NCBI GenBank assembly: GCA_034667725.1
Contig: JAXDQS010000010.1
Coordinates: 217,937-281,936 of the forward strand
Direction: 5' to 3'
Source of the DNA: Thermoplasmata archaeon
Lineage (GTDB): Archaea; Thermoplasmatota; E2; JACPAO01; JAHFTW01
Length of the DNA stretch: 64,000 bases
Below, one piece after another: positions 1 through 64,000 of this stretch. The number at the start of each line of letters is the position of its first letter. Positions within the stretch are counted from its first letter, which is position 1. The notes beneath the pieces were generated by a model that was not told the origin of the DNA, made no database searches, and worked only from the letters and a program-made list of their open reading frames with translations. The translations under genes and the position numbers were made by a program.

Positions 1-1
1 C

Positions 2-2008
2 GGCGTGACCGGCCCCTGGAGCAACGCCCTGTCGGTCGCGACCTGGATCGCGCCGCCGGGCCCGGTCACGAACGCCGTCGCCTACAGCAAGAGCATGGCG
101 ACCGGCCGCGTCGAGCACGGGCTCACCGGCATCGTGGACTGGGACGTGCCCACCGCGAACAACTGCCCCGTCGTGGACTACAAGATCTACAAGACGGACA
201 ACACGTTCGCGCCGCTCGGCATCGACCTCTACAACGACCCGCACGCGGTGGTCCCCCACCCGACGACGGTGCTGGAGGACACGCCCAACGTGGTGTGCGT
301 CCGCTACACCTACGACATCCAGGCCGACAACACCGCCCTCGGCGGCGGCCTTGGCCCGGCCGTCCAGGTGAGCTACGTCCACATGATCTACGTCGATGCC
401 GACACCTACGCCGGCGACGCAGAGGCCATCACGGGCCTGCCCATCGCGGCCACCCGCGGCACCGCCTCGGGCGCGACCGGCCTGCCCCTCTCGGACGTGC
501 CCATGGTGGCGCTGCCCGTCTGCGGCCTGCCGTGCATGCCCTTGGACATCGAGCTGTGGGACACCGACGAAGGCCTCGCGTACCACGTCGACCTGGACGA
601 CTTCCCGTTCTACGAGAAGCGCGACCCGGCCGGCTACCCCGCGGGCATCGGCTACGACCTCCTGCTGGAGTCGCAGTGCGTCCCGGACCCGCCGTGCATG
701 AGCCAGCGCGGCGACTACCTCTACGACAACCCGTTCACCGGCACCAGCCTGTGGCTTGAGCTGGCCGGCGCGCCCAAGGTGCACTTCCACCAAGGCGTCC
801 CCGACCCGAACGGGGCCGTGACCCTGCCCACGGAGCCCGTGGGCACCGGCAAGGCCGTCGTCGTGGAGTGCGTCCCCGCCCTCCCCTGCCTGTGGGCCAA
901 CGCCGGCTACACCAACCAGGTGCTCGGCTTCGGCGGCTGGGCCTCGGCGCCGGGCTCCCTCGGGGCCTACGTCCACCAGCCGACCCTCGGCGGCCCCAAC
1001 CCGCTGGGCACGTACTACGCCGGCGCGGCCCTCGGCTGCATCCCGGACGTCCCATGCCTGCGGGGCGGCGGCGGGTACCTCGGCGTCCGCCCGCTCGACG
1101 CCGACGTCTACTGGCCCGGCGCCGACGGCGGCTCGCTGGTGGTGTTCGCGTACACGCCCGACTCGCCCACGGCGACCCCGGGCATCACGAGCACCTCGAC
1201 GCTGCCGACGGTGGACCGCAACTGCGTCGTCGACTGCAGGAGCATCCCGTCCAACACGCTGGTCAACCCGTGCGACCCCTGCCCGGACATGCCCAACCCT
1301 GGCCCGCTGCCGTGCGGCGTCTGCACGCGCGTGCAGGCCCAGGTCGTGTGCGACCCGGTCTGCCCCAACCAGGAATGCATCCCCGACTGCGAGGACCTCG
1401 GCACCTGCCCTCCCCCGTGCGACCCGCGGGACCCGAAGGCGGAGTGCTGCGAGTCGGCCCTCTCGGCCGACTGCCTGGTGCCGACCTGCGAAGACCTCCT
1501 GGGCCGGCCTTGCACGTGCGACAACCTGCTCGGGCGGTCCTGCACCTGCGACAGCCTGGCCGGGCGGTCCTGCACGGTGACGTGCCATGACGTCCCGCGG
1601 CCGAACCCCTCCGTGGACCCGTGCAATCCCTGCCCGCCGTCCACCACAGGCCCGGTCCCGTGCGACGTCTGCCCGCCCGCCCCCCCGCAGGTGTGCAGCC
1701 CGCCGGACTGCGACGACGTGACCAACCCCGTGGCCGGCCACGACCCATGCCGGCCGCCTTGCAGCGTGCCCATCAATGTGAACACCTGCCTGCCGTGCGA
1801 CCCGACACCGATCCAGGGATGCACGGGGACGCTGCCTTGCGTCAACAACCTGGATGACTGCCTGCCGGTGACGACGTGCGACCCCACGCCCATCCAGAAC
1901 TGCATTCCGGAGCTCCCGTGCGGGACCATCCAGGAGTGCATCGTCCGGCAGGAGCCCATCTGCGTCACCGTGGGTGGCCGGAACCCCATCTGCGTCACCA
2001 ACGCCTGA
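2..2008 (+). CDS. Cys-rich secreted repeat protein, 5'-partial (continues upstream of window)
   Basis: Open frame runs from the window edge to the stop at 2006-2008. C-terminal third is dense in Cys with repeated CDPTPIQ and TC(D/E)xL(L/A)GR(P/S)C modules; no C-terminal TM. Confidence 0.5.
   Translation, partial: GVTGPWSNALSVATWIAPPGPVTNAVAYSKSMATGRVEHGLTGIVDWDVPTANNCPVVDYKIYKTDNTFAPLGIDLYNDPHAVVPHPTTVLEDTPNVVCVRYTYDIQADNTALGGGLGPAVQVSYVHMIYVDADTYAGDAEAITGLPIAATRGTASGATGLPLSDVPMVALPVCGLPCMPLDIELWDTDEGLAYHVDLDDFPFYEKRDPAGYPAGIGYDLLLESQCVPDPPCMSQRGDYLYDNPFTGTSLWLELAGAPKVHFHQGVPDPNGAVTLPTEPVGTGKAVVVECVPALPCLWANAGYTNQVLGFGGWASAPGSLGAYVHQPTLGGPNPLGTYYAGAALGCIPDVPCLRGGGGYLGVRPLDADVYWPGADGGSLVVFAYTPDSPTATPGITSTSTLPTVDRNCVVDCRSIPSNTLVNPCDPCPDMPNPGPLPCGVCTRVQAQVVCDPVCPNQECIPDCEDLGTCPPPCDPRDPKAECCESALSADCLVPTCEDLLGRPCTCDNLLGRSCTCDSLAGRSCTVTCHDVPRPNPSVDPCNPCPPSTTGPVPCDVCPPAPPQVCSPPDCDDVTNPVAGHDPCRPPCSVPINVNTCLPCDPTPIQGCTGTLPCVNNLDDCLPVTTCDPTPIQNCIPELPCGTIQECIVRQEPICVTVGGRNPICVTNA
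1484..1573 (+). repeat. Three tandem 30-bp in-frame repeats encoding TC(E/D)xLxGR(P/S)C
   Basis: Units 1484-1513, 1514-1543 and 1544-1573 are near-identical (acctgcga..ggccggccttgc / acgtgcgac..cgggcggtcctgc / acctgcgac..cgggcggtcctgc). Confidence 0.7.
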
Positions 2009-2013
2009 CGGGC

Positions 2014-2064
2014 ATCTTCCCCCTTCGCCCCTCTTTCCCTCCTCCTTTTTCCTTCCCTTTTCGC
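2014..2064 (+). terminator. Pyrimidine-rich tract with T5/T4 runs directly after the stop; putative archaeal intrinsic terminator
   Basis: cttcccccttcgcccctctttccctcctcctttttccttcccttttcgc follows the stop; the CTCCTTTTTCC core recurs after two other genes in the window. Confidence 0.3.
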
Positions 2065-2092
2065 GCCGGGGAGCCTAAGTAGCATCGGCCGG

Positions 2093-3661
2093 GTGCGCGC
2101 AAGCGTGAGCGTCGAGGCGAAGGTCGCGGACCTCCGGCGGAAGAAGGCCGAGTCGCTGGCGGGCGGCGGCGCGGAGCGCGTCGAGAAGCAGCACCAGGCG
2201 GGCAAGCACACGGCCCGCGAGCGCGTCGACCTCTTGCTGGACGCCGGCACCTTCGTCGAGCTGGACGCGCTGCGGGTCCACGAGTCGCACGACTTCGGCA
2301 TGGACAAGAAGCACTACCTCGGCGACGGCGTCGTCACCGGCTGGGGCCACGTCGACGGCCGACTGGTGTACGTGTTCGCGCAGGACTTCACCGTCCTTGG
2401 CGGCTCGCTCGGTGGCGTCTACGCCGAGAAGATCTGCAAGGTGATGGACCTCGCCGTCCAGAACGGCGCGCCCGTGGTTGGCCTCAACGACTCCGGCGGC
2501 GCGCGCATCCAGGAGGGCGTCGTGGCGCTCGGGGGCTACGCGGAAATCTTCTGGCGCAACACGCGGGCCTCCGGCGTCGTGCCGCAGATCTCGGCCATCC
2601 TTGGGCCGTGCGCGGGCGGCGCCGTCTACTCCCCCGCCATCACCGACTTCGTGCTCATGGTGCAGGACACCAGCCACATGTTCATCACCGGCCCCGAGGT
2701 CATCAAGACCGTCACTGGCGAGACCGTCACCTTCGACGAGCTGGGCGGCGCGCACACCCACATGGCCACCTCGGGCGTCGCGCACATGAGCTACGAGGAC
2801 GAGGAGGCCTGCATCAAGGGCATCCGCGAACTCTTGTCCTACCTGCCGTCCAACAACCTCAGCGAGCCGCCGCAGCTCACCCCCACCGACGACCCGTCCC
2901 GCATGGACGAGGCCCTGCTGCGCCTGGTGCCCGACTCGCCCGACAAGCCCTACGACATGCTTGCGGTCATCCGCGCCATCGTCGACGGCGGCCGCTTCCT
3001 CGAGGTCCAGCCCGAGTTCGCCAAGAACATCGTGTGCGGCCTCGCCCGCCTCAACGGCCGCAGCGTCGGCGTCGTCGCCAACCAGCCCGCCAACCTCGCC
3101 GGCGTCCTAGACATCGACGCCTCCACCAAGGCCGCCCGCTTCGTGCGCACCTGCGACGCCTTCAACCTCCCGCTCGTGACCTTCGTCGACGTCCCCGGCT
3201 TCCTGCCCGGCGTCGGCCAGGAGCACCGCGGCATCATCCGCCACGGCGCCAAGCTGCTGTACGCCTACGCCGAAGCCACCGTGCCCAAGCTCACCGTCAT
3301 CACCCGCAAGGCCTACGGCGGCGCCTACGACGTGATGTGCAGCAAGCACGTCCGCGCCGACTACAACGTGGCGTGGCCGACGGCGGAGATCGCGGTCATG
3401 GGCCCCGAGGGCGCGGTCAACATCGTGTTCCGCAACGAGCTCAAGGGCCTGGAGGGCAAGGCGCTCGCCGACCGCCGCTCGCAACTGGTGGCCGAGTACC
3501 GCGCCAAGTTCGCAAGCCCCTACGTCGCCGCCCGCAAGGGCTACATCGACGACGTCATCGAGCCGCAGGAGACCCGCCCCGCCTTGATCCGCGCCCTGGA
3601 GACCTTGGTCAACAAGCGGGCGGACGGGCCGAAGCGGAAGCACGGCAACATCCCGCTCTGA
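2093..3661 (+). CDS. pccB: Acyl-CoA (propionyl-CoA/acetyl-CoA) carboxylase carboxyltransferase beta subunit
   Basis: 522 aa, GTG start. Full-length match to the PccB / methylmalonyl-CoA decarboxylase alpha family (N-terminal [42 protein letters not shown] and carboxyltransferase core). Confidence 0.8.
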
Positions 3662-3748
3662 CAGGGACACGCCTGGTTGCCCCCGGCGCCCGCATTATCC
3701 CGCCCCCGCATTTCGTGGGCCGGGGCGTGGTGGGCGCCCGCAAGGACG

Positions 3749-4954
3749 ATGCGCATGCACCCGCGACCGACATTGAAGCTCCGCCTGCCCTCTGCTGCCC
3801 TGCCGCTGCTGCTCCTGCTGTCCTCCGTGGGCCTGGCCGCCCCCGTCGCTGCGGAGGAATCGCCCCCGGCCGGCTGCGCCCCCACCGGCCTCAGCGGCTT
3901 CTACCAGGACGACGTCGTGTACCTGCAATGGGACGCGACCGCGGGCGCCACGGCCTACGACCTCTACCACGACCCCGGCGACGGCGAACTGGTGTACTTC
4001 ACCACCGTCTATGCGCCCGAGACGCAGACCTACGACCCCACCGTCGTGGCCGGGCGCACCTACCGCTACCTTGCCACCGCCTACGTGGACGGCATCGAGA
4101 CCCAGAGCTGCGGCCCCATCTCCGTGACGACCACGGCGCCGCCCTGCGCTCCCCAGGACTTCACCGCCACGGGCCAAAGCGACGGCATCCTGCTCCAGTG
4201 GACCGCGACGGAGGGCGCGACCCAGTACGACATCTACCGGTGGGACGACACCGACCCCGGCGGGCAGCTGCTGGCGAGCGTGCAGCCGCCCGCCACCCAG
4301 TACTTCGACGGGCAGACCGTCCCGGACGTCTGGTACTGGTACGGCGCGGTGGCCATCGTCGACGGCGCCACGACCGACGGCTGCGGCAGCGTGGTCGCCA
4401 AGATGGACACGTCCGAGACGGGGCCGGCCCCTGACCCGAACGTCTGCGCCCCCGCCGACTTCACGGCGACCCCCATCGGCAGCTTCGTGCAACTCTCCTG
4501 GACCGCCACCGTCAACGCCTCGCAGTACAACATCTACCGCGCCCGCGAGGACGGCGCGTTCCGCCTCGTCATCCTGGGCGACGCCAGCACCACCTCCACC
4601 ATCGACACCCAGGTCGAGGCGCAGACGACGTACCACTACTACGCGACCGCGGAAGGCGGCGGCGTCGTGACCCCGAGCTGCGGCATCGTGACCGTGACGA
4701 CCCAGGGCGAATGCTCCCCGATGCTCACCGTCACGCGCGGCGACGGCGTCAACCACCTGGAGTGGGGCTTCCTGCCCGCGGCGGAGCACTACAACGTGTA
4801 CGTGGGCAAGAACCCGCGGCACATGACGCTCCTGGCCTCGGTGTTCAACGGCAACGAATACCACCACACGGTTCACGACCCCAAGGCCAAGCTCCACTAC
4901 GAGGTGCGCGCGGTGGTGGACGGCGAGGAGAGGCCGGCCTGCAACACCGCCTGA
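3749..4954 (+). CDS. Secreted protein with four FN3/Ig-like ~85-aa repeats
   Basis: Signal peptide (MRMHPRPTLKLRLPSAALPLLLLLSSVGLAAPVAA). Four repeats each start CAP/CSP and contain an aromatic (Y/W)-(D/N)-(I/L/V)-Y-(H/R/V) motif. Start codon approximate. Confidence 0.55.
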   Translation: MRMHPRPTLKLRLPSAALPLLLLLSSVGLAAPVAAEESPPAGCAPTGLSGFYQDDVVYLQWDATAGATAYDLYHDPGDGELVYFTTVYAPETQTYDPTVVAGRTYRYLATAYVDGIETQSCGPISVTTTAPPCAPQDFTATGQSDGILLQWTATEGATQYDIYRWDDTDPGGQLLASVQPPATQYFDGQTVPDVWYWYGAVAIVDGATTDGCGSVVAKMDTSETGPAPDPNVCAPADFTATPIGSFVQLSWTATVNASQYNIYRAREDGAFRLVILGDASTTSTIDTQVEAQTTYHYYATAEGGGVVTPSCGIVTVTTQGECSPMLTVTRGDGVNHLEWGFLPAAEHYNVYVGKNPRHMTLLASVFNGNEYHHTVHDPKAKLHYEVRAVVDGEERPACNTA

Positions 4955-4984
4955 GGCCTCCACGCGCAGCCAAGGCCCTCGGGC

Positions 4985-5110
4985 CCGCCGGCCTTTCCGG
5001 TGCAGCCACTTGTTTTCCGCTCATCGGAAGCTGCGCGACGGCCCCGCCCCCAAGGGCAGGGTTCCACCGGAAGCAAGGGGGTCTCTGAAGGGGGCGGATA
5101 CCTATATTTC
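4985..5110. other. Candidate replication origin region with ORB-like elements upstream of orc1
   Basis: gttccaccggaagcaagggggtc at 5061-5083 resembles the archaeal origin recognition box (TTCCA-N-GGAA dyad plus G-string). A second G-string and partial dyads (ttccggtg at 4994, ttttccgctcatcggaagc) lie nearby. No strongly AT-rich unwinding element is visible. Confidence 0.35.
5102..5109 (+). promoter_or_regulatory. TATA-box-like element upstream of orc1
   Basis: ctatattt is an AT-rich octamer in a ~70% GC background, ~45 nt upstream of the in-frame ATG at 5153. Confidence 0.3.
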
Positions 5111-5152
5111 CCATGCCCGTCTTGGCACGAATCCCGCGGGGGTCCAGGACCC

Positions 5153-6523
5153 ATGGAACCCGTGCAGCCGCTGGGAGGCGGAGGCGCGGCGGAGGGTCCA
5201 CGGCACCGAGCTGGGAGGTTTCCTTCGTTGGCTGTCAATGACTTGTTTGGCCAGTTGCTCCAGGTCGAGCCCCTCTTCGTGAACAAGGAGGTCATGCGGG
5301 CCTCCTACACGCCCGACGACCTGCCGCACCGGGACACGGAGATCCGCTCGCTCGGCAGCCTGCTGGTCCCCGCCCTGCGCGGCGAGACCCCGTCGAACGT
5401 CTTCATCTACGGCAAGACCGGCACGGGCAAGACCGCCTGCGTCAAGTACGTCGGCAAGGAGCTCAGCCACAAGGGCGTCGAGCTCGGCAAGCGCGTCAAC
5501 CTCATCTACATCAACTGCGAGATCGTCGACACCCAGTACCGCGTCCTGCAGAACATCGCCAACGCCTTCGTCCCCGCAGAGAACTGGAACCACCGCATCC
5601 CCTTCACCGGCTGGCCCACGGACGAAGTGTACGAGGCGCTGCGGCGCTACGTCGACGGCTGGATGAAGGCCGACGACACCCAATGGGTCCGCGACCCCAG
5701 CCGCGTCGGCGGCGAGGTCACCATCATCGTGCTCGACGAGGTGGACAAGCTCAAGGGCGACGAGGTCCTCTACAACCTCACCCGCATCAACGGCGACCTG
5801 GCCCAGAACAAGGTCAGCGTCATCGGCATCTCGAACGACCTCAAGTTCACCGAGTTCCTCGACCCCCGCGTCAAGTCGTCCCTCGGCGAGGAATCGATGA
5901 TCTTCGCGCCCTACGACGCCAAGCAGCTCGAGGACATCCTGATGCAGCGCGCCACCATGGCGCTCAAGCTGAACGTCGTCCAGGACGGCGTCGTGCCCCT
6001 GTGCGCCGCCCTGGCCGCCCGCGAGCACGGCGACGCCCGCCGCGCCCTCGACCTCCTCCGCGTCGCCGCCGAATTGGCCGAGCGCGACCGCGCCCCCAAG
6101 GTCACCGACGCCCACGTCCGCATGGCCCAGAACAAGATCGAGCTGGACCGCATCAGCGAGGTCGTGCGCACCCTGCCCACCCAGAGCAAGCTCGTCCTGC
6201 TGGCCACCATCCTCGGCGAGGAGGCCAACCGCGACCAAGGCGTCCACACCCTCACCACCGGCGAGGTGTTCGACGTCTACAAGGACCTCTGCAAGCACAC
6301 CGGCAGCGACGTGCTGACCCAGCGCCGCATCACCGACCTCATCAGCGAGCTCGACATGCTCGGCATCTTCACGGCCCGCGTCATCTCGAAGGGCCGCTAC
6401 GGCCGCACCCGCGAGATCCAGATGAGCTGCCCCATCGACAGCACCAAGCGCGTGCTGGAGGAGGACGAGCTCATCCGGACGGTCGTGCAGCACAAGCCGA
6501 AGAAGCAGCATCGTCTGACTTGA
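5153..6523 (+). CDS. orc1: Orc1/Cdc6 replication initiator (AAA+ ATPase with C-terminal winged helix)
   Basis: Walker A GKTGTGKT, Walker B IIVLDEVD, and the conserved N-terminal YTPDDLPHRDTEI motif. Start uncertain: in-frame ATG at 5153 or TTG near 5228; the ORF-track start at 5000 is probably too far upstream. Confidence 0.85.
   Translation: MEPVQPLGGGGAAEGPRHRAGRFPSLAVNDLFGQLLQVEPLFVNKEVMRASYTPDDLPHRDTEIRSLGSLLVPALRGETPSNVFIYGKTGTGKTACVKYVGKELSHKGVELGKRVNLIYINCEIVDTQYRVLQNIANAFVPAENWNHRIPFTGWPTDEVYEALRRYVDGWMKADDTQWVRDPSRVGGEVTIIVLDEVDKLKGDEVLYNLTRINGDLAQNKVSVIGISNDLKFTEFLDPRVKSSLGEESMIFAPYDAKQLEDILMQRATMALKLNVVQDGVVPLCAALAAREHGDARRALDLLRVAAELAERDRAPKVTDAHVRMAQNKIELDRISEVVRTLPTQSKLVLLATILGEEANRDQGVHTLTTGEVFDVYKDLCKHTGSDVLTQRRITDLISELDMLGIFTARVISKGRYGRTREIQMSCPIDSTKRVLEEDELIRTVVQHKPKKQHRLT
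6485..6519 (+). repeat. Direct repeat copy 1 (last 35 nt of the orc1 coding sequence)
   Basis: gtgcagcacaagccgaagaagcagcatcgtctgac recurs 96 bp downstream. Confidence 0.7.
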
Positions 6524-6580
6524 CCTGGCCGGGGGGCCGCAGGCCTTGCCGCGGGGCGACCCTCGGGGCGGAGCCCCCGG

Positions 6581-6620
6581 GTGCAGCACAAGCCGAAGAA
6601 GCAGCATCGCATCGTCTGAC
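6581..6620 (+). repeat. Direct repeat copy 2 (duplicate of orc1 3' end with a 5-nt insertion)
   Basis: gtgcagcacaagccgaagaagcagcatcgCATCGtctgac; identical to copy 1 except for the inserted catcg. Confidence 0.7.
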
Positions 6621-6626
6621 GCCATC

Positions 6627-6668
6627 CACCGAGGACACCGAGACCACCGAAGTTCGGTGTCCTCGGTG
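6627..6668. terminator. Perfect 14-bp-stem hairpin between convergent orc1 and nob1
   Basis: caccgaggacaccg (6627-6640), 14-nt loop, cggtgtcctcggtg (6655-6668). Lies between two convergent stop codons. Confidence 0.4.
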
Positions 6669-6682
6669 CGCTCGGCGGATGG

Positions 6683-7201
6683 TCAGTCGTTGCCCCGCAT
6701 CGCCGGCTTGTGGGCTCCGCCCTGCACCGGCTTCGCCTTCACCGGCGACCCGCACACGATGCACTCCTCGCGCTTCGGCATCGTGTCGAACCAGCGGCCG
6801 CACCCGATGCAGCGCGGCCGGAAGTCCAGCGTCGCCGCGATGCCTTCGGTGTTGACCGTCTGCGTGCGCACGCCCAGGCGGCGCGCCACATCGAGGAGCG
6901 TGTAGTCGTCCGTGACCAGCGTGCCCGCCAGGTCGACGGCGAGGGCCGCGAGGCTCAGGTCGGCCGCGGACAGGCGGACCAGGTTGCCGGCCGCGGTGGC
7001 GACGTCGCGCACCCGCTCGACGGCCTCGGGTGTTGCGTCGCGGACCTGGAGGCCGGTGGCGATCCAGTTGTCGTAGCGGCGCGCGTCGCGGCCCCCCGTG
7101 GAGATTTCGGCGGCGGCCTCCGGCGTCGTGGCCCAGTTGGCAGAGCGGGGCGGGTCTTTGCCGCCAAGGAGCAGGCTGGTGTCCAGGACGAGCCAGGGCA
7201 C
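6683..7201 (-). CDS. nob1: Nob1-like PIN-domain endonuclease with C-terminal zinc ribbon
   Basis: 172 aa. N-terminal PIN-like acidic residues (VLDTS..., TDDYTLLDVA) and C-terminal CIGCGRWF...ECIVCG zinc ribbon, the archaeal Nob1 architecture. Confidence 0.6.
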   Translation of the reverse strand: MPWLVLDTSLLLGGKDPPRSANWATTPEAAAEISTGGRDARRYDNWIATGLQVRDATPEAVERVRDVATAAGNLVRLSAADLSLAALAVDLAGTLVTDDYTLLDVARRLGVRTQTVNTEGIAATLDFRPRCIGCGRWFDTMPKREECIVCGSPVKAKPVQGGAHKPAMRGND

Positions 7202-7290
7202 GGCGCGGGATTCAGCCCTCGCGGTGATGAGGCTGCCGGGTCGCGTGCCGCCGCGGCGCCCTTTTCAACTTCCCTCCGGTCGCCGCGCCC

Positions 7291-8208
7291 ATGGCCAAAG
7301 TCGGATTCGTCGGCGCGGGCACCATCGGCGCGAACTCCATCTATGCGACGCTGGCGCTCACCGACCGCATCTCCGAGATCGCCGTCGTGGACGTCAACGA
7401 GGCCGCCGCCGTCGGCCGGGCCCTCGACCTCAACACCGCGTCGGTCGCCTTCGGCCGCCGCACCCGAGTCCACGGCGCCACCGATTACGCGATCCTCAAG
7501 GGCAGCCAGGTCGTCGTGGTGTCGGCGGGGATGCCCCGCAAGCCCGGCATGACGCGCGCGGACCTTCTGGGCATCAACATCAAGATCCTCAAGTCGGTGT
7601 GCGCCGAGGTCAAGAAGCACGCCCCCGACTGCATCTTCCTCCTGGTCACGAACCCCGTCGACATCCTGCTCTACGTCTGCTGGAAGGAGCTCGGCTTCCC
7701 CCGCGAGCGCGTCCTCGGCATGACCAGCCTGCACGACTCGGCCCGCCTCACCGACATCGTCCGCGACGCCACCGGCGATCGCGAGCTGCGCGCCACCATC
7801 CTCGGCGAGCACGGCGAGACCATGTTCGTCGCCCCCAGCCTCAGCAGCCCCGAGATCAAGGCCGCCGACTGGGAGGCGCTGGAGAAGAAGACCCGCGGCC
7901 GCGCCATGGAGATCATCGAGCGCGTCGGCGCCACCGCCTACGCCCCCGGCGCCTGCACCGGCCGCATGGTCAAGGCGTTCATCGAGGACACCCACGAGGA
8001 GATTCCCACCGGCGTCATCCTCACCGGCGAGTACGGCCACCGCGATGTTGCCACCGGCGTCCCCGCCGTCCTGGGCCGCGGCGGCCTGGTGCGCGTTGTC
8101 CAGTACGAGCTGCGCCCCGACGAGAAGCAGAAGCTCGAGGTCACGGTCCAGGCGGTCAAGGACAAGATCGCCGAGGGCATGGCGATGCTGGCGGCGCCTG
8201 CGAACTGA
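7291..8208 (+). CDS. mdh: Malate dehydrogenase (LDH-like family)
   Basis: 305 aa. Rossmann GFVGAGTIG; substrate loop GMPRKPGMTR carries Arg at the discriminating position, which points to malate rather than lactate. Confidence 0.8.
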   Translation: MAKVGFVGAGTIGANSIYATLALTDRISEIAVVDVNEAAAVGRALDLNTASVAFGRRTRVHGATDYAILKGSQVVVVSAGMPRKPGMTRADLLGINIKILKSVCAEVKKHAPDCIFLLVTNPVDILLYVCWKELGFPRERVLGMTSLHDSARLTDIVRDATGDRELRATILGEHGETMFVAPSLSSPEIKAADWEALEKKTRGRAMEIIERVGATAYAPGACTGRMVKAFIEDTHEEIPTGVILTGEYGHRDVATGVPAVLGRGGLVRVVQYELRPDEKQKLEVTVQAVKDKIAEGMAMLAAPAN

Positions 8209-8391
8209 GCGGGAAGGGTCGCGCGTCAGCGCGCGCGGCCGCACGCGCAGCCGTGCGCCGCGGCCGTGATGGTCCCTGGCGCCCGCTCAGCCCGCCCGTC
8301 TTCTCGTCAAGATTCGGCCACGGGTTTCTTCATCACTGCGGGCAGGCCCGCCACGCCGGCCCGCTTTAAGCCGTCGCGCCTTCGGGGGACC

Positions 8392-8865
8392 ATGGACGAC
8401 ATCCCGGTCGTGGCCGTGCGCGACACCAAGGACCTGGCGGCGGCGCGGCAGGCGCTCGAGGACGCGGACGGCCCGGTGCTGGTGCGCATCCAGCGCGAGG
8501 GCTTGGCCGTCGTGAAGGCGCTGGCCGACGACGGCGAGCTGTGGGCGGACGCCAAGGACGTCCATGCCGACGAGGCGCTGGACATGGCGGTGGCGGGCGC
8601 GTCGCGCATCGTGCTGCACGCCGACTCCGTCGCGCCGGACATGCTGGACGAGATGGGCGACGTCCTGGGCCCGAGCCTGGCGGTGGTGGCGCGCAAGGCC
8701 GACGCCGCGCTGGCCGAGAAGCTCATGGGCTGGGGCGCGGCCTTGATCGTGCAGGAGCGCGGCGACGCCGGCGACGTCGAGTGCTACCTCGACCACGGCA
8801 GCCGCCTGGAGACGCTGCACGCCGCCGGCGACGGCGACGACGCCGCCGGCGACGCCGAAGAGTGA
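8392..8865 (+). CDS. Hypothetical acidic protein
   Basis: ORF with GC3-biased codon usage; 157 aa from the internal ATG. No family recognised. Confidence 0.4.
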   Translation: MDDIPVVAVRDTKDLAAARQALEDADGPVLVRIQREGLAVVKALADDGELWADAKDVHADEALDMAVAGASRIVLHADSVAPDMLDEMGDVLGPSLAVVARKADAALAEKLMGWGAALIVQERGDAGDVECYLDHGSRLETLHAAGDGDDAAGDAEE

Positions 8866-8867
8866 GC

Positions 8868-9320
8868 ATGGGCGACCTGGAGACGGCGCTCGCCTTCGTG
8901 GCGCGCCGCGCCGGCGCCCGCGCGATGCCGCCGGCGGCGTGGGTCCACCACCTCAGCCTGGAGCTGGCGTGGATGGCCCCCGCGCAGGCGCGCGCGTTCG
9001 TCGAGCGCGCCATGGCCGCCGGCGTGCTGCGGCTGGCTGGCGACGACGCGGAGCTGGCGTTCGACCCGCGCGCGGTCGAGGCGCCGCGCGGCTTCCGCCC
9101 GAACCCCGACACGGGCGCCGCCCCGCCGGAGGACCCGTTCGTGGCGTGGCTCGGCCGCGTGGGCGCCGCCACCGGCAAGGACCGGGCCGCCGTGCTGGCC
9201 GACGTGGCCGCGCGCCAGCAGGCCATGGGCGGGATGCTGACGGCGTGGGCGGCGCTGCTGTGGGCGGCGGCGGACGCGGGCCTCGACGTCAGGTCGGCGG
9301 CGCAAGCGTCCGCAGGATGA
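8868..9320 (+). CDS. Hypothetical protein
   Basis: ATG 3 nt after the upstream stop (operon-like spacing). Ala-rich helical protein; no family recognised. Confidence 0.4.
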   Translation: MGDLETALAFVARRAGARAMPPAAWVHHLSLELAWMAPAQARAFVERAMAAGVLRLAGDDAELAFDPRAVEAPRGFRPNPDTGAAPPEDPFVAWLGRVGAATGKDRAAVLADVAARQQAMGGMLTAWAALLWAAADAGLDVRSAAQASAG

Positions 9321-10518
9321 TGGGCACCGCCAGCGCGCCCACCAAGTGGATGCGGCGCACGCCCCACGCGATTGGCAGCAGGCCGACGAGGGCCGCCGCC
9401 ACCAGGATGGCCAGCCCGAGCGGCCCGGCCAGCACGCCGACGAGCGCCACCAGCAACGCGAGGGCGGCGAGCGGCACGCGGCGCGGGTCCCACTGATGGA
9501 CGCGCGCCGCCACCAGGCGGTCGAGCCCGCGCACCGCGGCCCAGCCGAGCACGGCGGCGGCCACGGTCGCGGCCAAGGCGTCGAGCATGGCCGTCGGCGG
9601 GCGGCCCGCCGTCCACGGCTGCGCCTGGCCTTGCGCGACGACGGCGAGCGCGATGCCGGTGCGTGCCTGGCCGGTCGTCCAAAGCAGCCCGAGCGACAGC
9701 GCGTGGTGGGCGGCGCCCACGGCCGCCAGCGCGGCGGCGGAGGCGCGCGCGTCGCCGCGTCCGTAGGCGAGGGTTGCGCCCATGGCTGGGGTGGCGCCCG
9801 GCGTCACCGCGGTCCAGAGGGCGGCCGCGCTGCCGCGCAGCGTCGCGGCCCAGCCGGCCAGGAAGGCGTGCCGGCTCCAGCGGCGCGGCGCCGGCTGCTG
9901 CGGCGGCAGCCGCGCCGCGCGCAGGCTGGCCAGCAGGCCGGCGGCGCCGAACAGGCCGGACAGCAGCGGCAGCAGTGGGCTGGCCGGGATTGGCAGCAGG
10001 CCGGCGGGGCGCAGGCCGAGGCAGGCCCAGCCGAGGGCGGCGCTGGCGGCCAGGACGGCGGCGGCGCGCAGCCGCTGCTGCTCGCGGGCGAGGACCCACG
10101 CGAGGGCGGCAAGGACGGTCCAGGGCGCCGCGGCCGCCGCCACGCCGCGCAGGTTGCCGGGCTCCAGCAGCAGCCACTTCAGCAGCCATCCGAGCGGGAC
10201 CGCGACCAGGGTCGCCGCCAGCGTGGCGTCGGCGGCCGCGCGCACCGCCTCGCGGCCGCGGCCGGCGAGCACGAGGCGGTGGGCCGGCAGCGCGCCCAGG
10301 TCGTCGTCGGGCACGCCGAGGTAGGTGCCGGGCAGCAGGCTCGCGAACGATTGGGTGGCGGCCATCGCGGCGAGGCCCGGGACGAGCGCTTCGTGCGGCG
10401 CGAGCGTGGCGGTCGCGACGGCGGCGAGCGTGTTGGCGTGCAGGCCCGGCAGCAGGCCGAGCAGCCCGGCGGCTGCACCGACGAGGGTGGCGGCCGCCAG
10501 GGTCGCAAGGTCGATCAT
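9289..10518 (-). CDS. Polytopic membrane protein, possibly TctA/DUF112-like transporter
   Basis: ~409 aa with many Gly/Ala-rich TM helices. Start overlaps the upstream stop by ATGA at 10515-10518. The long ORF-track frame 9289..12582 is a run-on through the upstream genes. Confidence 0.45.
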   Translation of the reverse strand: MIDLATLAAATLVGAAAGLLGLLPGLHANTLAAVATATLAPHEALVPGLAAMAATQSFASLLPGTYLGVPDDDLGALPAHRLVLAGRGREAVRAAADATLAATLVAVPLGWLLKWLLLEPGNLRGVAAAAAPWTVLAALAWVLAREQQRLRAAAVLAASAALGWACLGLRPAGLLPIPASPLLPLLSGLFGAAGLLASLRAARLPPQQPAPRRWSRHAFLAGWAATLRGSAAALWTAVTPGATPAMGATLAYGRGDARASAAALAAVGAAHHALSLGLLWTTGQARTGIALAVVAQGQAQPWTAGRPPTAMLDALAATVAAAVLGWAAVRGLDRLVAARVHQWDPRRVPLAALALLVALVGVLAGPLGLAILVAAALVGLLPIAWGVRRIHLVGALAVPIILRTLAPPT

Positions 10519-11057
10519 GGGACGGGCGCGAAGGTGTGGCAGAGGCAGGCGGGCGCGTAGCGCACGAGGCCGGCGCCCCGGAACGGCCCAGCCGGCGCGG
10601 CGCCCGCGAGCCGGATGCGGTGGCCTTCCTGGTCGCGCAGCTGGTCGCCTTGCACGACGCCGGCCAGCACGACGGGCCGGCCGGCCCATGCGTCGGGGTC
10701 GGCGGCGAGGGCGTGCCAGCCGGGCTCGGGCAGGGCCGTGGGCGCGGCGGCGTCGACGTCGAGGGCGTCGGCCCACAGCACCAGGCTGCCGCCGAGGCGG
10801 AGGACCCGGCCCGTCGCCGTGGCCTGCGCGCCCACGGGGACCTCGGCGGCGCGCACGGCCAGCTCGACGCCGTCGCGCGCCAGCCAGACGGTGCCGTCGC
10901 GGGCGCGGACGACCGTGCCCGTCACCTGGATGGCGCCTTGGCCTTCGTAAAGCGCCGCGTCGCGCGGGTGGACCTCCGGCGGCGGGGCGTGGGCTAGCAC
11001 CGAGAGCGTGCCGGCAAGCAGGAGGCCGAGGGCGGGCAGGAGGCGGGGTCCGAGCAC
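10515..11057 (-). CDS. Secreted hypothetical protein
   Basis: 180 aa with N-terminal signal peptide (MLGPRLLPALGLLLAGTLSVLAHA); operon-like with the flanking genes. Confidence 0.45.
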   Translation of the reverse strand: MLGPRLLPALGLLLAGTLSVLAHAPPPEVHPRDAALYEGQGAIQVTGTVVRARDGTVWLARDGVELAVRAAEVPVGAQATATGRVLRLGGSLVLWADALDVDAAAPTALPEPGWHALAADPDAWAGRPVVLAGVVQGDQLRDQEGHRIRLAGAAPAGPFRGAGLVRYAPACLCHTFAPVP

Positions 11058-11108
11058 GGGCGGGCAAGGGGCGCGTGCGGGGTTGGCCGGGAACGGACGG
11101 GCCTTGGC

Positions 11109-12563
11109 TCAGGCGAGGCGGGCCACGACGGCCGGGATGGCCTCGGCCACGTCGGTGGCAAGCGCCCCGTCGCCGCGCAAGGCGGCCGCGATCTCCCCGG
11201 CGGCCCCGAGGAGGTAGGCCGCTGCTGCTGCCGCCTCGAACGGCTTGGAGCCCACCGCGAGAAGCTGGGCGGTGATGCCCGCGAGCACGTCGCCCGTGCC
11301 GCCGACCGTGAGCGTCGGGTGGCCGCGGCGGCAGAAGCGGGCGCGGGCGCCGTCGGTGACCAGGTTGGCATGGCCCTTCCCGAGGACGCCCTTGCACATC
11401 ACCACGACGCCGTGGCGGCGGGCGTAGGCTTGCACGTTCGCTGGTGTCGCCTCCCTCCCGGAAAGGTCCAGGAACTCGCGGGCGTGGGGGGTCAGCACCA
11501 TGCGCCGGCCGTGGCTGCGGAACAAGGCGGGCGAGAGGGCGTCGAGGCCGTCGGCGTCCACCACGGTCGGCTTGCGGGCCTGGGCGGCGGTGGCGAGCGC
11601 GCCGTGGGCGAGCGCGATGCTCTCCGGGTCGTGGCCGAGGCCGGGGCCCAGCAGCAGGGCGGTGGACTTCGGGAGCAGGCGGCGCAGCGGCTGGAGCGCG
11701 GTCGGCGTGAGGTGGCGGCCCGGGTTGCCGTCGTGGACGATGGCGTGCGGGCCCCAGTTGCGCATCACGGCGGCGGCGTCGGCGGGGGCCACGCAGTGGA
11801 CGAGGTCCGCCCCGGTGCGGTAGGCCGCCATCGCACTGTAGTAGGGCGCCCCCACCAACGGGAGCGAGCCGCCCACCACCAGCACGACGCCGTTGTCGCC
11901 CTTGTGCGAGTCGGCGCGGCGCGCGATCCAGCCTTCGTGCAGGTCGCCGACCCCGACGTCCGCGGCGGCCGGCGGGACGCCGATGTCCGCCACCACGATG
12001 CGCCCGGCGTTCGCGGCCGCCATGCCCTCCTTCGGGGCGTGGAACGTCACGGTCGCGTCCGGCCGGACCGCCATCGCGGTGCCCAGCCCGCTCGGCAGGT
12101 CGCAGGCGACCCGGACCGCGTCCTTGCGCGCCTTGAGCCAGCGCAGCATCGACGCGTACGGCCCGCGCGGCACGCCCTTCAGGCCGGAGCCCAGGAGGCA
12201 ATCGACGACCGTCGGCGCCGCGGCCCACGCCGGGTCCGGCTTGCCGGCCCAGGTCACGACCGTGTCCTCCTGCAGGTGCCCGAGGTAGCCGGCGCCCGGC
12301 CCCTGGAACGCGGCGCGCGGCTCGGCCAGCACGGCCCAGGCGCGGCGCCCTTGGCGTTGCAGCAGCGCCGCGGCGGCCAGGCCGTCGCCGCCGTTGTTGC
12401 CCTTGCCGCACAACAGCACGATGTCGCCGGGCGGCGCGATGCGCAGCACCTCGGCCGCCAGCGCCTTGCCGGCCCGCGCCATCAGGTCGGCAACAGGGAC
12501 GCCAAGCTCCGCCGCGTTGCGGTCCAGGCGCCGCGCCTCTGCCCACGGGATGGCCTTCGGCAC
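11109..12563 (-). CDS. nnr: Bifunctional NAD(P)H-hydrate repair enzyme (epimerase plus ADP-dependent dehydratase)
   Basis: 484 aa. N-terminal YjeF-N domain (LLCGKGNNGGDG) and C-terminal carbohydrate-kinase-like domain (GKGHANLV...GGTGDVLAG). Confidence 0.8.
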   Translation of the reverse strand: MPKAIPWAEARRLDRNAAELGVPVADLMARAGKALAAEVLRIAPPGDIVLLCGKGNNGGDGLAAAALLQRQGRRAWAVLAEPRAAFQGPGAGYLGHLQEDTVVTWAGKPDPAWAAAPTVVDCLLGSGLKGVPRGPYASMLRWLKARKDAVRVACDLPSGLGTAMAVRPDATVTFHAPKEGMAAANAGRIVVADIGVPPAAADVGVGDLHEGWIARRADSHKGDNGVVLVVGGSLPLVGAPYYSAMAAYRTGADLVHCVAPADAAAVMRNWGPHAIVHDGNPGRHLTPTALQPLRRLLPKSTALLLGPGLGHDPESIALAHGALATAAQARKPTVVDADGLDALSPALFRSHGRRMVLTPHAREFLDLSGREATPANVQAYARRHGVVVMCKGVLGKGHANLVTDGARARFCRRGHPTLTVGGTGDVLAGITAQLLAVGSKPFEAAAAAAYLLGAAGEIAAALRGDGALATDVAEAIPAVVARLA

Positions 12564-12608
12564 CCAGCCTGCAAAGGGTCAAGCGCCATTCAAGCTTCGC
12601 CCTGGCCG

Positions 12609-13004
12609 ATGATGCCTGGAATGGGCGACACCCGCCAGATGGCCGCCATGATGAAGCGCATGGGCATCGAGATGCGCGACGTCGAGCAGGTCGAGGAGGT
12701 CGTGGTGCGCACCGCCACCAAGGAGTACCGCTTCAAGCGGCCCGAGGTGTCGATCATGAAGGCCCAAGGCCAGGAGACCTGGCAGATTCAGGGCAAGGCC
12801 GTCGCGTCCGACCGGGCCGGCGCCGCCGTGCCCCCGCCCGCCGTGCCTTCCGTGTCCTCCGCTCCTGCCGCGCCTTACGCCCCCTCGCCCGACGACGTCA
12901 AGGTCGTCATGGAGGCAGCCAAGGTCCCCGAGGCGAAGGCCTGCGAGGCGCTCCTGGCCACCGGCGGCGACCTGGCCGAGGCCATCCTGCGGCTGTCCGC
13001 CTAG
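12609..13004 (+). CDS. nac: Nascent polypeptide-associated complex protein (archaeal NAC alpha) with C-terminal UBA-like domain
   Basis: MMPGMGDTRQMAAMMKRMGIEMRDVEQVEEVV... matches the archaeal NAC N-terminus; C-terminal tail has the UBA-like AKACEALLATGGDLAEAILRL. Confidence 0.8.
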   Translation: MMPGMGDTRQMAAMMKRMGIEMRDVEQVEEVVVRTATKEYRFKRPEVSIMKAQGQETWQIQGKAVASDRAGAAVPPPAVPSVSSAPAAPYAPSPDDVKVVMEAAKVPEAKACEALLATGGDLAEAILRLSA

Positions 13005-13008
13005 AGAC

Positions 13009-13223
13009 GATTTCAAAATTCCAAGTGGCCTGCGCGCGCCGGTTTGCAAGGAGTGCAAGGAAGGCCGCAATCCGCCGCAAAGCGGCGCGCCCTTCGGGGC
13101 GGTTTGCCGCCCCCCAATACGGCGTCAGGGGGTCCTTGGCGGGCCTCCAGCCCGCCGGCGGACCCCCTTCCTTGGACTGCGATGGCCGGAAACCGCCGCA
13201 GGCCTTCTTGGAATTTTGAAATC
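13009..13223. repeat. ~215-bp imperfect palindromic element with AT-rich 17-bp terminal inverted repeats (MITE-like or structured RNA)
   Basis: GATTTCAAAATTCCAAG at 13009-13025 is the exact reverse complement of CTTGGAATTTTGAAATC at 13207-13223. Further arm pairing GGCCTGCG/CGCAGGCC, CGGTTT/AAACCG, CAAGGAAGG/CCTTCCTTG; internal hairpins GCCGCaaaGCGGC and CGCCCttcgGGGCG. Confidence 0.5.
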
Positions 13224-13228
13224 ATCTC

Positions 13229-14752
13229 TTAGGCCGTTTCGGCCTGGTCCGCCGCCAGCTGCCGGTCCCGGCTGCGCTGCACGAAGAACATCGGCACGCC
13301 GGCCAGGATCAGGCCGGACGCGATCAGCGCCTGCGCGAGGAACTTGAAGTAGATGATGCCGACCACGAACGCCGAGGCCGCCATGAACAGCAGCGGCACG
13401 AACGGGTAGAGCGGCGTCTTGAACGGGCGCTCGACGTCGGCGTGGGTGCCCTTGATCCCCAGCCATGGGACGCCGCGCATCCGGACGTGGGCCCACGAGG
13501 TCGGCACGTAGAACAGGAAGATGGCGAACACCACCATGATGACGAGCTGCTCGTAGCCGCCGGTCATCACGAGCAGGCTGGCCCAGATGGCGGTGAAGTA
13601 GATGGCCCACCCCGGGACCGAGTGCTTGTTGAGCGTGCCCATCGAGCCTAGCAGGCTGCCGTCGCGGCTGAAGGCGTAGAACACGCGGGGCCCCGTCAGC
13701 AGGAAGCCGTTGACCGTGCCGAACACCGACACGAGGGCGACGGCGCTGATGAAGTCGTAGCCGCCGATCCCCAGCACGGCGCCTGCCGCCTCGGGGGCGA
13801 TGCGCTGGTTGGCGACCCCAAGCTCGACCGCCCGGTCGATGGGGATGACGTGGAAGTAGCTCGACGCCAGCGCGATGTAGATGGCGCTCGTGATGAGCGG
13901 GCCGACGATGAGTGCCACGGGCAGGTTGCGCCGGGCGTTGCGGACCTCGGAGGCGACGTAGGTGGCCTGCGGCCAGCCGTCGAACGCGAACAGCGACAAC
14001 GCAAGGGCGCCGCCGAACGCGGCCACGAGGGCGCCGCCGCCCATGCCCTCCGGCGCGAAGCCGCCGCCTTGGGCCTGGTAGGCCTGCGGGTGGGCGGTGC
14101 CGAACACGAACACGATGACGACCAGGCTGGCCAGGCCCAGCACCTTGGCGATGGTGCTGACGTTCTGGATGCGGCCGGCGATGGCGGCGCCGCGCGAGTT
14201 GATGAACGCCAACAGCAGGATGACGGCGATGGCCAAGAACGCAGGCCCGTAGGCGGGGATCGTGATGGGGTCGATGTGGACCAGCTTGCGGGTGCAGGCG
14301 CCGGCGAGGCTCTCCTCGACGCAGGGGCCGGTGTCCACGAGGCTCGTGAGGGCGAACTTCGTGCCCGGCATCGTGCCGCCCATACGCTCGACGAAGTAGG
14401 TGGCGAACCGGCTGAACGCCACCGCGACGCCGGCGATGATGCCGCTCTGGATGACCCAGAACTGCGACCACCCGAACAGGTAGGCGCTGAACCGGCCGAT
14501 GCCCTCCTTGAGGAAGTGGTACTGGCCGCCGGCGCGCGGGAACATGCTCGACAGCTCCGCGAACGTCAAGGCACCCAGCACCGTCAGCACCGCGCCGGCC
14601 ACCATCACCAAGAGGATGAGGCCCGGGCTCGGCAGCACCTCCGCCATGTCCGCGGGCAGCAGCAGGATGCCGGAGCCGATCATCGAGCCGACGATGATCG
14701 TGATGGCCTCGAACAGCCGCAGGTTCTGCTTGAACTTGATAGGCCCGCCCAT
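13229..14752 (-). CDS. Amino acid permease (APC superfamily transporter)
   Basis: 507 aa, ~12 TM segments, typical APC N-terminal region (ITIIVGSMIGSGILLLP...FAELSSMFPRAGGQYHFL). Confidence 0.75.
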   Translation of the reverse strand: MGGPIKFKQNLRLFEAITIIVGSMIGSGILLLPADMAEVLPSPGLILLVMVAGAVLTVLGALTFAELSSMFPRAGGQYHFLKEGIGRFSAYLFGWSQFWVIQSGIIAGVAVAFSRFATYFVERMGGTMPGTKFALTSLVDTGPCVEESLAGACTRKLVHIDPITIPAYGPAFLAIAVILLLAFINSRGAAIAGRIQNVSTIAKVLGLASLVVIVFVFGTAHPQAYQAQGGGFAPEGMGGGALVAAFGGALALSLFAFDGWPQATYVASEVRNARRNLPVALIVGPLITSAIYIALASSYFHVIPIDRAVELGVANQRIAPEAAGAVLGIGGYDFISAVALVSVFGTVNGFLLTGPRVFYAFSRDGSLLGSMGTLNKHSVPGWAIYFTAIWASLLVMTGGYEQLVIMVVFAIFLFYVPTSWAHVRMRGVPWLGIKGTHADVERPFKTPLYPFVPLLFMAASAFVVGIIYFKFLAQALIASGLILAGVPMFFVQRSRDRQLAADQAETA

Positions 14753-14776
14753 GGACGCGGCGCCACCGCCAGGCTT

Positions 14777-14785
14777 GCATAAAGG
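14777..14785 (-). promoter_or_regulatory. TATA-like box for the permease gene (leaderless spacing)
   Basis: Minus-strand CCTTTATGC centred ~29 nt upstream of the ATG at 14752. Confidence 0.3.
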
Positions 14786-14852
14786 CTGGCTGAACTTGCA
14801 CGTTCACTTGGGCCTGGCCAGGGCCTAAGGGCTGCACCAAAGGTGCGAGCGC

Positions 14853-15152
14853 ATGGCCGATCCACGGCTCGACCCTGCCATCTTGGAGTTCCTGAACCTT
14901 CCAAGCAACCGAGGGCGTTGGCACTACACCCGCGACATCGCCCAGCAACTGTTTGGCACGGACTGGGCATCTCCGGAGGAGATCGTGCGGGTCCGGGCAG
15001 CCCTGAAACGCCTGGAACGGGATGAGAAGGTGGCCGGGTTCGGCTACTTCCGCGAATGGCGGTCCACCCAGCATCCTGAGGCCGAAGCCCCCGAGGCGGT
15101 TCGGGCGGTCCTTGCCATCATGCGCGAGCAGAGGACAACCCGGCCTTCGTAG
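14853..15152 (+). CDS. Hypothetical small protein
   Basis: 99-aa ORF; no family recognised. Confidence 0.35.
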   Translation: MADPRLDPAILEFLNLPSNRGRWHYTRDIAQQLFGTDWASPEEIVRVRAALKRLERDEKVAGFGYFREWRSTQHPEAEAPEAVRAVLAIMREQRTTRPS

Positions 15153-15192
15153 CTGCGAAACCCTCCTGAAGGGGTGCCTCCTCGCCGCTTCC

Positions 15193-16002
15193 ATGGACCG
15201 CGGCCGCCTTCTCTGGGAGTACCGCCCGCCGCGCGCCCATCCCATCCTCTACGCCGGCCTGCTGGTGTTCAGCTTCGTGTTCGCCACCGGCTCGCTGGAG
15301 AACCTTGCCCGCGACAACGTGCCGCGCCTGTACGCGGTCTACGCCGCCCCCGTCGCCGCCGTCCTCGTCCTCATGGCCGCCCTCTGGCCGACCCCCGTGC
15401 GCATCCACGAGAACGGTGTCGCCCCCAGCCGCGCCCTGGTGCTGCGGTGGTGGCGCCCGTTCGTCCCGTGGCCCCAGGTCGCCGCCTGCTACGCTGTCTC
15501 CTACGACGTGACCGGCGCCTTCGTGTCGCCGTTCGCCTCCTCCGACGGCAAGGTCACCCAGACCGGCATCGGGCTGGAGCTGCACGGCGGCGCCCTCGAG
15601 ACGCTGCGCTTCACGCCCACCCGCTTCGCCCTCACGAGCCGCCGCAGCCGCGGCTACCGCGAGGCCATCGAGGTGGTGCGCGAGCGCTTCGCCCTGCTTG
15701 GCCGCCCGCTCGTGGCCCAGGCCGAGCGGCTCGCCCCGGCCGACCGCGAGACCCTGCTGGCCGAGGCGCGCAAGCCGTTCCTGCCGTTCTTCGCCATCGT
15801 GTTCCTGTTCGCGAGCGCCGCGCCCGTGGTGTGGCTCCTGATGGAGACGCTGCGCTGGGAGCCGCCGGGCGCCATCGCCGCCGCCCTGCTGCTGCCACTT
15901 GGCACCAGCCTCCGGAGCTACCTGCAGAGCCGGCGCCGCAACGCCATCCTCAACCGCCTCAGCAAGGCCGCCGAGTTCGAGCGCCGCACGGGGCCGGCAT
16001 GA
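15193..16002 (+). CDS. Hypothetical membrane protein
   Basis: Internal ATG followed by several hydrophobic helices; stop overlaps the next start (ATGA at 15999-16002). Confidence 0.4.
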   Translation: MDRGRLLWEYRPPRAHPILYAGLLVFSFVFATGSLENLARDNVPRLYAVYAAPVAAVLVLMAALWPTPVRIHENGVAPSRALVLRWWRPFVPWPQVAACYAVSYDVTGAFVSPFASSDGKVTQTGIGLELHGGALETLRFTPTRFALTSRRSRGYREAIEVVRERFALLGRPLVAQAERLAPADRETLLAEARKPFLPFFAIVFLFASAAPVVWLLMETLRWEPPGAIAAALLLPLGTSLRSYLQSRRRNAILNRLSKAAEFERRTGPA

Positions 16003-16346
16003 GCAAGGTGTCGATGCCGCGGCCGCGCTACCTCGCCTTCGAGGTGGCGGCGGGCGCCCCCGTCCCGCGCAAGGCCTTCGCCAGCGCCCTGCGCGCCGCG
16101 GCGCGCGCGGGCGGCTGGGCCGAATCCGACGCGCCGCAGCTCACGCGCTACGCCTGGCCGCACGGCGTCGTGCGCGTCGAGCACCTGCACGCGGCGCGGG
16201 CGCGCGGCCTGCTGGCGGGCATCACGTGGGCGCAGGACGGGGCGGGGCCGCGCGCCGAGGTGCGGGTGCGGACGTTGGCGACGTCGGGGACCCTCAAGGC
16301 GCTCGCGGCGCGCACGGGCGTGCTGGGAAGCCGGGACGCCTCCTGA
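15999..16346 (+). CDS. RNase P protein component Pop5-like
   Basis: ~115 aa. RPRYLAFEV near the N-terminus, VVRVEH in the middle and a C-terminal TLATSGTLKAL fit the archaeal Pop5 pattern as I recall it (RYIAFEI ... HTLGVSGTIK). Confidence 0.55.
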   Translation: MSKVSMPRPRYLAFEVAAGAPVPRKAFASALRAAARAGGWAESDAPQLTRYAWPHGVVRVEHLHAARARGLLAGITWAQDGAGPRAEVRVRTLATSGTLKALAARTGVLGSRDAS

Positions 16347-16356
16347 GCCCGGCCGG

Positions 16357-17721
16357 TCAGGCCTTCCGCTTCGCCGCCGGCTTGGCGGGCACGACCATCT
16401 CCGACTCCTTCTCGAACCGGTCCTGCGCCCGCTCCTGCCGCCACACCACCAGCCCCGAGGCCGCCACCGTCAGCAGCACCAAGAGCAGGCTGAGATTGGT
16501 GAAGGCGGCCTCCCACGGGCTGAACAGGTCGTGGAAGGCGCTGCCGGGGACGTACGCGGGCGCCACGAACGGCAGGGTCGCAAGCACGGCGGTGTCGAGG
16601 CCGCGGCCGAACACGCCGAACAGGTCGGCCTGGGCGGGGTCGCGGATGGAGGCGAGGCGGACGCTGAGGTAGCGGGCGGCGACGATGACGGCGAGGAACA
16701 GGAACGCCGCCGCCAGGAACAGGGCGCCGGGGCTGAGGCCTTGGAAGAACGCGACGGGGGTGGCGGGCCAGAGGCCGCCCTCGAAGGTGAAGCTGGCGCC
16801 CAGGAACAGGAAGAACATCGTGCGCACCAGGAACGTGATCTCGTCGTGGAACGCGACCACCTTGCCGTGCTCGTGGTCGTCCTCGCGCACGCGGGCGAAG
16901 CGGCGCAGGATGGCGGTGCGGTTGCCGACCAGGATGCCGAACAGCAGGATGCTCAAGGCGCCGGAGCCGCCCAGGAGCTCGGAGGCGCCGTAGACGCCGA
17001 TCATGGTGGCGAACGTGAGCATGTAGGAGTGCGGGTGGCCGCTCAGGGTCCGGAGCGCGAACAGCCACGGGATGCCCGCCGCCAGGCCGACGGCGAGCGA
17101 CACGGACAAGAGGACGGCGAACTGGCGGACGAACAGCGCGGGCGTCCCGGTGCCGTCGGCGAACGCCAACAGCGACACGATGAGCGGGATGCACACCAGG
17201 TCGTACACCGCCATCTCGATGGTGTAGATGGCGCGTTGGCGGTCGGGGATGCGCAGGTCCCGGAGAACGCCGCTGGAGACCACCTGGTCGACGTTGGTCA
17301 GGGCGACCGCGAGGATGGCGGCGACCAGGGGCGGCATCCCCAACAGCAGGACGCCGACGCCGGCGATGCCGAGGGCGGTCAGGAAGAAGATCGGGAGGGT
17401 GTGCAGCAGCGCCGGGCGCAGGCCTTTGCGGAACGGCCCGAAGTCGAGCTGCAACCCGGCGTCGAACACCAGCACGACCAAGGCGATGCCGGCGAGCACC
17501 GGCGTGGCGGCGCGCAGGATGGCCGGGTCCAGGGCGGCGGCAAGCTGGTCGGAGCCCCAGCCGCGGCCCGCCAGCACGCGGTTGACCGGGCCCAACATCA
17601 GCCCGAGGCCCAAGAGCAGCAGGACGTCGGGGACGCGGGTGCGCTGGAAGATGCGGCCCGCCACGAAGCCGGCGAACGTCAGCAACGCGATGGCGAGGAA
17701 CCCGGCCGCCACGTCCGCCAT
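16357..17721 (-). CDS. Cation:proton antiporter (Na+/H+ exchanger family)
   Basis: 454 aa, ~12 TM helices, CPA1-like composition; C-terminal cytoplasmic tail. Confidence 0.7.
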   Translation of the reverse strand: MADVAAGFLAIALLTFAGFVAGRIFQRTRVPDVLLLLGLGLMLGPVNRVLAGRGWGSDQLAAALDPAILRAATPVLAGIALVVLVFDAGLQLDFGPFRKGLRPALLHTLPIFFLTALGIAGVGVLLLGMPPLVAAILAVALTNVDQVVSSGVLRDLRIPDRQRAIYTIEMAVYDLVCIPLIVSLLAFADGTGTPALFVRQFAVLLSVSLAVGLAAGIPWLFALRTLSGHPHSYMLTFATMIGVYGASELLGGSGALSILLFGILVGNRTAILRRFARVREDDHEHGKVVAFHDEITFLVRTMFFLFLGASFTFEGGLWPATPVAFFQGLSPGALFLAAAFLFLAVIVAARYLSVRLASIRDPAQADLFGVFGRGLDTAVLATLPFVAPAYVPGSAFHDLFSPWEAAFTNLSLLLVLLTVAASGLVVWRQERAQDRFEKESEMVVPAKPAAKRKA

Positions 17722-17744
17722 CGCGGGACGACAGCCGGATGGCC

Positions 17745-17750
17745 ATTATA
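17745..17750 (-). promoter_or_regulatory. TATA-like element in the divergent intergenic region
   Basis: attata/tataat lies 27 nt from the antiporter start (17721) and ~46 nt from the plus-strand start (17794). Confidence 0.3.
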
Positions 17751-17793
17751 GCCCCGCCACAACGCTTACAGGCGCCCGGCCTGCGTCCCGGCC

Positions 17794-19233
17794 ATGCGCG
17801 TGCTTGCCGTCCTCCTCCTTGCCCTCCTGGTCCTGGTCCCCGCGGCCGACGCCCAGCACGCCCACGAGGAGGGCGGCAGCGTGCGCATCCTTGCGGAGGG
17901 GCCGGTCCACGCCGGCGTCCTGGCCGGCTTCGCCGCCTTGGCCTTGGGCGACGACGACGCGCCGGACTTCCACCAGCAGAACCACCTGCGCGTGACGCAG
18001 GGCGGCCTGGTGCTGTTCGAGACCACGCCCGACTCCGGCCACGACTACGACGGTGTTGCCCGCTTCGCGCTCGCCTTCCCCGCCCCTGGGCCGTACCGCG
18101 TCGAGGCGCTGGACGACGCCGGCGCGGTCCTCGGCGCGCTGGAGGGCGAAGCGTTGCCCGTCCCCACCGAGGCCGGGACCTTGGCCGTCGCCCACAGCCT
18201 GGTCGACGGCATGGTGCGCTTCGACGCCATCGTGTCCGTCGGCGGCGTCCAGGTGCCGTCCCGGCTGCAGCTCGAGGCGATGGCGGACGGGAAGCCCGCG
18301 GCCCGCCTCGCGACCGTGGCCGTCGCGCACGTGGTGGAGCTTGGGCTCGACCCCGGCGTGACCTACCGGTTCCGCCTGCTCGCGACCCCGCTCGACGCGC
18401 CGTTCGCGCCCGTCGTCCACGAGGAGACGTTCGCTGTCGAGGCCGCCCCGCGCGCCGACCCGCCCGCCCTGCCGTCCCCCAGCCCCATGCCGGGCAACGC
18501 CGTGGTGCGCGCCGGCGCGGGCAACGCCACCCTGCTCGGCACCTACGACCCCTGGACCGCGGTCGGCCCGGACACCCGCGCCCGCTTCGCCGCCGTCGGC
18601 CCCGCCGGCCCCATCGCCGTCCGGATGCACGACGCCGCCGGCCGGGTCCTGCTGGCCACCGACCAGCTCGCCGGCCCCGTCGCCGAGGTCACGACCACCC
18701 GCCCGCCCGGCGCCTACACCATCGCGTACACCGCCGGCGGCGAAACCGTCGAGCTGCCGTGGACCGTGCTGCCGCCCAGCGACCCGTCCGCCGTCGGCCC
18801 GCAGGACCTCGTCTTCACCGCCCCCGCCGCCCAGGCCGGCGTCCCGTTCGACCTCGCGCTGGCCTCGCACGACCTCGCCGGCCGCCCGTTCGACCACACC
18901 GAGGTCGAGCTCGAGGTCGCCCGCGCCGGCGTCCCCGTCGTCCAGGCCAAGCTGCACACCCACGGCGACGGCAGCTTCCCGCTCCGCCTCGCCCTTCAGG
19001 AAGGGCGCCAGGACGTGCGCGCCCAGGTCTACCCGCTGGAGGCGCGCACCGCCCTGGCCGGCCCCGCCCTGCTGGCAAGCTTCGACGTGGCCCCCGGCGC
19101 CCCCGCCGAGCCCACCCCTGCCCCACAGGACCAAGAGGCCGAGGCGGCGCCCTTGGGCGCGCCCCTGGCCGTGCTGGCCGTGCTGGCGGCGGGCGGGCTG
19201 CGGCGCGGGGGCCGCGGCTGCAAAGGATTTTGA
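17794..19233 (+). CDS. Secreted protein with C-terminal membrane-anchor tail
   Basis: Signal peptide MRVLAVLLLALLVLVPAADA; C-terminus GAPLAVLAVLAAGGLRRGGRGCKGF (short motif, hydrophobic helix, basic end). Confidence 0.5.
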   Translation: MRVLAVLLLALLVLVPAADAQHAHEEGGSVRILAEGPVHAGVLAGFAALALGDDDAPDFHQQNHLRVTQGGLVLFETTPDSGHDYDGVARFALAFPAPGPYRVEALDDAGAVLGALEGEALPVPTEAGTLAVAHSLVDGMVRFDAIVSVGGVQVPSRLQLEAMADGKPAARLATVAVAHVVELGLDPGVTYRFRLLATPLDAPFAPVVHEETFAVEAAPRADPPALPSPSPMPGNAVVRAGAGNATLLGTYDPWTAVGPDTRARFAAVGPAGPIAVRMHDAAGRVLLATDQLAGPVAEVTTTRPPGAYTIAYTAGGETVELPWTVLPPSDPSAVGPQDLVFTAPAAQAGVPFDLALASHDLAGRPFDHTEVELEVARAGVPVVQAKLHTHGDGSFPLRLALQEGRQDVRAQVYPLEARTALAGPALLASFDVAPGAPAEPTPAPQDQEAEAAPLGAPLAVLAVLAAGGLRRGGRGCKGF

Positions 19234-19265
19234 GGCACCAGCGCCGTGGGCCGCTCGGTCTGTCG

Positions 19266-21383
19266 ATGCGTCCAGCGATGCTGCTTCCAGCCTTGGCCCT
19301 GGTGGGCCTGGGGCTTCTCACGATGATCCCGCACGAGGCCCAGGCCCAGGCGGTCATCGACAACGGCTTCGTCCAGGTCGGCGTCCGCGCCGACGGCGCC
19401 CTCATCGCCTCCCCGGTCTCGACCGACGGCGACTGCACCGTCGTCGGCGGCGTCACGGTCTGCACCGGCGGCGCCGGCACGGGCCTGGTCGGCCTGCGCC
19501 ACATGGCCACCGGCTACGAGTCGACGGCCGACGGCTGCGCCTGCGAGACCTGGGGCGTGTCGTACGACGGCGCCGTGTCGGGCTACGCCCGCAGCGGCAG
19601 CGCCGGCCCCGGCTCCGGCCTCACGCCGGTGGCGTTCTCGAACACCGCCAGCACCGCCGTGGCCACCGTGCGCGCCGGCGACCTGCTGGTCACCCACGAC
19701 TTCCACCCGACGGCACTCACCAACGACCTGTACGAGGTCAACGTCACCATCGAGAACACCGGCCCCGCCCACGTCGACCTGCGCTACCGCCGCGCCATGG
19801 ACTGGGACATCCAGCCCACCGCCTTCAGCGAGTTCGTCACCATCGAGGCCAAGAGCCCGCTGCCGACCGCGCTGTCCTGCTCCAGCGACGACGGCTTCGC
19901 CACCGGCAACCCCCTCAGCGGCCTCGGCTCGATCCTGATGTACGGCCCCGGCTGCGGCTCCGACTTCATCGACTCCGGCCCGAGCGACCACGGCGCCGCC
20001 TTCGACTTCCACTTCGGCGTCATCGCGGCCAGCGAGAAGCGCGAGTTCCGCATCTACTACGGCGCCGCCTCCTCCGAGATCGACGCCTACGCCGCCATGG
20101 CCGCGGTGGGCGCCGGCGTCTGGACCTTCGGGCAGTGCAACCCGGGCAGCAACCCCGCCTGCGACACCAGCACGGGCGCGCCGGCCACCTTCATGTTCGG
20201 CTTCGACGACGTCGACATCATCCCGGTCAAGCCCGCCAACATCCCGCCCGTCGCCGCCGGCACCTACCTCGCCCGCACCGCCTGCGAGGACTCCCGCGTC
20301 TCGTTCGACGGGAGCAAGAGCACCGACCCCGACGGCTTCGTCCGCACCCACGCCTGGACCTTCGGCGACGGCGGCAACGCCACCGGCGAGAAGGTCGACC
20401 ACCTCTACAAGGCGCCGGGCCCCTACACCGTGACGCACACTGTGATGGACAACAACGGCGCCCTCACCACCCGCACCTTCACCATCGTGAGCGCCGGCGA
20501 CCCCGACTGCTGCCTCAACCTCAACCCGGTCCCGCCCATCGACGCGATGGAGTTCGACGCCGTCGGCTTCCTGCCCATCGTCTGGGACTTCGAGGACGGC
20601 CCCTACAGCTTCGACCTGTTCCCGCTGCCGACGGGCGCCACCTTCAACCCCGCCACCGGAGAGTTCGGCTGGCCCACCGCGGCCGGCGACGCTGGCGCCT
20701 ACACCCTCACCCTGCTGGCCACGGACGGCGGCGGCTGCACCGTCGGCACCGAGGTCGACATCGCCGTCCGCCCGTACCCGCCGCCGCTGCCGCCCGCCGA
20801 GGACCATGACCTCGACGGCATCGCCAACGCGCAGGACAACTGCCCCGACCGCGTCAACCGCGACCAGGGCGACGCCGACCGCGACGGCCTCGGCGACCTG
20901 TGCGACGACGACCCCGGCCTCACGGGCCCGGAGGCCGAGGCCGCGCGCCGGCTGCGCGCCGGCGGCGCGCGCGACCGCGACCGCGACGGGGTCGCCGACG
21001 TGGCCGACGTCTGCCCCGACGTGGCCGACCGCGACCAGAAGGACCTCGACGGCGACCGCCTCGGCGACCTGTGCGACCCGGACGCCGACGGCGACACGGT
21101 GCGCGACCAGCCCGCCGCCGGCATCCCGGCCGACAACTGCCTCCAACTGGCCAACGCGGACCAGGCCGACGCGGACGGCGACGGCGTCGGCGACGCCTGC
21201 GCCGCCGACCGCCTCGCCGCCGCCCAGGCGCGCAGCAGCGACGCCGAAGGCCGGCCCGCCGTCCTGGCCGCCGAGCAAGGCGGCCTCGGCTCGGGCGCCA
21301 AGGCGTTCATGCTGGCGTTCGCCGCCGCAGGCCTCCTGGGCCTGCTGGTGGTCTTGGCCATCCTGCGCCGCAACGAAGCGTAG
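19266..21383 (+). CDS. Surface protein with PKD domain, Ig-like domain, TSP3 calcium-binding repeats and C-terminal TM anchor
   Basis: Signal peptide; PKD motif (FDGSKSTDPDGFVRTHAWTFGDGGNATGEKVDHLYKAPGPYTVTHTV); Asp-rich DxDxDGxxDxxDNCP repeats; C-terminal AFMLAFAAAGLLGLLVVLAILRRNEA. Paralogous to 57188..59221 and 61203..63659. Confidence 0.6.
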   Translation: MRPAMLLPALALVGLGLLTMIPHEAQAQAVIDNGFVQVGVRADGALIASPVSTDGDCTVVGGVTVCTGGAGTGLVGLRHMATGYESTADGCACETWGVSYDGAVSGYARSGSAGPGSGLTPVAFSNTASTAVATVRAGDLLVTHDFHPTALTNDLYEVNVTIENTGPAHVDLRYRRAMDWDIQPTAFSEFVTIEAKSPLPTALSCSSDDGFATGNPLSGLGSILMYGPGCGSDFIDSGPSDHGAAFDFHFGVIAASEKREFRIYYGAASSEIDAYAAMAAVGAGVWTFGQCNPGSNPACDTSTGAPATFMFGFDDVDIIPVKPANIPPVAAGTYLARTACEDSRVSFDGSKSTDPDGFVRTHAWTFGDGGNATGEKVDHLYKAPGPYTVTHTVMDNNGALTTRTFTIVSAGDPDCCLNLNPVPPIDAMEFDAVGFLPIVWDFEDGPYSFDLFPLPTGATFNPATGEFGWPTAAGDAGAYTLTLLATDGGGCTVGTEVDIAVRPYPPPLPPAEDHDLDGIANAQDNCPDRVNRDQGDADRDGLGDLCDDDPGLTGPEAEAARRLRAGGARDRDRDGVADVADVCPDVADRDQKDLDGDRLGDLCDPDADGDTVRDQPAAGIPADNCLQLANADQADADGDGVGDACAADRLAAAQARSSDAEGRPAVLAAEQGGLGSGAKAFMLAFAAAGLLGLLVVLAILRRNEA

Positions 21384-21438
21384 CCGAAAAAATCGAAGGA
21401 AACGGAAGGAAAAGGGAAGAAGGGAATGTCAGCTTGGC
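21384..21438 (-). terminator. T-rich/pyrimidine-rich tract downstream of the minus-strand gene
   Basis: Minus-strand reading ...cattcccttcttcccttttccttccgtttccttcgattttttcgg directly after the stop of 21439..22041. Confidence 0.3.
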
Positions 21439-22041
21439 TCAGAACAGGCTCGCGACCCCGGACACCATGCCGGAGAAGAACGCCTCGACCTGGCCCATGA
21501 AGCTCGCGTCGGCCTCGACGTCCGCCTGGGCGTCGACCGAGGCGTCCGCCTGCAGGCCCGCGTCGAGCTGGGCGTCGGCCGCGACGTCCGCGTCGACCGC
21601 CGCGTGGGCGTCCGCGGCCACGTTGGCGGCCGCGTCGAGCGCGCCGTCGACCGTGCCGTGGACCGTCGACTGGGCGGTCGCGGTGGCGGTGCCGGCCAGG
21701 CCGAGGCCCGTGCCGAGGGCACCGGTGGCGGTCGCCTGCGCGTCCGCCGTCACGTCGGCCGCGGCGTGGGCCGCGGCGTCGAGCTGGGCGTCGGCGTCGA
21801 CGCTGGCGTCGAGGGCCGCGTCGAGGTTGGCGTCGACGTTGGCGTCAAGGCTGGCGTCCGCATCCGCGGCGGCGTCCAGGCCAGCGTCCGCGGCGGCGTC
21901 GGCGGCAGCGTCCGCCGCGCCGGTCGCGCCGAGGCCGAGCATGGCCGTGCCCGGGATGGCCAGGGCCAGCAGGGCAGTCAGGGCAAGGGCAGCAAGGCCC
22001 GCCTTCTTCCAGGGTTTCTTGGGGGTGTGTTGGGGTTCCAT
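21439..22041 (-). CDS. Ala/Asp-rich low-complexity secreted protein
   Basis: Signal peptide after the internal Met (MEPQHTPKKPWKKAGLAALALTALLALAIPGTA), then ~150 aa of D-A-rich degenerate repeats; hydrophobic C-terminus. Confidence 0.4.
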   Translation of the reverse strand: MEPQHTPKKPWKKAGLAALALTALLALAIPGTAMLGLGATGAADAAADAAADAGLDAAADADASLDANVDANLDAALDASVDADAQLDAAAHAAADVTADAQATATGALGTGLGLAGTATATAQSTVHGTVDGALDAAANVAADAHAAVDADVAADAQLDAGLQADASVDAQADVEADASFMGQVEAFFSGMVSGVASLF

Positions 22042-22252
22042 CGGGGTCACCTTGTCTCCTGGTCCGACGGCGCGGCACATAAGGCGACGCGATACGCCGG
22101 GAAACTCCCAGCACCTCCTCAGGCAGGCTTATCTACGAACCATCCTGAGCCGGCCCCCGACGCCTGTGCCGGGTCCCCCCGGGTCGGTCGTTGAAAGATG
22201 AAGGAGGGCGGGGCGCCACCGCGGCCCAAACTCCCTATGGAGACAGACAACT

Positions 22253-22621
22253 ATGGCAATGTTCGTTCGTTTTGAGACCCCCAAGGAGCTTGGGGCGCAG
22301 ATCTACGAGACCATCGAGAAGGCCCGCAGCACGGGCCGGGTCGCCAAGGGCGCCAACGAGGTCACGAAGCAGGTGGAGCGCGGCGTGGCGAAGTTCGTCG
22401 TCATGGCCGAGGACGTCACCCCCGAGGAGATCCTCGCCCACATCCCGCTTTTGTGCGAGGAGAAGGGCATCCCCTACGGCTACGTCCCCTCCAAGGCCGA
22501 GCTCGGCAACGCCGCCGGCCTCGCCGTCGGCACCGCCGCGGTCGCCATCGTCGACGCCGGCACCGCCGCCGAGTCCGTCGAGGACGTCGCCAAGAAGACC
22601 AGCGCCCTCAAGAGCGCGTAA
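22253..22621 (+). CDS. rpl7ae: Ribosomal protein L7Ae
   Basis: 122 aa; the [37 protein letters not shown] region is the conserved L7Ae/L30e fold signature. Confidence 0.85.
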
Positions 22622-22634
22622 GGAGGCAGTTCCC

Positions 22635-22973
22635 ATGGCTGAAGAAGCGAAGAAGGGCAAGGCCCCCGCCGACGACAAGCCGGCGAAGGCGGCCAAGGCC
22701 CCGAAGGACGCCGACGCGGCACCCGCCTCGGCACCCGCCACGCCCCAGGCCGGCGAGACCGACGCCTTCCCCGCGGAGGTCGTCGAGGTCGTCTCGCGCG
22801 GCGGCATGACCGGCGAGGTCACCCTCGTCAAGGTCCGCGTCCTTGCGGGCCGCGACAAGGGCCGCATCATCGCCCGCAACGCGATGGGCCCCATCCAGAT
22901 GGGCGACATCCTGATGCTGCGCGAGACCGAGCGCGAGGCGCGCACCATCGGCGGCGGGGGTCGGAAGAAGTGA
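22635..22973 (+). CDS. rps28e: Ribosomal protein S28e with Lys/Ala-rich N-terminal extension
   Basis: C-terminal 70 aa ([57 protein letters not shown]) is canonical S28e. AGGAGG at 22621-22626 precedes the ATG. N-terminal ~40 aa is KA-rich. Confidence 0.8.
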
Positions 22974-23281
22974 GCAACTGCTCCTTCTGCGGCAAGCCCG
23001 TCGAGGCCGGCACCGGCAAGATGTACATCAAGCGGGACGCGACCGTGTTCCACTTCTGCAGCAGCAAGTGCCAGCGCAACCAGGTCGAGCTCGGCCGCGT
23101 CAACCGGCACGTCGGCTGGACCAAGGCCTACGCCGAGCACAAGGGCGACCGCCAGACGACGTCCGCCCGCGCCGCCGGCAAGGGCACCGCGACCGGCAAG
23201 GCCGTCGCCGCCGCCAAGCCTGCCAAGCCCGCGAAGCCCGCCAAGGCCGCCAAGAAGACGGCCGAGGCCCAGGCCGAGTAA
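22970..23281 (+). CDS. rpl24e: Ribosomal protein L24e
   Basis: [37 protein letters not shown] zinc-ribbon N-terminus; GTG start overlaps the S28e stop. Confidence 0.85.
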
Positions 23282-23294
23282 GCGCGCGCCAGCG

Positions 23295-23328
23295 CCTCCT
23301 TTTTCCCTCTCCTTCCTCCCCTCTTTTG
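23295..23328 (+). terminator. Pyrimidine-rich T-tract after the ribosomal protein operon
   Basis: cctcctttttccctctccttcctcccctcttttg shares the CTCCTTTTTCC core with the tracts at 2041 and 28070. Confidence 0.3.
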
Positions 23329-23351
23329 AACGCGGCCGGCTTCGGCGCCCC

Positions 23352-23906
23352 GTGGCCCTGACGCCGTCCACGATGGTGGAGCTCGGCACGCCCGCCCCCG
23401 ACTTCGCGCTGCCCGACACCGAGGGCCGCGCCGTCCGCCGCGCCGACTTCGCGGGCCGGCCGCTGCTGGTGATGTTCCTCTGCAACCACTGCCCCTACGT
23501 CAAGCACGTCGCCAAGGGGCTCGCCGACGCCACCGCCAAATACCTCCAGAAGGGGCTCGCCGTGGTCGCCATCAACGCCAACGACGCCGAGCGCTACCCC
23601 GAGGACTCCCCCGCCAACATGCGTCGCGAGGCCCGCGACCGCGGCTACCGCTTCCCCTACCTGTTCGACGAGACCCAGGAAGTGGCCCGCGCCTACCACG
23701 CCGCCTGCACGCCGGACTTCTTCCTCTACGGCCGCGACCACCGCCTGGTCTACCGCGGCCAGTTCGACGACTCGCGCCCAGGCAACGGCAAGCCCGTGAC
23801 CGGCATCGACCTCACGATGGCCGTGGAAGGATTGCTGGCGGGCCGGGCGCCGATCGAGCCGCAGGTGGCGTCGATGGGATGCAACATCAAGTGGAAGGCG
23901 GCCTAG
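23352..23906 (+). CDS. Thioredoxin-fold thiol-disulfide oxidoreductase / peroxiredoxin-like protein
   Basis: CxxC-type motif in FLCNHCPYV within a thioredoxin-like fold signature; start may be the ATG at 23373. Confidence 0.6.
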   Translation: MALTPSTMVELGTPAPDFALPDTEGRAVRRADFAGRPLLVMFLCNHCPYVKHVAKGLADATAKYLQKGLAVVAINANDAERYPEDSPANMRREARDRGYRFPYLFDETQEVARAYHAACTPDFFLYGRDHRLVYRGQFDDSRPGNGKPVTGIDLTMAVEGLLAGRAPIEPQVASMGCNIKWKAA

Positions 23907-23994
23907 CGCGAGGACGAAGCGCCGGTCGTGCCCTTCACACCCCAAAGCCTTGCCGGTCCTTCGCATCGGCACGCCCAAATGACGGGGCCGAATC

Positions 23995-24330
23995 GTGCAG
24001 GCCGTGGTGACGTACCGGGCGGTGGCCTTCGCGCTGGGCGCCCTGGGGCTGCTGGCGTTCGCCGCCGCCGGCGTGCTGGCCCTCACCGCGCAGCCGGACG
24101 CGTCCTGCGGCGCCATCGTCACCTGCAAGCGGGAGTCGCTGGCGAAGCAGGAGTTCCCGGTGGCGCTCGCCGCCGCGTTGGGCGCGGCGCTGATGGCGGC
24201 GGCCGTGCTGTTCCTGTTCCTGCAGTTCCGCCAGGACCGGCGCCGGCCGAAGCGGGCGGCGGCCGCGGCGCCTGCGCGCTCGCATGGGCCCATCGTCACG
24301 ACGACGCGGCCGCGCCCGCCCCGGCCCTGA
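23995..24330 (+). CDS. Hypothetical small membrane protein
   Basis: 111-aa ORF with two hydrophobic helices and a basic C-terminal tail. Confidence 0.3.
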   Translation: MQAVVTYRAVAFALGALGLLAFAAAGVLALTAQPDASCGAIVTCKRESLAKQEFPVALAAALGAALMAAAVLFLFLQFRQDRRRPKRAAAAAPARSHGPIVTTTRPRPPRP

Positions 24331-25839
24331 TCACATCAAGGGCGGGATGTCGCCCGGCAGCCCCGACGCGGAGCCGGGCGCGTCGTCGGAGCCGCGCAGG
24401 CCGCGCTGGCTGCTGGCCCGCTTGCGGTAGCGCCCGTCGATGCGGAGCTGTTGGATCGCGGTCTCGAACGCGGCGGTGACGGCGATGCGCACCGGCGCCG
24501 CGGGGTCGAGCACGCCGTCGGCGTCGGGCAGCAGCGGCTCGACGATCGGGTCGTGGCCGGCGTTGGCCACCAGCAGGTCGGCCAGGCGGGCGAAGCCGTC
24601 GGCGGCGGCGCGCAACGCCCACGGCGTCTTGCCGGGCCCGGCGTCGGCCGCGGCGCGCAAGGCCTTGGCGAGGTGGCGCTGCCAGCGGCCGCCGCCCGGG
24701 ACGCAGGAGGGGTCGCCGAGGTGGGCGCCGGCGGCGCGCAGCAGGCGCTCGGCGTCGTCCTTGGCGCGGTCTTGCGCCATGGCGTTGTGCGCCGGCACGA
24801 CGAGGGTGGCGGACGGGCCGGCGCCCTGCACCATCCAGCCGGCGTGGCCGGGGCGGCGCACCAGGGTGCCTGTGCCCAAGTCGGCGGCCGTGGCCTCCTC
24901 CAGGCGCGGGACGGGGGTCGCGCCGGTGGCGCCGCGCAGGCGGTCGAGCGCGCTGCGCGGGGCGTCGTTCCACACGGTGATGCCGCGGGTGGCGGCGCGC
25001 TCGGCCAGCTCGGGGTTGACCTCGCGGGCGCAGACGACCAGGTTGACGCCGAGCCGCTGGAGGTGGCCGAGGGCCTCCGTGCGCCTGCGGTCCTCCCCGT
25101 CGGTCCAGGCCGCAAGCGCGTGGTCGGCCGTCATGCGGTAGGACATGCGCTCGTTCCATGGGCCGGGCTTCCAGTCGTCGGTCAGGAGCAGCACGCGCAC
25201 CGGCGTCGCGGCGGGCACGTCGCGCGGGAGGTGCTGGGGCGCCACCGCGACGCCGGGCAGCCAGGCGGGGCCGTCGGCCTCGGCCCGCACGTCGACGGCG
25301 TCGAGCCGGATTTCGCCGTCGAGGCTGAGATGGGCGAGGCCGCGCAGCACGGTGGCGGCAAGGTCGGGCTGGCCCGGCAGCACGCTGCGCAGGCTGGCGC
25401 CGGCCGCGTCGCGGCTCGCCATGGCGTTGAGTTCCGCGCGCGCCTGGCGCAGCGCGAGCTGGTAGCCGTCGAGCAGGGCCGCGACCGGGACGCCGGCTTG
25501 CCGGGCGCGGTCGGCGGCCCGCATCAGGTGGGCCGCGAGCAGGATGGCGCCCGTCGCCTGGTCGCCCGCGTGCTCCTGGACGGCGTGCGCGAGGTCGAGG
25601 TACGGCTGCAGGTCGGGATGGCGGATGCCGGCCTCGCGCAGCGCCGAGGCGCCCGACTTGAGGATCCGGCCGGAGCCGTCGCCCTGCTCGATGCACTTGT
25701 CCAGGCCGTGCGGCCCGTAGGTGGGCCCCGCGAAGCCGGCGACCCAGTCCGCGACCCATGCCGTGACGGCCCGCTCCTCGCCCGCTTGGCCTTCCTCCAC
25801 GCGGCGCCGAAGCAAGGGCTTCCCAAAGGCTTTCAGCAA
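24331..25839 (-). CDS. Divergent group II chaperonin (thermosome/TCP-1 family) paralogue, probably ATPase-degenerate
   Basis: 502 aa. GPHGLDK (thermosome GPKGMDK), GASALREAGIRHP, apical-domain region and C-terminal VPGGG...LVANAGHDP...IQQLRID all align to thermosome signatures. The nucleotide-binding GDGTTT is replaced by GDQATG. Confidence 0.55.
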   Translation of the reverse strand: MLKAFGKPLLRRRVEEGQAGEERAVTAWVADWVAGFAGPTYGPHGLDKCIEQGDGSGRILKSGASALREAGIRHPDLQPYLDLAHAVQEHAGDQATGAILLAAHLMRAADRARQAGVPVAALLDGYQLALRQARAELNAMASRDAAGASLRSVLPGQPDLAATVLRGLAHLSLDGEIRLDAVDVRAEADGPAWLPGVAVAPQHLPRDVPAATPVRVLLLTDDWKPGPWNERMSYRMTADHALAAWTDGEDRRRTEALGHLQRLGVNLVVCAREVNPELAERAATRGITVWNDAPRSALDRLRGATGATPVPRLEEATAADLGTGTLVRRPGHAGWMVQGAGPSATLVVPAHNAMAQDRAKDDAERLLRAAGAHLGDPSCVPGGGRWQRHLAKALRAAADAGPGKTPWALRAAADGFARLADLLVANAGHDPIVEPLLPDADGVLDPAAPVRIAVTAAFETAIQQLRIDGRYRKRASSQRGLRGSDDAPGSASGLPGDIPPLM

Positions 25840-25859
25840 GACCTGCCTCGCGCGGCCCG

Positions 25860-26891
25860 ATGCAGCTCGAGGTGGCCCTCCTGGCCGTCGTCGCTGTCGG
25901 GACCGCCATTCTGGTGGTCGCCGCCGCCGGCCTGCTGTTCCGCATGGCCCGCCGCCACGCCGACGTCGTCCCCGCCGCCCGCGCCAAGGCCGTCGGCGCC
26001 CTCGTGGCCAGCCTGGTGCTCGGCGGCGTCGGCATCGTGGCCCTGCACGGCTTCGAGTCCGCCGGCCACGACGGCATCCACGCCACCTTCACCCAGAACC
26101 TCAACAAGACCGTCGGCGAGTCCGACTACCTCGAGGCCCAGAAGGCGCGCGTCAGCAAGACCAACGCCATCGACAACATCCTGCCCGCCAAGATCCTGGC
26201 CGCCCAAGACGCGGTCAACGCGACCCCGGAAGGCACCAAGCAGCGCACCAACGCCGAGGGCAACCTCACCGCCCTCCAGGCCGCCCTCGTCACCGCCCAC
26301 GCCGACCTTGCCGCCGCGGAGGCCACCATGAAGCGCCTCGCCGGCAACCACCTCCTCTGGCTCAAGGTCCAGCCGCACTTGGCCAAGCACACGCCCGAAG
26401 GCGACGCCGAGGCCCACGACCTCATCGAGCGCTCCCTGCACGCCAGCACCGTCGGCGGCGTCCTCTCCATCGGCCCCGACGGCGCCTGCGCCCGCGACGC
26501 CAAGACCGGCGACTGCACCCAGCCCGTCACCGCGGCGGCGCTCGAGCACGACTTCAAGGACTCCCACCAGCAGCCGCTCACCATGGAGCAGGGCTTCGAG
26601 GACGCCTACCACCACAAGGCGGAGTTCACCCACCAGATGGAGAGCCAGATGGCCTGGTTCTTCTACCCCAGCCTGACCGGCCTGTTCCTCGCGCCGTTCG
26701 CCTTCGTCGGCGGCCACTTCCTCAGCCGCGCCTTCGTCCCCAGCGACTCAGTCGGCTTCAAGAAGTACCCCGGCACCAGCGCCGGCTTCTTCCTGCTGCT
26801 GGGCGGGTTTGGCTTGCCGGCGCTGCCCTTCAGTGCATGGCTGCTGCGCGACTTCGCGAAGCGCAGCGCCGAAGGGCAGATCGCGCTGTAG
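25860..26891 (+). CDS. Hypothetical membrane protein
   Basis: 343 aa; N-terminal and C-terminal TM helices flank a soluble middle domain. No family recognised. Confidence 0.4.
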   Translation: MQLEVALLAVVAVGTAILVVAAAGLLFRMARRHADVVPAARAKAVGALVASLVLGGVGIVALHGFESAGHDGIHATFTQNLNKTVGESDYLEAQKARVSKTNAIDNILPAKILAAQDAVNATPEGTKQRTNAEGNLTALQAALVTAHADLAAAEATMKRLAGNHLLWLKVQPHLAKHTPEGDAEAHDLIERSLHASTVGGVLSIGPDGACARDAKTGDCTQPVTAAALEHDFKDSHQQPLTMEQGFEDAYHHKAEFTHQMESQMAWFFYPSLTGLFLAPFAFVGGHFLSRAFVPSDSVGFKKYPGTSAGFFLLLGGFGLPALPFSAWLLRDFAKRSAEGQIAL

Positions 26892-26964
26892 GACACGCGG
26901 GTGTAGCCACATCGGCCGCAAGCCTGAACCCTTGCCTTGCACCTGCCGCCACGGTCGGTCGGAC

Positions 26965-27759
26965 ATGCAAAGCACCCCCATCCTTTCCAGCATCGCAACC
27001 GTCGCCTTGGCGCTCGCCTTGGCGGTGCCGGGCGCCGCGTACCACGTCACGCCGGACGCCTTCAACAACCAGAACGGCCTCGACGCCCAGGAGTGGGGCC
27101 GGTCCCCGAGCGTGTACTTCCCGCTTGGCGACCCGTTCACCGACGACCAGCCCCTCTGCATCACGCTGCGCGCCATCGCGAACTTCGTCCCGGACCCATC
27201 CCTGCGGACCACCCTGAACGCCCTGCTAAGCCTCGTCTGCAAGCCCTACTATGCCTGGAACGCCGCCGACGCCATCTTCGCCTTCCCCGTCTGCGAGGCG
27301 CCGCCTGCCTTCCCGGACCCGGGCCACAGCGGCTTCGGCAAGCTTTGCTTCATGAGCCCCGGCTTCGCGGGCGTCACATGCGCCTTCGTCGGCACCGGCG
27401 TCGACCAAGGCGGCTCGAACGGCTTCTACAACCCCTACACGGGCGGAGCCTGCGCCGCGGCCCCGCCCACCATGGCGCCGATGGGCGGGCCCGCCTGGTT
27501 CAGGATCACCATGCAGTCGACCCATCCCGCTACGCCAGGCAGCGACGTGCAGTTCGTCGCCTCCATCGGCGGGATCTCCTGCCCGCCCGCCACCGCCCTC
27601 GTGTACGACGACCTCTTCGCCCAGACCGTGGCCAACGGCCACGTCACGGGCGTCCCGGACGTCGAGCCGGCGCCCGCCAGCTTCGGCGGCTACACGGTCG
27701 AGAGCGTGGCCGGCCCCGCCGGCCTCACGGCGTGCGGGGCGTCGCCGATGTACGTCTGA
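26965..27759 (+). CDS. Secreted Cys-containing hypothetical protein
   Basis: Signal peptide MQSTPILSSIATVALALALAVPGAA; about 10 Cys residues. Confidence 0.45.
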   Translation: MQSTPILSSIATVALALALAVPGAAYHVTPDAFNNQNGLDAQEWGRSPSVYFPLGDPFTDDQPLCITLRAIANFVPDPSLRTTLNALLSLVCKPYYAWNAADAIFAFPVCEAPPAFPDPGHSGFGKLCFMSPGFAGVTCAFVGTGVDQGGSNGFYNPYTGGACAAAPPTMAPMGGPAWFRITMQSTHPATPGSDVQFVASIGGISCPPATALVYDDLFAQTVANGHVTGVPDVEPAPASFGGYTVESVAGPAGLTACGASPMYV

Positions 27760-27820
27760 CGGCGGCCACGTCGCGCGCCGCTCGCCAGAATAGTCATAAG
27801 CGACCCGCCCGTCGAAGCCC

Positions 27821-28057
27821 TTGATGGTCCTGCGCTTCTTCCGCCGCAAGCCTGCCGCCAAGCCCCAGCCGCCTGCCGACAAGTCGCTCCCGGAGGTCTC
27901 GCGTCCCCAGCCCCCGCCCGTCGTGGCGCCCGAGCTGACCGAGTCCCCCAAGGCCCCTAAGCAGGTCAAGAAGGCCCCCGCCAAGAAGGCGGCCGCGAAG
28001 AAGGCCTCGGCCAAGAAGGCGCCTGCCAAGAAGGCGGCCGCGAAGAAGGCCAAGTAG
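27821..28057 (+). CDS. Small Lys/Ala-rich basic protein (histone H1-like KAAAKK repeats)
   Basis: 78 aa ending KKAPAKKAAAKKASAKKAPAKKAAAKKAK. Confidence 0.4.
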   Translation: MMVLRFFRRKPAAKPQPPADKSLPEVSRPQPPPVVAPELTESPKAPKQVKKAPAKKAAAKKASAKKAPAKKAAAKKAK

Positions 28058-28095
28058 GCCCGTTCCCCCTCCTTTTTCCCCGCTTCGTCTTCCGC
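28058..28095 (+). terminator. Pyrimidine-rich T-tract between the KA-rich gene and uvrB
   Basis: gcccgttccccctcctttttccccgcttcgtcttccgc with the shared CTCCTTTTTCC core. Confidence 0.3.
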
Positions 28096-28100
28096 AGCGC

Positions 28101-30179
28101 GTGGCCTACCAGCTCAAGGCCCCCTTCGAGCCCGCGGGCGACCAGGGGCCCGCCATCGCCGCCATCGTCAAGGCCGTCCGAGCGGGCCAGCGCTTCATCA
28201 CGCTCCAAGGCGTGACCGGCGTCGGCAAGACCTACATCATGGCGCAGGTGGTCTCGCAGGTCCGCAAGCCGACCTTGGTGATCAGCCACAACAAGACCTT
28301 GGCGGCGCAGCTCTACGAGGAGCTGAAGGCGTTCTTCCCCCAGAACGCGGTCGAGTACTTCGTCAGCTACTACGACTACTACCAGCCCGAGGCGTACGTC
28401 CCGCAGTCGGACACCTACATCGCGAAGGAGTCGGACGTCAACAAGGAGATCGAGAAGCTGCGGCACTCGACGACGCAGTCGCTCATGACGCGCGACGACG
28501 TGGTGGTGGTGTCGTCGGTGTCGTGCATCTACGGCCTGGGCTCGCCGGAGAACTACCGCGCCAACAACCTGCTCTTGCACGTGGGCGAGAAGATCGAGCG
28601 CCGCACCTTGACCGGCCGGCTGGTGGACATCTACTACGAGCGCAACGACGCCGAGCTGAAGCCGGGCACGTTCCGGGTCCGCGGCGACACCATCGACATC
28701 CTGCCCCCCGGCGACGAGGACCCGCTGCGCGTGGCGTTGTGGGGCGACGAGGTCGAGTCGATTCGCCGCGTCCACCGCCTCACCGGCGACACCCTGGTGG
28801 ACTACCAAGGCGCGACCGTGTTCCCAGCCAAGCATTTCGTGTTGCCGCCGGACCAGCTCGAGGCCGCCATCCAGCGCATCCAGGAGCAGCTCAAGGACCG
28901 CCTGTCCGAGCTGCGCGGCCAAGGCAAGATCCTGGAGGCGGCGCGGTTGGAGCAGCGCACCCGGTTCGACGTCGAGATGCTGCGGGAAATCGGCTACTGC
29001 AACGGCATCGAGAACTACAGCCAGCCCTTGAGCGGCCGCCCGCGCGGCGACCCCGGCGCCTGCCTGATGGACTACTTCCCCGACGACTACCTGTTGATCA
29101 TGGACGAGTCGCACGTGACGGTCCCCCAGGTGCGCGGCATGTACAACGGCGACCGGATGCGCAAGGAGACGCTCATCGAATACGGCTTCCGCCTGCCCAG
29201 CGCCCTCGACAACCGCCCCCTGAAGTTCCACGAGTTCGAACGCAAGTTCCGCCAAGTGGTGTTCACGAGTGCCACGCCAGGCCCCTACGAGGCGGAGAAG
29301 GAGGAGCTGCGCGTGCAGGCCGTGGTGCGCCCCACCGGCCTCATCGACCCCGAGGTCGAGGTCCGCCCCGTCCAAGGCCAAGTCGATGACCTCTACGGCG
29401 AGATCGTCAAGACCGCCAAGCGCGGCGAGCGCATCCTCATCACGACGCTCACCAAGAAGATGGCCGAGGAGCTCACCAAGCACTACCAAGGCCTCGGCCT
29501 CAAGGTCGCCTACCTGCACTCCGACATCGACACGCTGGAGCGCGTCATCATCCTGGAGAAGCTCCGCAAGGGCGAGCACGACGTCCTCGTCGGCATCAAC
29601 CTGCTGCGCGAAGGCCTCGACCTGCCCGAAGTGAGCCTGGTGGCCATCTTCGACGCCGACAAGATCGGCTTCCTCCGCAGCCACACCAGCCTCATCCAGA
29701 CCATCGGCCGCGCCGCCCGCAACGTCCACGGCCGGGTCCTGATGTACGCCGACCGGATGAGCGACGCCATGAAGGTGGCCATCGACGCCACCAACGAGCG
29801 GCGCGCCAAGCAGGTCGCGTACAACAAGGAGCACGGCATCACCCCGACGAACGCCGTCCGCAGCATGAAGGGCCTCGAGATCGACGGCCGCCGCATCGGC
29901 GAGAAGATCCCCGCCATCCCCAAGGAGGCCATCGCCAAGATGGGCAAGACCGACTTCGACCGCCTCATCCGCGACTTGGAGCACGAGATGCAGGCCGCCG
30001 CCAAGGCGTGGGACTTCGAGAAGGCCGCCCTGCTCCGGGACGAGATCCTGCAGCTCAAGACCGACGCCGGGTCGCACAAGGACGAGCCTTCCGAGCGCCA
30101 GGCCGCGGCGCAGGAGAAGGTGGAGGAGCGGGTCGGGCCGCGGCGTGGGAAGGGGAAGCCGAAGGAGCCGCTGCTTTAG
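28101..30179 (+). CDS. uvrB: Excinuclease ABC subunit B
   Basis: 692 aa, GTG start. Helicase motifs (GVTGVGKTYIMAQV, DESH), beta-hairpin region and C-terminal UvrB/UvrC interaction domain (DFEKAALLRDEILQLK). Confidence 0.9.
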   Translation: MAYQLKAPFEPAGDQGPAIAAIVKAVRAGQRFITLQGVTGVGKTYIMAQVVSQVRKPTLVISHNKTLAAQLYEELKAFFPQNAVEYFVSYYDYYQPEAYVPQSDTYIAKESDVNKEIEKLRHSTTQSLMTRDDVVVVSSVSCIYGLGSPENYRANNLLLHVGEKIERRTLTGRLVDIYYERNDAELKPGTFRVRGDTIDILPPGDEDPLRVALWGDEVESIRRVHRLTGDTLVDYQGATVFPAKHFVLPPDQLEAAIQRIQEQLKDRLSELRGQGKILEAARLEQRTRFDVEMLREIGYCNGIENYSQPLSGRPRGDPGACLMDYFPDDYLLIMDESHVTVPQVRGMYNGDRMRKETLIEYGFRLPSALDNRPLKFHEFERKFRQVVFTSATPGPYEAEKEELRVQAVVRPTGLIDPEVEVRPVQGQVDDLYGEIVKTAKRGERILITTLTKKMAEELTKHYQGLGLKVAYLHSDIDTLERVIILEKLRKGEHDVLVGINLLREGLDLPEVSLVAIFDADKIGFLRSHTSLIQTIGRAARNVHGRVLMYADRMSDAMKVAIDATNERRAKQVAYNKEHGITPTNAVRSMKGLEIDGRRIGEKIPAIPKEAIAKMGKTDFDRLIRDLEHEMQAAAKAWDFEKAALLRDEILQLKTDAGSHKDEPSERQAAAQEKVEERVGPRRGKGKPKEPLL

Positions 30180-30353
30180 CCCAGGCTTGGCCTAGGACAA
30201 CCTGGGCGCAAAGACCGCGGATTCGCCCGCCTAGGCTTGTCCCAGCCCCCCATCCCGCCCGCAACCGCGGAATCCGCGGCGAATCCCGGGGCGCGGCTTC
30301 TGCCCTTGCCGGAGGCGGCCCCGTTCAAGCCCGCCCGCACCCAAGGGGTCGGC

Positions 30354-30539
30354 ATGGCCGACAGCTACGAGCTGCGCAAGGGTGCCCGCACCCTGAATGT
30401 CATCGAGGACGACCTGGCCGCCGAGATCGTGGCCGCCGTGGCCCGCGACCGCCTGGAGGAGGACCTCGCGTCCCAGGCCCGCGTCGAGCGCGACCGCGAG
30501 GCGGCCGAGGCGGACGACAGCCTGGGCTGCGACTGCTGA
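30354..30539 (+). CDS. Hypothetical small acidic protein
   Basis: 61-aa ORF from an internal ATG in a structured intergenic region; weak support. Confidence 0.25.
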   Translation: MADSYELRKGARTLNVIEDDLAAEIVAAVARDRLEEDLASQARVERDREAAEADDSLGCDC

Positions 30540-30573
30540 AGCGTTTTCCCTCGCCCGCCGCTTCGCCGCCGCG

Positions 30574-30966
30574 TTGACCGACGCCACCGTGTGGTTCGAC
30601 GGCGCCTGCAGCGGCAATCCCGGCCCCATGGGCGCCGGCGCCGTGGTCGAGGTCGCCGGCCGGCGCGAATCGTTCAGCCGCAACATGGGCCACGGCACCA
30701 ACAACGAGGCAGAATACCACGCCATCATCCTGGGCCTGTTGCGCGCCCACGCCGCCGGGGCGACCCGGGTGACGATCCGCGGCGACTCCCAACTGGTCCT
30801 GCGGCAACTGGAGGGCCGCTACGCCGTCAAGGCCGCGAACCTCCAGCCCTTGGTGGCCGAGGCCAAGCGCCTGTTGGGGCAGTTCGAGCGCGCCAAGCTG
30901 GAATGGGTCCCGCGGCTCGAGAACGCCGAGGCCGACGCCGCCGCCCGCCACGCCATCGGCATGTGA
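30574..30966 (+). CDS. rnhA: Ribonuclease HI
   Basis: WFDGACSGNPGPMGAGAVV...NNEAEYHAIILGL...EWVPRLENAEADAAARHA matches the RNase H type 1 catalytic residues. Probable TTG start. Confidence 0.7.
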   Translation: MTDATVWFDGACSGNPGPMGAGAVVEVAGRRESFSRNMGHGTNNEAEYHAIILGLLRAHAAGATRVTIRGDSQLVLRQLEGRYAVKAANLQPLVAEAKRLLGQFERAKLEWVPRLENAEADAAARHAIGM

Positions 30967-31037
30967 GCCCTCCTGGGCGCGGACGTCCCGCGGGGCGCAG
31001 CCCCCGGTTGGGGAGAAAACCAACCTCCAACCCTCTC

Positions 31038-31043
31038 TTATAT
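31038..31043 (+). promoter_or_regulatory. TATA-like box, leaderless spacing to the ATG at 31069
   Basis: ttatat in a GC-rich context ~29 nt upstream of the ATG that begins the signal peptide MRPLLLVATALLMF. Confidence 0.3.
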
Positions 31044-31068
31044 GGGGACGGCGCCCATCGACCTACCC

Positions 31069-33003
31069 ATGCGCCCCCTCCTCTTGGTGGCCACCGCCCT
31101 GCTGATGTTCGCGTTCGTGGCCAGCGCCCCGCACGCGGACGCCCAAGGCGCTTCCACACTTACCGTCACCATCTGCGCCCAGCCGACCTATTCCGAGTCC
31201 AAGGACACGGCCCTGTGCGAGGGCCGCGGCTTGGCGGGCGCCACCGTCCGCGTCACCCGCAACGGCCCGCTCGGCAACAACGTCGGCGCCGTCGACCGCA
31301 GCGCGACCACCGACGCCAACGGTGTCGCCGCCTTCGACGCCTTGGCGGACGGCACCTACAACCTCCAGGCGACCCGCGCCGGCTTCGCCGCGCGCACGGC
31401 CACCGTCGAGGTCGCGGGCGCCACCAAGGCGGCCTACACCCTCGCCGGCGTCCCGGTCGAGTTCCAAGGCATCGTCAAGGACGCCGCCGGCAAGCCGGTG
31501 GCCGAGGCCATCGTCACGGTGTGCTGCTCGCGCGACTCCTCGTACCAGCCGCCCGTCGCCACCGGCGAGGACGGCCTGTTCCGGGTCGCGACCACGGGCG
31601 GCTACCAGTCGGTCGGCGCCTACGACGCCCCAGGCTTCGTGCCTTACAACGCCGAGGTGCTGGTGGACGGCAGCCGCCAGGACATCACCCTGGAGCGGGT
31701 CCCCGCCCAGGACGCCGAACTCCACGGCGTCGTGCGCGACCAGGACGGCAAGCCCGTCGCCGGCCTGCGCATCGACGCCAACCCCTCGTGCTGCCACACC
31801 GAGCCGATGCCGGCCGACGAGCCGGGCGCGCCCGCGTCGTCGGTGCCCCCCAGCCCCGGCTACGCCTACTACGGCAACCACACCACGACCGCCAGCGACG
31901 GCTCCTACGCGATCCACGTCTACGGCGGCGCCACCGTCGGCCTGCGCGTCGGCTCCGAGGACTTCGCCCCGCTCTACAAGGACGTCCAGGTCGGCAAGGG
32001 CGCCTCCGTGCGCGCGGACCTCGACGTCAAGCGCTACCCGCCCCGCGACGCCCGCATCGAGGGCCGCGTCACCGACGGCGACGGCCACGGCATCGGCTCG
32101 GTCGCGATCACGGTCAACAACCCCGAGTTCGGCCGCACCGAGCAAGGCGGCCAATGGTGCGCCGCCGCCCCCGTGCCGATGATGGCAGAGGGCGACGCCA
32201 TCGCCAAGCCCGCCATCTGGGCCGGCCCGGAGTGCTCCCTCAGCGTGCAGGCCGACGGCAGCTTCTCCGGCCTCGTGACCCCCGGCTACAGCATCGTCAC
32301 CGTGTACTACGTCTGCATGGAGGGCGACTGCGCCGACGGCTACTACCCGTCCGTCCGCACCCTGGTGCTGCGCTCCGGCACCCAGCGCCTCGACGTCGCC
32401 CTCGTGCCCCGCCCCGGCCCCGACGCCACCCTGTCCGGCTACCTCGTGGACGCCGACCAGCGCGAAGGCATCGCCGGCCCCGACGCCCGCATCGACCTCT
32501 ACAACCTCGACAACGGCGCCTGGGGCAGCGCGGTCGCCGACGCGCAAGGCTCCTACAAGATCCGGCTCCGCAGCGGCCTCCACCAGGTCACCGCCTACGC
32601 CGACGGCCACCTCCACTGGGAAGGCATCGTCAGGGTCGAGCCCGGCGACAACGCGCTCGACATCCTCATGACGGCCGGCCAGGACACCGGCTACGGCGGC
32701 TGCTGCTACCTCGCGCAGGACAGCAAGGGCATGGCCACCACCGCCACCGCCTCCCCGGCCCCGATGACGCCGGGCGACGACGGCGGCAGCCGCGTCGCCG
32801 AGCAGGAGCTGCGCCAGAACCTCGCCGCCAACACGCCCGCCTTCGAGGACCTCAACGGCGGCCTCGGCCCGTACGACCCGGACGAGCGCCCCGCCCCGAA
32901 CAACGGCACCGGCACCCGCGCCAGCCCGGCGCTGGGCCTGCTGACGGTGCTGGGCGTCGCGGCCGCGATGGTCGTGGCGCGGCGCAAGGGCCGCGAATCC
33001 TAG
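31069..33003 (+). CDS. Surface protein with carboxypeptidase-regulatory-like beta-sandwich repeats and C-terminal TM anchor
   Basis: Signal peptide; repeated GxxGAxVxV...DxxGxxxF...DGTYxL modules; C-terminus SPALGLLTVLGVAAAMVVARRKGRES. The ORF-track start at 31042 would begin inside the TATA-like box. Confidence 0.55.
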   Translation: MRPLLLVATALLMFAFVASAPHADAQGASTLTVTICAQPTYSESKDTALCEGRGLAGATVRVTRNGPLGNNVGAVDRSATTDANGVAAFDALADGTYNLQATRAGFAARTATVEVAGATKAAYTLAGVPVEFQGIVKDAAGKPVAEAIVTVCCSRDSSYQPPVATGEDGLFRVATTGGYQSVGAYDAPGFVPYNAEVLVDGSRQDITLERVPAQDAELHGVVRDQDGKPVAGLRIDANPSCCHTEPMPADEPGAPASSVPPSPGYAYYGNHTTTASDGSYAIHVYGGATVGLRVGSEDFAPLYKDVQVGKGASVRADLDVKRYPPRDARIEGRVTDGDGHGIGSVAITVNNPEFGRTEQGGQWCAAAPVPMMAEGDAIAKPAIWAGPECSLSVQADGSFSGLVTPGYSIVTVYYVCMEGDCADGYYPSVRTLVLRSGTQRLDVALVPRPGPDATLSGYLVDADQREGIAGPDARIDLYNLDNGAWGSAVADAQGSYKIRLRSGLHQVTAYADGHLHWEGIVRVEPGDNALDILMTAGQDTGYGGCCYLAQDSKGMATTATASPAPMTPGDDGGSRVAEQELRQNLAANTPAFEDLNGGLGPYDPDERPAPNNGTGTRASPALGLLTVLGVAAAMVVARRKGRES

Positions 33004-33803
33004 CGAAGCGAGGACGCGGCCTTCGCCAGCTCCACGAGCCCCGCCGCCGTGCGCGTGCCGAACCAGGTGAGCGCCTCGCCGTCCACCACCCGCACCCGCC
33101 CGGGCGCGCCGCACGGCCCGAGGCCGGCGGTGTCGACCGGCTTGCGGTGGAACGGGAACGGCTCCGTGGGCAGCAGCGTCCACGCCGCCCCGGCGGCGCG
33201 GACCTCGGCGTCCGTGACCTCGAAGTAGCGCGGCCCCGCGTGGTCCCCGAAGACGTTGCGCAGGCCCGCCGCCGCCAGCATCGCGCTGGGGTAGCTGGTG
33301 CCGTCGAACGTCATCCACGGATGCCAGATCGGGCAGAACACCGGCACCGGCGACGCGGGCCGGGGCAGCGCCGCGACGGCAGCGTCGAAGCCGGCCCGCC
33401 AATGCTGGGCGGCCGCCTCGGCGCCGCCGCCGACCCGCCGCGCCAGGCGCAGCACGAAGGCCGCCGCGTCGTGCGGGGTCGCGATGTCGCTCCACAGCAC
33501 CTCGACGCCGTGGGCTTCCAGCGCGTCCACCAGCGCCTTGGGGTTCTCGTCCTTGTCGGCCACCACGAGCGTGGGCCGCAGCGCGAGGATCTTGTCGAGG
33601 CTGGCGTCCTTGGTGCCGCCCACGTGCGGGACCGTCTTGGCGGCCTCCGGCGCGATGCAGAACCGGGTGCGGCCGACGACCTGGCCGCCGGCGCCGAGGT
33701 CGAACAAGGTCTCGGTGTGGCTCGGCACCAGGCTCACGATGCGCTGCACGGACGGGGCAAGGCGTCGCGCGCTTGGGCCTTCCGTCGCGTCCTCCGACCA
33801 CAA
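33000..33803 (-). CDS. Periplasmic-binding-protein-like (BtuF/TroA-fold) ABC substrate-binding protein
   Basis: 267 aa, class III SBP-like pattern (IVSLVPSHTETLFDLGAGGQVVGRT..., LRPTLVVADKDEN). No obvious signal peptide. Confidence 0.55.
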   Translation of the reverse strand: MWSEDATEGPSARRLAPSVQRIVSLVPSHTETLFDLGAGGQVVGRTRFCIAPEAAKTVPHVGGTKDASLDKILALRPTLVVADKDENPKALVDALEAHGVEVLWSDIATPHDAAAFVLRLARRVGGGAEAAAQHWRAGFDAAVAALPRPASPVPVFCPIWHPWMTFDGTSYPSAMLAAAGLRNVFGDHAGPRYFEVTDAEVRAAGAAWTLLPTEPFPFHRKPVDTAGLGPCGAPGRVRVVDGEALTWFGTRTAAGLVELAKAASSLR

Positions 33804-33835
33804 CCGTTCTAAGGGTGGGGGAAGTGAGAACCGCG

Positions 33836-35119
33836 ATGGAGGAGGCGGCGCCCACCGAGAGCCCCTTGCCGGGCGCCGGCGCCAAGGGCAAGCCGGTGCG
33901 CGTCCACCCCTACGCGCTCGAGCTGTCCACGGCCGCCGAGCTGCGCCGCGACCCGCGCATGGTCACCCTGTTCTGGGCCGGCCTGGGCACGGCGCTGGTG
34001 CTGCTGGGATTGGGGCTCGCCAACCGCTTCAGCCCCTGCCTGAACGGCGTCGGCCCCGAGCCCTGCGCCACCCCCGCGGCATGGACCAGCTGGGTCCAGC
34101 TTCCCCTGTTCGGCGGCCTTGCCCTGCTGGGCTTCGGCTTCGTGCAGCGCCAATGGGCCCGCCGCGTCACGCTTGCCGGCTGGCTGCTGTTCGGGTTCTA
34201 CTGGGCGCTCACCGCGCAGGACCTGTTCGTGGCCGAGGGCGGCGACATCGTCAACCTCTGCTTCGCCATCGTCGGCGTCTACTTCTTCGTCTACCTGGCC
34301 TACCACCAATGGCTCTCCGAGGCGCGCGGCATCGAGAACCTCACCGTCCGGTTCCTCAACATCGCCACCTTCGTCGCCGCCGGCTCCTACTTCGTCATCG
34401 ACAAGATCGAGCCGGTCCGCAAATGGCTCATCCTCACCGTCAGCCGCCACACCGAATGGATGCTGGGGCTGTTCGGGCAAGGCGCCGACGCCGGCCTCCG
34501 GGCCGTCTACAACCCCGCCGGCAGCACGAGCGACTTCCAGGCCGACCTGGCCCGCTTCTACTACGAGGGCCACCTCAACCACTGCCCCTCGCAGCCGAGC
34601 GACTGGTTCTCCAGCCTGATGCACTGGGACCCGTTCGCCCGCCAAGCCCTCGACGCCTGCCGCGACTTCTCGGCCCACGAGGCCGTCATCGTCCCCGTCT
34701 CGATCATCCTGGCCTGCACCGCCCTCCAGTCCATCATGCTGTTCGTCGGCCTGTTCATGGGCACCCCGGCCCCATGGAAGCGGCGCCTGCTGGCGTCGGC
34801 CATCGTCGCCGCCGTCGTGTACGTCCTCAACCTGCTGCGGAACACCGGCATCGTGTGGTTCTACGGCCAAGGCGAGGCCTCGTTCTGGATGATGCACGAC
34901 GCCGTCGGCAAGGGCGGCAGCCTGGTCGCCATGATCCTCATCGCGTTCGCCGCCTTCGCCTGGTTCCCCGAGTTCCTCAAGGCGCTCGTCGGCGTGCTGG
35001 ACCTGCCGCACCGCGACGGCCCCATCGAGCGCACGCTGCGCCTTGGCAGGCGGCGGCCCGACCAAGGCGCGCCGCCAGCGGAGCCGCCGGCCGAGACGCC
35101 GGCACCCCCCGTCCACTGA
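33836..35119 (+). CDS. Polytopic membrane protein, candidate exosortase/archaeosortase-family enzyme
   Basis: 427 aa, ~8 TM helices. Cys293 sits in a TM helix (SIILACTAL) and NLLRN lies 42 residues later, reminiscent of the archaeosortase catalytic Cys/Arg arrangement recalled from the literature. Family assignment is tentative. Confidence 0.4.
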   Translation: MEEAAPTESPLPGAGAKGKPVRVHPYALELSTAAELRRDPRMVTLFWAGLGTALVLLGLGLANRFSPCLNGVGPEPCATPAAWTSWVQLPLFGGLALLGFGFVQRQWARRVTLAGWLLFGFYWALTAQDLFVAEGGDIVNLCFAIVGVYFFVYLAYHQWLSEARGIENLTVRFLNIATFVAAGSYFVIDKIEPVRKWLILTVSRHTEWMLGLFGQGADAGLRAVYNPAGSTSDFQADLARFYYEGHLNHCPSQPSDWFSSLMHWDPFARQALDACRDFSAHEAVIVPVSIILACTALQSIMLFVGLFMGTPAPWKRRLLASAIVAAVVYVLNLLRNTGIVWFYGQGEASFWMMHDAVGKGGSLVAMILIAFAAFAWFPEFLKALVGVLDLPHRDGPIERTLRLGRRRPDQGAPPAEPPAETPAPPVH

Positions 35120-35177
35120 AGGCGGGGTCGCGCCCGGCCTCCGATTTAATCATTTGCGCTCTGGGCCAGTGTTGGAC

Positions 35178-38100
35178 ATGGGCTGCAAACGGTCAAGAAG
35201 GCACGGCGGTCGCTGGGCCTTGACAATGGTCGTCCACCGCTTGTCCCCGCTCGCCGCTGCCTTCATCCTGGCAGTCTCCACCCTCGCCGCCGCGCCGGCG
35301 TCGGCCCTCATCGTCGGCCCCGTCGGCCCCATCGACCCCGACCTCATCAACGTAGACTGCGAGGACAGTGCCGCCGTTAGGGCCGCCTGCAACGCGGTGG
35401 CCACCCTCACGGAGGACCCTGGCGAGATCACCGTCGGGTGCGGCGACGGGTACGCCGGCAACGCCTGCCGCGAAGCCTTGGACACCCTCGAGGACCCGCC
35501 CGCGGCCTGCGAGGCCGTCACGTTCGCGATCTGCGAGGCGGTGGCCCGGCTGCTGGCCGACGACGGCGGCGACCCCGTCGGCCAGTGCCTGCACGACCTC
35601 GGCTTCGACACCGTCGTGATGCCCCAGCCCGGCACCAGCATCGTCAACCTGGACTGCTCGCAGCTTGGCGAGACCCTGGCGAGCCTCTACGTCATCCTGG
35701 ACAACCTGGCGGCGCGGGGCGGCGCCACCCTGAACTCCTGCCTGGCGCTGTTGGGCGACGGCATTGCCAACCTGGAGTCGAGCGGCCCGCCACTGGTGGA
35801 TTGCGAAGGCCTCGGCGAGACCGCCCGCGACACCGTCCAGGCCGCCATGGACCTGGTGGACCGCGAAGCCGACGACGCCATGCGCACCGTCGAGGCGTGC
35901 GTCTACGGCGCGCCCCCGCCGTCCGCCGGCGCCGCGCTGTGCCGCTCCCTCTACAACACGCTCGTCCTCTACCTCGCCTTCGCCGTCCAGACCGGCCTCC
36001 AGGCGGCCAACCACCAGCTTGAGTGCCAAGGCCTCGACACCGTCTCCATCACGGCGCCCGCCCCCGAGGGCGACCCGCCCGCCACCTTCGGCCTGCCGGA
36101 GGAGTGCGTGACCGCCCACCTGCTCTTGACCGCCGTCCAGGAGGCCGTCGCCAACGTGCTGCGCATCGCCGGCGACCTCGCGCCCTCCGTCTCGCTCTGT
36201 GTCGCCGAGGTCCCCGGCGGCCCCACCACCGTCACCCTCGACTGCCGCTACGTCGAGCGCGTCGTGCGCACCGTCGGCGACGCCGAGGCCACCGTCATGC
36301 TCGTCGTGCAGCAATACCTCGACGACTGCCAAGGCCGCGGCGCGCCCCCCGAGGGCCTGCCGAGCTGCCGCGAGCAGGTCGAGAACCTGCAGCGCATCGT
36401 GGACCGCAACTTCGCCGGCGCCTGGCGTGCCGCCCAGGAAGCCGCCGCCGACCTGCAGGCCTGCGCCGCGGCCGCCGCCGCGAGCACCTGCGCGGCCACG
36501 CAAGACTGCGCCCTGCTGCCCTGCGTCCTGCCCGGCGCCTGCGACACCGGCTGCGCCAGCAACGGCACCACCTCCTACCCGGCGCGCGCCAACGGCACCG
36601 CCACCGACGCCCGCATCGGCAACGTCTTCGAGTTCGTGGCCCCCGTCACGGGCGCCGCGGTCCCGGTCGACGTCCACGACTACGACGGGGACGGCATCCC
36701 CGACCTGCTGGACCCCGTCAACCTCCCCTCCGAGACCCTGCGCACGACCTCCGGCGCCGACAACCTGACGCTGCTGGACGGCCTCGGCGAGCAAGGCTTC
36801 GTCCTCTTGATCGAGCCCGGCCACCGGGAGGCCCAGCTCGTGGCCGCCGACCCGCTCGGCGTGGCCCTGTCGCTGCTGCCCGTCGAGGTGCTCGACGCCG
36901 CCACCACCCTCCAGCTTTTGGGCCAGACCCACGGCGGCCACGTCGCCGACCTGCTGGCCAGCGCCCTCAACGAGAACATGACGGTGAACGTCACCTGGGT
37001 CGTCCCGCAGCTGCCCACCGTCGTCCCCCTGCATTGGGCCGGCGGCGCCATCCCCGCCGACGGCAGCTGGCTCATGGCCCGCTCCGACCCGACCCGCCGC
37101 GTCACGTTGGCGCTCTCCGGCCTTGACGTCAAGCTGGAGGCCCCCAGCGCCAGCCACGCCAGCACCGACCCCGACCTGTCGTACCGCTGGGAGTTCCTCA
37201 ACCTCTGGGGCAAGAAGGGCTTCTGCTTCGACCCCACCACCTACACCGGCGGCACCGGCCAGTGCGAAGGCAAGGCCGAGCCCGGCTGGCTGCGCGCCTA
37301 CAGCGGCCGCGCCCACTACGCCCTCCAGGCCGTCGCCGAGAACCTGGAGCGCGGCCTGTCCGACCTGGCGGCGACCCCGGCGGGCACCAACGGCACCGCC
37401 CTGGAGCCCATCCTGGCGCCGACCGAGGGCCTGCGCGGCGACGAGGTCCCCGCCGACGCCATCGACCTGTTCGACCCCTCCTCGCTGGTGCACGCCATCG
37501 GCGACAACAGCACCTCGTTCCCGCCCGGCGTCGGCGTCGACTACCAGGTCCCGGCCCGCGAGCCGCGCTCCCTGCCGCGCCCCGCCATCCTGCAAGCCCC
37601 CGACGCCCTGCTCACGACCGACGTGGACCTGTCGGCCTACCGCCCGACGCGCACCTTCCGCTTCGACGCCCAGTTCTACGAGACCCCCGGCACGCCGCGC
37701 GACCTGCAGCTGCTGACGCTGCACATCACGCCGGCCGACGGCAACGACGCCGCCCAGACCTTCGTGCTCGACGGCCGCGCCTTCACGGAGTACCTGCGCC
37801 TGCTGCCCGGCGAGCAGCTCGCCCTCGATATCGACGCCGATCACTTGGACGGCTTCGTCCAGGTCTCCAAGGACGTCAACGCCGACGGCTGGGAGGACCT
37901 CGTCGTGCAGGTGCCCCACTTCAGCACCGTCACCATGGACGTCCACAGCGACAACTCGATCGCCTACCCCATGTGGACCATGGTCAAGATGACCAGCGCC
38001 ACCGAGGGCTGGCTCACCGGCCCTTACGGCGCCATGTACAAGTACAGCGCCGGCCGCGTCTACCGTCACGACATCCCCGGCCTCGCGGGCCAGATGCGCT

Positions 38101-41100
38101 CCATCGCGCTGCACGTCGTCGGCCCCAACGACGTCTGGGTGGCGGGCGACGGCGACTGCAACCTCGCCGACCCGTCGCCGTTCATCGCCCACTACTACTA
38201 CGGCAGCTGGAGCATCTTCCGCACGTCGCAGGTCGGCCCCGGCTGGGCCTGCGAGGGCTTCATCACCATCTGGATGGACCCCACCGGCTCCTTCGGCTAC
38301 GCGGGCGGCACCGACGGCATGTGGTTCAAGTACGCCAGCGGCGCGTGGAACCCCGCCCCCAGCCCCGCGCCCGGCGCCTGCGTCCGCGACATCGCCTTCG
38401 ACAGCAGCGGCCGCGGCTACGTCGGCGCCAACACCGACTTGTGCCTGGCCAGCGGCCGCCCCGCCATCAGTTACTGGGACGGCAGCTCGTGGAGCAGCCA
38501 CAGCACCTACGGCAGCACCGAGATCTGGAGCGTCATGGACGGCTCCGGCCAATGGGCCGCCGCCATTCCCAAGGACCCGGCCACCCACGGCATCCTGCAA
38601 CAGTCCGGCTCGTCCTGGTCCCTCGCCTCCGTCCCCGTTCCGGCGGGCCATTACTACGGCATGACGCGCGCGCCCGACAGCCGCCTCTGGTTCAGCGCCA
38701 CCGACCGCAGCAACCGCGGCTTCCTGGTCGAACGCGACCCGTCCGGCACCTGGACGACGCACTGGTTCCAGACCCGCATCGGCTTCCTGCGCGACGTCTC
38801 GATGTCGTCCAGCACGGCGGGCCTCGTCGTCGGCGACAAGAACATCCTGGCCATCCAGGTCTCGTCGGCCGCCGCCGCCTCCGCCGACTGGATCTGGGAC
38901 AGCCTGTCGCCGACCTCCGGCACCACCAGCACGACGTTCGCCGGCCGCGACTCCGGCACCCGCGACCCCGACAGCGGCAGCGGCACCGTCGCGCACACCT
39001 GGAACTGGGGCGACGGCTCGGCCAACGACCTGGCCGCCAACGCCGACCACGTCTACCAGGCGCCCGGCACCTACGCCGTCACCCACCAGGTGCGTGCCAG
39101 CAGCACCGGCCAGGCCAACGCGCACGGCTGGACCGTCACGGTGAACCCCCAGTCCACCAGCATCGGCCCCAGCACCTCGGACTCGCTGCCCGCCGGCACC
39201 CGCGTGGCCCCGAAGTACTACCAGTACACCAACGCGGCCAGCGACGGCCAGGCGCATGACTTCCGCGTCGTGCTCGGCGGCGCTGCCGGCGTCAAGATGA
39301 CGATCCGCAAGGGCACCGGCATGGGCGACTTCAGCGCCGGCGGCAACTGGCCCAACTACGGCGCCGCCGGCCGCGACCTGTCCGGCCCCATCGCCTACGG
39401 CCAGTCCATCACCATCCGGGTCGAGCAGGACACCAGCGTGAGCCCCTACGGCGGCTCCTACACCCTCACGGTGACGCAGCTGCCGCCCCCGCCCAACCCG
39501 GCCTTGAGCAGCCTGGTGCCGCAGCCGATGGAGGCGCTGACCCGCGGCTACGAGGAGCTGACGTTCCGCGTCACCTGGACCGACACGCAAGGCTACCAGC
39601 CCCGCGACGCCAGCGGCGCCACCAGCCCGCCCACCATCACGCTGGACACCAACGGCGACGGCGCCCTGGAGACCTACTCCATGCACCTGGACCGGCCGCT
39701 GTTCACCGGCTCCACCTACAAGGCGATCTACTCGTACTCGACCTACCTCAAGGAAGGCAGCGGCACCCAGCCGATCTACAAGGCTTGGGACACGCAGCCC
39801 TACCAGCAGGTCGCCACCGGCGCCTGGATCTACGCCCGCGCCACCGTCCTCAAGGCCTACGACTTCGAGGCCGACGCCGTCGACCGCCTCCCGGCAGGCT
39901 TCGCCAACGTCCCGCTGGCCGGCCACCCGGTGAGCTACTGGCACGTCACCGACACCGCCAAGGCGGGCACGCCCGACCGCGTCGCCTTCGGCGCGCACGG
40001 CAAGGCCCTCTGGTTCGGCCAGGAGTCCTCCGGGAACTACGTCGACGCCGACGGCCGCGCCCCGGGCGGCGCCCTCGAGACGCCGGTGCACGACCTGAAC
40101 CGCATGGACAAGCCGGTGCTGTCGTTCGCGTCGCTCTACGAGACCCAGGACGACGGCAGCAGCATCGACGTCAAGCAGGTCCACATCAAGGCCCGCGACC
40201 CCGGCGGCGTCTGGGGCGGCTGGGTGCTGCTGCAGGCCGTCCACGGCCCCGGCTTCCTGCCCGGCCGCTGGAACACCGTGGCCGCCAGCCTCGCCGACTA
40301 CGCCGGCAAGGAGGTCGTGCTGCGCTTCCAGTTCCAGGCCGACAACGCCAACAACGGCTACCTCGGCTGGTACGTCGACGACATCGTGCTCGGCAGCGAC
40401 GCCGACGGCGACCTGATCCCCGACCTGAAGGAGGCCAACCGCGTCATCGGGCTCCGCAACGGCGCCGTCGGCCCCGTCAACGTCGCCCCCGGCCAGACCG
40501 GCGCCAGCTACGTCAACCGCGTCAGCACCTCCGGCTTCCAGGGTGTCGTCGCCGAGGCCGTCCTCTACTCCGAGCGGCCGCAGGACCTGCGCGTCGAGCT
40601 GCTGGTGCCGCCGGCGGGCACGCTCCCCGGCGACTTCCCCGCGCTCACGACCGAATTCCGGCCGTTCAAGCTGAACCCGGCCGCGGCGCCCGCCACCGAC
40701 ACGGTGTGCGGCGTCACCAGCCCGGTGCGCAACTCCCTGTCGCCCTGGTACGCGACCTACCCGAACCTGCTCTTGGACCCCGCCACCGGCTTCGACAACC
40801 CCCGCATCGGCGGCGGCTTCGGCCCCGACTCGCGCCCGACCGTCGTGCCGATCCACGCCCTGGAGTTCAAGCGGGTCGACGGCGTCGGCCTTGCCATCAA
40901 GGCGGACCTCACCGAATGCCTCAAGGCCGCCGGCTTGAGCGAGTTCGGCGTCCACGACGTCGTGCTGCGCGTCCAGAACACCGCCGCCTCCGGCACCGCG
41001 ACCATCGAGTCGTTCGCGGTCACCGGCGTCGGCCGGTCGTCGATGTTCAGCGCCCGCAGCGCCGCCATCGGCATGGGCGACTACCGCGCCAGCGACGGCG

Positions 41101-42806
41101 GCTGGCTGGGCGGCGGCACGCCGCTGGGCCCCGACGCCGACTGGGACGGCATGGCGCGCGGCGAGGACGGCAACGACATGGTGCCGACCTACGTGCCGTT
41201 GGTCTTCGTCGACTACAACAAGCCCGAGGAGGGCCTGCAGTTCGCCCTCGACAGCAAGCGCGTCGTGCTGTCCGTCGACATCCTGGCCACCACCGGCACC
41301 ACCACGCGCGACGTCGCGACCCCGGTGGCCCAGGCCTACGGCGAGTGGCGCAACTACGTCCTGCCGGCCAGCCGGTTCGCCGGCGCCGACAGCCTGCGCA
41401 TCGTCGTCAGCCTGGCCGGCGGCTCGGTCATGACCATCGAGGCGGCCTTCAAGGACCGCCAGCCGCAGCTGGCCAGCCTCACCGAGTCCTTCCTGGCCGA
41501 CCCCGGCAACCCCTCGCCGGAGCCTGGCAGCCACTACCTGACCGACGCCGAGCGCAACCTCGGCTACATCATGGGCGGCGCCAAGGCCCTCTACTGGGTC
41601 TACAAGGCGGGCAAGCTCATCACGGGCGTCGGGGCCGCCGAGACCGCCCTCGAAGGGGCCACCCTGGTCGTCAAGACCGTCGGCAAGTGGGCCATCGTCA
41701 AGGTCGCCAAGGAGGGCCTCAAGTCGGCCTACGCCTCCAGTGGCGAGCTCACCATCTACGAGAAGACCTCGCGCCACAACATCTACAAGGGCCGGACCTC
41801 GCGCGGCGACTACCCCGAGGTCTACGACCTCTTGGACGAGGCCATCACCAACGCCCAAGGCCCGTACCCCACCATCGGCGGCAACAACGTCTGGTTCTAC
41901 GAGAAGGCGGTGGACCCGTCGACGGGCGCCATCGCCAAGCTCTACGTGCTGGAGACCCGCCAGGACGGCGACCTGTTCCGCGGCTGGGGCCACTCGCTTG
42001 CCAGCTGGGGCCAGATGGTGTCGCGGCCCTACACGGCCGGCGCGGACGCCAACACCGTCCACGCCACCGACGTCTCGGACATCCAGAGCATCGAGCGGCT
42101 GGCCAAGGTCGCCGGCCCGTACCCGAGCTTCGGGAGCTTCCTGTGCGCCGTCACTTGCTATGCCGAGGTGGACGGCGACCCCGGCCGCGTCCACCTGCAA
42201 GCCTACGGCGTCAACTGGGACAACCGCCACGACAGCAAGCTCGACGTCGACGCCGGCTGGGTCACGGCGGCGCGCTACGCCGCCTACCGCCCGAACTCGT
42301 GGGTGCCTTCCATCAACGAGGGCCAGCGCGACCTCCAGCTCGCGGGCTGGATCCGGTCGTACCGCTTCATCCACGACAACGGCGTCCACGCCTCGGCCTC
42401 GCAGGACGCGAAGGCCTTCTGGGGCGACGACTACGCCTCGAACCCAGGATGCGCTGCCGAGACCACGCGCCGCTGCCAGGCGCCGACCGCGACCTTCGAC
42501 GGCCACGGCGTCTTCGCCCAGGGCTTCACCCTGCGCTGGACGACCTCGTCGAGCCCCACGGTCCTCAAGACCGACAAGGCGGCCAGCTTCGGCCTCTACA
42601 CCAACTCCGACCGCGGGCCCTGGGATGGCCGCTCCGGCATCGAAAAGAGGCGCGACACCCTGGCGACGTCGCTCGGCACCCCGGGCTCCGGCCATGACGC
42701 GAACCTCATCCTGGCGCTCGACGCCAGCGGCGCCACCTGGGAGGACGACCACTACTACCCAGAGTACGGCCCGCACACCTTGGAGGAGTTCTACGACGTC
42801 CCGTAG
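35178..42806 (+). CDS. Giant secreted multidomain protein (~2540 aa)
   Basis: Single uninterrupted frame. Signal peptide, Cys-rich helical N-terminal ~450 aa, propeller-like W/Y/G-rich repeats, a PKD-like domain (TVAHTWNWGDGSANDLAANADHVYQAPGTYAVTHQV), a GWYVDDIVLG motif and a ~600-aa K/Y/I-rich C-terminal module. The antisense ORF is low-complexity. Confidence 0.7.
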   Translation: MGCKRSRRHGGRWALTMVVHRLSPLAAAFILAVSTLAAAPASALIVGPVGPIDPDLINVDCEDSAAVRAACNAVATLTEDPGEITVGCGDGYAGNACREALDTLEDPPAACEAVTFAICEAVARLLADDGGDPVGQCLHDLGFDTVVMPQPGTSIVNLDCSQLGETLASLYVILDNLAARGGATLNSCLALLGDGIANLESSGPPLVDCEGLGETARDTVQAAMDLVDREADDAMRTVEACVYGAPPPSAGAALCRSLYNTLVLYLAFAVQTGLQAANHQLECQGLDTVSITAPAPEGDPPATFGLPEECVTAHLLLTAVQEAVANVLRIAGDLAPSVSLCVAEVPGGPTTVTLDCRYVERVVRTVGDAEATVMLVVQQYLDDCQGRGAPPEGLPSCREQVENLQRIVDRNFAGAWRAAQEAAADLQACAAAAAASTCAATQDCALLPCVLPGACDTGCASNGTTSYPARANGTATDARIGNVFEFVAPVTGAAVPVDVHDYDGDGIPDLLDPVNLPSETLRTTSGADNLTLLDGLGEQGFVLLIEPGHREAQLVAADPLGVALSLLPVEVLDAATTLQLLGQTHGGHVADLLASALNENMTVNVTWVVPQLPTVVPLHWAGGAIPADGSWLMARSDPTRRVTLALSGLDVKLEAPSASHASTDPDLSYRWEFLNLWGKKGFCFDPTTYTGGTGQCEGKAEPGWLRAYSGRAHYALQAVAENLERGLSDLAATPAGTNGTALEPILAPTEGLRGDEVPADAIDLFDPSSLVHAIGDNSTSFPPGVGVDYQVPAREPRSLPRPAILQAPDALLTTDVDLSAYRPTRTFRFDAQFYETPGTPRDLQLLTLHITPADGNDAAQTFVLDGRAFTEYLRLLPGEQLALDIDADHLDGFVQVSKDVNADGWEDLVVQVPHFSTVTMDVHSDNSIAYPMWTMVKMTSATEGWLTGPYGAMYKYSAGRVYRHDIPGLAGQMRSIALHVVGPNDVWVAGDGDCNLADPSPFIAHYYYGSWSIFRTSQVGPGWACEGFITIWMDPTGSFGYAGGTDGMWFKYASGAWNPAPSPAPGACVRDIAFDSSGRGYVGANTDLCLASGRPAISYWDGSSWSSHSTYGSTEIWSVMDGSGQWAAAIPKDPATHGILQQSGSSWSLASVPVPAGHYYGMTRAPDSRLWFSATDRSNRGFLVERDPSGTWTTHWFQTRIGFLRDVSMSSSTAGLVVGDKNILAIQVSSAAAASADWIWDSLSPTSGTTSTTFAGRDSGTRDPDSGSGTVAHTWNWGDGSANDLAANADHVYQAPGTYAVTHQVRASSTGQANAHGWTVTVNPQSTSIGPSTSDSLPAGTRVAPKYYQYTNAASDGQAHDFRVVLGGAAGVKMTIRKGTGMGDFSAGGNWPNYGAAGRDLSGPIAYGQSITIRVEQDTSVSPYGGSYTLTVTQLPPPPNPALSSLVPQPMEALTRGYEELTFRVTWTDTQGYQPRDASGATSPPTITLDTNGDGALETYSMHLDRPLFTGSTYKAIYSYSTYLKEGSGTQPIYKAWDTQPYQQVATGAWIYARATVLKAYDFEADAVDRLPAGFANVPLAGHPVSYWHVTDTAKAGTPDRVAFGAHGKALWFGQESSGNYVDADGRAPGGALETPVHDLNRMDKPVLSFASLYETQDDGSSIDVKQVHIKARDPGGVWGGWVLLQAVHGPGFLPGRWNTVAASLADYAGKEVVLRFQFQADNANNGYLGWYVDDIVLGSDADGDLIPDLKEANRVIGLRNGAVGPVNVAPGQTGASYVNRVSTSGFQGVVAEAVLYSERPQDLRVELLVPPAGTLPGDFPALTTEFRPFKLNPAAAPATDTVCGVTSPVRNSLSPWYATYPNLLLDPATGFDNPRIGGGFGPDSRPTVVPIHALEFKRVDGVGLAIKADLTECLKAAGLSEFGVHDVVLRVQNTAASGTATIESFAVTGVGRSSMFSARSAAIGMGDYRASDGGWLGGGTPLGPDADWDGMARGEDGNDMVPTYVPLVFVDYNKPEEGLQFALDSKRVVLSVDILATTGTTTRDVATPVAQAYGEWRNYVLPASRFAGADSLRIVVSLAGGSVMTIEAAFKDRQPQLASLTESFLADPGNPSPEPGSHYLTDAERNLGYIMGGAKALYWVYKAGKLITGVGAAETALEGATLVVKTVGKWAIVKVAKEGLKSAYASSGELTIYEKTSRHNIYKGRTSRGDYPEVYDLLDEAITNAQGPYPTIGGNNVWFYEKAVDPSTGAIAKLYVLETRQDGDLFRGWGHSLASWGQMVSRPYTAGADANTVHATDVSDIQSIERLAKVAGPYPSFGSFLCAVTCYAEVDGDPGRVHLQAYGVNWDNRHDSKLDVDAGWVTAARYAAYRPNSWVPSINEGQRDLQLAGWIRSYRFIHDNGVHASASQDAKAFWGDDYASNPGCAAETTRRCQAPTATFDGHGVFAQGFTLRWTTSSSPTVLKTDKAASFGLYTNSDRGPWDGRSGIEKRRDTLATSLGTPGSGHDANLILALDASGATWEDDHYYPEYGPHTLEEFYDVP

Positions 42807-43938
42807 CCGCGCCCTCTTGGCCGTCGCGGCGGCGCTGCTGCTGGCCGGCTGCCTGGGGTCGGTGGACGACGGCAGCCAGGCCCCGCCGCCGGACGCCTGC
42901 GCGGACGGCGTGCCGCCGTGCGTCCGCAACGCCGACGCCGAGCTGCTGGAGGCCAAGTACGGCTTCCGGCAACTCAGCAACGGCACCGGCCGGCCGCTCC
43001 AGCCGTGGGTCACGAACGGCTTCGCCGGCTGGTCGGTGTTCTACTCGGACGCCTCCCCCCGCGTGGACCTCGCGGCGCGGACCCTGGCGGAAGATGACGA
43101 CGACGGCGCGGCCCGCGGGCTCACGCTGGCGGCCGGCGGCAAGGTCGCCTACACCTTGACGCCGCTGGCCAACGACGCGCTCGACCACGCCCACGCCCGC
43201 CTGCTGCTGCAGGACGCCGCCACCGGCGAGGCCACGCCCCTCGTGGAGGACCGCGGGCTGTATCCTCGCGCCTTCGGCCCGCCGTGGCTGCTGCTGCAAG
43301 AAGACAAGGGCGACGGCGCGCCGCGCGACCTCTGGGCCCTCCACGTCGAGACGCGGGCGCTGCAACTGGTCTCCGACCGCAGCGGCGAGGCCCACGGCGG
43401 CCCCGTCGTGACCGGCCACGCCGTCGCCGGCCACCACGCCGTCTGGGCCGAGGCCGAGCCCCAGCCGGACGGAAGCTTCGCCTACTCGGTGCGCACCCGC
43501 GACCTGGAGGCCCAAGCCGACGGCCCGACGTTCCGCGTCGCCGGCGGCGGCGAGGTCGACTGGATCGCCAGCACCGGCGCCGCCGCGGCCATCCTGGTCG
43601 GCCACGACGCGGGCGCCGACCTTTTGCTCTTCGACCCCGCCACCGGCCAGGCACGCCCGCTGGGCCCCGAGCCCGGCTGGAACGCGGTGCTCGCCGCCGC
43701 GGGCGGCGGCGCCGTCGTCGTGGCCGAGCGCCGCGGCGACGACGAGGCCCGGCTGCGCCTCATCCGCGCCGACGGCACGTCGGAGGCGCTGGCGGACCTG
43801 GAGGAGCTGGCGGTGGCGTCGATGGCCACCGACGGCCACGACCTCGTGCTGGTGGCCTACGCGTCGCCAAGCCGCGGCCTGCGCTACGAAGGCACCCAGG
43901 TCTACTGGAAGCCGCTCGACCTCGGCAATCGCGCTTAA
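42693..43938 (+). CDS. Putative lipoprotein (beta-rich), start uncertain
   Basis: Lipobox LLLAGC after a basic n-region (TSRSRALLAVAAALLLAGCLG). The only upstream in-frame ATG (42693) overlaps the giant gene's 3' end by 113 nt in another frame; a TTG at 42816 is the alternative. Confidence 0.45.
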
Positions 43939-43941
43939 GAG

Positions 43942-44598
43942 TTGCACCTCCGTCGCGCCGCCGTGGCGCGCTTTGCGCGGGGGTCCGCCCCCTGGCTGCT
44001 GGCCCCCGTGACCCTCGCGGTCGTGCTGGTGGCCTACGGTCTGCAGTCGAAGGACGTCTGGCCGTTCGTCGCCGCGGTCCTGCCGCTCTTGGTGTTCGCG
44101 TTCTTCATCGTGTTCTTCCGCGACCCCGACCGCCTGGCCTCGGAAGGCATCGCGAGCCCCGCCGACGGCACCGTGAGCTTCATCGACGAGGTGGACGACC
44201 CCGACCTCGGCCGGGTCGAGCGCTTCTCGATCTTCATGTCGCCTAAGGACGTCCACGTCAACCGCTACCCGGTGGACGGCACCGTCGTGTCGGTGCTGCA
44301 CAAGCCCGGCGGCCACGTGCCCGCCTTCAACAAGGAGGCCGAGCGCAACGAGCGGGTCGAGACCCTGCTGGCCACCGCCCACGGCCGCGTCAAGGTCATC
44401 CAGATCGCCGGCACCGTGGCCCGCCGCATCGTGCCCTACCACAAGGCCGGCGAGGCCGCCGTCAAGGGCGAGCGCTTCGGCCTCATCCGCCTCGGCTCGC
44501 GCTGCGACATCCTGGTCGCGCCCGGCACGGTGCGCTGGACCGTCCCGCCCGGCACCCAGGTCTACGCCGGCACCACCAGCCTGGGGGCGTTCAAGTGA
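43942..44598 (+). CDS. psd: Archaetidylserine (phosphatidylserine) decarboxylase proenzyme, short form
   Basis: 218 aa; N-terminal membrane helices, Psd-like core and a near-C-terminal GTTS motif consistent with the self-cleavage site of short PSDs. Confidence 0.65.
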   Translation: MHLRRAAVARFARGSAPWLLAPVTLAVVLVAYGLQSKDVWPFVAAVLPLLVFAFFIVFFRDPDRLASEGIASPADGTVSFIDEVDDPDLGRVERFSIFMSPKDVHVNRYPVDGTVVSVLHKPGGHVPAFNKEAERNERVETLLATAHGRVKVIQIAGTVARRIVPYHKAGEAAVKGERFGLIRLGSRCDILVAPGTVRWTVPPGTQVYAGTTSLGAFK

Positions 44599-45443
44599 CC
44601 CAGCCGCCGCCCGGCGCCCCTGGCGCCCCCGCCGCGGGCGACGGCGACACCTGGCGCGGCTACTTCCGCGCCGCCCTGCGCGACGAGTGGGACGGCCTCG
44701 ACCGCATCAACCGCGACCTCCGGCTGGCGGACCTGTTCACGCTCACCAACGCCCTCATGGGCCTCGCCGCGCTGCTGCTGATCGCCACCGCGCCCTACGA
44801 GGCCCGCTGGGACCGCATCCACCTCGCCATCGAGCTGGTCCTGGTCGGCGTCATCATGGACGGCGTCGACGGCGCCGTGTCCCGCATGGGCAAAGGCAAC
44901 GGCCCGCTCGGCGCCGTCCTCGACACGCTCGCCGACGCCTTGACCTTCGTCGCCACCAGCGCCGTCGTCACCTTCGTCTTCATCGACACCGCCCGCGGCG
45001 GCGAGACCGACCCGTTCCTCGACCGCTGGGGCAGCCTGCTCGCCCTCGGCTTCTACGTCGTGTGCGGCCTGCTGCGCCTGGCCCGCTTCGAGTCGCTCCG
45101 GGACACCGGCAAGCCCCGCGACTACTTCTCCGGCATCCCGACGCCCGCCGCCGCCCTCATGCTGCTGGCCATGGTGCTGGTCGAGTCGCCCGACTGGCTG
45201 CTGCTGTCGGCCGCGTTCGTGCTCGGCATCCTCATGACGACCCGCGCCCGCTACCCGAAGATCCGCGGCTGGATCGCCGTCGGCACCGTCGCCATCCTGC
45301 TCGCCATCCTCGTGAGCTTCAGCAACCCCGACTTCCAGGCGTGGCTCGCGCGCGGCCTCCTGGCCCTCATGGCGCTCTACGTCCTTGCCGGCCCCTTCGT
45401 CGTGCTCGCCCGCCACGGCGCCAACTTCCCGGGGTCCCGGTAG
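44595..45443 (+). CDS. pssA: CDP-alcohol phosphatidyltransferase (archaetidylserine synthase-like)
   Basis: DGxxAR...G...G...D...D signature in DGVDGAVSRMGKGNGPLGAVLDTLADALTF; multiple TM helices. Start overlaps the psd stop. Confidence 0.75.
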   Translation: MTQPPPGAPGAPAAGDGDTWRGYFRAALRDEWDGLDRINRDLRLADLFTLTNALMGLAALLLIATAPYEARWDRIHLAIELVLVGVIMDGVDGAVSRMGKGNGPLGAVLDTLADALTFVATSAVVTFVFIDTARGGETDPFLDRWGSLLALGFYVVCGLLRLARFESLRDTGKPRDYFSGIPTPAAALMLLAMVLVESPDWLLLSAAFVLGILMTTRARYPKIRGWIAVGTVAILLAILVSFSNPDFQAWLARGLLALMALYVLAGPFVVLARHGANFPGSR

Positions 45444-45444
45444 G

Positions 45445-46896
45445 ATGCCCAAGGCCCCGCGCCAACGACGCACCAGCATCCGCACCGCCAGCGACGCCGT
45501 CCAAGACCAGTACGTCGCCCGCATCCGCGCCCTCGCCGACGACCCCACCGTCGTGCTCCCCGAGCCCGTCGGCCCCGAGCACCCCGTCCTTGCCAAGCTG
45601 CGCCGCCGCCTAAAGGCCGGCAAGCTCCCCGTCACCGCCCGCTTCGACAAAGGCCTCGTCGGCGCCGTCCGCGTCGCCCTGTCCCTCGCCGACGTCGACT
45701 CGGCGCCCCGCATGGTGGACGCCCGCGTCGACGGCAACCGCCGCTTCTACCTCCAGCGCGGCCACGTCGTCCGCCTGTGCAACCTCGGCGTCCAGAACTG
45801 GGACGACCCCCTCAGCCTGATGCTCGCCTACGGCCGCCTCGCCCCCAAGCACGGCCTCCACCTGTTCGCCGGCGACAAGCTCTGGTGCAGCGGCGCCAAG
45901 CCCAACCCCCCGCCCGAATGGTTCGCCGCCCTGGCCCGCCGCACCGGCGTCCCCCTCACCCCCAACGACGACGGCGCCGCCTGCCCGCACGGCGACCGCC
46001 CCCGCCTCGAGCTCCGTATGCGCAACGGCCCCGCCCTCCTCGTGTGCGGCCCCTGCGGCGCCAAGTCCGCCAGCGGCGGCATGAACCTCCACGGCCACCT
46101 CCTGCAACGCTACCTCAGCGACCGCCCCGCCCGCCCCGTCGAGCTCGCCGTCCGCCTCCCCGACGGCAAACGCCACGACCTGCCCGACACCCTCCAGGCC
46201 AGCTACCGCGCCGGCCGCGCCGACGAAGCCGCCATCCTCGAGGTCGCCCTCCAGGCGTTCCACGGCTCGCGCGCCGACGGCGGCTACGTCGCCGCCGGCC
46301 GCACCTACCCCACCCAGTCCGCCTTCCTCGACGCCCTCGGCCTCGCGCCCTGGGAAATGGAGGCCGTCCGCCGCATGACCGCCGACGGCCACATCGGGCC
46401 CAGCCTCGACGTGCCCGTGGTGCTGGCGGCGCACGCCGACAAGCTGCCCGAGGCCGTCGAGGCGCTGCTGCCCGGCGACGGCGCCGCGTTCGCAAGGAAG
46501 CACGCCGGCACCGAGGCGCGGACTTTGCTGCGGATGGCGCACGACGAGGCGCAACGGCGGGCGCGGACCCGCGACTTGCCTGTGCTGGAGGGCGTGGGCC
46601 CGTTGGGGCAGTGGATGGACGCGTTCGTCCGGCAGGCGCGGACTTTGGACCGCGGCGAGCTGCTGCAACAAGTCCGCAAGGAGATCGGCAACCCACGGCA
46701 CCCGGCGCACCTGTACGCTTTTTTGTGCGCGGCGGGATTGGAAAGCGAGGGGGAACGGAGCTTCACCTTGGACCAAAGGGAGGCCGGCAAGCACTGGTCA
46801 GGCGCTGCGGCGAAGGTGATGGCTTCCACTGGTGAAGGGTATCGGCTGGCCGTGCTGGAGTATCTCAGGGAGACGGGGGCGGGGGAGGGGGCGTAG
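45445..46896 (+). CDS. Hypothetical protein with Cys cluster
   Basis: 483 aa; CSGAKP...CPHGDRP...LVCGPCG suggests a metal-binding site. No family recognised. Confidence 0.45.
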   Translation: MPKAPRQRRTSIRTASDAVQDQYVARIRALADDPTVVLPEPVGPEHPVLAKLRRRLKAGKLPVTARFDKGLVGAVRVALSLADVDSAPRMVDARVDGNRRFYLQRGHVVRLCNLGVQNWDDPLSLMLAYGRLAPKHGLHLFAGDKLWCSGAKPNPPPEWFAALARRTGVPLTPNDDGAACPHGDRPRLELRMRNGPALLVCGPCGAKSASGGMNLHGHLLQRYLSDRPARPVELAVRLPDGKRHDLPDTLQASYRAGRADEAAILEVALQAFHGSRADGGYVAAGRTYPTQSAFLDALGLAPWEMEAVRRMTADGHIGPSLDVPVVLAAHADKLPEAVEALLPGDGAAFARKHAGTEARTLLRMAHDEAQRRARTRDLPVLEGVGPLGQWMDAFVRQARTLDRGELLQQVRKEIGNPRHPAHLYAFLCAAGLESEGERSFTLDQREAGKHWSGAAAKVMASTGEGYRLAVLEYLRETGAGEGA

Positions 46897-46958
46897 TCCC
46901 CTCCGCTTCGACGGCCTCTCCCCTCCCCTTCAAATCCCGTTCCCCCCTCAAGCCCGCC

Positions 46959-48311
46959 ATGGTCATGGAAGGCCTCGGCGAGTCCCTGAGGTCCACCCTT
47001 CGCAAGCTCGCCAACGCCGGCCGCATCGACGCCGAGCTGATCAAGGAGGTCACGCGCGACATCCAGCGGGCGCTCATCCAGGCCGACATGAACGTCCGCC
47101 TCGTCCTAAGCCTCTCCAAGACCATCGAGCGGCGGGCGCTTGAGGAAAAGCCCCTGTCCGGGATGTCGAACCGGGAGCACGTGGTCCGCATCGTCCACGA
47201 CGAGCTGGTCAAGCTCCTGGGCGAGCCGCGCACCATCCCGCTCAAGAAGCAGGTCATCATGATGGTCGGCCTCTACGGCCAGGGCAAGACGACGACCACG
47301 GGCAAGCTGGCGCTTCACTTCAAGAAAAAGGGGATGCGGGTGGGCGTCATCGCCGCCGACGTCCATCGGCCTGCGGCGCACGCGCAGCTCAAGACGCTTG
47401 CCGACAAGGTGCAGGTCATGTTCTACGGCGAGGAGGGGGCGCGCGACGCCGCCGGCATCGTGACCCGCGGCTTGGCCGAGTTGCGCAAGAAGAACGACAT
47501 CCTCATCGTGGACACGGCCGGCCGCGACAAGCTGGAGGCCTCGCTCATCGACGAGATGAAGGACATCTTCGAGGCGGCCAAGCCGGACGAGAAGTTCCTC
47601 GTCATGGACGCCGCCGTCGGCCAGCAGGCGGAGTCGCAGGCCAAGGCGTTCCACGACGCCGTGCAGGTCACGGGCGTCATCATCACGAAGCTCGACGGCA
47701 CGGCCAAGGGCGGCGGCGCGCTGTCGGCGGTCGCGGTCACGAAAGCCCCCGTGGTCTTCATCGGCACCGGCGAGCATGTCGACGAGCTGGAGCCCCTCGA
47801 CCCGAAGCGCTTCATCGGCCGCCTCCTGGGCATGGGCGACCTGGAGGCGCTCTTGGAGAAGGCGAACGCCGCCATGGAGGGCAAGGACGCGGAGAAGGTG
47901 GCGCGCAAGATGCTCACCGGCCGCTTCACCCTCAACGACATGATGGCGCAGATGGAGATGGTCAACAAGATGGGGCCGCTCGGGAAGGTCGCCCAGATGC
48001 TGCCCGGCAACCTCGGCCAGGCATTGCAAGGCCGCGACATGGAAGGGACCCAGAAGAAGCTCGCCACCTACAAGACCATCATGACCTCGATGACGGACGA
48101 CGAGCGCGAGGACCCCAACCTCCTCAAGGCGCCCCGCATCGGCCGCATCGCGCGCGGCTCCGGCCGCACCACCAACGAGGTCCGCGAGCTCTTGAAGTAC
48201 TACGAGGCGACGAAGGGCATGATGAAGGGCATCGGCAGCAACCGCAAGATGCAGCGCAACCTGATGCGCCAGATGGGCCAGAAGGGCGGCGGCCGCGGCG
48301 GGAAGGCCTAG
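46959..48311 (+). CDS. srp54: Signal recognition particle protein SRP54
   Basis: 450 aa. N domain, GTPase motifs (GLYGQGKTTTTGKLA, DTAGR, TKLDG) and Met-rich M domain (MMAQMEMVNKMGPLGKVAQMLPG). Confidence 0.9.
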   Translation: MVMEGLGESLRSTLRKLANAGRIDAELIKEVTRDIQRALIQADMNVRLVLSLSKTIERRALEEKPLSGMSNREHVVRIVHDELVKLLGEPRTIPLKKQVIMMVGLYGQGKTTTTGKLALHFKKKGMRVGVIAADVHRPAAHAQLKTLADKVQVMFYGEEGARDAAGIVTRGLAELRKKNDILIVDTAGRDKLEASLIDEMKDIFEAAKPDEKFLVMDAAVGQQAESQAKAFHDAVQVTGVIITKLDGTAKGGGALSAVAVTKAPVVFIGTGEHVDELEPLDPKRFIGRLLGMGDLEALLEKANAAMEGKDAEKVARKMLTGRFTLNDMMAQMEMVNKMGPLGKVAQMLPGNLGQALQGRDMEGTQKKLATYKTIMTSMTDDEREDPNLLKAPRIGRIARGSGRTTNEVRELLKYYEATKGMMKGIGSNRKMQRNLMRQMGQKGGGRGGKA

Positions 48312-48934
48312 TGCGCCGCTTCGTCTTCGTCTCGCACACCGGCGACTCCAGCGGCGACTGGCACCTCAACGACCTGTCCGCCGGCGCCGGCCGCGTCGAC
48401 TTGCTGTGCCGCAACGTCCAGTCGGCGTTCTTCCTCAGCCATGGCTTGCGGGAGGACGTCGAGGCCTACCTCGTGTTCGCGGCCAGCCCCGTGCGCCAGA
48501 AGGTCGTCCGCATCCAAGGCAACGCCATCCAGATGCTGCATCCCGACGAGCGCAGCACGGCGGCCCGCATCCAGCAGGCGCTCAAGGTGCAGTGGTCCGT
48601 GCCCGACTGGAAGGAGGTCCAGCGCGGCTTGGCGGTCGCGCGCTTCGGGCTGGAGGAACTGCTGGAGGAGCTGAAGGGGAAGGGCACGCTCGTCCTCTTG
48701 GACCCGCAGGGGCAGCCGGTGCAGGAGTGGAGCCCGCCGGCGGACCCGATCCTGCTGCTGTCCGACCATGTGCCGTTCACCAAGGCCGAGTACCAACTGC
48801 TGGACGGCATGGGCGCGCAACGGGTGAGCCTCGGCCCCTACTGGTATCATGGCAACCATGCGGCGGCGGTCGTGCAGTGGCGCATCGACCAGGTGGTGGC
48901 GCCGGTGTCCAGCGATCCCCGCAACGCCAAGTAG
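48311..48934 (+). CDS. trmY: tRNA pseudouridine(54) N1-methyltransferase TrmY-like (SPOUT family)
   Basis: GRVDLLCR, SAFFLSHGLREDV, PDERS and C-terminal VSLGPYWYHGNHAAAVVQWRID match my recollection of TrmY/DUF358. GTG start overlaps the SRP54 stop. Confidence 0.6.
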   Translation: MRRFVFVSHTGDSSGDWHLNDLSAGAGRVDLLCRNVQSAFFLSHGLREDVEAYLVFAASPVRQKVVRIQGNAIQMLHPDERSTAARIQQALKVQWSVPDWKEVQRGLAVARFGLEELLEELKGKGTLVLLDPQGQPVQEWSPPADPILLLSDHVPFTKAEYQLLDGMGAQRVSLGPYWYHGNHAAAVVQWRIDQVVAPVSSDPRNAK

Positions 48935-48955
48935 CGCAACTTCGTCCTGCCCCTC

Positions 48956-49579
48956 GTGGGCACCGAGGTCCAAGGCACCGTCACCGTCGGCGGCCAGAAG
49001 GTGCAGGTCAAGGCCGACTTCGCGAGCGACCACGTCACGTTCAGCGGCGGCCGGCGCGGCGAGGTGCCCTACAGCAAGATCCAGGTGGTGGGCACCGGGA
49101 AGGGCGTGCTGCGGCTGCGGGTCGACGACGCGCTCATGGAGTTCCCGCTCGGCGAGAAGGTCGACCGGATGGCGAACAAGATCCGCTCGCCGCCCACGCT
49201 GGTCGAGAAGCTCGGCGTCAAGCCAGGCATGAAGGTCGCGGGCCTCGACCTGCCGTCCGCCCTCGTGAAGCAGCTCAAGACGGCCGCGACGTTCTCCGAG
49301 CGCGAGCCGGCGCAGCCGGTGCAGATGATGTTCCTGGGCATCAAGGGCGTCGAGGGGTTGGAGCGGCTCGAAGGGCTTGTGCGCAGAATCCATCCGGACG
49401 GCGCCATCTGGGTGGTCTACCCGAAGGGCAAGCGCGACATCCGCGAGTCGGACGTGCTGGCGGCGGGGCGCGCCGTGGGCCTCAAGGACGTCAAGGTGGC
49501 GCGCATCTCGACCAACCACACGGCGCTCAAGTTCATGATCCCGGTCGCAGACCGCCAGGCGCCGCCCGCCGAGGCATGA
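48956..49579 (+). CDS. Hypothetical protein
   Basis: 207 aa, GTG start, coding-like composition. No family recognised. Confidence 0.4.
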   Translation: MGTEVQGTVTVGGQKVQVKADFASDHVTFSGGRRGEVPYSKIQVVGTGKGVLRLRVDDALMEFPLGEKVDRMANKIRSPPTLVEKLGVKPGMKVAGLDLPSALVKQLKTAATFSEREPAQPVQMMFLGIKGVEGLERLEGLVRRIHPDGAIWVVYPKGKRDIRESDVLAAGRAVGLKDVKVARISTNHTALKFMIPVADRQAPPAEA

Positions 49580-49866
49580 CGGTCCGCTGCGCCTGCCTGC
49601 ATTGGACCTCGCCGCTCGACCTCGTGTCGTTCCGGTTCGCCTGCTGCGCGCCGTGGTGGCCATGCGATTTGTGCCACCAGGAGGCCGCCGGCCATCCGGC
49701 CGAACCGTGGCCGAGCGCCCGGTTCCACGAGCCGAGCGTCTTGTGCGGCGCCTGCGGCAACGCCATGACGGCGCCGGCCTACGTCGCGTCGGGGTCGCGG
49801 TGCCCGTCGTGCGCCGCGCCGTTCAACCCGGGCTGCCGGCCGCATTGGCCGCGCTATTTTCAGTAG
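49576..49866 (+). CDS. Small Cys/His-rich protein, CHY zinc-finger-like
   Basis: 96 aa with ~12 Cys and several His in CxxC/CxH spacing; ATG overlaps the upstream stop. Confidence 0.4.
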   Translation: MTVRCACLHWTSPLDLVSFRFACCAPWWPCDLCHQEAAGHPAEPWPSARFHEPSVLCGACGNAMTAPAYVASGSRCPSCAAPFNPGCRPHWPRYFQ

Positions 49867-51011
49867 ACCTCGAACAGGATGGCGAAGCCTTGGCCGCCGC
49901 CGACGCACATGGTCTCGACGGCGAGGCCGCCCCCCTTCTTGCCGAGGGCGTCGAAGATGTGCGCCGCGATGCGCGCGCCGGAGGCGCCGAGGGGGTGCCC
50001 GAGCGCGATGGCGCCGCCGTCCGGGTTGACGATCTCCTCGGGGACTTGCAGTTCGCGGATGCAGGCGAGCACTTGGCTGGCGAACGCCTCGTTGATCTCG
50101 AAGTGGTCGAGGTCGGACACCTTGGTGTTGGTCTGGGCGAGGAGCTTGCGGACGGCGGGGACGGGGCCGATGCCCATGACCTCCGGCGCGACGCCGGCGA
50201 CCGCGGCGCCCAGGATGCGGCCCTTGGGTTCCAGGCTGTGCTGCTCGGCGAACTTGCTGCTCGTGATGAGGCTCATGGCGGCGCCGTCGCTCATCTGGCT
50301 GGCGTTGCCGGCGGTGACGACGCCGTCCGGGCGGAACGCGGGCTTCAGGGCCGCGGTGGCCTCGTAGGTCGAGCCGTAGCGGATGCCTTCGTCCTTGGAC
50401 ACCACCGTGCCGTTCACCGTGACGGGGACGATCTCGCCGTCGAACCGGCCCGCCTTCTGGGCGGCCTCGGCGCGGGTGTGGCTGCGCACGCCCCAGCGGT
50501 CCATGTCCTCGCGGCTGACCTTGTAGCGCGACGCGACCTCCTCCGCGGTGATGCCCATTGCGTTGTAGTAGGATTTGCGGACCTCGACCATGCGCGGGTT
50601 GAGGTAGAGCTCCGGGGTCATGCCGACCATCGGGATGAGGCTCATGGTCTCGACGCCGCCGGCGACGATGCAGTCGTTCCAGCCCGACTCGATGGTCGAG
50701 TGCGCGACGGCCATCGCGTAGGCGCTGCTGGAGCAGAAGCGGTTGATGGTCGCGGCGCCCGCCGTGTCCGGCAGGCCGCCGAGCAACGCGACTTGGCGGG
50801 CGACGTTGTAACCTTGCGGCCCCTCCGTCATGGCGCACCCGACCAAGACGTCCTCGACGGTGTTGGGGTCGAGCTTGGTGCGGCGCATCAGGCCCTCGAT
50901 GCACCAGGCGCCCAGGTCGTCGCTGCGGGTCTTGGCGAACGCGCCCTTGAACGCGCGTCCGATCGGCGTGCGGCAGGCGTCGATGACGACGGCGTCCGGC
51001 TTCACGGCCAT
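49860..51011 (-). CDS. Acetyl-CoA C-acetyltransferase (thiolase)
   Basis: Thiolase N-terminus VIDACRTPIGRAF, active-site Cys region NRFCSSSAYAM, C-terminal catalytic His/Cys (GHPLGASGARI, CVGGGQG). Start taken at the internal Met (MAVKPDAVV). Confidence 0.85.
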   Translation of the reverse strand: MAVKPDAVVIDACRTPIGRAFKGAFAKTRSDDLGAWCIEGLMRRTKLDPNTVEDVLVGCAMTEGPQGYNVARQVALLGGLPDTAGAATINRFCSSSAYAMAVAHSTIESGWNDCIVAGGVETMSLIPMVGMTPELYLNPRMVEVRKSYYNAMGITAEEVASRYKVSREDMDRWGVRSHTRAEAAQKAGRFDGEIVPVTVNGTVVSKDEGIRYGSTYEATAALKPAFRPDGVVTAGNASQMSDGAAMSLITSSKFAEQHSLEPKGRILGAAVAGVAPEVMGIGPVPAVRKLLAQTNTKVSDLDHFEINEAFASQVLACIRELQVPEEIVNPDGGAIALGHPLGASGARIAAHIFDALGKKGGGLAVETMCVGGGQGFAILFEVY

Positions 51012-51094
51012 CGCAACCCGGGCTTGCACATGGTCGCTTCGGCTGGGGAGAGAGCCTTCAACCCCCAAGCGGTTGGGCCGCCTGGAGCCGCCCG

Positions 51095-52084
51095 ATGGTG
51101 GACCTCAACGACCAGCGCGCGCCGGAGCTTACGGACATCCATGTCGGGCAGTTCCGGCTGAGCGATTCCGGCTCCGGATGGGTTCCACCGGGCGACGGCA
51201 GCAGCCCGTCCGACTGGACGCCGGGCGCCCAGGCCTTGTTCTACACGGGGGTCGTCGTCATGGTCGGCGGCTTTGGGGTCGGGCTGATGACGGAGGCGTT
51301 CGAGATGCTCTTGGTCGGCATGTTCGGCGGCCCGCTCCTCATCCTTGCCGGCGGCATCGTGAACAAGAACTCCACCCGGCCCCGCGCGCCCAAGCCCGCC
51401 CGCGCGGCCCGTCCCTCCCCGCCGCCTGGCCCGTCCCCCGAGGAGCGGGCGCGGCAGCGGCGCCGCGCGCGGGAGCGGCGGCAAGAGGCGCGGCGGGAGC
51501 GGCAGGCCAAGCGGGTCTTGCGGATGCAGCGCCAGACGCCGCCCGAGGCGATCCTTCGGCTGCACCGCGAACCCCGCCTGCCGCTCGTGCCCAAGGTGGC
51601 GCGCTACCGCGTCGCGATCAAGCCGTTGGGGTCGCTGCGCGCGATGCGGCAGGCCGCCGCGGCGTTGCGGCCGGAAGAAGACGCCCGCCTGCCGTTGGAA
51701 ACGCTCCGGGAAGAATCGGGCCGCACGTTCGTCAACCCGGGCGACGCCGACGTCCCCGTCATGGCCGTGCCCGACGCCGGCCTTGCCCCGTTGCCGCCCG
51801 CCGTCGCCAACGACCCGGTGTACCTCCACTTGGCGGAGAAGGACCGCGCCCTGCAAGCCGAGGCGGCCCGCCTGGACGCGGCGGTCGTCACGGCCCGTGC
51901 GCTGGCGGCGGCGCGGCCCGGCGGCCGGGCGGACGTCGAGCTGGCGCAGGCCAAGCAGGCGCGGAGCCAGGCCGAGTACCTGCACAAGGTCAACCGCAAG
52001 GAGCTGGAGGCGCGCCACGAAGTGCTGCGCAAGAGCTTCACCGCGAAGACCCTGCCGATCGACGGTCCCGGGACGCCGCGATGA
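51095..52084 (+). CDS. Hypothetical membrane-anchored protein with basic/coiled-coil region
   Basis: 329 aa; one TM region (FYTGVVVMVGGFGVGLMTEAFEMLLVGMFGGPLLILAGGIV) followed by an Arg-rich helical stretch. Confidence 0.4.
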   Translation: MVDLNDQRAPELTDIHVGQFRLSDSGSGWVPPGDGSSPSDWTPGAQALFYTGVVVMVGGFGVGLMTEAFEMLLVGMFGGPLLILAGGIVNKNSTRPRAPKPARAARPSPPPGPSPEERARQRRRARERRQEARRERQAKRVLRMQRQTPPEAILRLHREPRLPLVPKVARYRVAIKPLGSLRAMRQAAAALRPEEDARLPLETLREESGRTFVNPGDADVPVMAVPDAGLAPLPPAVANDPVYLHLAEKDRALQAEAARLDAAVVTARALAAARPGGRADVELAQAKQARSQAEYLHKVNRKELEARHEVLRKSFTAKTLPIDGPGTPR

Positions 52085-53025
52085 GCGCCGAGCCGCCGCC
52101 CCTGCCCCAGGTGCCCGCGACCTTGGCGGACCCGCCGCGCGCCGCCTTGGCCGCCCAGCGCGCCGGCTTGGCGCAAGAGTACCTCGCCCTCAACCGGCGG
52201 GTCGAGGCGTTCGTGTCCCGTTGCGCCGACGTCGAGGTGGGCTCGGCGCGGGACGTGGAGTGCACCGTGGAGGACGGCGCCATCGCGCAGGCGAAAGCCG
52301 GCGTCGCCGCCCGGGCGTGGGCCTTCGTCGCGACGCTGGACGCGGCCTTGCAAGCAGAGCGGGCCCGCCGGCGCCGGGCGTTGGAGGTCGAGATGGAAGG
52401 GCTGCGCACGAGGGGCCTGGCGACGCGCGCGGCGGAGTTCGAGGCCTGGGCCGAGCTGGCAAGCGACGCCAAGGACGACCTGGCCCGCGACGCGGTCGGC
52501 AAGGCCATCCGGTTGACCCTCGCGGCCGCGCAGGCTGGCGCCGCGGCGTTGCCGGCCTTCACGCCCGCGCAGGCGGCCCGCCTCGAGCTGCTTCTGATGG
52601 AGCACGAGGTCGCGGCGCCCGAGACCATCGCCCTCCTCAACGCGGTGGCGGACAACGCGAAGGGCCGGGAGGCGGTCGCGCGCGCCGCGCAGCAGCTTCT
52701 TCCCCAGATGCCCGCGGTGCTGGACAAGCTGCTGGCCAAGCCCTCCTCGCATCCGGGGCTCGACGCCTTGCTGGCGCTGGCCCAAGTGGTCGGCGGCATC
52801 TGGGGCGGCCCCGCCGCCGCCGTCGTGATGGTGGTCGGCCCGACGGTCGGCGCCTGGCTTCCGGCCGCCTACGTCCTGGCCGTGGACGCGCCCCGCCTGG
52901 CCGCACTTGAGAAGGCGACCGAGGCGGACCTGGGGCGGGTGCGCCGCCACGCGGCCCGCATCGAGGCGGAGGTCCACGGCCTGCGCGACGCCGAGGCCGC
53001 GCTGCACGCGTTGCCGGCGCGCTGA
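52081..53025 (+). CDS. Hypothetical helical protein with C-terminal hydrophobic segment
   Basis: ATG overlaps the upstream stop; Ala-rich helical sequence with a hydrophobic stretch near the C-terminus. Confidence 0.4.
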   Translation: MSAEPPPLPQVPATLADPPRAALAAQRAGLAQEYLALNRRVEAFVSRCADVEVGSARDVECTVEDGAIAQAKAGVAARAWAFVATLDAALQAERARRRRALEVEMEGLRTRGLATRAAEFEAWAELASDAKDDLARDAVGKAIRLTLAAAQAGAAALPAFTPAQAARLELLLMEHEVAAPETIALLNAVADNAKGREAVARAAQQLLPQMPAVLDKLLAKPSSHPGLDALLALAQVVGGIWGGPAAAVVMVVGPTVGAWLPAAYVLAVDAPRLAALEKATEADLGRVRRHAARIEAEVHGLRDAEAALHALPAR

Positions 53026-53027
53026 CG

Positions 53028-54362
53028 CTAGCCGGCCGGGCGCACCTGGTCGGGGTCGAGCGGCACGAAGACCACGGCGGGCCGGCCCCGCCCGCCCGTG
53101 GCGGCGGCCAGCAGCCCGGTCGGGACCACGCCGGCCTTGAGCGTGGCGGCGGGGTTCCGCACCGTGCGCTCCACGGTTCGGCGCAGGCGGGGCGACAGCG
53201 GCTCGTCCAGCAAGGGCGAATGGGATTGGTTGTGGCCGACGAAGGCGACGAACAGGCGCACGTCGCGGACGGGCCGGCCCCAGCGGTTGCGCACGCGGGC
53301 CGTGAGGGTGCCGTCCTGGAGGTCGCCGTCCAAGCGGAGGTCGAGGCGCAGCCGGCTTGCCGGCAGCAGGAAGCGGCCACCCAGCCAGCCGGCCAGCGCC
53401 GCCAGGGGCGCGAGGTTGGTGGCATCGGCCCAGTCGCCGCCTCCGACGACGAACAGCGAGCCGTGCAGGAACAGCTCGTCGGCCTGGATCGGGGCGCGCA
53501 ACAGCGCCGACACCGCGTCGGAGCCGAGCAGGATGCCGAGGAAGGCCGCGAGCATCGCGGCCAGCGCGGCGCCGAGGCCCTGCGAGCGGTTGCCGGTCCA
53601 GGCGCCGGCGGCGAACGCCGCCAGCAGCAAGGGCCGCGTGTCGGGATACGCCGACGGGGCCAGCAGCCACGCCCCAAGCGTGTACGCCCCGGCGACGGCC
53701 GCGACCCCAAGCAGCGGCCGGAGGAACGGCGCCCGGCTGCGCCCCGCCGGCCAAGCCAAGGCGAGCGCGGCGGCGGCCAGCACGATGGTGATGCCGCTGA
53801 CGGCGTAGCCGATGAGGCCGGGCAGCTCGTAGAACGGAGCCTGCCGGAGGACTGCGGCGCGCAGGTCGTCGGGGCTGCTGGCGAAGCCCGGCGTGAACAG
53901 GTCCGTGAGGGTGAACGCCAAGGTCGCGTTGGCGTGGGCGCGGACGCCGGCGGACGGGAAATCCGAGTTGTCCAGGACGAGGACATAGTCGCCGGCGGGG
54001 AGCATGGTGAAGCGCGCGTCCAGGCTGCGCACGTTCAGGTGGCCATCGACCCATGGGACGCTGGCGCCCGCGCTGAAGTCGGCGAACTGACCCGCGGTGA
54101 GCAAGAGCACGTCGATGGGGACGTCCGACACCAGCGTCAGGTCGAACCGCTCGATGCCCTCGGTCGCGTTGTAGTAGAAGTATTCGAAGAAGTTGTCCGG
54201 CAACACGTCGTCGTGCGGCCACTCATGCACCCCCGCCGCGTGCGCGGGCAGGGCGGCCAGCGGCAGCCCCGCAAGCGGCGCCAGCAGCACGGCGGCCGCG
54301 ATGGACGCGTGCCAGCGGCGGGGCTTCACGCCGGCCCATCCGCCCGCGGCGTCTTCAACCAT
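53028..54362 (-). CDS. Hypothetical membrane protein with N-terminal signal peptide
   Basis: Internal Met start (MVEDAAGG...); signal-like segment, soluble beta-rich domain, then several TM helices. Confidence 0.45.
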   Translation of the reverse strand: MVEDAAGGWAGVKPRRWHASIAAAVLLAPLAGLPLAALPAHAAGVHEWPHDDVLPDNFFEYFYYNATEGIERFDLTLVSDVPIDVLLLTAGQFADFSAGASVPWVDGHLNVRSLDARFTMLPAGDYVLVLDNSDFPSAGVRAHANATLAFTLTDLFTPGFASSPDDLRAAVLRQAPFYELPGLIGYAVSGITIVLAAAALALAWPAGRSRAPFLRPLLGVAAVAGAYTLGAWLLAPSAYPDTRPLLLAAFAAGAWTGNRSQGLGAALAAMLAAFLGILLGSDAVSALLRAPIQADELFLHGSLFVVGGGDWADATNLAPLAALAGWLGGRFLLPASRLRLDLRLDGDLQDGTLTARVRNRWGRPVRDVRLFVAFVGHNQSHSPLLDEPLSPRLRRTVERTVRNPAATLKAGVVPTGLLAAATGGRGRPAVVFVPLDPDQVRPAG

Positions 54363-55321
54363 TCCCGCGCAGCACGCACGCCTTGCACGCGGCGCCGCTG
54401 GTGGGCTCGCCGCATTCGGGGCAGGACCGCATCGTCTCGCGCGGCAGGGCGGCGGCAAGGATCGGCTTGAGGCGCTCCTGCGCCTTGACGAGGGCGTGCC
54501 TTGTGCCTGGCGTGCGCTCCTCCAACCCGGCCAGCACGTCGCGCAACGCGAACCGGCCGCTGCGCACGGCGTACGGACACTCGGCCTCGTGGTGCAGTGG
54601 CAGCCCGTGCAGCACCGCGTACAGCAGCACCTCCTTCTCCGGGATGGTCCGGAACGGCATCAGGCGCGGCACCAGCCCCTCCACCGGGTCGCGGGGGTCG
54701 TGCGGCGCCAGCCGGGCCAGCCGCTCCAGGTCGCCCTTGAGGTGGTTCATCAGGATGGTCTGCGCCTGGTCGTCGAGGTTGTGGCCCGTCACGATGGCCG
54801 TGCAGCCCAGGTCGCGGGCGAGGCGGTTCATCCCAAGCCGCCGGTACACGCCGCACGGCCCGCACGCCGGCCGCGGCACGCCCGCCTTGGCTTCGCCGGC
54901 GGGGCCATCGGTGCCGGCCGCGTAGCCGTCGATGTCGTAGCCGGCCAGGTCGCGGACCTTGACGACGTGCCACGGCACGTCGAGGTCGCGCGTCACCTGC
55001 CGGCAGATCTCCAGCGCGCCGTCGCGGTAATTGGCGATGCCCTCGTCCACCGACACGGCGGCCAATTCGATGCGCGGGTGGTCCTTGGTCAGATGGCGCA
55101 GGAAATGCAGCGCGCTCACCGAGTCCTTGCCGCCCGACAACGCGACGGCGATGCGGCCTTCGGGCAGGCGGCCCTGGCGGGACAACTCCAGCTTGGCGCG
55201 GCGGCCGAACCCCTCCAGGAAGTGCCGGTCGCACAACGACGTGCCGGCGTAGCGCAGGCGGACGACGGCGGGCCGGTCGCACTTGGCGCAGCCGGCCGGC
55301 GCCGGCGCCATCAAAGTTCCC
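54355..55321 (-). CDS. tRNA 2-thiolation PP-loop ATPase (TtuA/NcsA family)
   Basis: N-terminal zinc finger CAKCDRPAVV...CDRHF, PP-loop ALSGGKDS, C-terminal CPECGEP...CKAC. Confidence 0.65.
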
Positions 55322-55679
55322 GCGCCGTCTCGTGGGCGTGCGGCCGCGGCTTGGTCACGAGGTACAGCTCGCGCGCCACCAGGATCGCCATCACGTACGC
55401 CAAGATGGCGGCGCCGATGCGCAGGTAGATGGCCCAGGCTTGCGCCGACAGCGGCCAGCGGGCAAGCTGCTCCAGGTCGCCGGTCAGCCACGAAGCCGCC
55501 AGCACGCCGAGGTAGTACACGAAGATGGCCCACGCCATGAAGCGCAGGTTGCGCGCCGCGCGCCGCAGGTGCCCGAACGCCTCGCGCTGGAAGCTGCGCA
55601 CCTGCCGGTCGACGACGAACGCCAGCGCCAACGGCGCGGCGGCGACCACCGATGCCACCGCCGCCAGGACCAGCTGCAT
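55311..55679 (-). CDS. Hypothetical small membrane protein
   Basis: 122 aa with three hydrophobic helices; overlaps the ttuA-like start by 11 nt. Confidence 0.35.
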   Translation of the reverse strand: MQLVLAAVASVVAAAPLALAFVVDRQVRSFQREAFGHLRRAARNLRFMAWAIFVYYLGVLAASWLTGDLEQLARWPLSAQAWAIYLRIGAAILAYVMAILVARELYLVTKPRPHAHETAREL

Positions 55680-55681
55680 CC

Positions 55682-56671
55682 CTAGAGCAGGCCCGCCTTC
55701 TGCAGCGTCAGCAGGTCCTCGGTGGAGAGCTTCTCGCCCTTCTTGAAGCGCTGGAACACCATCTCCGCCGCCGCCTCGTTCTTGGCCTGGGTGGCCGCCG
55801 AGGGCTGCCCGCCGCCGTGCTGGCCGGTGGCGTCCTCGATCTCGTGGATGGCGTTGACGAACTGGATGTACGTCTTGTGAATCTCGTCCGCCTCCATCTT
55901 GGCGACGACGAACTTCTCCTGGAGCTTGTCCGCCTTCTTGCGGAGCTTGTCGGACTCCTTGTAGAGCTTGATCATGGCGTCGTGCTCCGACTGGGCCTTC
56001 TCCGCCATCTCGCCGACCTTGGCGTGCGCCTTCTCGGCCTTCTCCTTGAGCTCCTCCGCCTTCTCCAGGCTGGCCTTCAGCTCGGGGTCGGCGCGCAGCA
56101 GCTTCTCCTTCTCGCGGATGAGCTTGCCGATCTCCTTGAGGCGCTCCATCAGCGCCTTCTCCTTGGCGACCGTCAGCACCGAGGTCATCTGCTGGAACTC
56201 GAGCTGCTTGGCCTCCTTCTTGAGCTTCGCGACCGTCAGGGTGGCGTCGCCCTCGGGCATCCGGGTGCGCCGCAGCACCTCCGCGGACTTCTGCGCCTCG
56301 TCGGCCGCCCGGTTGGCCTCGTCCCGCAGCTCCTTCGAGCGCTTGACGCCCTCGTTCATCTCGTCGCGGCGCTTCTTGTGCTCGTTGGCCTGGTTCACGA
56401 GCCCGCGGACCTCTGCGTTGTAGGTGTCGCGCTCCTCGGCGTGCTTGCGCGCCTCGTCGTTGAGGCGGTCGCGCTCGCGCCGGAGCATGTTGGCGCGGCT
56501 CTGGAGGTCCTCCTTCTTCATGCCGGGCTTGGGCCCGTTGGGGTTCGGCTTGGGAGGCTCGGGGGTCGCCTCGACGGGGGCGGCCGCGGTCTCGGTCTCA
56601 GGGGCTTCGGGCGCGGGGGGCGACTCGGGCGCCGGCGGCGCCGCCGAGGCCACATCGGTGGTCTCACTCAT
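55682..56671 (-). CDS. Archaeal coiled-coil protein
   Basis: ~330 aa. Pro/Ala-rich N-terminus, long K/E/R-rich heptad region, conserved-looking C-terminus (VFQRFKKGEKLSTEDLLTLQKAGLL). The ORF-track frame extends antisense through the next gene and is a run-on. Confidence 0.55.
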   Translation of the reverse strand: MSETTDVASAAPPAPESPPAPEAPETETAAAPVEATPEPPKPNPNGPKPGMKKEDLQSRANMLRRERDRLNDEARKHAEERDTYNAEVRGLVNQANEHKKRRDEMNEGVKRSKELRDEANRAADEAQKSAEVLRRTRMPEGDATLTVAKLKKEAKQLEFQQMTSVLTVAKEKALMERLKEIGKLIREKEKLLRADPELKASLEKAEELKEKAEKAHAKVGEMAEKAQSEHDAMIKLYKESDKLRKKADKLQEKFVVAKMEADEIHKTYIQFVNAIHEIEDATGQHGGGQPSAATQAKNEAAAEMVFQRFKKGEKLSTEDLLTLQKAGLL

Positions 56672-56832
56672 GGTCCAGTCACCAGGATGGGCGTTCGCAC
56701 AAGGGCCCCCTAGATAACGGGTGCGGCTGAGGAGGGCACCATAATCCCCGCGCCCTAACGGTGCATGAGGGGACAGAAGGAGGATGTAGGCGGCAAAAAG
56801 GTGGCCAAAATGTGCTACGGTGCCGCCGATTC

Positions 56833-56897
56833 CCACAGAACTCTGTGGAATTTTGGCTAGGCCTGCCAAATCAATGTCGAGGTCTGTGGAATCTGTG
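56833..56897. promoter_or_regulatory. Cluster of TCTGTG/CACAGA hexamers (dyad plus direct repeats) in a divergent promoter region
   Basis: CCACAGAacTCTGTGG palindrome at 56833-56848 and TCTGTGgaaTCTGTG at 56883-56897, in a relatively AT-rich island. Confidence 0.3.
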
Positions 56898-57154
56898 TCC
56901 AGTCGGCGGTGCGCGACGGGCCAGCGGCTCCAGGCGACCTGCACGGCCTTCGGTCCAACCCCCCTCGTGCCGCGCCACCGTCTCCGCGTACAGCTCCAGC
57001 TGCCGCAACAGCCGCCCGGCCGTGCCATGCGACAGGCCGCCCCGTTCGCGCCCCGCCCCCCCAACCTCGCGCGTGGCCCCAGCAACGGGAACCCCAAGCC
57101 CAAGGCCGAAAGTCGTAGCCGGCCCGCTGTCCGCCCAGGACGCCGCCTGCAATG

Positions 57155-57162
57155 CTTTATTT
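57155..57162 (+). promoter_or_regulatory. TATA-like box (within hairpin CCTGCAAtgctttatTTGCAGG), leaderless spacing to the ATG at 57188
   Basis: ctttattt centred ~30 nt upstream of the ATG that begins the signal peptide. Confidence 0.35.
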
Positions 57163-57187
57163 GCAGGACAGGGTGGTGACGCCCAGA

Positions 57188-59221
57188 ATGACATCGTCTG
57201 CCGCCTGGGCCGCCTTCGGCGTCCTGGCCGCCCTTGCCGCCACCGGCATCGTCCTGTTGGCGACCCCCGCCGAGGCCGCGGTCATCCTGGAGCCGGCCGG
57301 CCCGCTGGAGCAAATCCACATCTCGCGCTCCAAGACGCTCGACTGCCAGGTGATGTACATCGGCACGGTGTACAGCTTCCCCGGCAGCGAGGCGGACGGC
57401 GAGTTCTGGGGCGTCGGCTCGGGCTCGTGCGGCACTTTCCTGCACGTGGTGGGCGACCAGACCTACGGCCCGCCGGTCGAAGGCTACGGCCCGCCCTACA
57501 TGGCGGGCGGCATCCCGCCCACGCCCTACACGCCCGTCAGCCAGGTCGGCCCCACCGGCACCGGCACCGTCGCGGACCCGTGGACCATCGACACGGTGGC
57601 GCGCGCCGTCGGCCCCGGCACCTTGGTCGAGCTGCACCAGGTGGACGAGTACGTCAAGGGCGACGAGTACTACACCACCACCGTCACCGTCAGCAACCTC
57701 GGCGCCGCCGCGGTGGACCTCATCCTCTACCGCGCCGGCGACTGCTACCTCACCACCACGAGCGCGGACCCCGACTCGGGCTACGGCTACCTCGACGTCG
57801 CCAACCACACCGTGGCCTGCACCGAGACGCCCGGCGGCGCCACCGGCCGCATCATCGAGTGGGTGCCCCTCACGCCCGGCGCGCACGCCGAGCACAACGA
57901 GTGGGACGACATCTGGATGCGCCCGATGTACGGCGACGAGATGGCCGACACCTGCCTGTGCGCCACGTTCCTCGACAACGGCGCCGGCCTGAGCTGGGCG
58001 TTCAGCCTCGGCGTGGGCCAGGACAAGACCTACGCCAACAACAACGTGTTCTCGCCGACCGGCGTCCCGCCGCCCCCCGACCCGGACGTCCCGCCCGTCG
58101 CCCGCGCCACCGCCGCCCCCGGCGAGCGCACCTGCTTCTCGGCGCCGTTCTTCTTCAGCGGCACGGCCTCCACCGACTCCGACGGCACCATCGTCTCCTA
58201 CCTGTGGGACTTCGGCGACGGCTCCCCCGTCGGCGCGGGCGCCACCACCAGCCACGACTACCCCGCCGCCGGCACCTACACCGTGCGCCTCACGGTGACC
58301 GACGACGACAAGCTTGCGCACACGGTCACCTTCACCATCACGAGCCTCGGCGACACCGACTGCCCGTTCACGCTGCGGGTGTTCGACTCGACGGTGCGCG
58401 AGGGCGCCCTGCTGCGCTTCTGCATCCAGGCCGAGGACCTCGACGGCGGCGCGTTCACCTACGCCGCGACCTACCCCGGCGGCCTGCCGGCCGGCCTCGA
58501 GTTCGATGTCGCCGGCTGCCTCGACTGGACCCCCGCCCAAGGCCAGGCCGGCAAGTACGACTGCCTCACCTTCACGGCCATGCAGGGCGGCGGCCCCACC
58601 GGGGCGCCGTTCCAGACCGCCACCGACTGCGCCACCATCACCGTCGTGGCCGTCCCGCCCGTCCAGGCGACCGACGACACCGACATGGACGGGGTCGCCG
58701 ACGAGGCCGACAACTGCCCGTCGCACGTCAACCGCGACCAGGCCGACAGCGACCGCGACGGCCCCGGCGACGCCTGCGACCCCGTGGCGCCGCAGGCCCG
58801 CGACCCCAGCGTCCCGACGCGCAACCTCGCCGGCCCCGGCGACCAGGACGGCGACCGCGTCGCCGACCGCCTCGACAACTGCCCGGAGCGCCCGAACGCC
58901 TCGCAGGACGACCGCGACCGCGACGGCCTCGGCGACGGCTGCGACCCCGACGAGGACGGCGACGGCATCATCGTCGGCGGCCCCTTCACCGACAACTGCC
59001 CGCTCGCGGCGAACCGCGACCAGGCCGACGCCGACCGCGACGGCGTCGGCGACGCCTGCGACCTGGCCGGCGTGACGGCCGCGTTCGTGCCCGCGCGCGG
59101 CAACGAGCCCGCCCTGCACTCCGCCCGCGCCGGCCCCTCCGTGTGGCCGTGGGTCGCGGCGGCGGCGCTGGGCGCGCTGGCCGCGGCGGCCTTGGTGGCG
59201 GTCGTGCGCCGGCGGGCCTAG
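57188..59221 (+). CDS. Surface protein with PKD domain, Ig-like domain, TSP3 repeats and C-terminal TM anchor (paralogue 2)
   Basis: Signal peptide MTSSAAWAAFGVLAALAATGIVLLATPAEA; PKD motif (YLWDFGDGSPVGAGATTSHDYPAAGTYTVRLTV); CPxT...RFC Ig-like region; DxDxDGxxDxxDNCP repeats; C-terminus GPSVWPWVAAAALGALAAAALVAVVRRRA. Confidence 0.6.
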   Translation: MTSSAAWAAFGVLAALAATGIVLLATPAEAAVILEPAGPLEQIHISRSKTLDCQVMYIGTVYSFPGSEADGEFWGVGSGSCGTFLHVVGDQTYGPPVEGYGPPYMAGGIPPTPYTPVSQVGPTGTGTVADPWTIDTVARAVGPGTLVELHQVDEYVKGDEYYTTTVTVSNLGAAAVDLILYRAGDCYLTTTSADPDSGYGYLDVANHTVACTETPGGATGRIIEWVPLTPGAHAEHNEWDDIWMRPMYGDEMADTCLCATFLDNGAGLSWAFSLGVGQDKTYANNNVFSPTGVPPPPDPDVPPVARATAAPGERTCFSAPFFFSGTASTDSDGTIVSYLWDFGDGSPVGAGATTSHDYPAAGTYTVRLTVTDDDKLAHTVTFTITSLGDTDCPFTLRVFDSTVREGALLRFCIQAEDLDGGAFTYAATYPGGLPAGLEFDVAGCLDWTPAQGQAGKYDCLTFTAMQGGGPTGAPFQTATDCATITVVAVPPVQATDDTDMDGVADEADNCPSHVNRDQADSDRDGPGDACDPVAPQARDPSVPTRNLAGPGDQDGDRVADRLDNCPERPNASQDDRDRDGLGDGCDPDEDGDGIIVGGPFTDNCPLAANRDQADADRDGVGDACDLAGVTAAFVPARGNEPALHSARAGPSVWPWVAAAALGALAAAALVAVVRRRA

Positions 59222-59274
59222 GCCGGCAGCCCCCGGCGACAACCGTTAAGGGCGAAGGCCGCCGTCGGCCGCAT

Positions 59275-61125
59275 ATGCGCCTTGGCGCCATCCTTCCCGT
59301 CGCCCTCCTGGGCCTTGCCCTTCTCGCCGGCTGCACGCAGCCCGAAGCCGAGCCGCCCGTCGCCCAGGACGAGCCCCGCCTGGTGCCCGTCGCCGAGCGC
59401 AACGGCCTGCCGTACAACGTCACCGGCTACTACTCGCGCACCTTGGTGGACGGCGTCCTCGGGATGCTGCCCGTGGAGTCGGTGTTCGTCGACGTCGAGC
59501 TGCCCGCCACCGAGGGCGGCGCCGCCTTGATGGGCGGGGCCCGCGTCCACATGGGCCTGTGGCGCCCGAACGTGCCCGCCGGTACCAAGGTCCCCGTCAT
59601 CGCGGACATCGGCCCGTACTACGGCGACTCCGACGACCCCGCCGTGAGTCCGGCGCACCGCCTGGGCGGCTTCCTGATCGAGAACTTCGTCCCGCACGGC
59701 TACGCGGTGGCCCAAGTGTCGGTGTTCGGCTCCGGCCTCTCCAACCACTGCATGGACCTCATGGGCAACGCCGAGCAGCTCGGCATCGACGCCGCCGTCA
59801 CCTGGCTCGGCACCCAGGAGTGGTCCAACGGCAAGGTCGGCCTCGTCGGCCGCAGCTACGACGGCTCCACCCCATGGGAGGCCGCCACCTTCGGCAACGA
59901 GCACCTGGCCACCATCGTCCCGATCTCCGGCCTCATCGGCATGCACGACCTGATGTGGCGCAACGGCAGCGCCGAGACCCGCGGCCCCATCATGCACAAC
60001 GTCGTCTACGGCACCTTCGGCATCGACACGCCCGACCCCACCGGCCCCGAGGGCCCGCAGGTGGACGACGGCGAGATGGTGGAGAACCTCCAGACCCTCT
60101 GCCCCGACTACGTCGCCGGCCTGCCCGAGGGCGCTGGCGCCACCGTCACCGGCGACCAGGTCGTCCCCGCCGTCAACCCGTACTGGGCCGAGCGCAGCTT
60201 CCTGCCGCGCGCCCTTGCCAACTACAAGGGCTCGGTGTACCTCATCCACGGCCTGCAGGACTGGAACGTCGACCCGCACATGGCGTTCCCGACCTACCAG
60301 AAGCTAGAGGCCGCCGGCCTGGAGGTCAAGGGGCTGTTCGGCCAATGGAACCACATGTACCCCGACCGCCCCAGCGAGCACGTCAGCACCCCTGACGGCG
60401 AGGGCCACGAGGCCTACCCCGCCTCGGTGCGCTACGACTGGGCCCAGGACCTGCTGGAGTGGTTCGACCACTACCTCATGGGCGACCCGCTGGCGCCTGC
60501 CCTCCACGCCGAGGTGCAGGACAACCACGGCGCCTGGCGCGTCGAGGCCACCTACCCGCCCGCCGACGCCACCCCGCTGGCCATCGGCCTCGACGCCGCG
60601 ACCAGTGTTGCGCCCAATGGCGCCGCCGCCCCCGCCGGCCAGCCCATCGTCAGCCCGAACGACGGCATGGCCCTCGCGTTCGCGCCGCTTGCCGCCGACA
60701 CCCGCATCGCCGGCCTGCCCACCTTGCACGTCCAGGTCACACCCACCGGCCCCGGCGGCCAAATCTACGCCGAGCTGACCGACGTGGCGCCCGACGGCAA
60801 GACGCTGCGCCTCGGCCACGCCATCATGGATCTTCGGTTCGCCGCCGGCGGCACCGAGGCCCAGCCCGTCACCCCCGGCATGCCGCTCGTGGCCCGCATG
60901 GAGTTCGAGGCGTTCGACGCCGTCGTGCCCGCCGGCCACAGCCTCCGCCTGGAGCTGGCCGGCTTCGGCCGCGACTACCTGCCGAGCGCGGTGTCGGCGC
61001 CGGTGCTGGTGGACCTGTCGGCCGCCAGCGTGCTGACCCTGCCCACCATCGAGCGCGGCGCGGAGGCGTTCTTCACGCCGCCGGCGTGGTCGGGCGAGGC
61101 CGAGGCGACCGCGCAGGAACCGTAG
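59275..61125 (+). CDS. S15-family (CocE/NonD, X-Pro dipeptidyl-peptidase-like) hydrolase lipoprotein
   Basis: Lipobox LLAGC; GRSYDG nucleophile elbow (GxSYxG) in an alpha/beta-hydrolase context; C-terminal beta-sandwich region. Confidence 0.6.
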   Translation: MRLGAILPVALLGLALLAGCTQPEAEPPVAQDEPRLVPVAERNGLPYNVTGYYSRTLVDGVLGMLPVESVFVDVELPATEGGAALMGGARVHMGLWRPNVPAGTKVPVIADIGPYYGDSDDPAVSPAHRLGGFLIENFVPHGYAVAQVSVFGSGLSNHCMDLMGNAEQLGIDAAVTWLGTQEWSNGKVGLVGRSYDGSTPWEAATFGNEHLATIVPISGLIGMHDLMWRNGSAETRGPIMHNVVYGTFGIDTPDPTGPEGPQVDDGEMVENLQTLCPDYVAGLPEGAGATVTGDQVVPAVNPYWAERSFLPRALANYKGSVYLIHGLQDWNVDPHMAFPTYQKLEAAGLEVKGLFGQWNHMYPDRPSEHVSTPDGEGHEAYPASVRYDWAQDLLEWFDHYLMGDPLAPALHAEVQDNHGAWRVEATYPPADATPLAIGLDAATSVAPNGAAAPAGQPIVSPNDGMALAFAPLAADTRIAGLPTLHVQVTPTGPGGQIYAELTDVAPDGKTLRLGHAIMDLRFAAGGTEAQPVTPGMPLVARMEFEAFDAVVPAGHSLRLELAGFGRDYLPSAVSAPVLVDLSAASVLTLPTIERGAEAFFTPPAWSGEAEATAQEP

Positions 61126-61202
61126 CAAAAGGCAACGTTCTCGCAGGGTGCGCCGTCGCCTGCCTGCCAAGGTTCAAGAGCCGGAATCAAAATCCGGGGC
61201 TG

Positions 61203-63659
61203 TTGTCGCTTGGTCGGTGGCTGCTTGCCCTTGGGCTCGTGCTGCTCGGCGTCGCCGTGGCCGTCGAGGCGCGCGAGTACTGGACGGCCGACCTGCCGAC
61301 CTTCTGCGGCACCAAGGGCCCCACCATCGACCTCCTGAACCCGTCCCCCACGATCGCCACCGCCACCGTCACCACGGAAGGCATCTCGACGGTCTACGTG
61401 GTGCTGCCCGACTCGGCCTTCGTGATCAAGCCCGCGTCCCCGATCCCAGGCAGCGGCATCGGGGTCGCGGGCGTCTACCACATCGACACCGGGACGGGCC
61501 CTGTCGTGCCCCTGCTGGCCGGCGACGAGGTGCCGTCGTGCGGCGACGCCAACCGCATCCTGCCCACCGACGCCTTGGGCACCAACCACGTCCTCCACAC
61601 CTTCCCCGCGACCACCTACGCCACCGACCGCTCGTTCTTCACGGTCATCGCCACCGAGGACGACACCACCGTCGGCATCTTCCTGCAAGGCACCCCGACG
61701 ACGCCGGGCGGCGGCCTGCCTCCCATGGTCCCCGGCGTCAGCTACTCCTACGTCCTTGCCCGCGGCGTCGCGCTCACCGCAGTCTCCGGCCCCTCCACGG
61801 TGCTGGCGATGGCGGCGTTCGACGGCACCAACATCGTCTCCGACAAGCCCGTGAGCGTCTGGTCCGGCAACTTCCACAGCACCTACGGCATGGCCTCCGG
61901 CGGCGCGGACCAGATCTGGAACCAGCACCCGCCCACGCGGCTGTGGGGCACCGAGTACGTCGCCTGCTCCACCCTGGACCCGATGGTGCGCGCCAGCGGC
62001 ACCGAGCGGCTCCGGTTCGGCAACGCGTTCGTCCCGGCCACCGTCACCTTGGACCCGCCTCCCGTGGGCGCGGCAAGCGGCGTCTACGCCCTCGCCGCCA
62101 ACGCGTGGCTGGAGGTCAACGTCGACAGCAACACCCGCATCACCTCGACCGAGCCGATCCAGGCGCTGCACATCATGGTCCCCGACTCGCCGCCGCCGCT
62201 CGGCGACGTCGACATCCTGCCGCTGGCGCCGACCTCGCTCTGGACCGAGGAGCACCTGCTCTACGCCTCGCCCAACTACCCCGTGCGCCACCTCGCCATG
62301 GTGGTCCCGGCCGGCGGCGCCGCGGCGCTCGACGGCACCCTGGTCACGGGCGGCACCCCGGTCGGCGCCTCCGGCTACCGGTGCGCGCTCCAGCCGGTGG
62401 CGGCCGGCCTGCACCGCGTCACCGGCACCCAGCCGCTCGGCAACTGGATGATGGGCCAGACCCCGTTCTCCGGCTCCTACTGGTACGAGGACGCCGGCCT
62501 CCCCAAGGTGCTGCCGCCTCCGCCGCCGCCCCCGCCGCCCCGCCCGCCGGTGGCGGTGCCGGCCGTGGCCGGCGCGGGCACGAGCTGCGTGGACAGCGCC
62601 GTGCTGCTCACCGGCATCGCCTCGTTCGACCCCGACCTCGGCGGCACGGTCGTGGCGTGGGCGTGGGACTTCGGGGATGGCGTGAAGGGCGCCGGCAAGA
62701 CCGTCGCGCACGAGTACGCGCTCGCCGGCGATTACACCGTCACCCTCACCGTCACCGACAACGACGGCATGACGCACACGGCCACGCTCCTGGTCCACGT
62801 CGCCGTCGACGCCGACTGCCCCGCCACCCTCGTCACCGGCCATTCCTTGGTGCGCGAGCGCGACACCGTCCGGTTCTGTGTTGCCGCCAGCGACCCCGAC
62901 GGCGGCCCCTTCACCTTCACCCTCGCCTGGCCCGACGGCGAGCCCGCCGGCGTCACCTTCACGCCCGACGGCTGCCTCAGTTGGCGCACCTCCGTCGGCC
63001 AGGCCGGCTTCTACCCGTGCCTGCTGTTCACGGCCCTCGGACCCGGCGGCCCCGTGGCCGGCTGCGCCACCGTCGAGGTGCTGCCGTGGCCCCGCCCCGA
63101 TCCGACCCTCGACACCGACCTCGATGGCGTGGCCGACACTCAGGACAACTGTCCTTACGACGCCAACCGCGACCAGGCGGACGACGACCTCGACGGCCTC
63201 GGCGACCTGTGCGACCCGACGCCCCTGCGGCGCGACCTCGCCAATCCCGGTCCCGAACGGCTTGGCCGCGCCCGCGACGCCGACCGCGACGGCATCGCCG
63301 ACCCCGCCGACAACTGCCCGCTGGCGCCCAACACCTCGCAGGCCGACCGCGACCGCGACGGCGCCGGCGACGCCTGCGACCCGGACGCCGACGGCGACGG
63401 CGTCGCGACGGCGGGCGCGTTCCCCGACAACTGCCCCGACGCCGCCAACCCCGACCAGCGCGACGCCGACGCCAACGGCCACGGCGACGCCTGCGACGCC
63501 GCCGCGCCCGCCGCGCCGCGCGCCCTGGCGCGCGGCCGCGAGGCGGCGGCGTCGGTCGGCGGCGGCGCGCCGTGGGCCGTGGCGGCCGTCGGGCTGGGGG
63601 CGGCAGCGCCCCTGCTGGCGTGGGCCGTCGTGCGCCGCAAGTTCGCTGCCAAACCTTAA
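61203..63659 (+). CDS. Surface protein with PKD domain, Ig-like domain, TSP3 repeats and C-terminal TM anchor (paralogue 3)
   Basis: Probable TTG start giving a signal peptide (LSLGRWLLALGLVLLGVAVAVEA); PKD motif (AWAWDFGDGVKGAGKTVAHEYALAGDYTVTLTV); CPATL...RFC region; TSP3 repeats; C-terminus GAPWAVAAVGLGAAAPLLAWAVVRRKFAAKP. Confidence 0.55.
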   Translation: MSLGRWLLALGLVLLGVAVAVEAREYWTADLPTFCGTKGPTIDLLNPSPTIATATVTTEGISTVYVVLPDSAFVIKPASPIPGSGIGVAGVYHIDTGTGPVVPLLAGDEVPSCGDANRILPTDALGTNHVLHTFPATTYATDRSFFTVIATEDDTTVGIFLQGTPTTPGGGLPPMVPGVSYSYVLARGVALTAVSGPSTVLAMAAFDGTNIVSDKPVSVWSGNFHSTYGMASGGADQIWNQHPPTRLWGTEYVACSTLDPMVRASGTERLRFGNAFVPATVTLDPPPVGAASGVYALAANAWLEVNVDSNTRITSTEPIQALHIMVPDSPPPLGDVDILPLAPTSLWTEEHLLYASPNYPVRHLAMVVPAGGAAALDGTLVTGGTPVGASGYRCALQPVAAGLHRVTGTQPLGNWMMGQTPFSGSYWYEDAGLPKVLPPPPPPPPPRPPVAVPAVAGAGTSCVDSAVLLTGIASFDPDLGGTVVAWAWDFGDGVKGAGKTVAHEYALAGDYTVTLTVTDNDGMTHTATLLVHVAVDADCPATLVTGHSLVRERDTVRFCVAASDPDGGPFTFTLAWPDGEPAGVTFTPDGCLSWRTSVGQAGFYPCLLFTALGPGGPVAGCATVEVLPWPRPDPTLDTDLDGVADTQDNCPYDANRDQADDDLDGLGDLCDPTPLRRDLANPGPERLGRARDADRDGIADPADNCPLAPNTSQADRDRDGAGDACDPDADGDGVATAGAFPDNCPDAANPDQRDADANGHGDACDAAAPAAPRALARGREAAASVGGGAPWAVAAVGLGAAAPLLAWAVVRRKFAAKP

Positions 63660-63686
63660 GCCGCCATCAAAGTCGGTAGGGGCGTC

Positions 63687-64000
63687 ATGCGTGCCGCGCT
63701 CCTGGCCTTGCTGTTGAGCCTCCCGTTGGCGACCGCCAGCCTCGTCCCCGTCCTGCCCAGCGCGGTCCCGGACACGCCGCTGGCTTCGGTTGCGCCGCCA
63801 GCGCCCCCGGCCATGCCCACCCTGGCGGACCTGCTGGCCGACCCCAACGTCGGGCCCGTGCTGCGCACGACGCCGGGCGTCCGCGGCCTCGAGCGCCTCC
63901 AGGCCAGCGCGCAGGCGGAAGGCAGCGAGCCCGCCCCCGCGCCCGCCACCGACCTTGGCGCCGACGGCCTCCAGCTCGCCTGGCTCCAGGCGTTCCTTGG
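63687..64000 (+). CDS. Secreted hypothetical protein, 3'-partial (continues beyond window)
   Basis: ATG followed by signal peptide MRAALLALLLSLPLATASLVP; frame stays open to the window end. Confidence 0.3.
   Translation, partial: MRAALLALLLSLPLATASLVPVLPSAVPDTPLASVAPPAPPAMPTLADLLADPNVGPVLRTTPGVRGLERLQASAQAEGSEPAPAPATDLGADGLQLAWLQAFL

What the first reader, a model, noticed from the sequence alone, without database searches (positions are those of the whole stretch)
24331..25839. Divergent thermosome paralogue with degenerate nucleotide-binding motifs
The protein aligns along its length to group II chaperonin signatures, but the ATP-binding GDGTTT is GDQATG and other equatorial motifs are altered. 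A chaperonin-fold protein that probably cannot hydrolyse ATP is unusual. It sits next to membrane and secreted proteins rather than proteostasis genes.
Basis: partly seen in the sequence, partly recalled or inferred. Interest (0 to 1): 0.6.

Follow-up and report, generated by a model that had tools for sequence, protein, structure and literature searches.

The report
ATPase-dead thermosome-like protein with membrane partner
This archaeal gene encodes a protein with the fold of a protein-folding chaperonin that has lost the residues needed to burn ATP, and in every related genome examined it sits head-to-head with the same uncharacterised membrane protein, which suggests a re-purposed chaperonin working at the membrane.

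Summary
Window 24331-25839 (-) is a real gene. GC3 is 0.964, and dN/dS among homologues is about 0.2. It encodes a 502-aa protein, or 489 aa if the GTG at 25800 is the true start. The fold is a full group II chaperonin: Pfam Cpn60_TCP1 E=9e-46, AF2 pLDDT 88, and best PDB matches Mm-cpn and thermosomes.

The ATP machinery is dismantled throughout a monophyletic family of about 75 sequences found only in Thermoplasmatota MAGs.
- GDGTTT has become GD[Q/G/H]A-T-x.
- Both catalytic Asp are lost (Mm-cpn D60 to Ser, D386 to Arg).
- The nucleotide-sensing loop with its Lys is deleted.
- A 22-residue segment ahead of the GV-E/D-P motif, which I infer on indirect grounds carries adenine contacts, is deleted.

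New invariant residues (E364, R368, W386, Q387) occupy the old pocket. The C-terminal tail ...LRGG..GSPKGMPGDIPPLM is the best-conserved segment of the family.

A 4-TM orphan membrane protein (25860-26891, +) is divergently adjacent in 25 of 25 assessable loci, including when the search starts from the partner.

My best reading is a non-hydrolysing chaperonin-like scaffold or holdase that acts with this membrane partner. It would be an independent archaeal parallel to the eukaryotic MKKS/BBS chaperonin-like proteins. Loss of hydrolysis is well supported. The physical partnership and the cellular role are inferred. I found no description of the family in the literature I searched.

The parts
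24331..25839 (-). Chaperonin-like gene ('cpnL'), 502 aa from the TTG at 25839. Group II chaperonin fold, no TM segment, cytosolic.
   Evidence: ORF list; Pfam Cpn60_TCP1 E=8.8e-46; AF2 pLDDT 87.7, pTM 0.84; Foldseek top hits Mm-cpn, thermosome and CCT, TM up to 0.78; GC3 0.964; maximum 19-residue hydropathy 0.98.
25798..25800 (-). Alternative in-frame GTG start (Val14), giving a 489-aa product and a 59-bp intergenic region.
   Evidence: The conserved intergenic promoter-like motif of related loci maps inside codons 1-8 of the long ORF. The closest homologues (P0002, P0004, P0005) begin at the equivalent position.
25549..25566 (-). Degenerate P-loop, G92-D93-Q94-A95-T96-G97 (canonical GDGTTT).
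   Evidence: Family columns: G 75/75, D 73/75, third position Q44/G23/H7, fourth Ala 61, fifth Thr 67. Maps to Mm-cpn G90-T95.
25654..25656 (-). Ser62 at the position of the first catalytic Asp (the NDG motif; Mm-cpn D60).
   Evidence: hhalign mapping D60 to S62. Family column S58, gap 8, no Asp at all, versus Asp 84/103 in canonical sequences.
25372..25377 (-). Site (between residues 155 and 156) of a 10-residue deletion that removes the nucleotide-sensing loop and its Lys (Mm-cpn 156-165, TSITGKGAEK).
   Evidence: hhalign of family versus canonical sequences. No conserved basic residue remains nearby (consensus).
24736..24750 (-). E364-R365-L-L-R368. R365 occupies the position of the second catalytic Asp (Mm-cpn D386). 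E364 and R368 are invariant.
   Evidence: hhalign and profile HMMER against 9rwp, 1a6d_A and 1q3r agree. The spacing to GGG is the same 17 residues. Family column R67/75 with no Asp; E364 75/75; R368 75/75.
24676..24696 (-). G382-G-G-R-W-Q-R388. The GGG motif is retained and is followed by the family-specific R-W-Q-R in place of the canonical A-x-E.
   Evidence: W386 75/75, Q387 74/75, R388 68/75; canonical sequences have A85, then a variable residue, then E78 of 103.
24526..24531 (-). Site (between residues 437 and 438) of a 22-residue deletion relative to Mm-cpn 459-480 (a helix and hairpin preceding GV-E/D-P). D445 is invariant just downstream.
   Evidence: hhalign. The AF2 model shows only a loop at 427-443. 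In Ch-CPN the adenine is surrounded by C-terminal equatorial residues Phe461, Met469 and Val474 (PMC5635000); that these correspond to the deleted segment is my inference and was not aligned.
24334..24429 (-). C-terminal tail, residues 471-502: basic stretch, then LRGG..GSP[KR]GMPGD[IV]PPLM-COOH. It is the best-conserved segment of the family and a candidate docking peptide.
   Evidence: Mean top-residue frequency 0.67 versus 0.51-0.63 for the domains. R482 74/75, G483 75/75, D497 74/75, P499 75/75, M502 72/75. Disordered in the AF2 model.
25817..25837 (.). Degenerate copy of the conserved divergent-promoter motif (minus strand GCTGAAAGCCTTTGGGAAGCC; consensus elsewhere CTTAAA[AG]CCTGTGGGA). 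It lies about 22-28 nt upstream of the partner's ATG.
   Evidence: Intergenic comparison of L002, L003, L029 and the window. The motif has at most 5 mismatches in 14 distinct loci. A TATA-box role is inferred.
25860..26891 (+). Divergently transcribed partner gene. A 343-aa orphan membrane protein with two N-terminal TM helices, an acidic all-helical extracytoplasmic stalk with a Cys210/Cys219 pair, a third TM, the invariant loop PSDSVGFK.YPG, a last hydrophobic hairpin or helix, and the invariant C-terminus RS.EGQI.L.
   Evidence: Adjacent and divergent in 25/25 assessable loci. Alignments A2 and A5. AF2 pLDDT 90.2. Hydropathy and charge. No Pfam, NCBIfam, PADLOC, PDB-sequence or PDB-fold match.

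Best explanation
The gene encodes a cytosolic, chaperonin-fold pseudo-ATPase. It descends from a group II chaperonin and keeps the equatorial, intermediate and apical domains and the built-in lid, but it has lost the ATP-driven cycle. Both catalytic Asp, the gamma-phosphate-sensing Lys loop and a 22-residue segment before GV-E/D-P are gone. That segment may carry part of the adenine pocket, but this was not aligned directly. The former pocket is rebuilt around invariant Glu364/Arg368 and Arg-Trp-Gln-Arg. I infer that this cluster either locks the equatorial-intermediate interface in one state or binds a different anionic ligand. The protein is produced from a short shared divergent promoter region together with a 4-TM membrane protein. 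I infer that the two act together at the cytoplasmic face of the membrane. The likeliest contact is between the chaperonin-like protein's invariant C-terminal tail (...GMPGDIPPLM) and the partner's invariant cytoplasmic loop and C-terminus. In that arrangement the protein would serve as a nucleotide-independent holdase, scaffold or adaptor. Shown here: the fold, the loss of catalytic residues across the whole family, purifying selection, and invariant gene adjacency. Inferred: absence of hydrolysis, the physical interaction, the docking elements and the cellular role.
For: Fold: Pfam E=8.8e-46; AF2 pLDDT 87.7; Foldseek hits are only group II chaperonins. Loss of catalytic machinery in every member: D60 to Ser with 0/75 Asp; D386 to Arg in 67/75 with 0/75 Asp; the NSL Lys lies in a 10-residue deletion; 22 residues are deleted; the P-loop is GD[QGH]A-T-x. 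The roles of these residues are documented for Ch-CPN and group II chaperonins in PMC5635000. The protein scores 121.8 bits against the thermosome_arch cut-off of 671. The family is distinct and constrained. It has about 37 representatives at 50% identity scoring at least 312 bits. The next-best hits are two fused double thermosomes at 272 and 240 bits, and single-subunit canonical thermosomes score at most 202 bits. The family is monophyletic in 50/50 bootstraps with a long stem. dN/dS is 0.18-0.26. New invariant residues lie in the old pocket, and the C-terminal tail is the most conserved segment. Partnership: the partner is divergent and adjacent in 25/25 assessable loci, down to 35% cpnL identity, while both flanks vary. 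The same result is obtained starting from the partner. All 35 partner homologue clusters found score strongly (at least 238 bits), with no weaker, more distant relatives, and several lie on contigs that also carry cpnL. A conserved motif lies in the shared intergenic region. Partner topology places its most conserved loop on the cytoplasmic side.
Against: There is no biochemical evidence at all. GP, GD, Thr96, GGG and D445 are retained, so nucleotide binding, or even non-canonical hydrolysis with invariant Glu364 as base, is not excluded. Gene adjacency in one fairly narrow lineage could partly reflect inherited synteny; an AhpC-like gene is also usually within 5 kb. A mirror-tree test gave no co-evolution signal beyond shared phylogeny (partial r = 0.20). 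No complex could be modelled. Oligomeric state is unknown. The partner's topology rests on the positive-inside rule and a monomer AF2 model.
Confidence: 0.55

Rival explanations
1. It is a specialised, non-hydrolysing subunit that co-assembles into the rings of the organism's canonical thermosome, much as some subunits of eukaryotic CCT contribute little ATPase activity. Under this reading the adjacency to the membrane protein is only co-regulation or inherited synteny.
For: The stem-loop hairpin (strands 48-51 and 57-60), the lid helix and the equatorial core are retained in the AF2 model. About half the family keeps an N-terminal LLR.GA segment resembling the canonical ILKEGT. Hetero-oligomeric thermosomes, and CCT with functionally unequal ATP sites, are established (titles and abstracts of PMC5983026 and PMC5413064).
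Against: The family is very distant from canonical subunits (mean Kimura distance 2.39 versus 1.36 among canonical sequences). The C-terminal strand after LRID changes from the hydrophobic DVIAA to the basic R-Y-x-K-R-P-S, and there are two deletions in the equatorial and intermediate domains. Both argue against fitting a canonical ring. The family has its own strongly conserved C-terminal tail. Invariant pairing with the membrane protein across variable flanks is not explained.
Confidence: 0.15
2. It is still an active ATP-dependent chaperonin that uses non-canonical catalytic residues, for example invariant Glu364 as general base and Arg365, Arg385 or Arg388 in place of the sensing-loop Lys, and it forms its own rings.
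For: The old nucleotide pocket is among the best conserved parts of the protein, and GP, GD, T96, GGG and D445 are retained. Group III chaperonins work without the extended sensing loop by using an Arg (PMC5635000).
Against: Group III chaperonins still keep GDGTTT and both catalytic Asp, and mutation of the second Asp cripples their activity. Here both Asp are absent in 75/75 members, the third P-loop Gly is mostly Gln or His, and a 22-residue segment before GV-E/D-P is deleted. That segment may hold adenine-contacting residues, though this was not shown. Glu364 is one position off the catalytic Asp on a helix and would point elsewhere (inference).
Confidence: 0.12
3. It is a decaying or functionless gene copy, a pseudogene in the making.
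For: It evolves faster than its neighbours: mean pairwise identity 0.42 versus 0.68 for AhpC. Its canonical motifs are lost.
Against: Intact full-length ORFs are present in all 25 genome loci and about 75 clusters. dN/dS is about 0.2. At least 35 positions are 95% or more conserved, including new family-specific ones. Codon-position GC is that of an expressed gene. The AF2 model is confident.
Confidence: 0.02

Closest known systems
Archaeal group II chaperonin (thermosome; Methanococcus maripaludis Mm-cpn, Thermoplasma thermosome alpha/beta)
   Same: It has the same three-domain fold with a built-in helical lid. About 20-24% identity extends over nearly the full length. It retains GP.G, the G-D of the P-loop, GGG, ATGA and LRID.
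   Different: It lacks both catalytic Asp, the nucleotide-sensing loop Lys, the canonical GDGTTT and a 22-residue equatorial segment. It has the family-specific motifs E-R-L-L-R and G-G-G-R-W-Q-R and a conserved non-Gly/Met C-terminal tail. It scores at one fifth of the NCBIfam thermosome cut-off. It is genomically coupled to a membrane protein.
Eukaryotic chaperonin-like proteins MKKS/BBS6, BBS10, BBS12 and CCT8L
   Same: These are group II-derived paralogues in which the GDGT hydrolysis motif has degenerated while the Gly-Pro dipeptide is conserved. They are thought not to form CCT-like rings and to act as assembly factors and not as folding cages (PMC2846930). This is the closest functional analogy.
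   Different: They are eukaryote-specific and linked to the BBSome and cilia. The family here is restricted to Thermoplasmatota MAGs and most likely arose independently, though common ancestry was not tested. The family here has a dedicated membrane-protein neighbour, which has no counterpart in the BBS system.
Group III chaperonins (Carboxydothermus hydrogenoformans Ch-CPN)
   Same: They are thermosome-like proteins outside the canonical group II clade in which the extended nucleotide-sensing loop is absent (PMC5635000).
   Different: Ch-CPN keeps GDGTTT, both catalytic Asp (Asp56, Asp373) and a compensating Arg155, and it is an active ATPase. The family here has none of these. Ch-CPN is bacterial.
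Degenerate GroEL paralogues in bacteria (e.g. chlamydial GroEL2/GroEL3)
   Same: They are extra chaperonin copies with poorly conserved ATP-binding and hydrolysis residues and unclear, probably non-canonical roles. This comparison rests on my own knowledge and was not checked here.
   Different: They are group I, not group II. No conserved membrane partner is known for them.

Membership tests
Functional group II chaperonin / thermosome subunit (NCBIfam TIGR02339 thermosome_arch) | Cpn60/TCP-1 three-domain fold (equatorial, intermediate, apical) | tested here: met
   Pfam PF00118 at 157 bits against a cut-off of 34.3. AF2 pLDDT 87.7. Foldseek TM 0.66-0.78 to Mm-cpn, thermosome and CCT chains.
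Functional group II chaperonin / thermosome subunit (NCBIfam TIGR02339 thermosome_arch) | Score above the curated family cut-off | tested here: not met
   thermosome_arch 121.8 bits against a cut-off of 671.1. thermosome alpha and beta equivalogs score 95 bits against cut-offs of 450 and 400.
Functional group II chaperonin / thermosome subunit (NCBIfam TIGR02339 thermosome_arch) | Phosphate-binding P-loop GDGTT[TS] | tested here: not met
   The window protein has GDQATG. In the family the third Gly is Q44/G23/H7 and the fourth Thr is Ala in 61/75.
Functional group II chaperonin / thermosome subunit (NCBIfam TIGR02339 thermosome_arch) | Pair of catalytic Asp that activate the attacking water (Mm-cpn D60 and D386; Ch-CPN Asp56 and Asp373) | tested here: not met
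   S62 and R365 occupy these positions, and no Asp occurs at either column in 75 family members. The role of these residues is described in PMC5635000.
Functional group II chaperonin / thermosome subunit (NCBIfam TIGR02339 thermosome_arch) | Nucleotide-sensing loop with a conserved Lys that contacts the gamma-phosphate | tested here: not met
   A 10-residue deletion covers Mm-cpn 156-165, including K161, and no conserved basic residue replaces it.
Functional group II chaperonin / thermosome subunit (NCBIfam TIGR02339 thermosome_arch) | Built-in lid (helical protrusion of the apical domain) | tested here: met
   The alignment through the lid region to the ancestral group II chaperonin is essentially continuous, with a single one-residue gap. 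The AF2 model has a long helix at 239-263, with a low-confidence tip at 229-235.
Functional group II chaperonin / thermosome subunit (NCBIfam TIGR02339 thermosome_arch) | Assembly into double rings of 8 or 9 subunits | not testable with these tools
   No multimer prediction was available. The C-terminal strand after LRID is replaced by a basic segment, which hints at altered ring contacts.
Eukaryotic chaperonin-like proteins (MKKS/BBS6, BBS10, BBS12, CCT8L) | Group II-derived protein with a degenerate GDGT hydrolysis motif and a conserved Gly-Pro | tested here: met
   GP is 75/75 and the GDGT motif is degenerate. The criterion is as described in PMC2846930. This establishes resemblance only.
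Eukaryotic chaperonin-like proteins (MKKS/BBS6, BBS10, BBS12, CCT8L) | Common descent with the eukaryotic BBS/CCT8L clades | not tested
   No BBS sequences were included in the tree. All 25 genome loci come from Thermoplasmatota MAGs, which makes an independent origin the default assumption.
Group III chaperonins (Ch-CPN type) | Absence of the extended nucleotide-sensing loop | tested here: met
   A 10-residue deletion lies at that site; compare PMC5635000.
Group III chaperonins (Ch-CPN type) | Retained GDGTTT, both catalytic Asp and a compensating Arg155 | tested here: not met
   None of these is present in the family.

The most novel reading that the evidence does not exclude
The pair forms a previously undescribed membrane-anchored machine derived from a chaperonin. 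A nucleotide-independent thermosome-like ring or monomer docks through its invariant C-terminal peptide onto a 4-TM protein that carries an extracellular helical stalk. The complex then acts either in biogenesis or quality control of envelope and secreted proteins, or as a trans-membrane relay in which the stalk senses and the chaperonin fold transduces. This would be an independent archaeal invention of a 'chaperonin-like assembly factor', parallel to the eukaryotic BBS proteins.
Probability: 0.25. Interest if true: 0.8.

Novelty: new variant of a known kind. Interest (0 to 1): 0.6.

Why it matters
Chaperonins are textbook ATP-driven folding cages. The well-studied cases where the fold has been re-used without the ATPase cycle are eukaryotic: MKKS, BBS10 and BBS12. 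A prokaryotic family that is under purifying selection, has lost both catalytic Asp and the sensing loop, has rebuilt the pocket with new invariant residues, and is genomically tied to one membrane protein would show that such re-purposing also happened in Archaea. It would also give a simple two-gene system for asking what a chaperonin fold can do without ATP. The family further shows that automatic labels such as 'chaperonin GroEL', 'archaeal chaperonin' and 'T-complex protein 1 subunit delta' over-annotate function. Counts of thermosome subunits per archaeal genome may be inflated by them.

Tried and rejected
1. The search for related loci with the 30-sequence alignment failed because no stretch was conserved enough. 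It was repeated with 12 sequences.
2. The partner protein was searched against Pfam, NCBIfam, PADLOC, PDB sequences and PDB folds. Nothing meaningful was found; the best Foldseek hit had E=0.07 and TM below 0.25, and the hits were generic long-helix proteins.
3. A mirror-tree co-evolution test gave r = 0.48 between cpnL and partner. That is no better than either against AhpC, and the partial r was 0.20. The test is inconclusive and I do not use it as support.
4. I tried to show a canonical thermosome in the same genome. None lies in the window or in any fetched locus. High-GC canonical candidates (P0116 and others) could not be tied to the same assemblies. Co-occurrence therefore rests on the general finding that about 98-100% of archaea encode thermosomes (PMC12874294).
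5. The metagenome scan for the partner returned only 4 short loci. The single locus with enough upstream DNA again carries the chaperonin-like gene.
6. A defence-island reading was considered because a TIR gene and a PDDEXK+HTH gene lie nearby in some loci. I rejected it: there are no PADLOC hits, those neighbours vary, and the pair sits in conserved housekeeping synteny (AhpC, UvrB, ribosomal proteins).
7. The single-sequence HMMER alignment put a 3-residue gap next to the catalytic Asp, aligning DDA with DDA. Profile-based alignments agree on an ungapped solution with R365 at that position, and I adopted that.
8. Four literature searches found no description of this family.
Full report
OBSERVATION. 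It is also the gene call of JGI (contig Ga0467041_0000015, 369 kb) and of NCBI (MEA3191253.1, labelled 'T-complex protein 1 subunit delta [Thermoplasmata archaeon]'). The window is about 72% G+C, so long spurious ORFs overlap the gene in other frames. Codon-position G+C identifies the annotated frame as the coding one: GC1/2/3 = 0.80/0.55/0.96, against a GC3 of 0.967 for UvrB and 0.62-0.79 for the competing ORFs. The protein matches Pfam Cpn60_TCP1 at E=8.8e-46 over residues 37-432. Its best solved relatives are all group II chaperonins, led by an ancestral group II chaperonin at E=5e-32. It reaches only 121.8 bits on NCBIfam thermosome_arch, whose cut-off is 671. The sequence A-G-D-Q-A-T-G (91-97) lies opposite A-G-D-G-T-T-T in the alignments.

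A REAL, CONSERVED FAMILY. A search of 5.8 billion proteins found 58 clusters at 38-60% identity. All are 460-518 aa, and those with names come from Thermoplasmata or Thermoplasmatota MAGs. An exhaustive profile search of 1.84 billion representatives found about 37 representatives scoring 312-632 bits. The next-best hits are two fused double thermosomes at 272 and 240 bits, and single-subunit canonical thermosomes score 202 bits or less. In a neighbour-joining tree of 75 family members and 107 canonical sequences the family is monophyletic in 50/50 bootstraps. Its stem is 0.68 long against a median branch of 0.15. The placement relative to particular thermosome clades is not resolved. All 25 loci found in species-representative genomes are Thermoplasmatota MAGs; two labelled 'Halobacteriales' and one labelled 'bacterium' share the same synteny. 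Nei-Gojobori dN/dS for the five closest pairs is 0.18-0.26, with dS 0.7-1.3 and so near saturation. An AF2 model built on 30 family sequences is confident (pLDDT 87.7, pTM 0.84). It shows the three chaperonin domains, including a long helix (239-263) where the lid helix is expected. Foldseek against the PDB returns only Mm-cpn, thermosome and CCT chains, with TM up to 0.78 at about 20% identity. This is not a pseudogene fragment.

STATE OF THE ATP SITE. I aligned the family profile to a profile of the 103 nearest canonical sequences with hhalign and tabulated the columns. To obtain standard numbering I added the Mm-cpn sequence recalled from memory. It has the 543 residues of PDB chain 3kfb_A, and D60, K161 and D386 fall in the NDG, TGK and DDAV motifs. 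The mapping was then recomputed. The results are:
- Mm-cpn D60 maps to Ser62. The family column is Ser 58/75 with no Asp; canonical sequences have Asp 84/103.
- G90-D-G-T-T-T95 maps to G92-D-Q-A-T-G97. In the family the third position is Q44/G23/H7, the fourth is Ala 61, and the fifth is Thr 67.
- The nucleotide-sensing loop, residues 156-165 (TSITGKGAEK, with K161), is a deletion in all members.
- D386 maps to Arg365 (Arg 67/75, no Asp). It is preceded by invariant Glu364 and followed by invariant Arg368.
- G403-G-G is kept, but the following S/A-x-E becomes R-W-Q-R (W386 75/75, Q387 74/75).
- Residues 459-480 (22 aa, the helix and hairpin before GV-E/D-P) are deleted.
- E490 maps to the invariant D445.

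Profile HMMER against the PDB independently places Arg365 opposite the Asp of x-D-A-[LIV] in 9rwp, 1a6d_A and 1q3r. The single-sequence alignment had introduced a 3-residue gap there, which I reject. The functional meaning of these residues is documented. In the Ch-CPN structure the P-loop Asp and Thr residues bind the beta- and gamma-phosphates and Mg. The two Asp activate the attacking water. A basic residue (Lys of the sensing loop in group II, Arg155 in group III) contacts the gamma-phosphate. Phe461, Met469 and Val474 surround the adenine (PMC5635000). I suspect the deleted 22-residue segment carries equivalents of some of these adenine contacts, but I did not align Ch-CPN and this remains an inference. 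Loss of canonical hydrolysis is thus strongly supported and ancient, since no member keeps either Asp. Retention of GP (75/75), GD, Thr96, GGG and D445 means some form of nucleotide or phosphate-ligand binding cannot be excluded.

WHAT IS NEWLY CONSERVED. Within the family the apical domain is the least conserved part (mean top-residue frequency 0.51). [quoted passage not shown] The C-terminal tail (471-502) is the best conserved at 0.67. The tail reads D-x-R-[YHF]-x-[KR]-[RK]-P-S-x4-L-R-G-G-x-G-x2-G-S-P-[KR]-G-M-P-G-D-[IV]-P-P-L-M and ends the protein (M502 72/75, P499 75/75). Canonical tails are low-complexity Gly/Met repeats. The canonical hydrophobic strand after LRID (DVIAA) is replaced by a basic stretch. 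A peptide that is disordered in the model yet invariant at the extreme C-terminus is what one expects of a docking motif. That reading is an inference.

THE INVARIANT NEIGHBOUR. Immediately upstream and divergently transcribed lies a 343-aa ORF (25860-26891, +). In three loci first examined through gene calls (window/L001, L002, L003) the same protein, at 37-47% identity, held the same position, while the gene downstream of the chaperonin-like gene differed. tblastn over all fetched loci found the partner divergent and adjacent in every locus that has upstream DNA: L001-L010, L012-L018 and L020-L026. This holds down to 35% identity of the chaperonin-like protein. Starting instead from the partner, a profile search found 35 clusters, all scoring strongly and with no weaker, more distant relatives. 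For the two most widely sampled clusters (P0230 and P0248, on 36 and 32 contigs) the immediate divergent neighbour is again a 485- or 463-aa Cpn60_TCP1 protein, 70-90 bp away. The only metagenome locus with enough upstream DNA shows the same arrangement. That makes 25 of 25 distinct assessable loci. The flanks vary. On the partner side they include a PDDEXK+HTH gene, a VTT-domain gene and Topo VI, or a secreted 264-aa protein and UvrB. On the other side they include small hypothetical genes, DUF2238, glyoxalase, DUF4442 and DUF389, with an AhpC/ResA-like thiol-disulfide oxidoreductase 0.1-5 kb away.

The partner has no Pfam, NCBIfam, PADLOC, PDB-sequence or PDB-fold relative. Its AF2 model (pLDDT 90.2) is all-helical. 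Hydropathy and charge give this layout:
- TM1 at about 5-27.
- A short loop with net charge +4.
- TM2 at about 44-65, continuing into a long acidic helical bundle (66-262; 16 basic and 27 acidic residues) with a Cys210/Cys219 pair. I read this bundle as extracytoplasmic.
- A third TM within helix 242-291.
- The most conserved element, A-F-V-P-S-D-S-V-G-F-K-x-Y-P-G, predicted to be cytoplasmic.
- A final hydrophobic helix or hairpin.
- An invariant C-terminus, R-S-x-E-G-Q-I-x-L.

INTERGENIC REGION AND START CODON. Related loci have 70-106 bp between the two genes. They share a motif, CTTAAA[AG]CCTGTGGGA, about 25 nt upstream of the partner's ATG. It has at most 5 mismatches in 14 distinct loci and is palindromic in L029. 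The position and the TTAAA core fit an archaeal TATA box driving a leaderless partner mRNA; this is an inference. In the window the homologous, degenerate copy (25817-25837) lies inside codons 1-8 of the 502-aa ORF. That ORF would otherwise leave only 20 bp between the genes. The in-frame GTG at 25800 (Val14) is therefore a plausible true start, giving 489 aa, and it matches where the closest homologues begin.

INTERPRETATION. The best-supported account is a chaperonin-fold pseudo-ATPase that works with its membrane neighbour. The fold, the loss of catalytic residues, the selection and the adjacency are shown here. The absence of hydrolysis, the physical contact, the docking elements and the cellular role are inferred. 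The closest functional analogy is the eukaryotic MKKS/BBS10/BBS12/CCT8L group. In those proteins GDGT has degenerated, Gly-Pro is kept and ring formation is doubted (PMC2846930). I treat this as convergence, because the family here is confined to one archaeal phylum. Group III chaperonins share the missing sensing loop but keep all catalytic residues. As a lead from my own memory, not checked here, Sulfolobus chaperonins have been reported to associate with membranes.

The rival readings are as follows. A silent subunit of the canonical thermosome is disfavoured by the deletions, the altered C-terminal strand, the family's own conserved tail and the partner linkage. A still-active enzyme with non-canonical residues is disfavoured by the combined loss of five separate elements. 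Decay is refuted. A mirror-tree test gave no extra co-evolution signal. I could not show a canonical thermosome in the same genomes, although 98-100% of archaea surveyed have one (PMC12874294).

NOVELTY. Four literature searches found no description of an archaeal thermosome paralogue with a degenerate ATP site or of this gene pair. Database names are generic: 'chaperonin GroEL', 'archaeal chaperonin', 'TCP-1/cpn60 family'. I rate it a new variant of a known kind. The fold and the idea of degenerate chaperonin paralogues are known. The archaeal family, its rebuilt pocket, its conserved C-terminal peptide and its obligate membrane-protein neighbour are not.

Noticed in passing
P0080 and P0082 (hits; not in the window): Two proteins of 1057 and 1047 aa are head-to-tail fusions of two complete thermosome subunits in one polypeptide. 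Each half has its own GDG(T/S)K(T/S)-type P-loop and GGG motif. One is annotated 'thermosome subunit alpha [Candidatus Freyarchaeota archaeon]' (MDO8079144.1). Covalently fused group II chaperonin subunits in an Asgard archaeon may be of interest for the origin of hetero-oligomeric CCT.
   Followed up: partly
window 25817-25837; L002, L003, L005-L008, L012, L014, L016, L017 and L029/L030 intergenic regions: A conserved intergenic motif, CTTAAA[AG]CCTGTGGGA, lies between the two divergent genes. In L029 it forms a perfect palindrome (CCTGTGGGAGCCCACAGG). It is probably a TATA box plus a regulator site. The window copy is degenerate.
   Followed up: partly
window 25798-25839: The annotated TTG start leaves only 20 bp between two divergent genes and places the promoter-like motif inside the ORF. 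An in-frame GTG at 25800 would give a 489-aa product.
   Followed up: partly
window 23352-23906 (+): An AhpC/Redoxin-fold protein with a CxxC motif (weak matches, below the NCBIfam cut-offs, to ResA/TlpA-type thiol-disulfide oxidoreductases) lies 0.1-5 kb from the chaperonin-like gene in most related loci, on the opposite strand, with variable genes in between. This could be mere synteny or a looser functional link to envelope protein oxidation.
   Followed up: partly
window 27821-28057 (+); also window 22970-23281 (L24e) and the small genes at L002:11526-12011 and L003:11448-11876: Several small proteins end in Lys/Ala-rich tails, for example KKAPAKKAAAKKASAKKAPAKKAAAKKAK and PAKPAKPAK on L24e. 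These histone-H1-like tails seem to be a habit of this lineage.
   Followed up: no
window 23995-24330 (+): A 111-aa two-TM protein ends one base before the stop codon of the chaperonin-like gene (convergent). It is conserved weakly, and only in the closest loci (L005, L006, L035), so it is not part of the core pair.
   Followed up: partly
window about 31069-35839 (from L001 gene calls): A cluster of envelope-related genes lies here: an exosortase/archaeosortase EpsH-family protein (about 33836-35119, +), a CarboxypepD_reg-domain protein (about 31069-33003, +), a periplasmic binding protein, and a protein of more than 2500 aa with PKD domains that runs on beyond 35226. PKD-domain proteins also lie on the other side. 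The region is rich in surface proteins.
   Followed up: no
L006, L010 and L005 (record titles): Two MAGs carrying the locus are deposited as 'uncultured Halobacteriales archaeon' and one as 'bacterium'. Gene content and synteny match the Thermoplasmatota loci, so these are probably taxonomic mislabels.
   Followed up: no
window 20806-26331, several frames: Long overlapping ORFs of 400-626 aa lie in alternative frames over real genes, for example 24296-26107 (-) and 24451-26331 (+). They are artefacts of 72-78% G+C, and their codon-position GC does not show the GC3 peak.
   Followed up: yes

Follow-up and report, generated by a model that had tools for sequence, protein, structure and literature searches.

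The closest described counterpart of the system reported here is ArtA of Haloferax volcanii (HVO_0915; TIGR04125/TIGR04126; MEROPS C106), in which Cys173 and Arg214, 41 residues apart, are experimentally critical (PMC9263693) and Arg253 is a third critical residue. Across the family, nearly invariant Cys, Arg, and His residues located at the ends of helices are the proposed catalytic triad, and signals of the ArtA type carry their motif directly against a hydrophobic helix (Haft 2023 preprint). [quoted passage not shown] In the chemistry proposed in that work, the active-site Cys forms a thioacyl-enzyme that archaetidylethanolamine resolves through its amine (PMC7157517). The artA and pss genes are dispersed in haloarchaea. 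[quoted passage not shown] 2020, PMC7157517). Other archaeosortases (ArtB with VPXXXP-CTERM, ArtC with PEF-CTERM, ArtD with PIP-CTERM, ArtE to ArtH, and the heimdall- and pace-archaeosortases) share the superfamily and the Cys/Arg/His core, each subfamily having its own flavor of C-terminal signal.

The locus described here lies in a 64,000-nucleotide stretch of DNA from an uncultured Thermoplasmata archaeon, which we call the window; its G+C content is 72%. Positions 33836 to 35119 (+ strand) encode a 427-aa protein that, judged by its sequence, is a genuine archaeosortase A, long in form and a divergent member of the known system; we refer to the gene as artA. The protein is identical over its full length (100%) to database protein P0001, named “MAG: archaeosortase [Thermoplasmata archaeon]” by NCBI and “exosortase/archaeosortase family protein” by JGI. 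The archaeosortase annotation of the enzyme, the pathway, and the association of artA with pss genes were already known. What is added here is a long-form clade in Thermoplasmatota, the generality of the operon in that phylum, the decay of the PGF signal, a conserved cargo gene upstream, and the finding that a giant neighboring gene is an unrelated insertion.

In NCBIfam profile searches, the artA product matched the archaeosortase A model TIGR04125 at 123.5 bits (cutoff, 75; E = 1e-35) and TIGR04178, the exo/archaeosortase signature model spanning three conserved helices of the superfamily, at 59.5 bits (cutoff, 23; E = 3e-16). The other sortase subfamily models (ArtE, ArtF, ArtH, heimdall-, pace-, and Xrt*) stayed far below their cutoffs on this protein, the runner-up being ArtH at 34 bits against 200, with ArtE at 24 against 95, and TIGR04125 was the top NCBIfam family for 26 of 26 sampled homologs. 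The Pfam model Exosortase_EpsH (PF09721) reached 21.4 bits, slightly below its gathering score of 25.7; a match to the newer PF09721.16 is recorded, precomputed, for the identical database protein. The subthreshold Pfam score would fit a transporter or some other polytopic protein in which the Cys...NxxR pattern had arisen by coincidence. We give that idea practically no credence and consider it effectively refuted, as the ArtA and signature models are well over their cutoffs and the putative catalytic residues are invariant in homologs. Nor is there a competing transporter assignment, because, even with a model of pLDDT 90.6 in hand, a profile search of PDB sequences returned 0 matches and Foldseek of the AF2 model against the PDB found no fold match (best E = 0.38). 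An earlier note on this DNA had called the protein a possible sortase-like enzyme, and these results bear the call out: the NCBIfam models are significant, Cys and Arg are conserved in every aligned homolog, and neither a transporter family nor any other solved fold lays claim to the protein.

Hydropathy gives seven strong hydrophobic segments, and the AF2 model (pTM 0.87) is a helical bundle with about nine long helices; taken together, they predict 7 to 9 membrane helices, in agreement with the earlier description of a 427-aa polytopic protein. In the model, Cys294, within SIILACTAL, is at the start of helix 294-308, and N332-L-L-R335-N336 is near the end of helix 314-344. Cys294 and Arg335 are 41 residues apart; the earlier note had seen both motifs correctly, and its spacing of 42 was an immaterial off-by-one. 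C294, N332, R335, N336, and H354 are invariant in alignments of 26 and of 99 homologous sequences, and C294, R335, and H354 are each found at a predicted helix terminus or close to one. Given the family-model matches and the invariance in the 99-sequence alignment, the Cys/NxxR pattern is not a product of chance, and Cys294, Arg335, and His354 are the putative catalytic residues. The enzyme thus shares with H. volcanii ArtA the HMM family, the 41-residue Cys-Arg spacing, and a conserved His. For the counterpart of Arg253, offset mapping through halo-like homologs gives two candidates, a VF(R/K)xxPE site, which has R/K in many clade members and Ala375 in the window protein, and the conserved R393/R399. 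If the positive-inside rule is applied, basic segments 1-39, 103-110, 309-317, and 391-408 would be cytoplasmic, and C294, R335, H354, and the insertion described below would face the extracytoplasmic side.

Compared with H. volcanii ArtA, the window enzyme is about 120 aa longer, with an extra N-terminal segment, predicted to be cytoplasmic, plus a transmembrane (TM) helix and an insertion of 60 to 80 aa before the Cys. It belongs to a clade, from high-GC Thermoplasmatota, of about 90 long-form homologs, 400 to 570 aa in length and 40 to 68% identical, all from Thermoplasmatota MAGs; canonical-length ArtAs (305 to 340 aa) align to it at 30 to 38% identity. The N-terminal extension of the clade, about aa 1 to 80, has a basic R-x-HPYA (RPHPYAxE) motif and an extra TM helix at aa 40 to 65, followed by a short Cys-containing loop. 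The 60- to 80-aa extra loop, at about aa 213 to 290 of the window protein, directly precedes the catalytic-Cys helix; it is built of two short strands and two short helices and contains Cys250 and Cys275. A FYPDxYC...C segment that is common in the clade is lacking in the window protein and in those most closely related to it, and the loop of the window protein has a 12-aa low-confidence addition of its own (alignment and AF2 model).

Downstream of artA are the two partner genes. At 43942 to 44598 (+ strand) is a pssD-like archaetidylserine decarboxylase gene (NCBIfam decarboxylase models, E down to 2.6e-59), whose product is proposed to supply the ethanolamine-lipid acceptor, and at 44595 to 45443 (+ strand) is a pssA-like archaetidylserine synthase gene, assigned by TIGR04217 (E = 1.9e-32) and synteny; the two genes share 4 nt where pssD stops and pssA starts. 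On the haloarchaeal “protein sorting system” equivalog models, both products fall below cutoff: PssD scores 151 bits against 240 on NF038088 (“protein sorting system archaetidylserine decarboxylase”) and PssA 88.8 against 200 on NF038086 (“protein sorting system archaetidylserine synthase”). When 185,579 species genomes were scanned, 468 artA relatives emerged, of which the best 80 loci, all from Thermoplasmatota, were analyzed with flanks of 10 kb or less, the neighbors being mapped by tblastn. Among these best 80 of 468, 74 carry pssD downstream of artA in the same orientation, 68 of them at a distance of 400 bp or less, and pssA is usually the next gene after it. The genes are clustered as in Methanosarcina and unlike those of haloarchaea, but the order is artA-pssD-pssA rather than artA-pssA-pssD. 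The earlier note had overlooked the neighbors that tell the most, both this downstream pair and the conserved tail-bearing cargo upstream.

In the window, the cluster is interrupted: artA and pssD are 8.8 kb apart, the largest distance among the best 80 of 468 loci. The intervening DNA encodes a giant secreted protein of about 2530 to 2540 aa (from 35178 or 35223 to 42806, + strand) and, between it and pssD, a 375-aa lipobox ORF, a small lipoprotein (42817 to 43938). The giant protein has a Cys-rich N-terminal region and PKD and MAM-like domains (Pfam) and ends in ...EEFYDVP. Hydropathy detects no TM segment in it besides the N-terminal signal peptide, so it is not a tail-bearing cargo protein. 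By tblastn, neither it nor the lipobox ORF has a homolog in the best 80 of the 468 related loci, and the two genes are a window-specific 8.8-kb insertion within the artA-pssD-pssA operon. We considered the giant protein as ArtA cargo and rejected it: it lacks a C-terminal anchor, has no homolog in the 80 loci, and is inserted at an otherwise tight artA-pssD junction; judged in this way, it does not belong to the sorting system. The notion that the artA-pssD gap is a hot spot for insertion of surface proteins was also rejected, since smaller gaps in four related loci (L007, L013, L020, and L023) hold nothing comparable. What had been noted before about this neighbor, its adjacency to artA, its length of about 2540 aa, and its secretion, holds; a functional link is not supported, as the adjacency is a lineage-specific insertion.

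On the other side of artA, across a 32-bp spacer and divergent from it, is a gene for a TroA-like “helical backbone metal receptor” (33000 to 33803, − strand; NF038402, 113.7 bits), which adjoins artA in 18 long-form loci. Its product has neither a signal peptide nor a tail and was rejected as an exported PGF-anchored binding protein. Beyond this gene, and separated by it from artA, is the conserved upstream cargo gene, cargoU (31069 to 33003, + strand), which encodes a protein with a signal peptide and six CarboxypepD_reg/transthyretin-like repeats (PF13620, 116.8 bits over 6 stretches). Of the 18 long-form loci with enough upstream DNA, 13 have cargoU upstream of artA; its orthologs, 620 to 730 aa long, share its repeat organization and conserve a FEDLxGGLGPYD motif. 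CargoU may be the chief envelope or S-layer protein and, possibly, the principal conserved substrate of the enzyme.

CargoU is one of five proteins in the window with an N-terminal signal peptide and, at the C terminus, a hydrophobic stretch followed by an Arg/Lys cluster; its tail reads ...TRASP-ALGLLTVLGVAAAMVVA-RRKGRES. A secreted candidate ArtA substrate at 17794 to 19233 (+ strand), which matches no Pfam or NCBIfam family, ends in ...EAEAAP-LGAPLAVLAVLAAGGL-RRGGRGCKGF, and the secreted protein at 19266 to 21383 (+ strand) ends in ...GSGAKAFMLAFAAAGLLGLLVVLAIL-RRNEA; the latter, with no Pro before the helix, is the weakest candidate. The remaining two candidate substrates are a secreted PKD/He_PIG/thrombospondin type 3 (TSP3) repeat protein at about 57152 to 59221 (+ strand), with the tail ...ARAGP-SVWPWVAAAALGALAAAALVAVV-RRRA, and a secreted IgGFc_binding/PKD/TSP3 protein at 61203 to 63659 (+ strand), with the tail ...GGGAP-WAVAAVGLGAAAPLLAWAVV-RRKFAAKP. 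In four of the five, [A/S/G]-Pro directly abuts the helix. Those that can be annotated are surface-type repeat proteins (CarboxypepD_reg, PKD, He_PIG, TSP3, and IgGFc-binding), and secreted repeat proteins with PKD, TSP3, or Ig-like domains are the usual class of archaeosortase cargo. A C-terminal helix with basic residues is also typical of an ordinary type I membrane anchor, and it is on orthology and context that we regard the window tails as candidate substrates.

PGF is absent from all five window tails. The PGF-CTERM models TIGR04126 and PF18204 gave no match to them even at E ≤ 10, and none of the PGF-, PEF-, MYXO-, GVDTG-, Heimdall-, and Loki-CTERM or other signal models searched, including those of the other archaeosortase subfamilies, was over its cutoff; subthreshold matches were nonspecific and driven by the helix and RRR. 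The earlier count of five surface proteins with a similar tail was right, as was the statement, taken literally, that the tail is not PGF-CTERM. The orthologs of CargoU put this in perspective. We aligned 26 orthologous tails (a word-indexed search for more orthologs gave 14 proteins), and in these the signal always abuts the helix, and the tail ends in RRR. Pro occupies the first position, against the helix region, in 25 of 26 orthologs, and Gly the second in 13 of 26; the third varies among L, V, A, P, and others, with Phe in a single ortholog (P0120, APGFG, ending in ...KEAPGFGPVLAAILIGALVAIRRRR). The nearest relatives have PGLE and PHLE, resembling the PGFE tails found beside two canonical-length Thermoplasmatota ArtAs (L047 and L049).

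Across the long-form clade, PGF occurs in 1 of about 41 tails collected, and the signal consensus is [S/A]-P-[G/x]-x-[G/x]; the window tails (SPALG, APLGA, GPSVW, and APWAV) are more degenerate than the SPGLG of their relatives. Among tails from relatives, the highest TIGR04126 score is 19.2 bits (cutoff, 24.5). The PGF-CTERM model is itself narrow, because even the two true PGFE tails of L047 and L049 are missed by it. Compared with PGF-CTERM substrates, the window motif has lost the Phe and is barely conserved past the Pro, and we read the window tails, from these alignments, as probable homologs of PGF-CTERM that have become strongly relaxed and Phe-less. The pattern looks like drift of a known signal rather than a crisply defined new motif. 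The suggestion in the earlier note of an undescribed sorting signal thus stands insofar as no model recognizes the tails but falls short insofar as the tails of orthologs grade into PGL, PGV, and PGA and, in one ortholog, into true PGF.

We consider it very likely that a bona fide ArtA, with PssA and PssD, cleaves and lipid-anchors Sec-exported proteins carrying Phe-less PGF-CTERM-like tails in this organism. ArtA would be a membrane-embedded cysteine endopeptidase or transpeptidase, with Cys294, Arg335, and His354 at the outer ends of three helices. Its exported surface substrates would carry a tripartite signal, a short Pro motif set against a hydrophobic helix and then an Arg/Lys cluster, and the helix would first hold the Sec-exported protein in the membrane. 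We imagine that ArtA then cuts at or near the Pro motif, probably via a thioacyl-enzyme intermediate, and that an ethanolamine-type archaeal lipid, produced by the synthase PssA and the decarboxylase PssD of the same operon, receives the new C terminus; the end product would be a lipid-anchored surface protein. The lipid-anchoring chemistry is taken over from the work in H. volcanii, in which the substrates are likewise tripartite, the cargo consists of secreted repeat or envelope proteins, and PssA and PssD are the partners.

The specificity of the enzyme allows other readings. The long-form proteins might constitute a distinct archaeosortase subfamily that is not functionally ArtA, paired with a Phe-less “SP-x-x-CTERM” signal and deriving its specificity from the insertion before the Cys; this would make a new enzyme and signal pair, comparable to ArtB/VPXXXP or ArtC/PEF. 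PGF is found in just one of the roughly 41 long-form tails, and the few canonical-length tails include PGF or PSF (L047 and L049), a contrast that draws on a very small canonical-clade sample. The 60- to 80-aa insertion and the N-terminal extension are both absent from canonical ArtAs, and the existing C-terminal signal models all score below cutoff. Permuting PGF reportedly blocks processing in H. volcanii, to go by the title of a 2015 report by Abdul Halim. Still, the enzyme scores above the ArtA cutoff, its gene remains in the ArtA-specific pssD/pssA operon, the tails of one orthologous protein grade from PGF to PGL, PGV, and PGA and on to PAL, as drift or relaxation would have them do, and the insertion is itself variable, with FYPDxYC...C lost from the window protein and the homologs nearest to it. 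A separate subfamily seems to us rather unlikely. An altered specificity can nevertheless be entertained, because the models miss the tails and PGF reportedly matters in H. volcanii; a real change or relaxation of specificity in the long-form enzyme, tied to its extra loop, is a tentative idea, and any role of the loop would be part of that idea.

It is also conceivable that the five tails are uncleaved TM anchors and that ArtA acts on one or a few substrates, such as CargoU, or on none of those encoded in the window. Little unites the window tails apart from a small residue plus Pro, a helix, and RR; the 19266 to 21383 tail does not have even the Pro, and no sorting-signal model exceeds its cutoff on any of them. 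We regard this as improbable, given that [A/S/G]-Pro sits directly at the helix in four of the five, as in ArtA-type signals, that the CargoU tail is conserved and its gene syntenic with artA across divergent genomes, and that all five are signal-peptide-bearing, surface-type repeat proteins of the usual cargo class. One can envision a bolder reading, in which high-GC Thermoplasmatota harbor a distinct long-form ArtA lineage with an extracytoplasmic module beside the active-site Cys and a relaxed rule, [S/A]-P-x-x followed by helix and RRR, and in which CargoU is the principal, S-layer-like, lipid-anchored substrate. This reading is speculative, and we offer it as something that may well turn out otherwise.

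In our view, these findings are useful to the specialist for annotation rather than surprising; they open no new mechanism, and their value lies in envelope annotation of uncultured archaea and in defining what ArtA recognizes. The loci indicate that predicted ArtA-type C-terminal lipid anchoring, with PssA and PssD as lipid-supply partners encoded in the same operon, is the norm among uncultured Thermoplasmatota, and the PGF signature can erode until hardly anything but a single proline is left, with the result that annotation by TIGR04126 or PF18204 misses cargo in the lineage of the window. If the relaxed rule for the long-form enzymes is true, they would represent a new archaeosortase and signal flavor missed by HMMs, and ArtA cargo would be systematically under-annotated.

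The junction between artA, the archaeosortase A gene (33836-35119, plus strand), and pssD, the archaetidylserine decarboxylase gene, carries an insertion made up of a giant gene and a lipoprotein gene. The giant gene (35223-42806, plus strand) encodes a secreted protein with a Cys-rich N-terminal part, holding 24 Cys within the first ~445 residues, and a central region in which PKD and MAM-like matches are accompanied by Trp/Ser/Gly-rich repeats. Its C-terminal ~600 aa belong to no family that we could match and contain no membrane anchor.

The second inserted gene is a lipobox ORF (42790-43938, plus strand; ~375 aa) with an N-terminal lipobox-type signal ("...SRSRALLAVAAALLLAGC"). The giant gene ends with a TAG stop at 42804-42806, and with respect to this stop the ORF is in frame +1. 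The only canonical start available to it is the TTG at 42817, which would give "MAVAAALLLAGC", lacking the basic n-region. The basic "RSR" of the signal coincides with the last codons of the giant gene, and upstream of it there is no ATG, GTG, or TTG. Either the signal is unusually short, or a non-canonical start is used, or translation is coupled to that of the giant gene. Homologues of this ORF are absent from the 80 related loci (the best 80 of 468 relatives, all Thermoplasmatota).

On the other side of artA, and divergent from it across a spacer of 32 bp, lies a gene for a TroA-like "helical backbone metal receptor" (33000-33803, minus strand), which lacks a signal peptide. The pairing with artA is kept in 18 loci of the long-form clade; a functional tie to sorting is not evident.

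Elsewhere in the window, two apparently secreted proteins, at 2-2008 and 3662-4954 (both plus strand), have Cys-rich ends ("...CIVRQEPICVTVGGRNPICVTNA" and "...EERPACNTA", respectively) in place of a tail made up of a hydrophobic helix and RR, and these may represent a different C-terminal feature. "CDPTPIQ(G/N)C" units are repeated in the former. In a small secreted protein (21439-22128, minus strand), the C-terminal half is long and repetitive, rich in Ala and Asp, and highly acidic ("...DAHAAVDADVAADAQLDAGLQADASVDAQADVEADA...").

One MAG yields two different long-form artA copies, L010 (JBFKXH010000050.1) and L022 (JBFKXH010000218.1), which are 54% and 50% identical, respectively, to the ArtA of the window; this indicates either paralogues or a mixed bin. 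At the second-closest relative, L001 (JAZJZE010000009.1), pssD, the archaetidylserine synthase gene pssA, and the next gene lie inverted at 1-2800, ~7 kb upstream of artA rather than downstream; at another related locus, L002, pssD is absent from the 10 kb downstream of artA. Among the window's nearest relatives, the operon has thus undergone more than one rearrangement.

Follow-up and report, generated by a model that had tools for sequence, protein, structure and literature searches.

In the Sulfolobales, a large secreted protein that carries no anchor of its own (SlaA) is encoded in one operon with a smaller membrane-attached partner (SlaB), which has a C-terminal transmembrane stalk. A large secreted protein followed by a small co-inherited gene is also the arrangement found in polymorphic toxin systems (Zhang et al. 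2012, PMC3482391). The synteny of the archaeosortase gene artA with pssD and pssA, and the role of this gene set in ArtA-dependent lipid anchoring, have been published as well (Abdul-Halim et al. 2020, PMC7157517).

We analysed 64,000 nucleotides of DNA (the window, to which all coordinates refer) from an uncultured Thermoplasmata archaeon, in which one giant gene is located between artA and pssD-pssA. With a little more confidence than doubt, we interpret the giant ORF as encoding a genuine lineage-specific, Sec-secreted multidomain surface protein, either adhesin-like or associated with the envelope. Neither an enzyme or toxin signature nor a membrane or archaeosortase anchor was found in the giant protein.

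Gene order at the artA locus

The locus is made up of the following features:

33836..35119, + strand: archaeosortase A (artA), TIGR04125 at 123.2 bits versus a cut-off of 75, directly upstream of the giant gene
35146..35152, + strand: ATTAATC, similar to a TATA box, within conserved non-coding sequence 5' of the giant gene, identical in the window and in locus L011
35226..42806, + strand: giant ORF, 2526 aa from a conserved ATG, with the stop codon TAG at 42804-42806
42817..43938, + strand: lipoprotein gene, 373 aa from TTG, with the lipobox LLLAGC
43942-44598, + strand: pssD (archaetidylserine decarboxylase), with Pfam and NCBIfam matches
44595-45443, + strand: pssA (archaetidylserine synthase), with Pfam and NCBIfam matches

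Orthologues of artA are present at 49-83% identity in L003-L007 and L011, and L011 retains the order of artA, giant gene and lipoprotein gene. In L005 and L008, pssD-pssA is located directly after artA, and in L007 it follows after a gap of 1.1 kb; both giant-like sequence and the lipoprotein gene are absent from L003-L008. The adjacency of artA and pssD-pssA in these related genomes indicates that the giant gene and the lipoprotein gene are a lineage-specific insertion. Several blocks downstream of ATTAATC are likewise identical between the upstream regions of the window and L011, and the motif itself may be inferred to be a candidate archaeal promoter.

The TTG start codon of the lipoprotein gene is located 10 nt past the stop codon of the giant gene, and pssD starts 3 nt past the stop codon of the lipoprotein gene; an alternative, conserved ATG of the lipoprotein gene (42694) overlaps the giant gene. 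The lipoprotein of L011 is 63% identical and has the lipobox LLSGC, but the interval from the stop codon of the giant gene to this lipobox contains no canonical start codon. No family, immunity-family or PDB match to the lipoprotein was obtained, and Rfam and tRNA scans of the 64-kb window found nothing.

Integrity of the giant gene

The frame is uninterrupted from 35178 to 42806 (+ strand), as the earlier note had it, and encodes 2542 aa plus stop if ATG 35178 is used (residue numbers follow this count); the ORF opens at 35043. ATG 35226 (MVVHRL...) is aligned with the start of the orthologue and is picked by gene callers, whereas ATG 35178 is not conserved; therefore, the true start probably lies 48 nt downstream of the one assumed previously. 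The giant protein is known from only two uncultured Thermoplasmata genomes: its sole orthologue (P0003), which derives from another sequencing run (SRR34092480), is 75% identical and colinear from end to end.

The change in amino-acid composition over the last ~600 aa might point to an assembly chimera or a pseudogene fusion of two genes as the origin of the different-looking tail, an explanation that deserves next to no credence. Contigs from JGI (369 kb), NCBI (487 kb) and Logan all encode the identical 2526-aa protein; GC3 is uniform and the tail has an omega below 1; and the end-to-end architecture recurs in the orthologue of the other run, an independent sample, which excludes a chimeric assembly and refutes this explanation. 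GC3 (0.95-0.99) and GC (0.69-0.75) are even along the entire length of the gene, with uniform codon usage, and thus give no sign of foreign DNA. A tblastn search of plasmids and phages returned no match, nor did pattern scans of metagenomes, a weak negative result in that the scans also missed the source contig itself.

Export, anchoring and the Cys-rich N-terminal region

The N-terminal part of the giant gene encodes two features:

35226..35306, + strand: Sec-type signal peptide (MVVHRLSPLAAAFILAVSTLAAAPASA), the top Kyte-Doolittle 19-mer in both orthologues, with a conserved AAAPASA site
35340..36587, + strand: Cys-rich, Lys-free acidic N-terminal region, aa 55-470, pI 4.05

The gene is intact and its product is predicted to be exported: the signal peptide proposed in the earlier note is the most hydrophobic 19-mer of both orthologues, and its APASA site is conserved. 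An RR motif is absent from it. The Cys-rich region proposed there was also recovered, with 24 paired Cys in aa 45-480; all 36 Cys beyond the signal peptide occur in nearby pairs, which suggests disulfide bonds. This region of 420 aa has no family match, and its autocorrelation is marginal (lag 88, z=3.7). Its N-terminal tip consists of short C-x7-9-C units, the number of which differs between the two orthologues, that of the orthologue being longer by 20 and 21 residues, equivalent to two more Cys pairs. The tip has the lowest identity of the whole protein (42-49%), with an omega of 0.86.

Besides the signal peptide, there is no hydrophobic segment in the giant protein, and no transmembrane anchor. 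The last 60 aa, ending in ...GPHTLEEFYDVP, match no CTERM model (PGF-CTERM), and the transmembrane-plus-basic C-terminal tails that are present on neighbouring surface proteins are missing from the giant protein. Having neither a PGF-CTERM nor a transmembrane-plus-basic tail, it lacks the feature by which ArtA substrates are defined. A better candidate substrate is a conserved 653-aa CarboxypepD_reg-repeat protein encoded upstream, which has a sorting-signal-like tail.

These features bear on the possibility, which we consider quite unlikely, that the giant protein is the main structural protein of the S-layer or envelope, functionally tied to the ArtA/PssD/PssA anchoring machinery. Such a role would fit the position of the gene inside the artA-pssD-pssA cluster, where it may be co-transcribed with pssD-pssA, and would fit a secreted, acidic, Cys-paired protein with seven N-glycosylation sequons. 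However, the C-terminal signals of an ArtA-anchored protein are lacking, the upstream 653-aa protein is the better substrate candidate, and the giant gene is missing from five of the five nearer relatives with recovered artA loci, which would be unexpected for a core envelope protein. A length of 2526 aa, with few sequons that are all confined to aa 462-777, is also unlike typical S-layer glycoproteins. Orthologues in the form of a conserved housekeeping S-layer protein with a fixed C-terminus had been named beforehand as the outcome that would speak against an effector-like protein; the C-terminus is indeed non-variable, but because related genomes lack the giant gene altogether, it does not qualify as a conserved S-layer gene of the housekeeping kind.

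Central region and domain assignments

Three features were delimited between the Cys-rich region and the C-terminal region:

36615..38897, + strand: best-conserved central region, aa 480-1240, identity 77-91%, omega 0.33-0.43
38910..39152, + strand: PKD domain, PF18911 at 32.8 bits versus a cut-off of 27, aa 1260-1322
39885..40397, + strand: MAM or choice-of-anchor-J-like jelly-roll candidate, sub-threshold, ending in GWYVDDIVLG (aa 1730)

Approximately 90% of the giant protein sequence has no family match, and, PKD apart, most domains were called at scores under curated thresholds. The PKD-like domain that the earlier note described was confirmed above its Pfam cut-off and is matched by the PKD domain of ColH in the PDB (E=5.8e-6). 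PKD segments of two other genes in the window also match it. The GWYVDDIVLG motif was found where expected, inside a sub-threshold InhA-like MAM match, and the matches from NCBIfam searches of sub-segments likewise stayed below threshold (XAC2610_fam, E=0.2; choice_anch_J to the MAM-like segment, E=0.047, 13.9 bits versus a cut-off of 30).

The central region contains the motifs DYDGDGIPD and NADGWEDL and a putative propeller-like W/G-rich segment, but could not be assigned to a family: its matches are weak only (FG-GAP, E=3e-4; Reg_prop, E=0.023). Within it, aa 617-766 are well conserved. Asp-rich motifs of the DxDGDG type look like calcium-binding sites. The propeller-like repeats that had been described were not confirmed, the Reg_prop match being the sole indication of them: comparison of the giant protein with itself by BLAST gave no off-diagonal matches indicative of tandem repeats, and the autocorrelation of the propeller-like region (aa ~930-1240) was not above that of shuffles. 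The signal peptide, paired Cys, PKD domain, MAM-like segment and Asp-rich motifs, in combination with the lack of any cytoplasmic or enzymatic signature, are in keeping with a large, secreted, multidomain adhesin-like protein.

The NCBI entry of the giant protein (MEA3191263.1, from a Thermoplasmata MAG) bears the product name 'Immune inhibitor peptidase', and the partial InhA-like_MAM match would agree with a secreted immune inhibitor A (M6) peptidase. This match, however, stays under its cut-off of 26.9 bits (18.7 and 23.1 bits) and covers just the last ~50 profile positions of an accessory domain, and the giant protein has no Peptidase_M6 match and no HExxH anywhere. A peptidase of this type is hardly credible and effectively refuted.

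The C-terminal region

The C-terminal region is divided into two features:

41526..41825, + strand: fast-evolving Val/Ala/Lys-rich stretch with the 'Gly-zipper', aa 2117-2216, identity 46%
41826..42803, + strand: orphan C-terminal domain or domains, aa 2217-2542, also conserved in the orthologue, as are two Cys pairs

The last ~600 aa had been described as compositionally distinct, being richer in Lys, Tyr and Ile. Lys (3.6% versus 1.4%) and Tyr (5.1% versus 3.2%) are modestly more frequent in the last 588 aa than in the rest of the giant protein, but Ile is unchanged (3.2% versus 2.9%) and codon usage is the same. The Lys excess derives mainly from aa 2111-2230 and is common to the orthologue only in part. 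A Gly-rich stretch is present at aa 2131, in the position of the supposed Gly-zipper, but is not conserved, the orthologue having one of the eight Gly at 38% identity, and the Val/Ala/Lys-rich stretch (aa 2117-2216) is too little hydrophobic for a transmembrane segment. Omega is 0.99 for aa 2027-2226.

The orphan domain (aa 2217-2542) is 70-74% identical to the orthologue and colinear to the last residue (...EEFYDVP). Identity is 69% for the last 588 aa as against 75%, colinear and with no breakpoint, and 74% for aa 2231-2542 (312 aa) versus 75% for aa 17-1954, one orthologue being the basis of these comparisons. The motifs GNNVWFYEKA and LDVDAGWVTAARYAAYRPN are located in the tail.

Exhaustive HMMER searches of the C-terminal 430 aa against 1.84 billion representatives recovered only its own cluster and a weak, short match to P0002, and the C-terminal domain has no Pfam, NCBIfam or PDB match. 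P0002, a PKD repeat protein of the K319L-like type, aligns with the tail at E=9e-6, a motif of ~33 aa being matched nine times; this is at most a hint that aa 2433-2466 form a beta-hairpin or an Ig-like element. AF2 models of the tail, with pLDDT of 31.2 (single sequence) and 30.3 (two-sequence alignment), are unusable; the best PDB match of the two-sequence model in Foldseek (NTF2-like/OCP C-terminal domain, E=0.027) is meaningless at such pLDDT.

Rates of evolution and the question of a toxin

Omega is 0.60 for the giant gene, 0.62 for the lipoprotein gene and 0.28 for artA, values that, like those for conservation, derive from one sequence pair because only two sequences exist, and that may be inflated by the constraint on synonymous sites at a GC3 of ~0.97. 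Non-synonymous evolution of the giant gene is approximately twice that of artA and is fastest in the N-terminal Cys-repeat tip and the stretch preceding the C-terminal domain.

The earlier note compared the layout with that of polymorphic adhesins or effectors with a variable C-terminal domain. If the giant protein were a polymorphic effector or toxin, its last 350-430 aa would form a novel toxin domain, the rest would act as the Sec-secreted carrier, and the lipoprotein would be an extracytoplasmic immunity protein; we consider this unlikely. In toxin-immunity loci of the canonical kind, a small gene directly follows, and is tightly coupled to, the gene for a large secreted carrier, as it does here; the giant and lipoprotein genes, both fast-evolving (omega ~0.6), are found only together; and the C-terminal domain, preceded by a fast-evolving stretch, is an orphan, as are many toxin domains. 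The C-terminus has, however, not been replaced in the orthologue, where the tail is colinear at the identity given above, with no junction motif or breakpoint. Searches of Pfam, NCBIfam, PADLOC, PHROGs and PDB sequences for toxin, pre-toxin, releasing-peptidase and immunity families found none in the giant protein or its locus, in agreement with the earlier statement that no known toxin motif is visible. Downstream of the giant gene there are no orphan toxin or immunity cassettes, the lipoprotein gene, pssD and pssA coming next; a lipoprotein of 373 aa is atypical as an immunity protein; and codon usage is even along the gene.

On visual inspection, the series PEVYDLLDEAITNAQGPYPTIGGNNVWFYEKAVDP...YVLE...FRG...VHATD looks similar to the helix-GPFPY-beta arrangement that RNase Sa shares with barnase. 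With an alignment of RNase Sa, barnase and binase as the query, hhalign gave a probability of 0.15%, hmmsearch --max gave no match there, and a PDB profile search gave no RNase; the motif therefore lends no support to a toxin. Of the adhesin or effector with a variable C-terminus, the large, secreted, adhesin-like protein stands, but its tail is colinear with that of the orthologue and matches no known toxin family. With a tail that is conserved and not swappable, the giant protein looks like an orphan cell-surface protein rather than a toxin with exchangeable warheads.

Proposed function and significance

If the giant protein is a lineage-specific surface protein, as we favour, it would be held at the surface by its conserved C-terminal domain, which would bind the co-encoded membrane lipoprotein non-covalently, a form of tethering that may be likened to the large canopy protein and small membrane anchor of two-component archaeal surface layers. 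At the other end, the variable tip of the N-terminus would point outward and bind external ligands or surfaces, and the tail would be a domain specific to this family and conserved in it, as opposed to a toxin cassette that can be exchanged. A bolder proposal, doubtful though not fanciful, is that the orphan C-terminal domain (aa ~2217-2542) and the lipoprotein form an undescribed archaeal two-partner module in the artA-pssD-pssA operon, which might be either a new non-covalent tether used instead of PGF-CTERM anchoring or a new extracytoplasmic effector-immunity pair with a toxin fold outside the databases.

Should the interpretation as a surface protein be true, the giant protein would be one more of the large, fast-evolving, lineage-restricted surface proteins that make up most of archaeal genome dark matter, and its gene would serve mainly as a caution against over-interpretation, both as a 'polymorphic toxin' and under the database name 'immune inhibitor peptidase'. 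The co-insertion of an unanchored giant protein and a lipoprotein in the compact artA-pssD-pssA cluster raises the question of how wall-less Thermoplasmata retain such proteins. The 430-aa tail, for which the 1.84 billion representative proteins offered no homologue, may represent a new domain.

Comparison with known systems

Polymorphic toxin systems resemble this locus in having a large secreted protein followed by a small co-inherited gene and an orphan C-terminal domain. Unlike in those systems, the C-terminus of the giant protein is not polymorphic in the one comparison that could be made, known toxin, pre-toxin and immunity domains are lacking, there is no cassette array at the locus, and the partner is a 373-aa lipoprotein.

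The likeness to the ArtA/PGF-CTERM system with PssA and PssD lies in the location of the giant gene between artA and pssD-pssA, whereas the C-terminal PGF motif, transmembrane helix and basic tail of its substrates are absent from the giant protein. Because related genomes keep artA-pssD-pssA without the giant gene, its association with the anchoring genes is positional.

With SlaA and SlaB, the likeness is one of gene arrangement only. The partner in the window is a candidate lipoprotein, which would be lipid-modified at its N-terminus, in contrast to the stalk of SlaB, and close relatives do not have the pair.

In overall character, the giant protein also resembles the large multidomain adhesin-like surface proteins of archaea and bacteria with PKD, MAM and calcium-binding motifs. 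Although ~90% of the giant protein matches no family and a recognised anchor is lacking, it shares with them a signal peptide, beta-sandwich-type modules (PKD, and a sub-threshold MAM-like candidate) and Asp-rich motifs; like them it is acidic, evolves rapidly and is restricted to one lineage.

Coding frame and start of the giant gene

GC content across the window is very high (0.65-0.80 per kb). The organism is an archaeon; Orc1/Cdc6, SRP54 and UvrB genes are present. Between 9000 and 12000, GC is 0.76-0.80 versus ~0.72 elsewhere, and both strands carry long, overlapping ORFs. The uninterrupted 7.6-kb frame described in the earlier note opens at 35043 and closes with the TAG at 42804-42806. 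The start proposed there (ATG 35178) yields 2542 aa; gene callers in three public sources chose ATG 35226 (MVVHRL..., 2526 aa). The latter appears the likelier start, since it lines up with the start of P0003, the only orthologue, whereas the ATG at 35178 is not kept in P0003 and sits inside a conserved non-coding stretch. In windows of 200 aa, third-position GC never leaves the range 0.93-0.99, indicating that the frame is coding throughout; with values of 0.95-0.98, the tail (last 588 aa) does not have a foreign DNA composition. The features of the locus are:

35146-35152, upstream of the giant gene: conserved ATTAATC, a candidate archaeal TATA box
directly upstream of the giant gene: archaeosortase A, artA (TIGR04125, 123 bits)
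42817-43938, +: lipoprotein ORF, 373 aa, candidate start TTG 42817, 10 nt past the giant gene's stop; lipobox LLLAGC
43942-44598: pssD, starting 3 nt beyond the lipoprotein ORF's stop and overlapping pssA

Domain content

The giant protein begins with a signal peptide, as predicted: the N-terminus is its most hydrophobic 19-mer and closes with a conserved AAAPASA site, and no other stretch reaches the hydrophobicity of a membrane helix. The Cys-rich region is likewise real (24 cysteines within aa 45-480, with zero lysine and a pI of 4.05), and the 36 cysteines that follow the signal peptide are all arranged as close pairs, a pattern that fits an extracellular, disulfide-bonded protein. Elsewhere, an ORF truncated by the start of the window (2-2008, +), with no Pfam match, has abundant, regularly spaced Cys and Pro at its C-terminus (...CDPTPIQNCIPELPCGTIQECIVRQEPICVTVGGRNPICVTNA).

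Among Pfam domains, only the expected PKD domain passes its threshold (PKD_4 at aa 1260-1322; 32.8 bits, cut-off 27), and the ColH PKD in PDB backs it (E=5.8e-6). The GWYVDDIVLG motif is present at aa 1730, within a partial InhA-like MAM match under the gathering score; choice-of-anchor-J matches very weakly. FG-GAP-type matches (E=3e-4 and 1e-3) are located on DYDGDGIPD and NADGWEDL motifs. The propeller-like repeats of the earlier note could not be confirmed: no periodicity was detected, and Reg_prop gave a single match at E=0.023. NCBI names the product 'Immune inhibitor peptidase', an over-annotation derived from the accessory-domain match; with neither HExxH nor a peptidase domain found in the giant protein, a peptidase is effectively excluded.

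Comparison with the orthologue

P0003 was the one homologue that a full-length search returned. It has 2557 aa (75% identity, 98% coverage), comes from another sequencing run and is colinear from signal peptide through the final ...EEFYDVP. An assembly chimera is effectively excluded.

Identity to P0003 (100-aa windows) and omega (Nei-Gojobori, one pair of genomes; extreme GC3 may inflate values)
N-terminal tip: identity 42-49%; omega 0.86
Centre: identity 77-91%; omega of central blocks 0.33-0.43
aa 1225-1426: omega 0.92
aa 2027-2226: omega 0.99
Around the 'Gly-zipper': identity 46%
aa 2227-2428: omega 0.57
Last 330 aa: identity 70-74%
Giant gene overall: omega 0.60
artA, same genome pair: omega 0.28
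Downstream lipoprotein gene: omega 0.62

The tip of P0003 has 41 extra residues, forming two further small Cys units. Its C-terminus, by contrast with the variable cassette first proposed, is colinear to the end and 70-74% identical over the last 330 aa, which argues, in this one comparison, for a tail that the family conserves and against a swapped cassette; in its non-variable C-terminus, P0003 fits that part of the counter-evidence which the earlier note had named.

Compared with the remaining sequence, the tail is richer in Lys (3.6% vs 1.4%) and Tyr (5.1% vs 3.2%) but not in the Ile also claimed (3.2% vs 2.9%); most of the extra Lys falls within aa 2111-2230. The reported 'Gly-zipper' stretch is present as written but unconserved in P0003 (1/8 Gly, 38% identity) and too weakly hydrophobic for membrane spanning; it is no conserved functional motif. 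A small ORF of ~77 aa directly upstream of uvrB (27824-28057, +) has AKKA-type Lys/Ala repeats at its end (...KKAPAKKAAAKKASAKKAPAKKAAAKKAK), which stand out against the giant protein's 200-aa windows, mostly 0-3% Lys, and may form a histone-H1-like or nucleoid-associated tail.

Exhaustive HMMER searching of 1.84 billion cluster representatives with the last 588 aa recovered only the giant protein's own cluster and one weak match (P0002, E=9e-6), a K319L-like PKD repeat protein in which one ~33-aa motif matched nine times. Pfam, NCBIfam, PADLOC, PHROGs, PDB sequences, plasmids and phages gave no match to the tail. Both AF2 models of the tail were unusable (pLDDT 31 and 30), and Foldseek with an AF2 tail model found no match under E=0.027. 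A likeness to barnase/RNase Sa, seen by eye, was unsupported on testing. In word-indexed protein searches, sub-segment queries missed the giant protein itself while the full-length query recovered it and P0003, so that partial-query negatives for this low-complexity, Ala/Gly/Asp-rich protein are untrustworthy. The family is new to databases, with two members and ~90% of its length without assignment, including a 430-aa tail without homologue.

The artA-pssD-pssA locus

Synteny of artA-pssD-pssA has been published, and PssA and PssD act in ArtA-dependent lipid anchoring (PMC7157517). Among loci of related Thermoplasmatota MAGs (artA 33-65% identical), pssD-pssA comes directly after artA in L005 and L008; in L007 a gap of 1.1 kb precedes it, and in L003 it lies upstream in opposite orientation. 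Within L004 and L006, neither pssD nor pssA was found. Sequences like the giant protein or the lipoprotein, the latter matching no family, are absent from all these loci, whereas the P0003 contig (L011) keeps the order artA (83%), giant gene (75%), lipoprotein (63%), which makes both genes a co-inherited insertion, specific to the lineage, within the anchoring cluster; given that they have native codon usage, the insertion is not recent foreign DNA. The 483-aa ORF 3' of pssA (45445-46896, +) matches no Pfam or NCBIfam family, is syntenic with pssD-pssA in L003, L005 and L007 (44-59% identity), and may belong to the cluster as a conserved, uncharacterised member.

The lipoprotein start was examined in window 42694-42830 and L011 8996-9160. 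L011 has no ATG, GTG or TTG from the giant stop to the lipobox, only CTG codons. An ATG ~120 nt upstream is common to both (42694 and 8996), arising from the giant protein's conserved GSGHDAN codons; a start at 42694 would make the two genes overlap by 113 nt and add ~40 aa, rich in Arg, Ser and Thr, ahead of the lipoprotein signal peptide.

Candidate sorting signals

By the feature that defines ArtA substrates, the giant protein is not one: it lacks the C-terminal transmembrane-plus-basic tail. The window encodes three further secreted proteins that do end in a hydrophobic helix and basic cluster:

17752-19233, +: secreted protein
31042-33003, +: secreted protein with CarboxypepD_reg repeats
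57119-59221, +: secreted protein with PKD/TSP3/He_PIG domains

These tails (e.g. ...SPALGLLTVLGVAAAMVVARRKGRES) resemble candidate signals for sorting by an archaeosortase. None of the three scores with PGF-CTERM in NCBIfam, and the pre-helix motif is not PGF; they may represent a divergent signal of the lineage. L003 and L004 conserve the block 31042-35119 (CarboxypepD_reg protein, TroA-like periplasmic-binding protein on the minus strand, artA), and for this reason the 653-aa repeat protein may be the main substrate of ArtA.

Interpretation

The best-supported prediction is a secreted, disulfide-bonded, multidomain surface protein, adhesin or envelope-associated. Some probability belongs to a polymorphic toxin with an immunity partner, given the toxin-immunity type layout of the giant and lipoprotein genes and the orphan tail. 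Of the features that define such toxins, however, neither a C-terminal replacement nor a known toxin or pre-toxin domain was found, and the closely coupled downstream gene encodes a 373-aa lipoprotein that matches no immunity family. As a surface protein, it would point its fast-evolving N-terminal tip outward and be held non-covalently, its conserved C-terminal domain bound to the co-encoded lipoprotein, a tethering that we infer by analogy with canopy-plus-anchor surface layers. That the gene sits within artA-pssD-pssA is mildly curious. Among archaea, large surface proteins restricted to a lineage are common, and at 2.5 kaa this one reportedly falls far short of the 'giant gene' class in recent literature (for example bioRxiv 10.1101/2023.11.21.568195).
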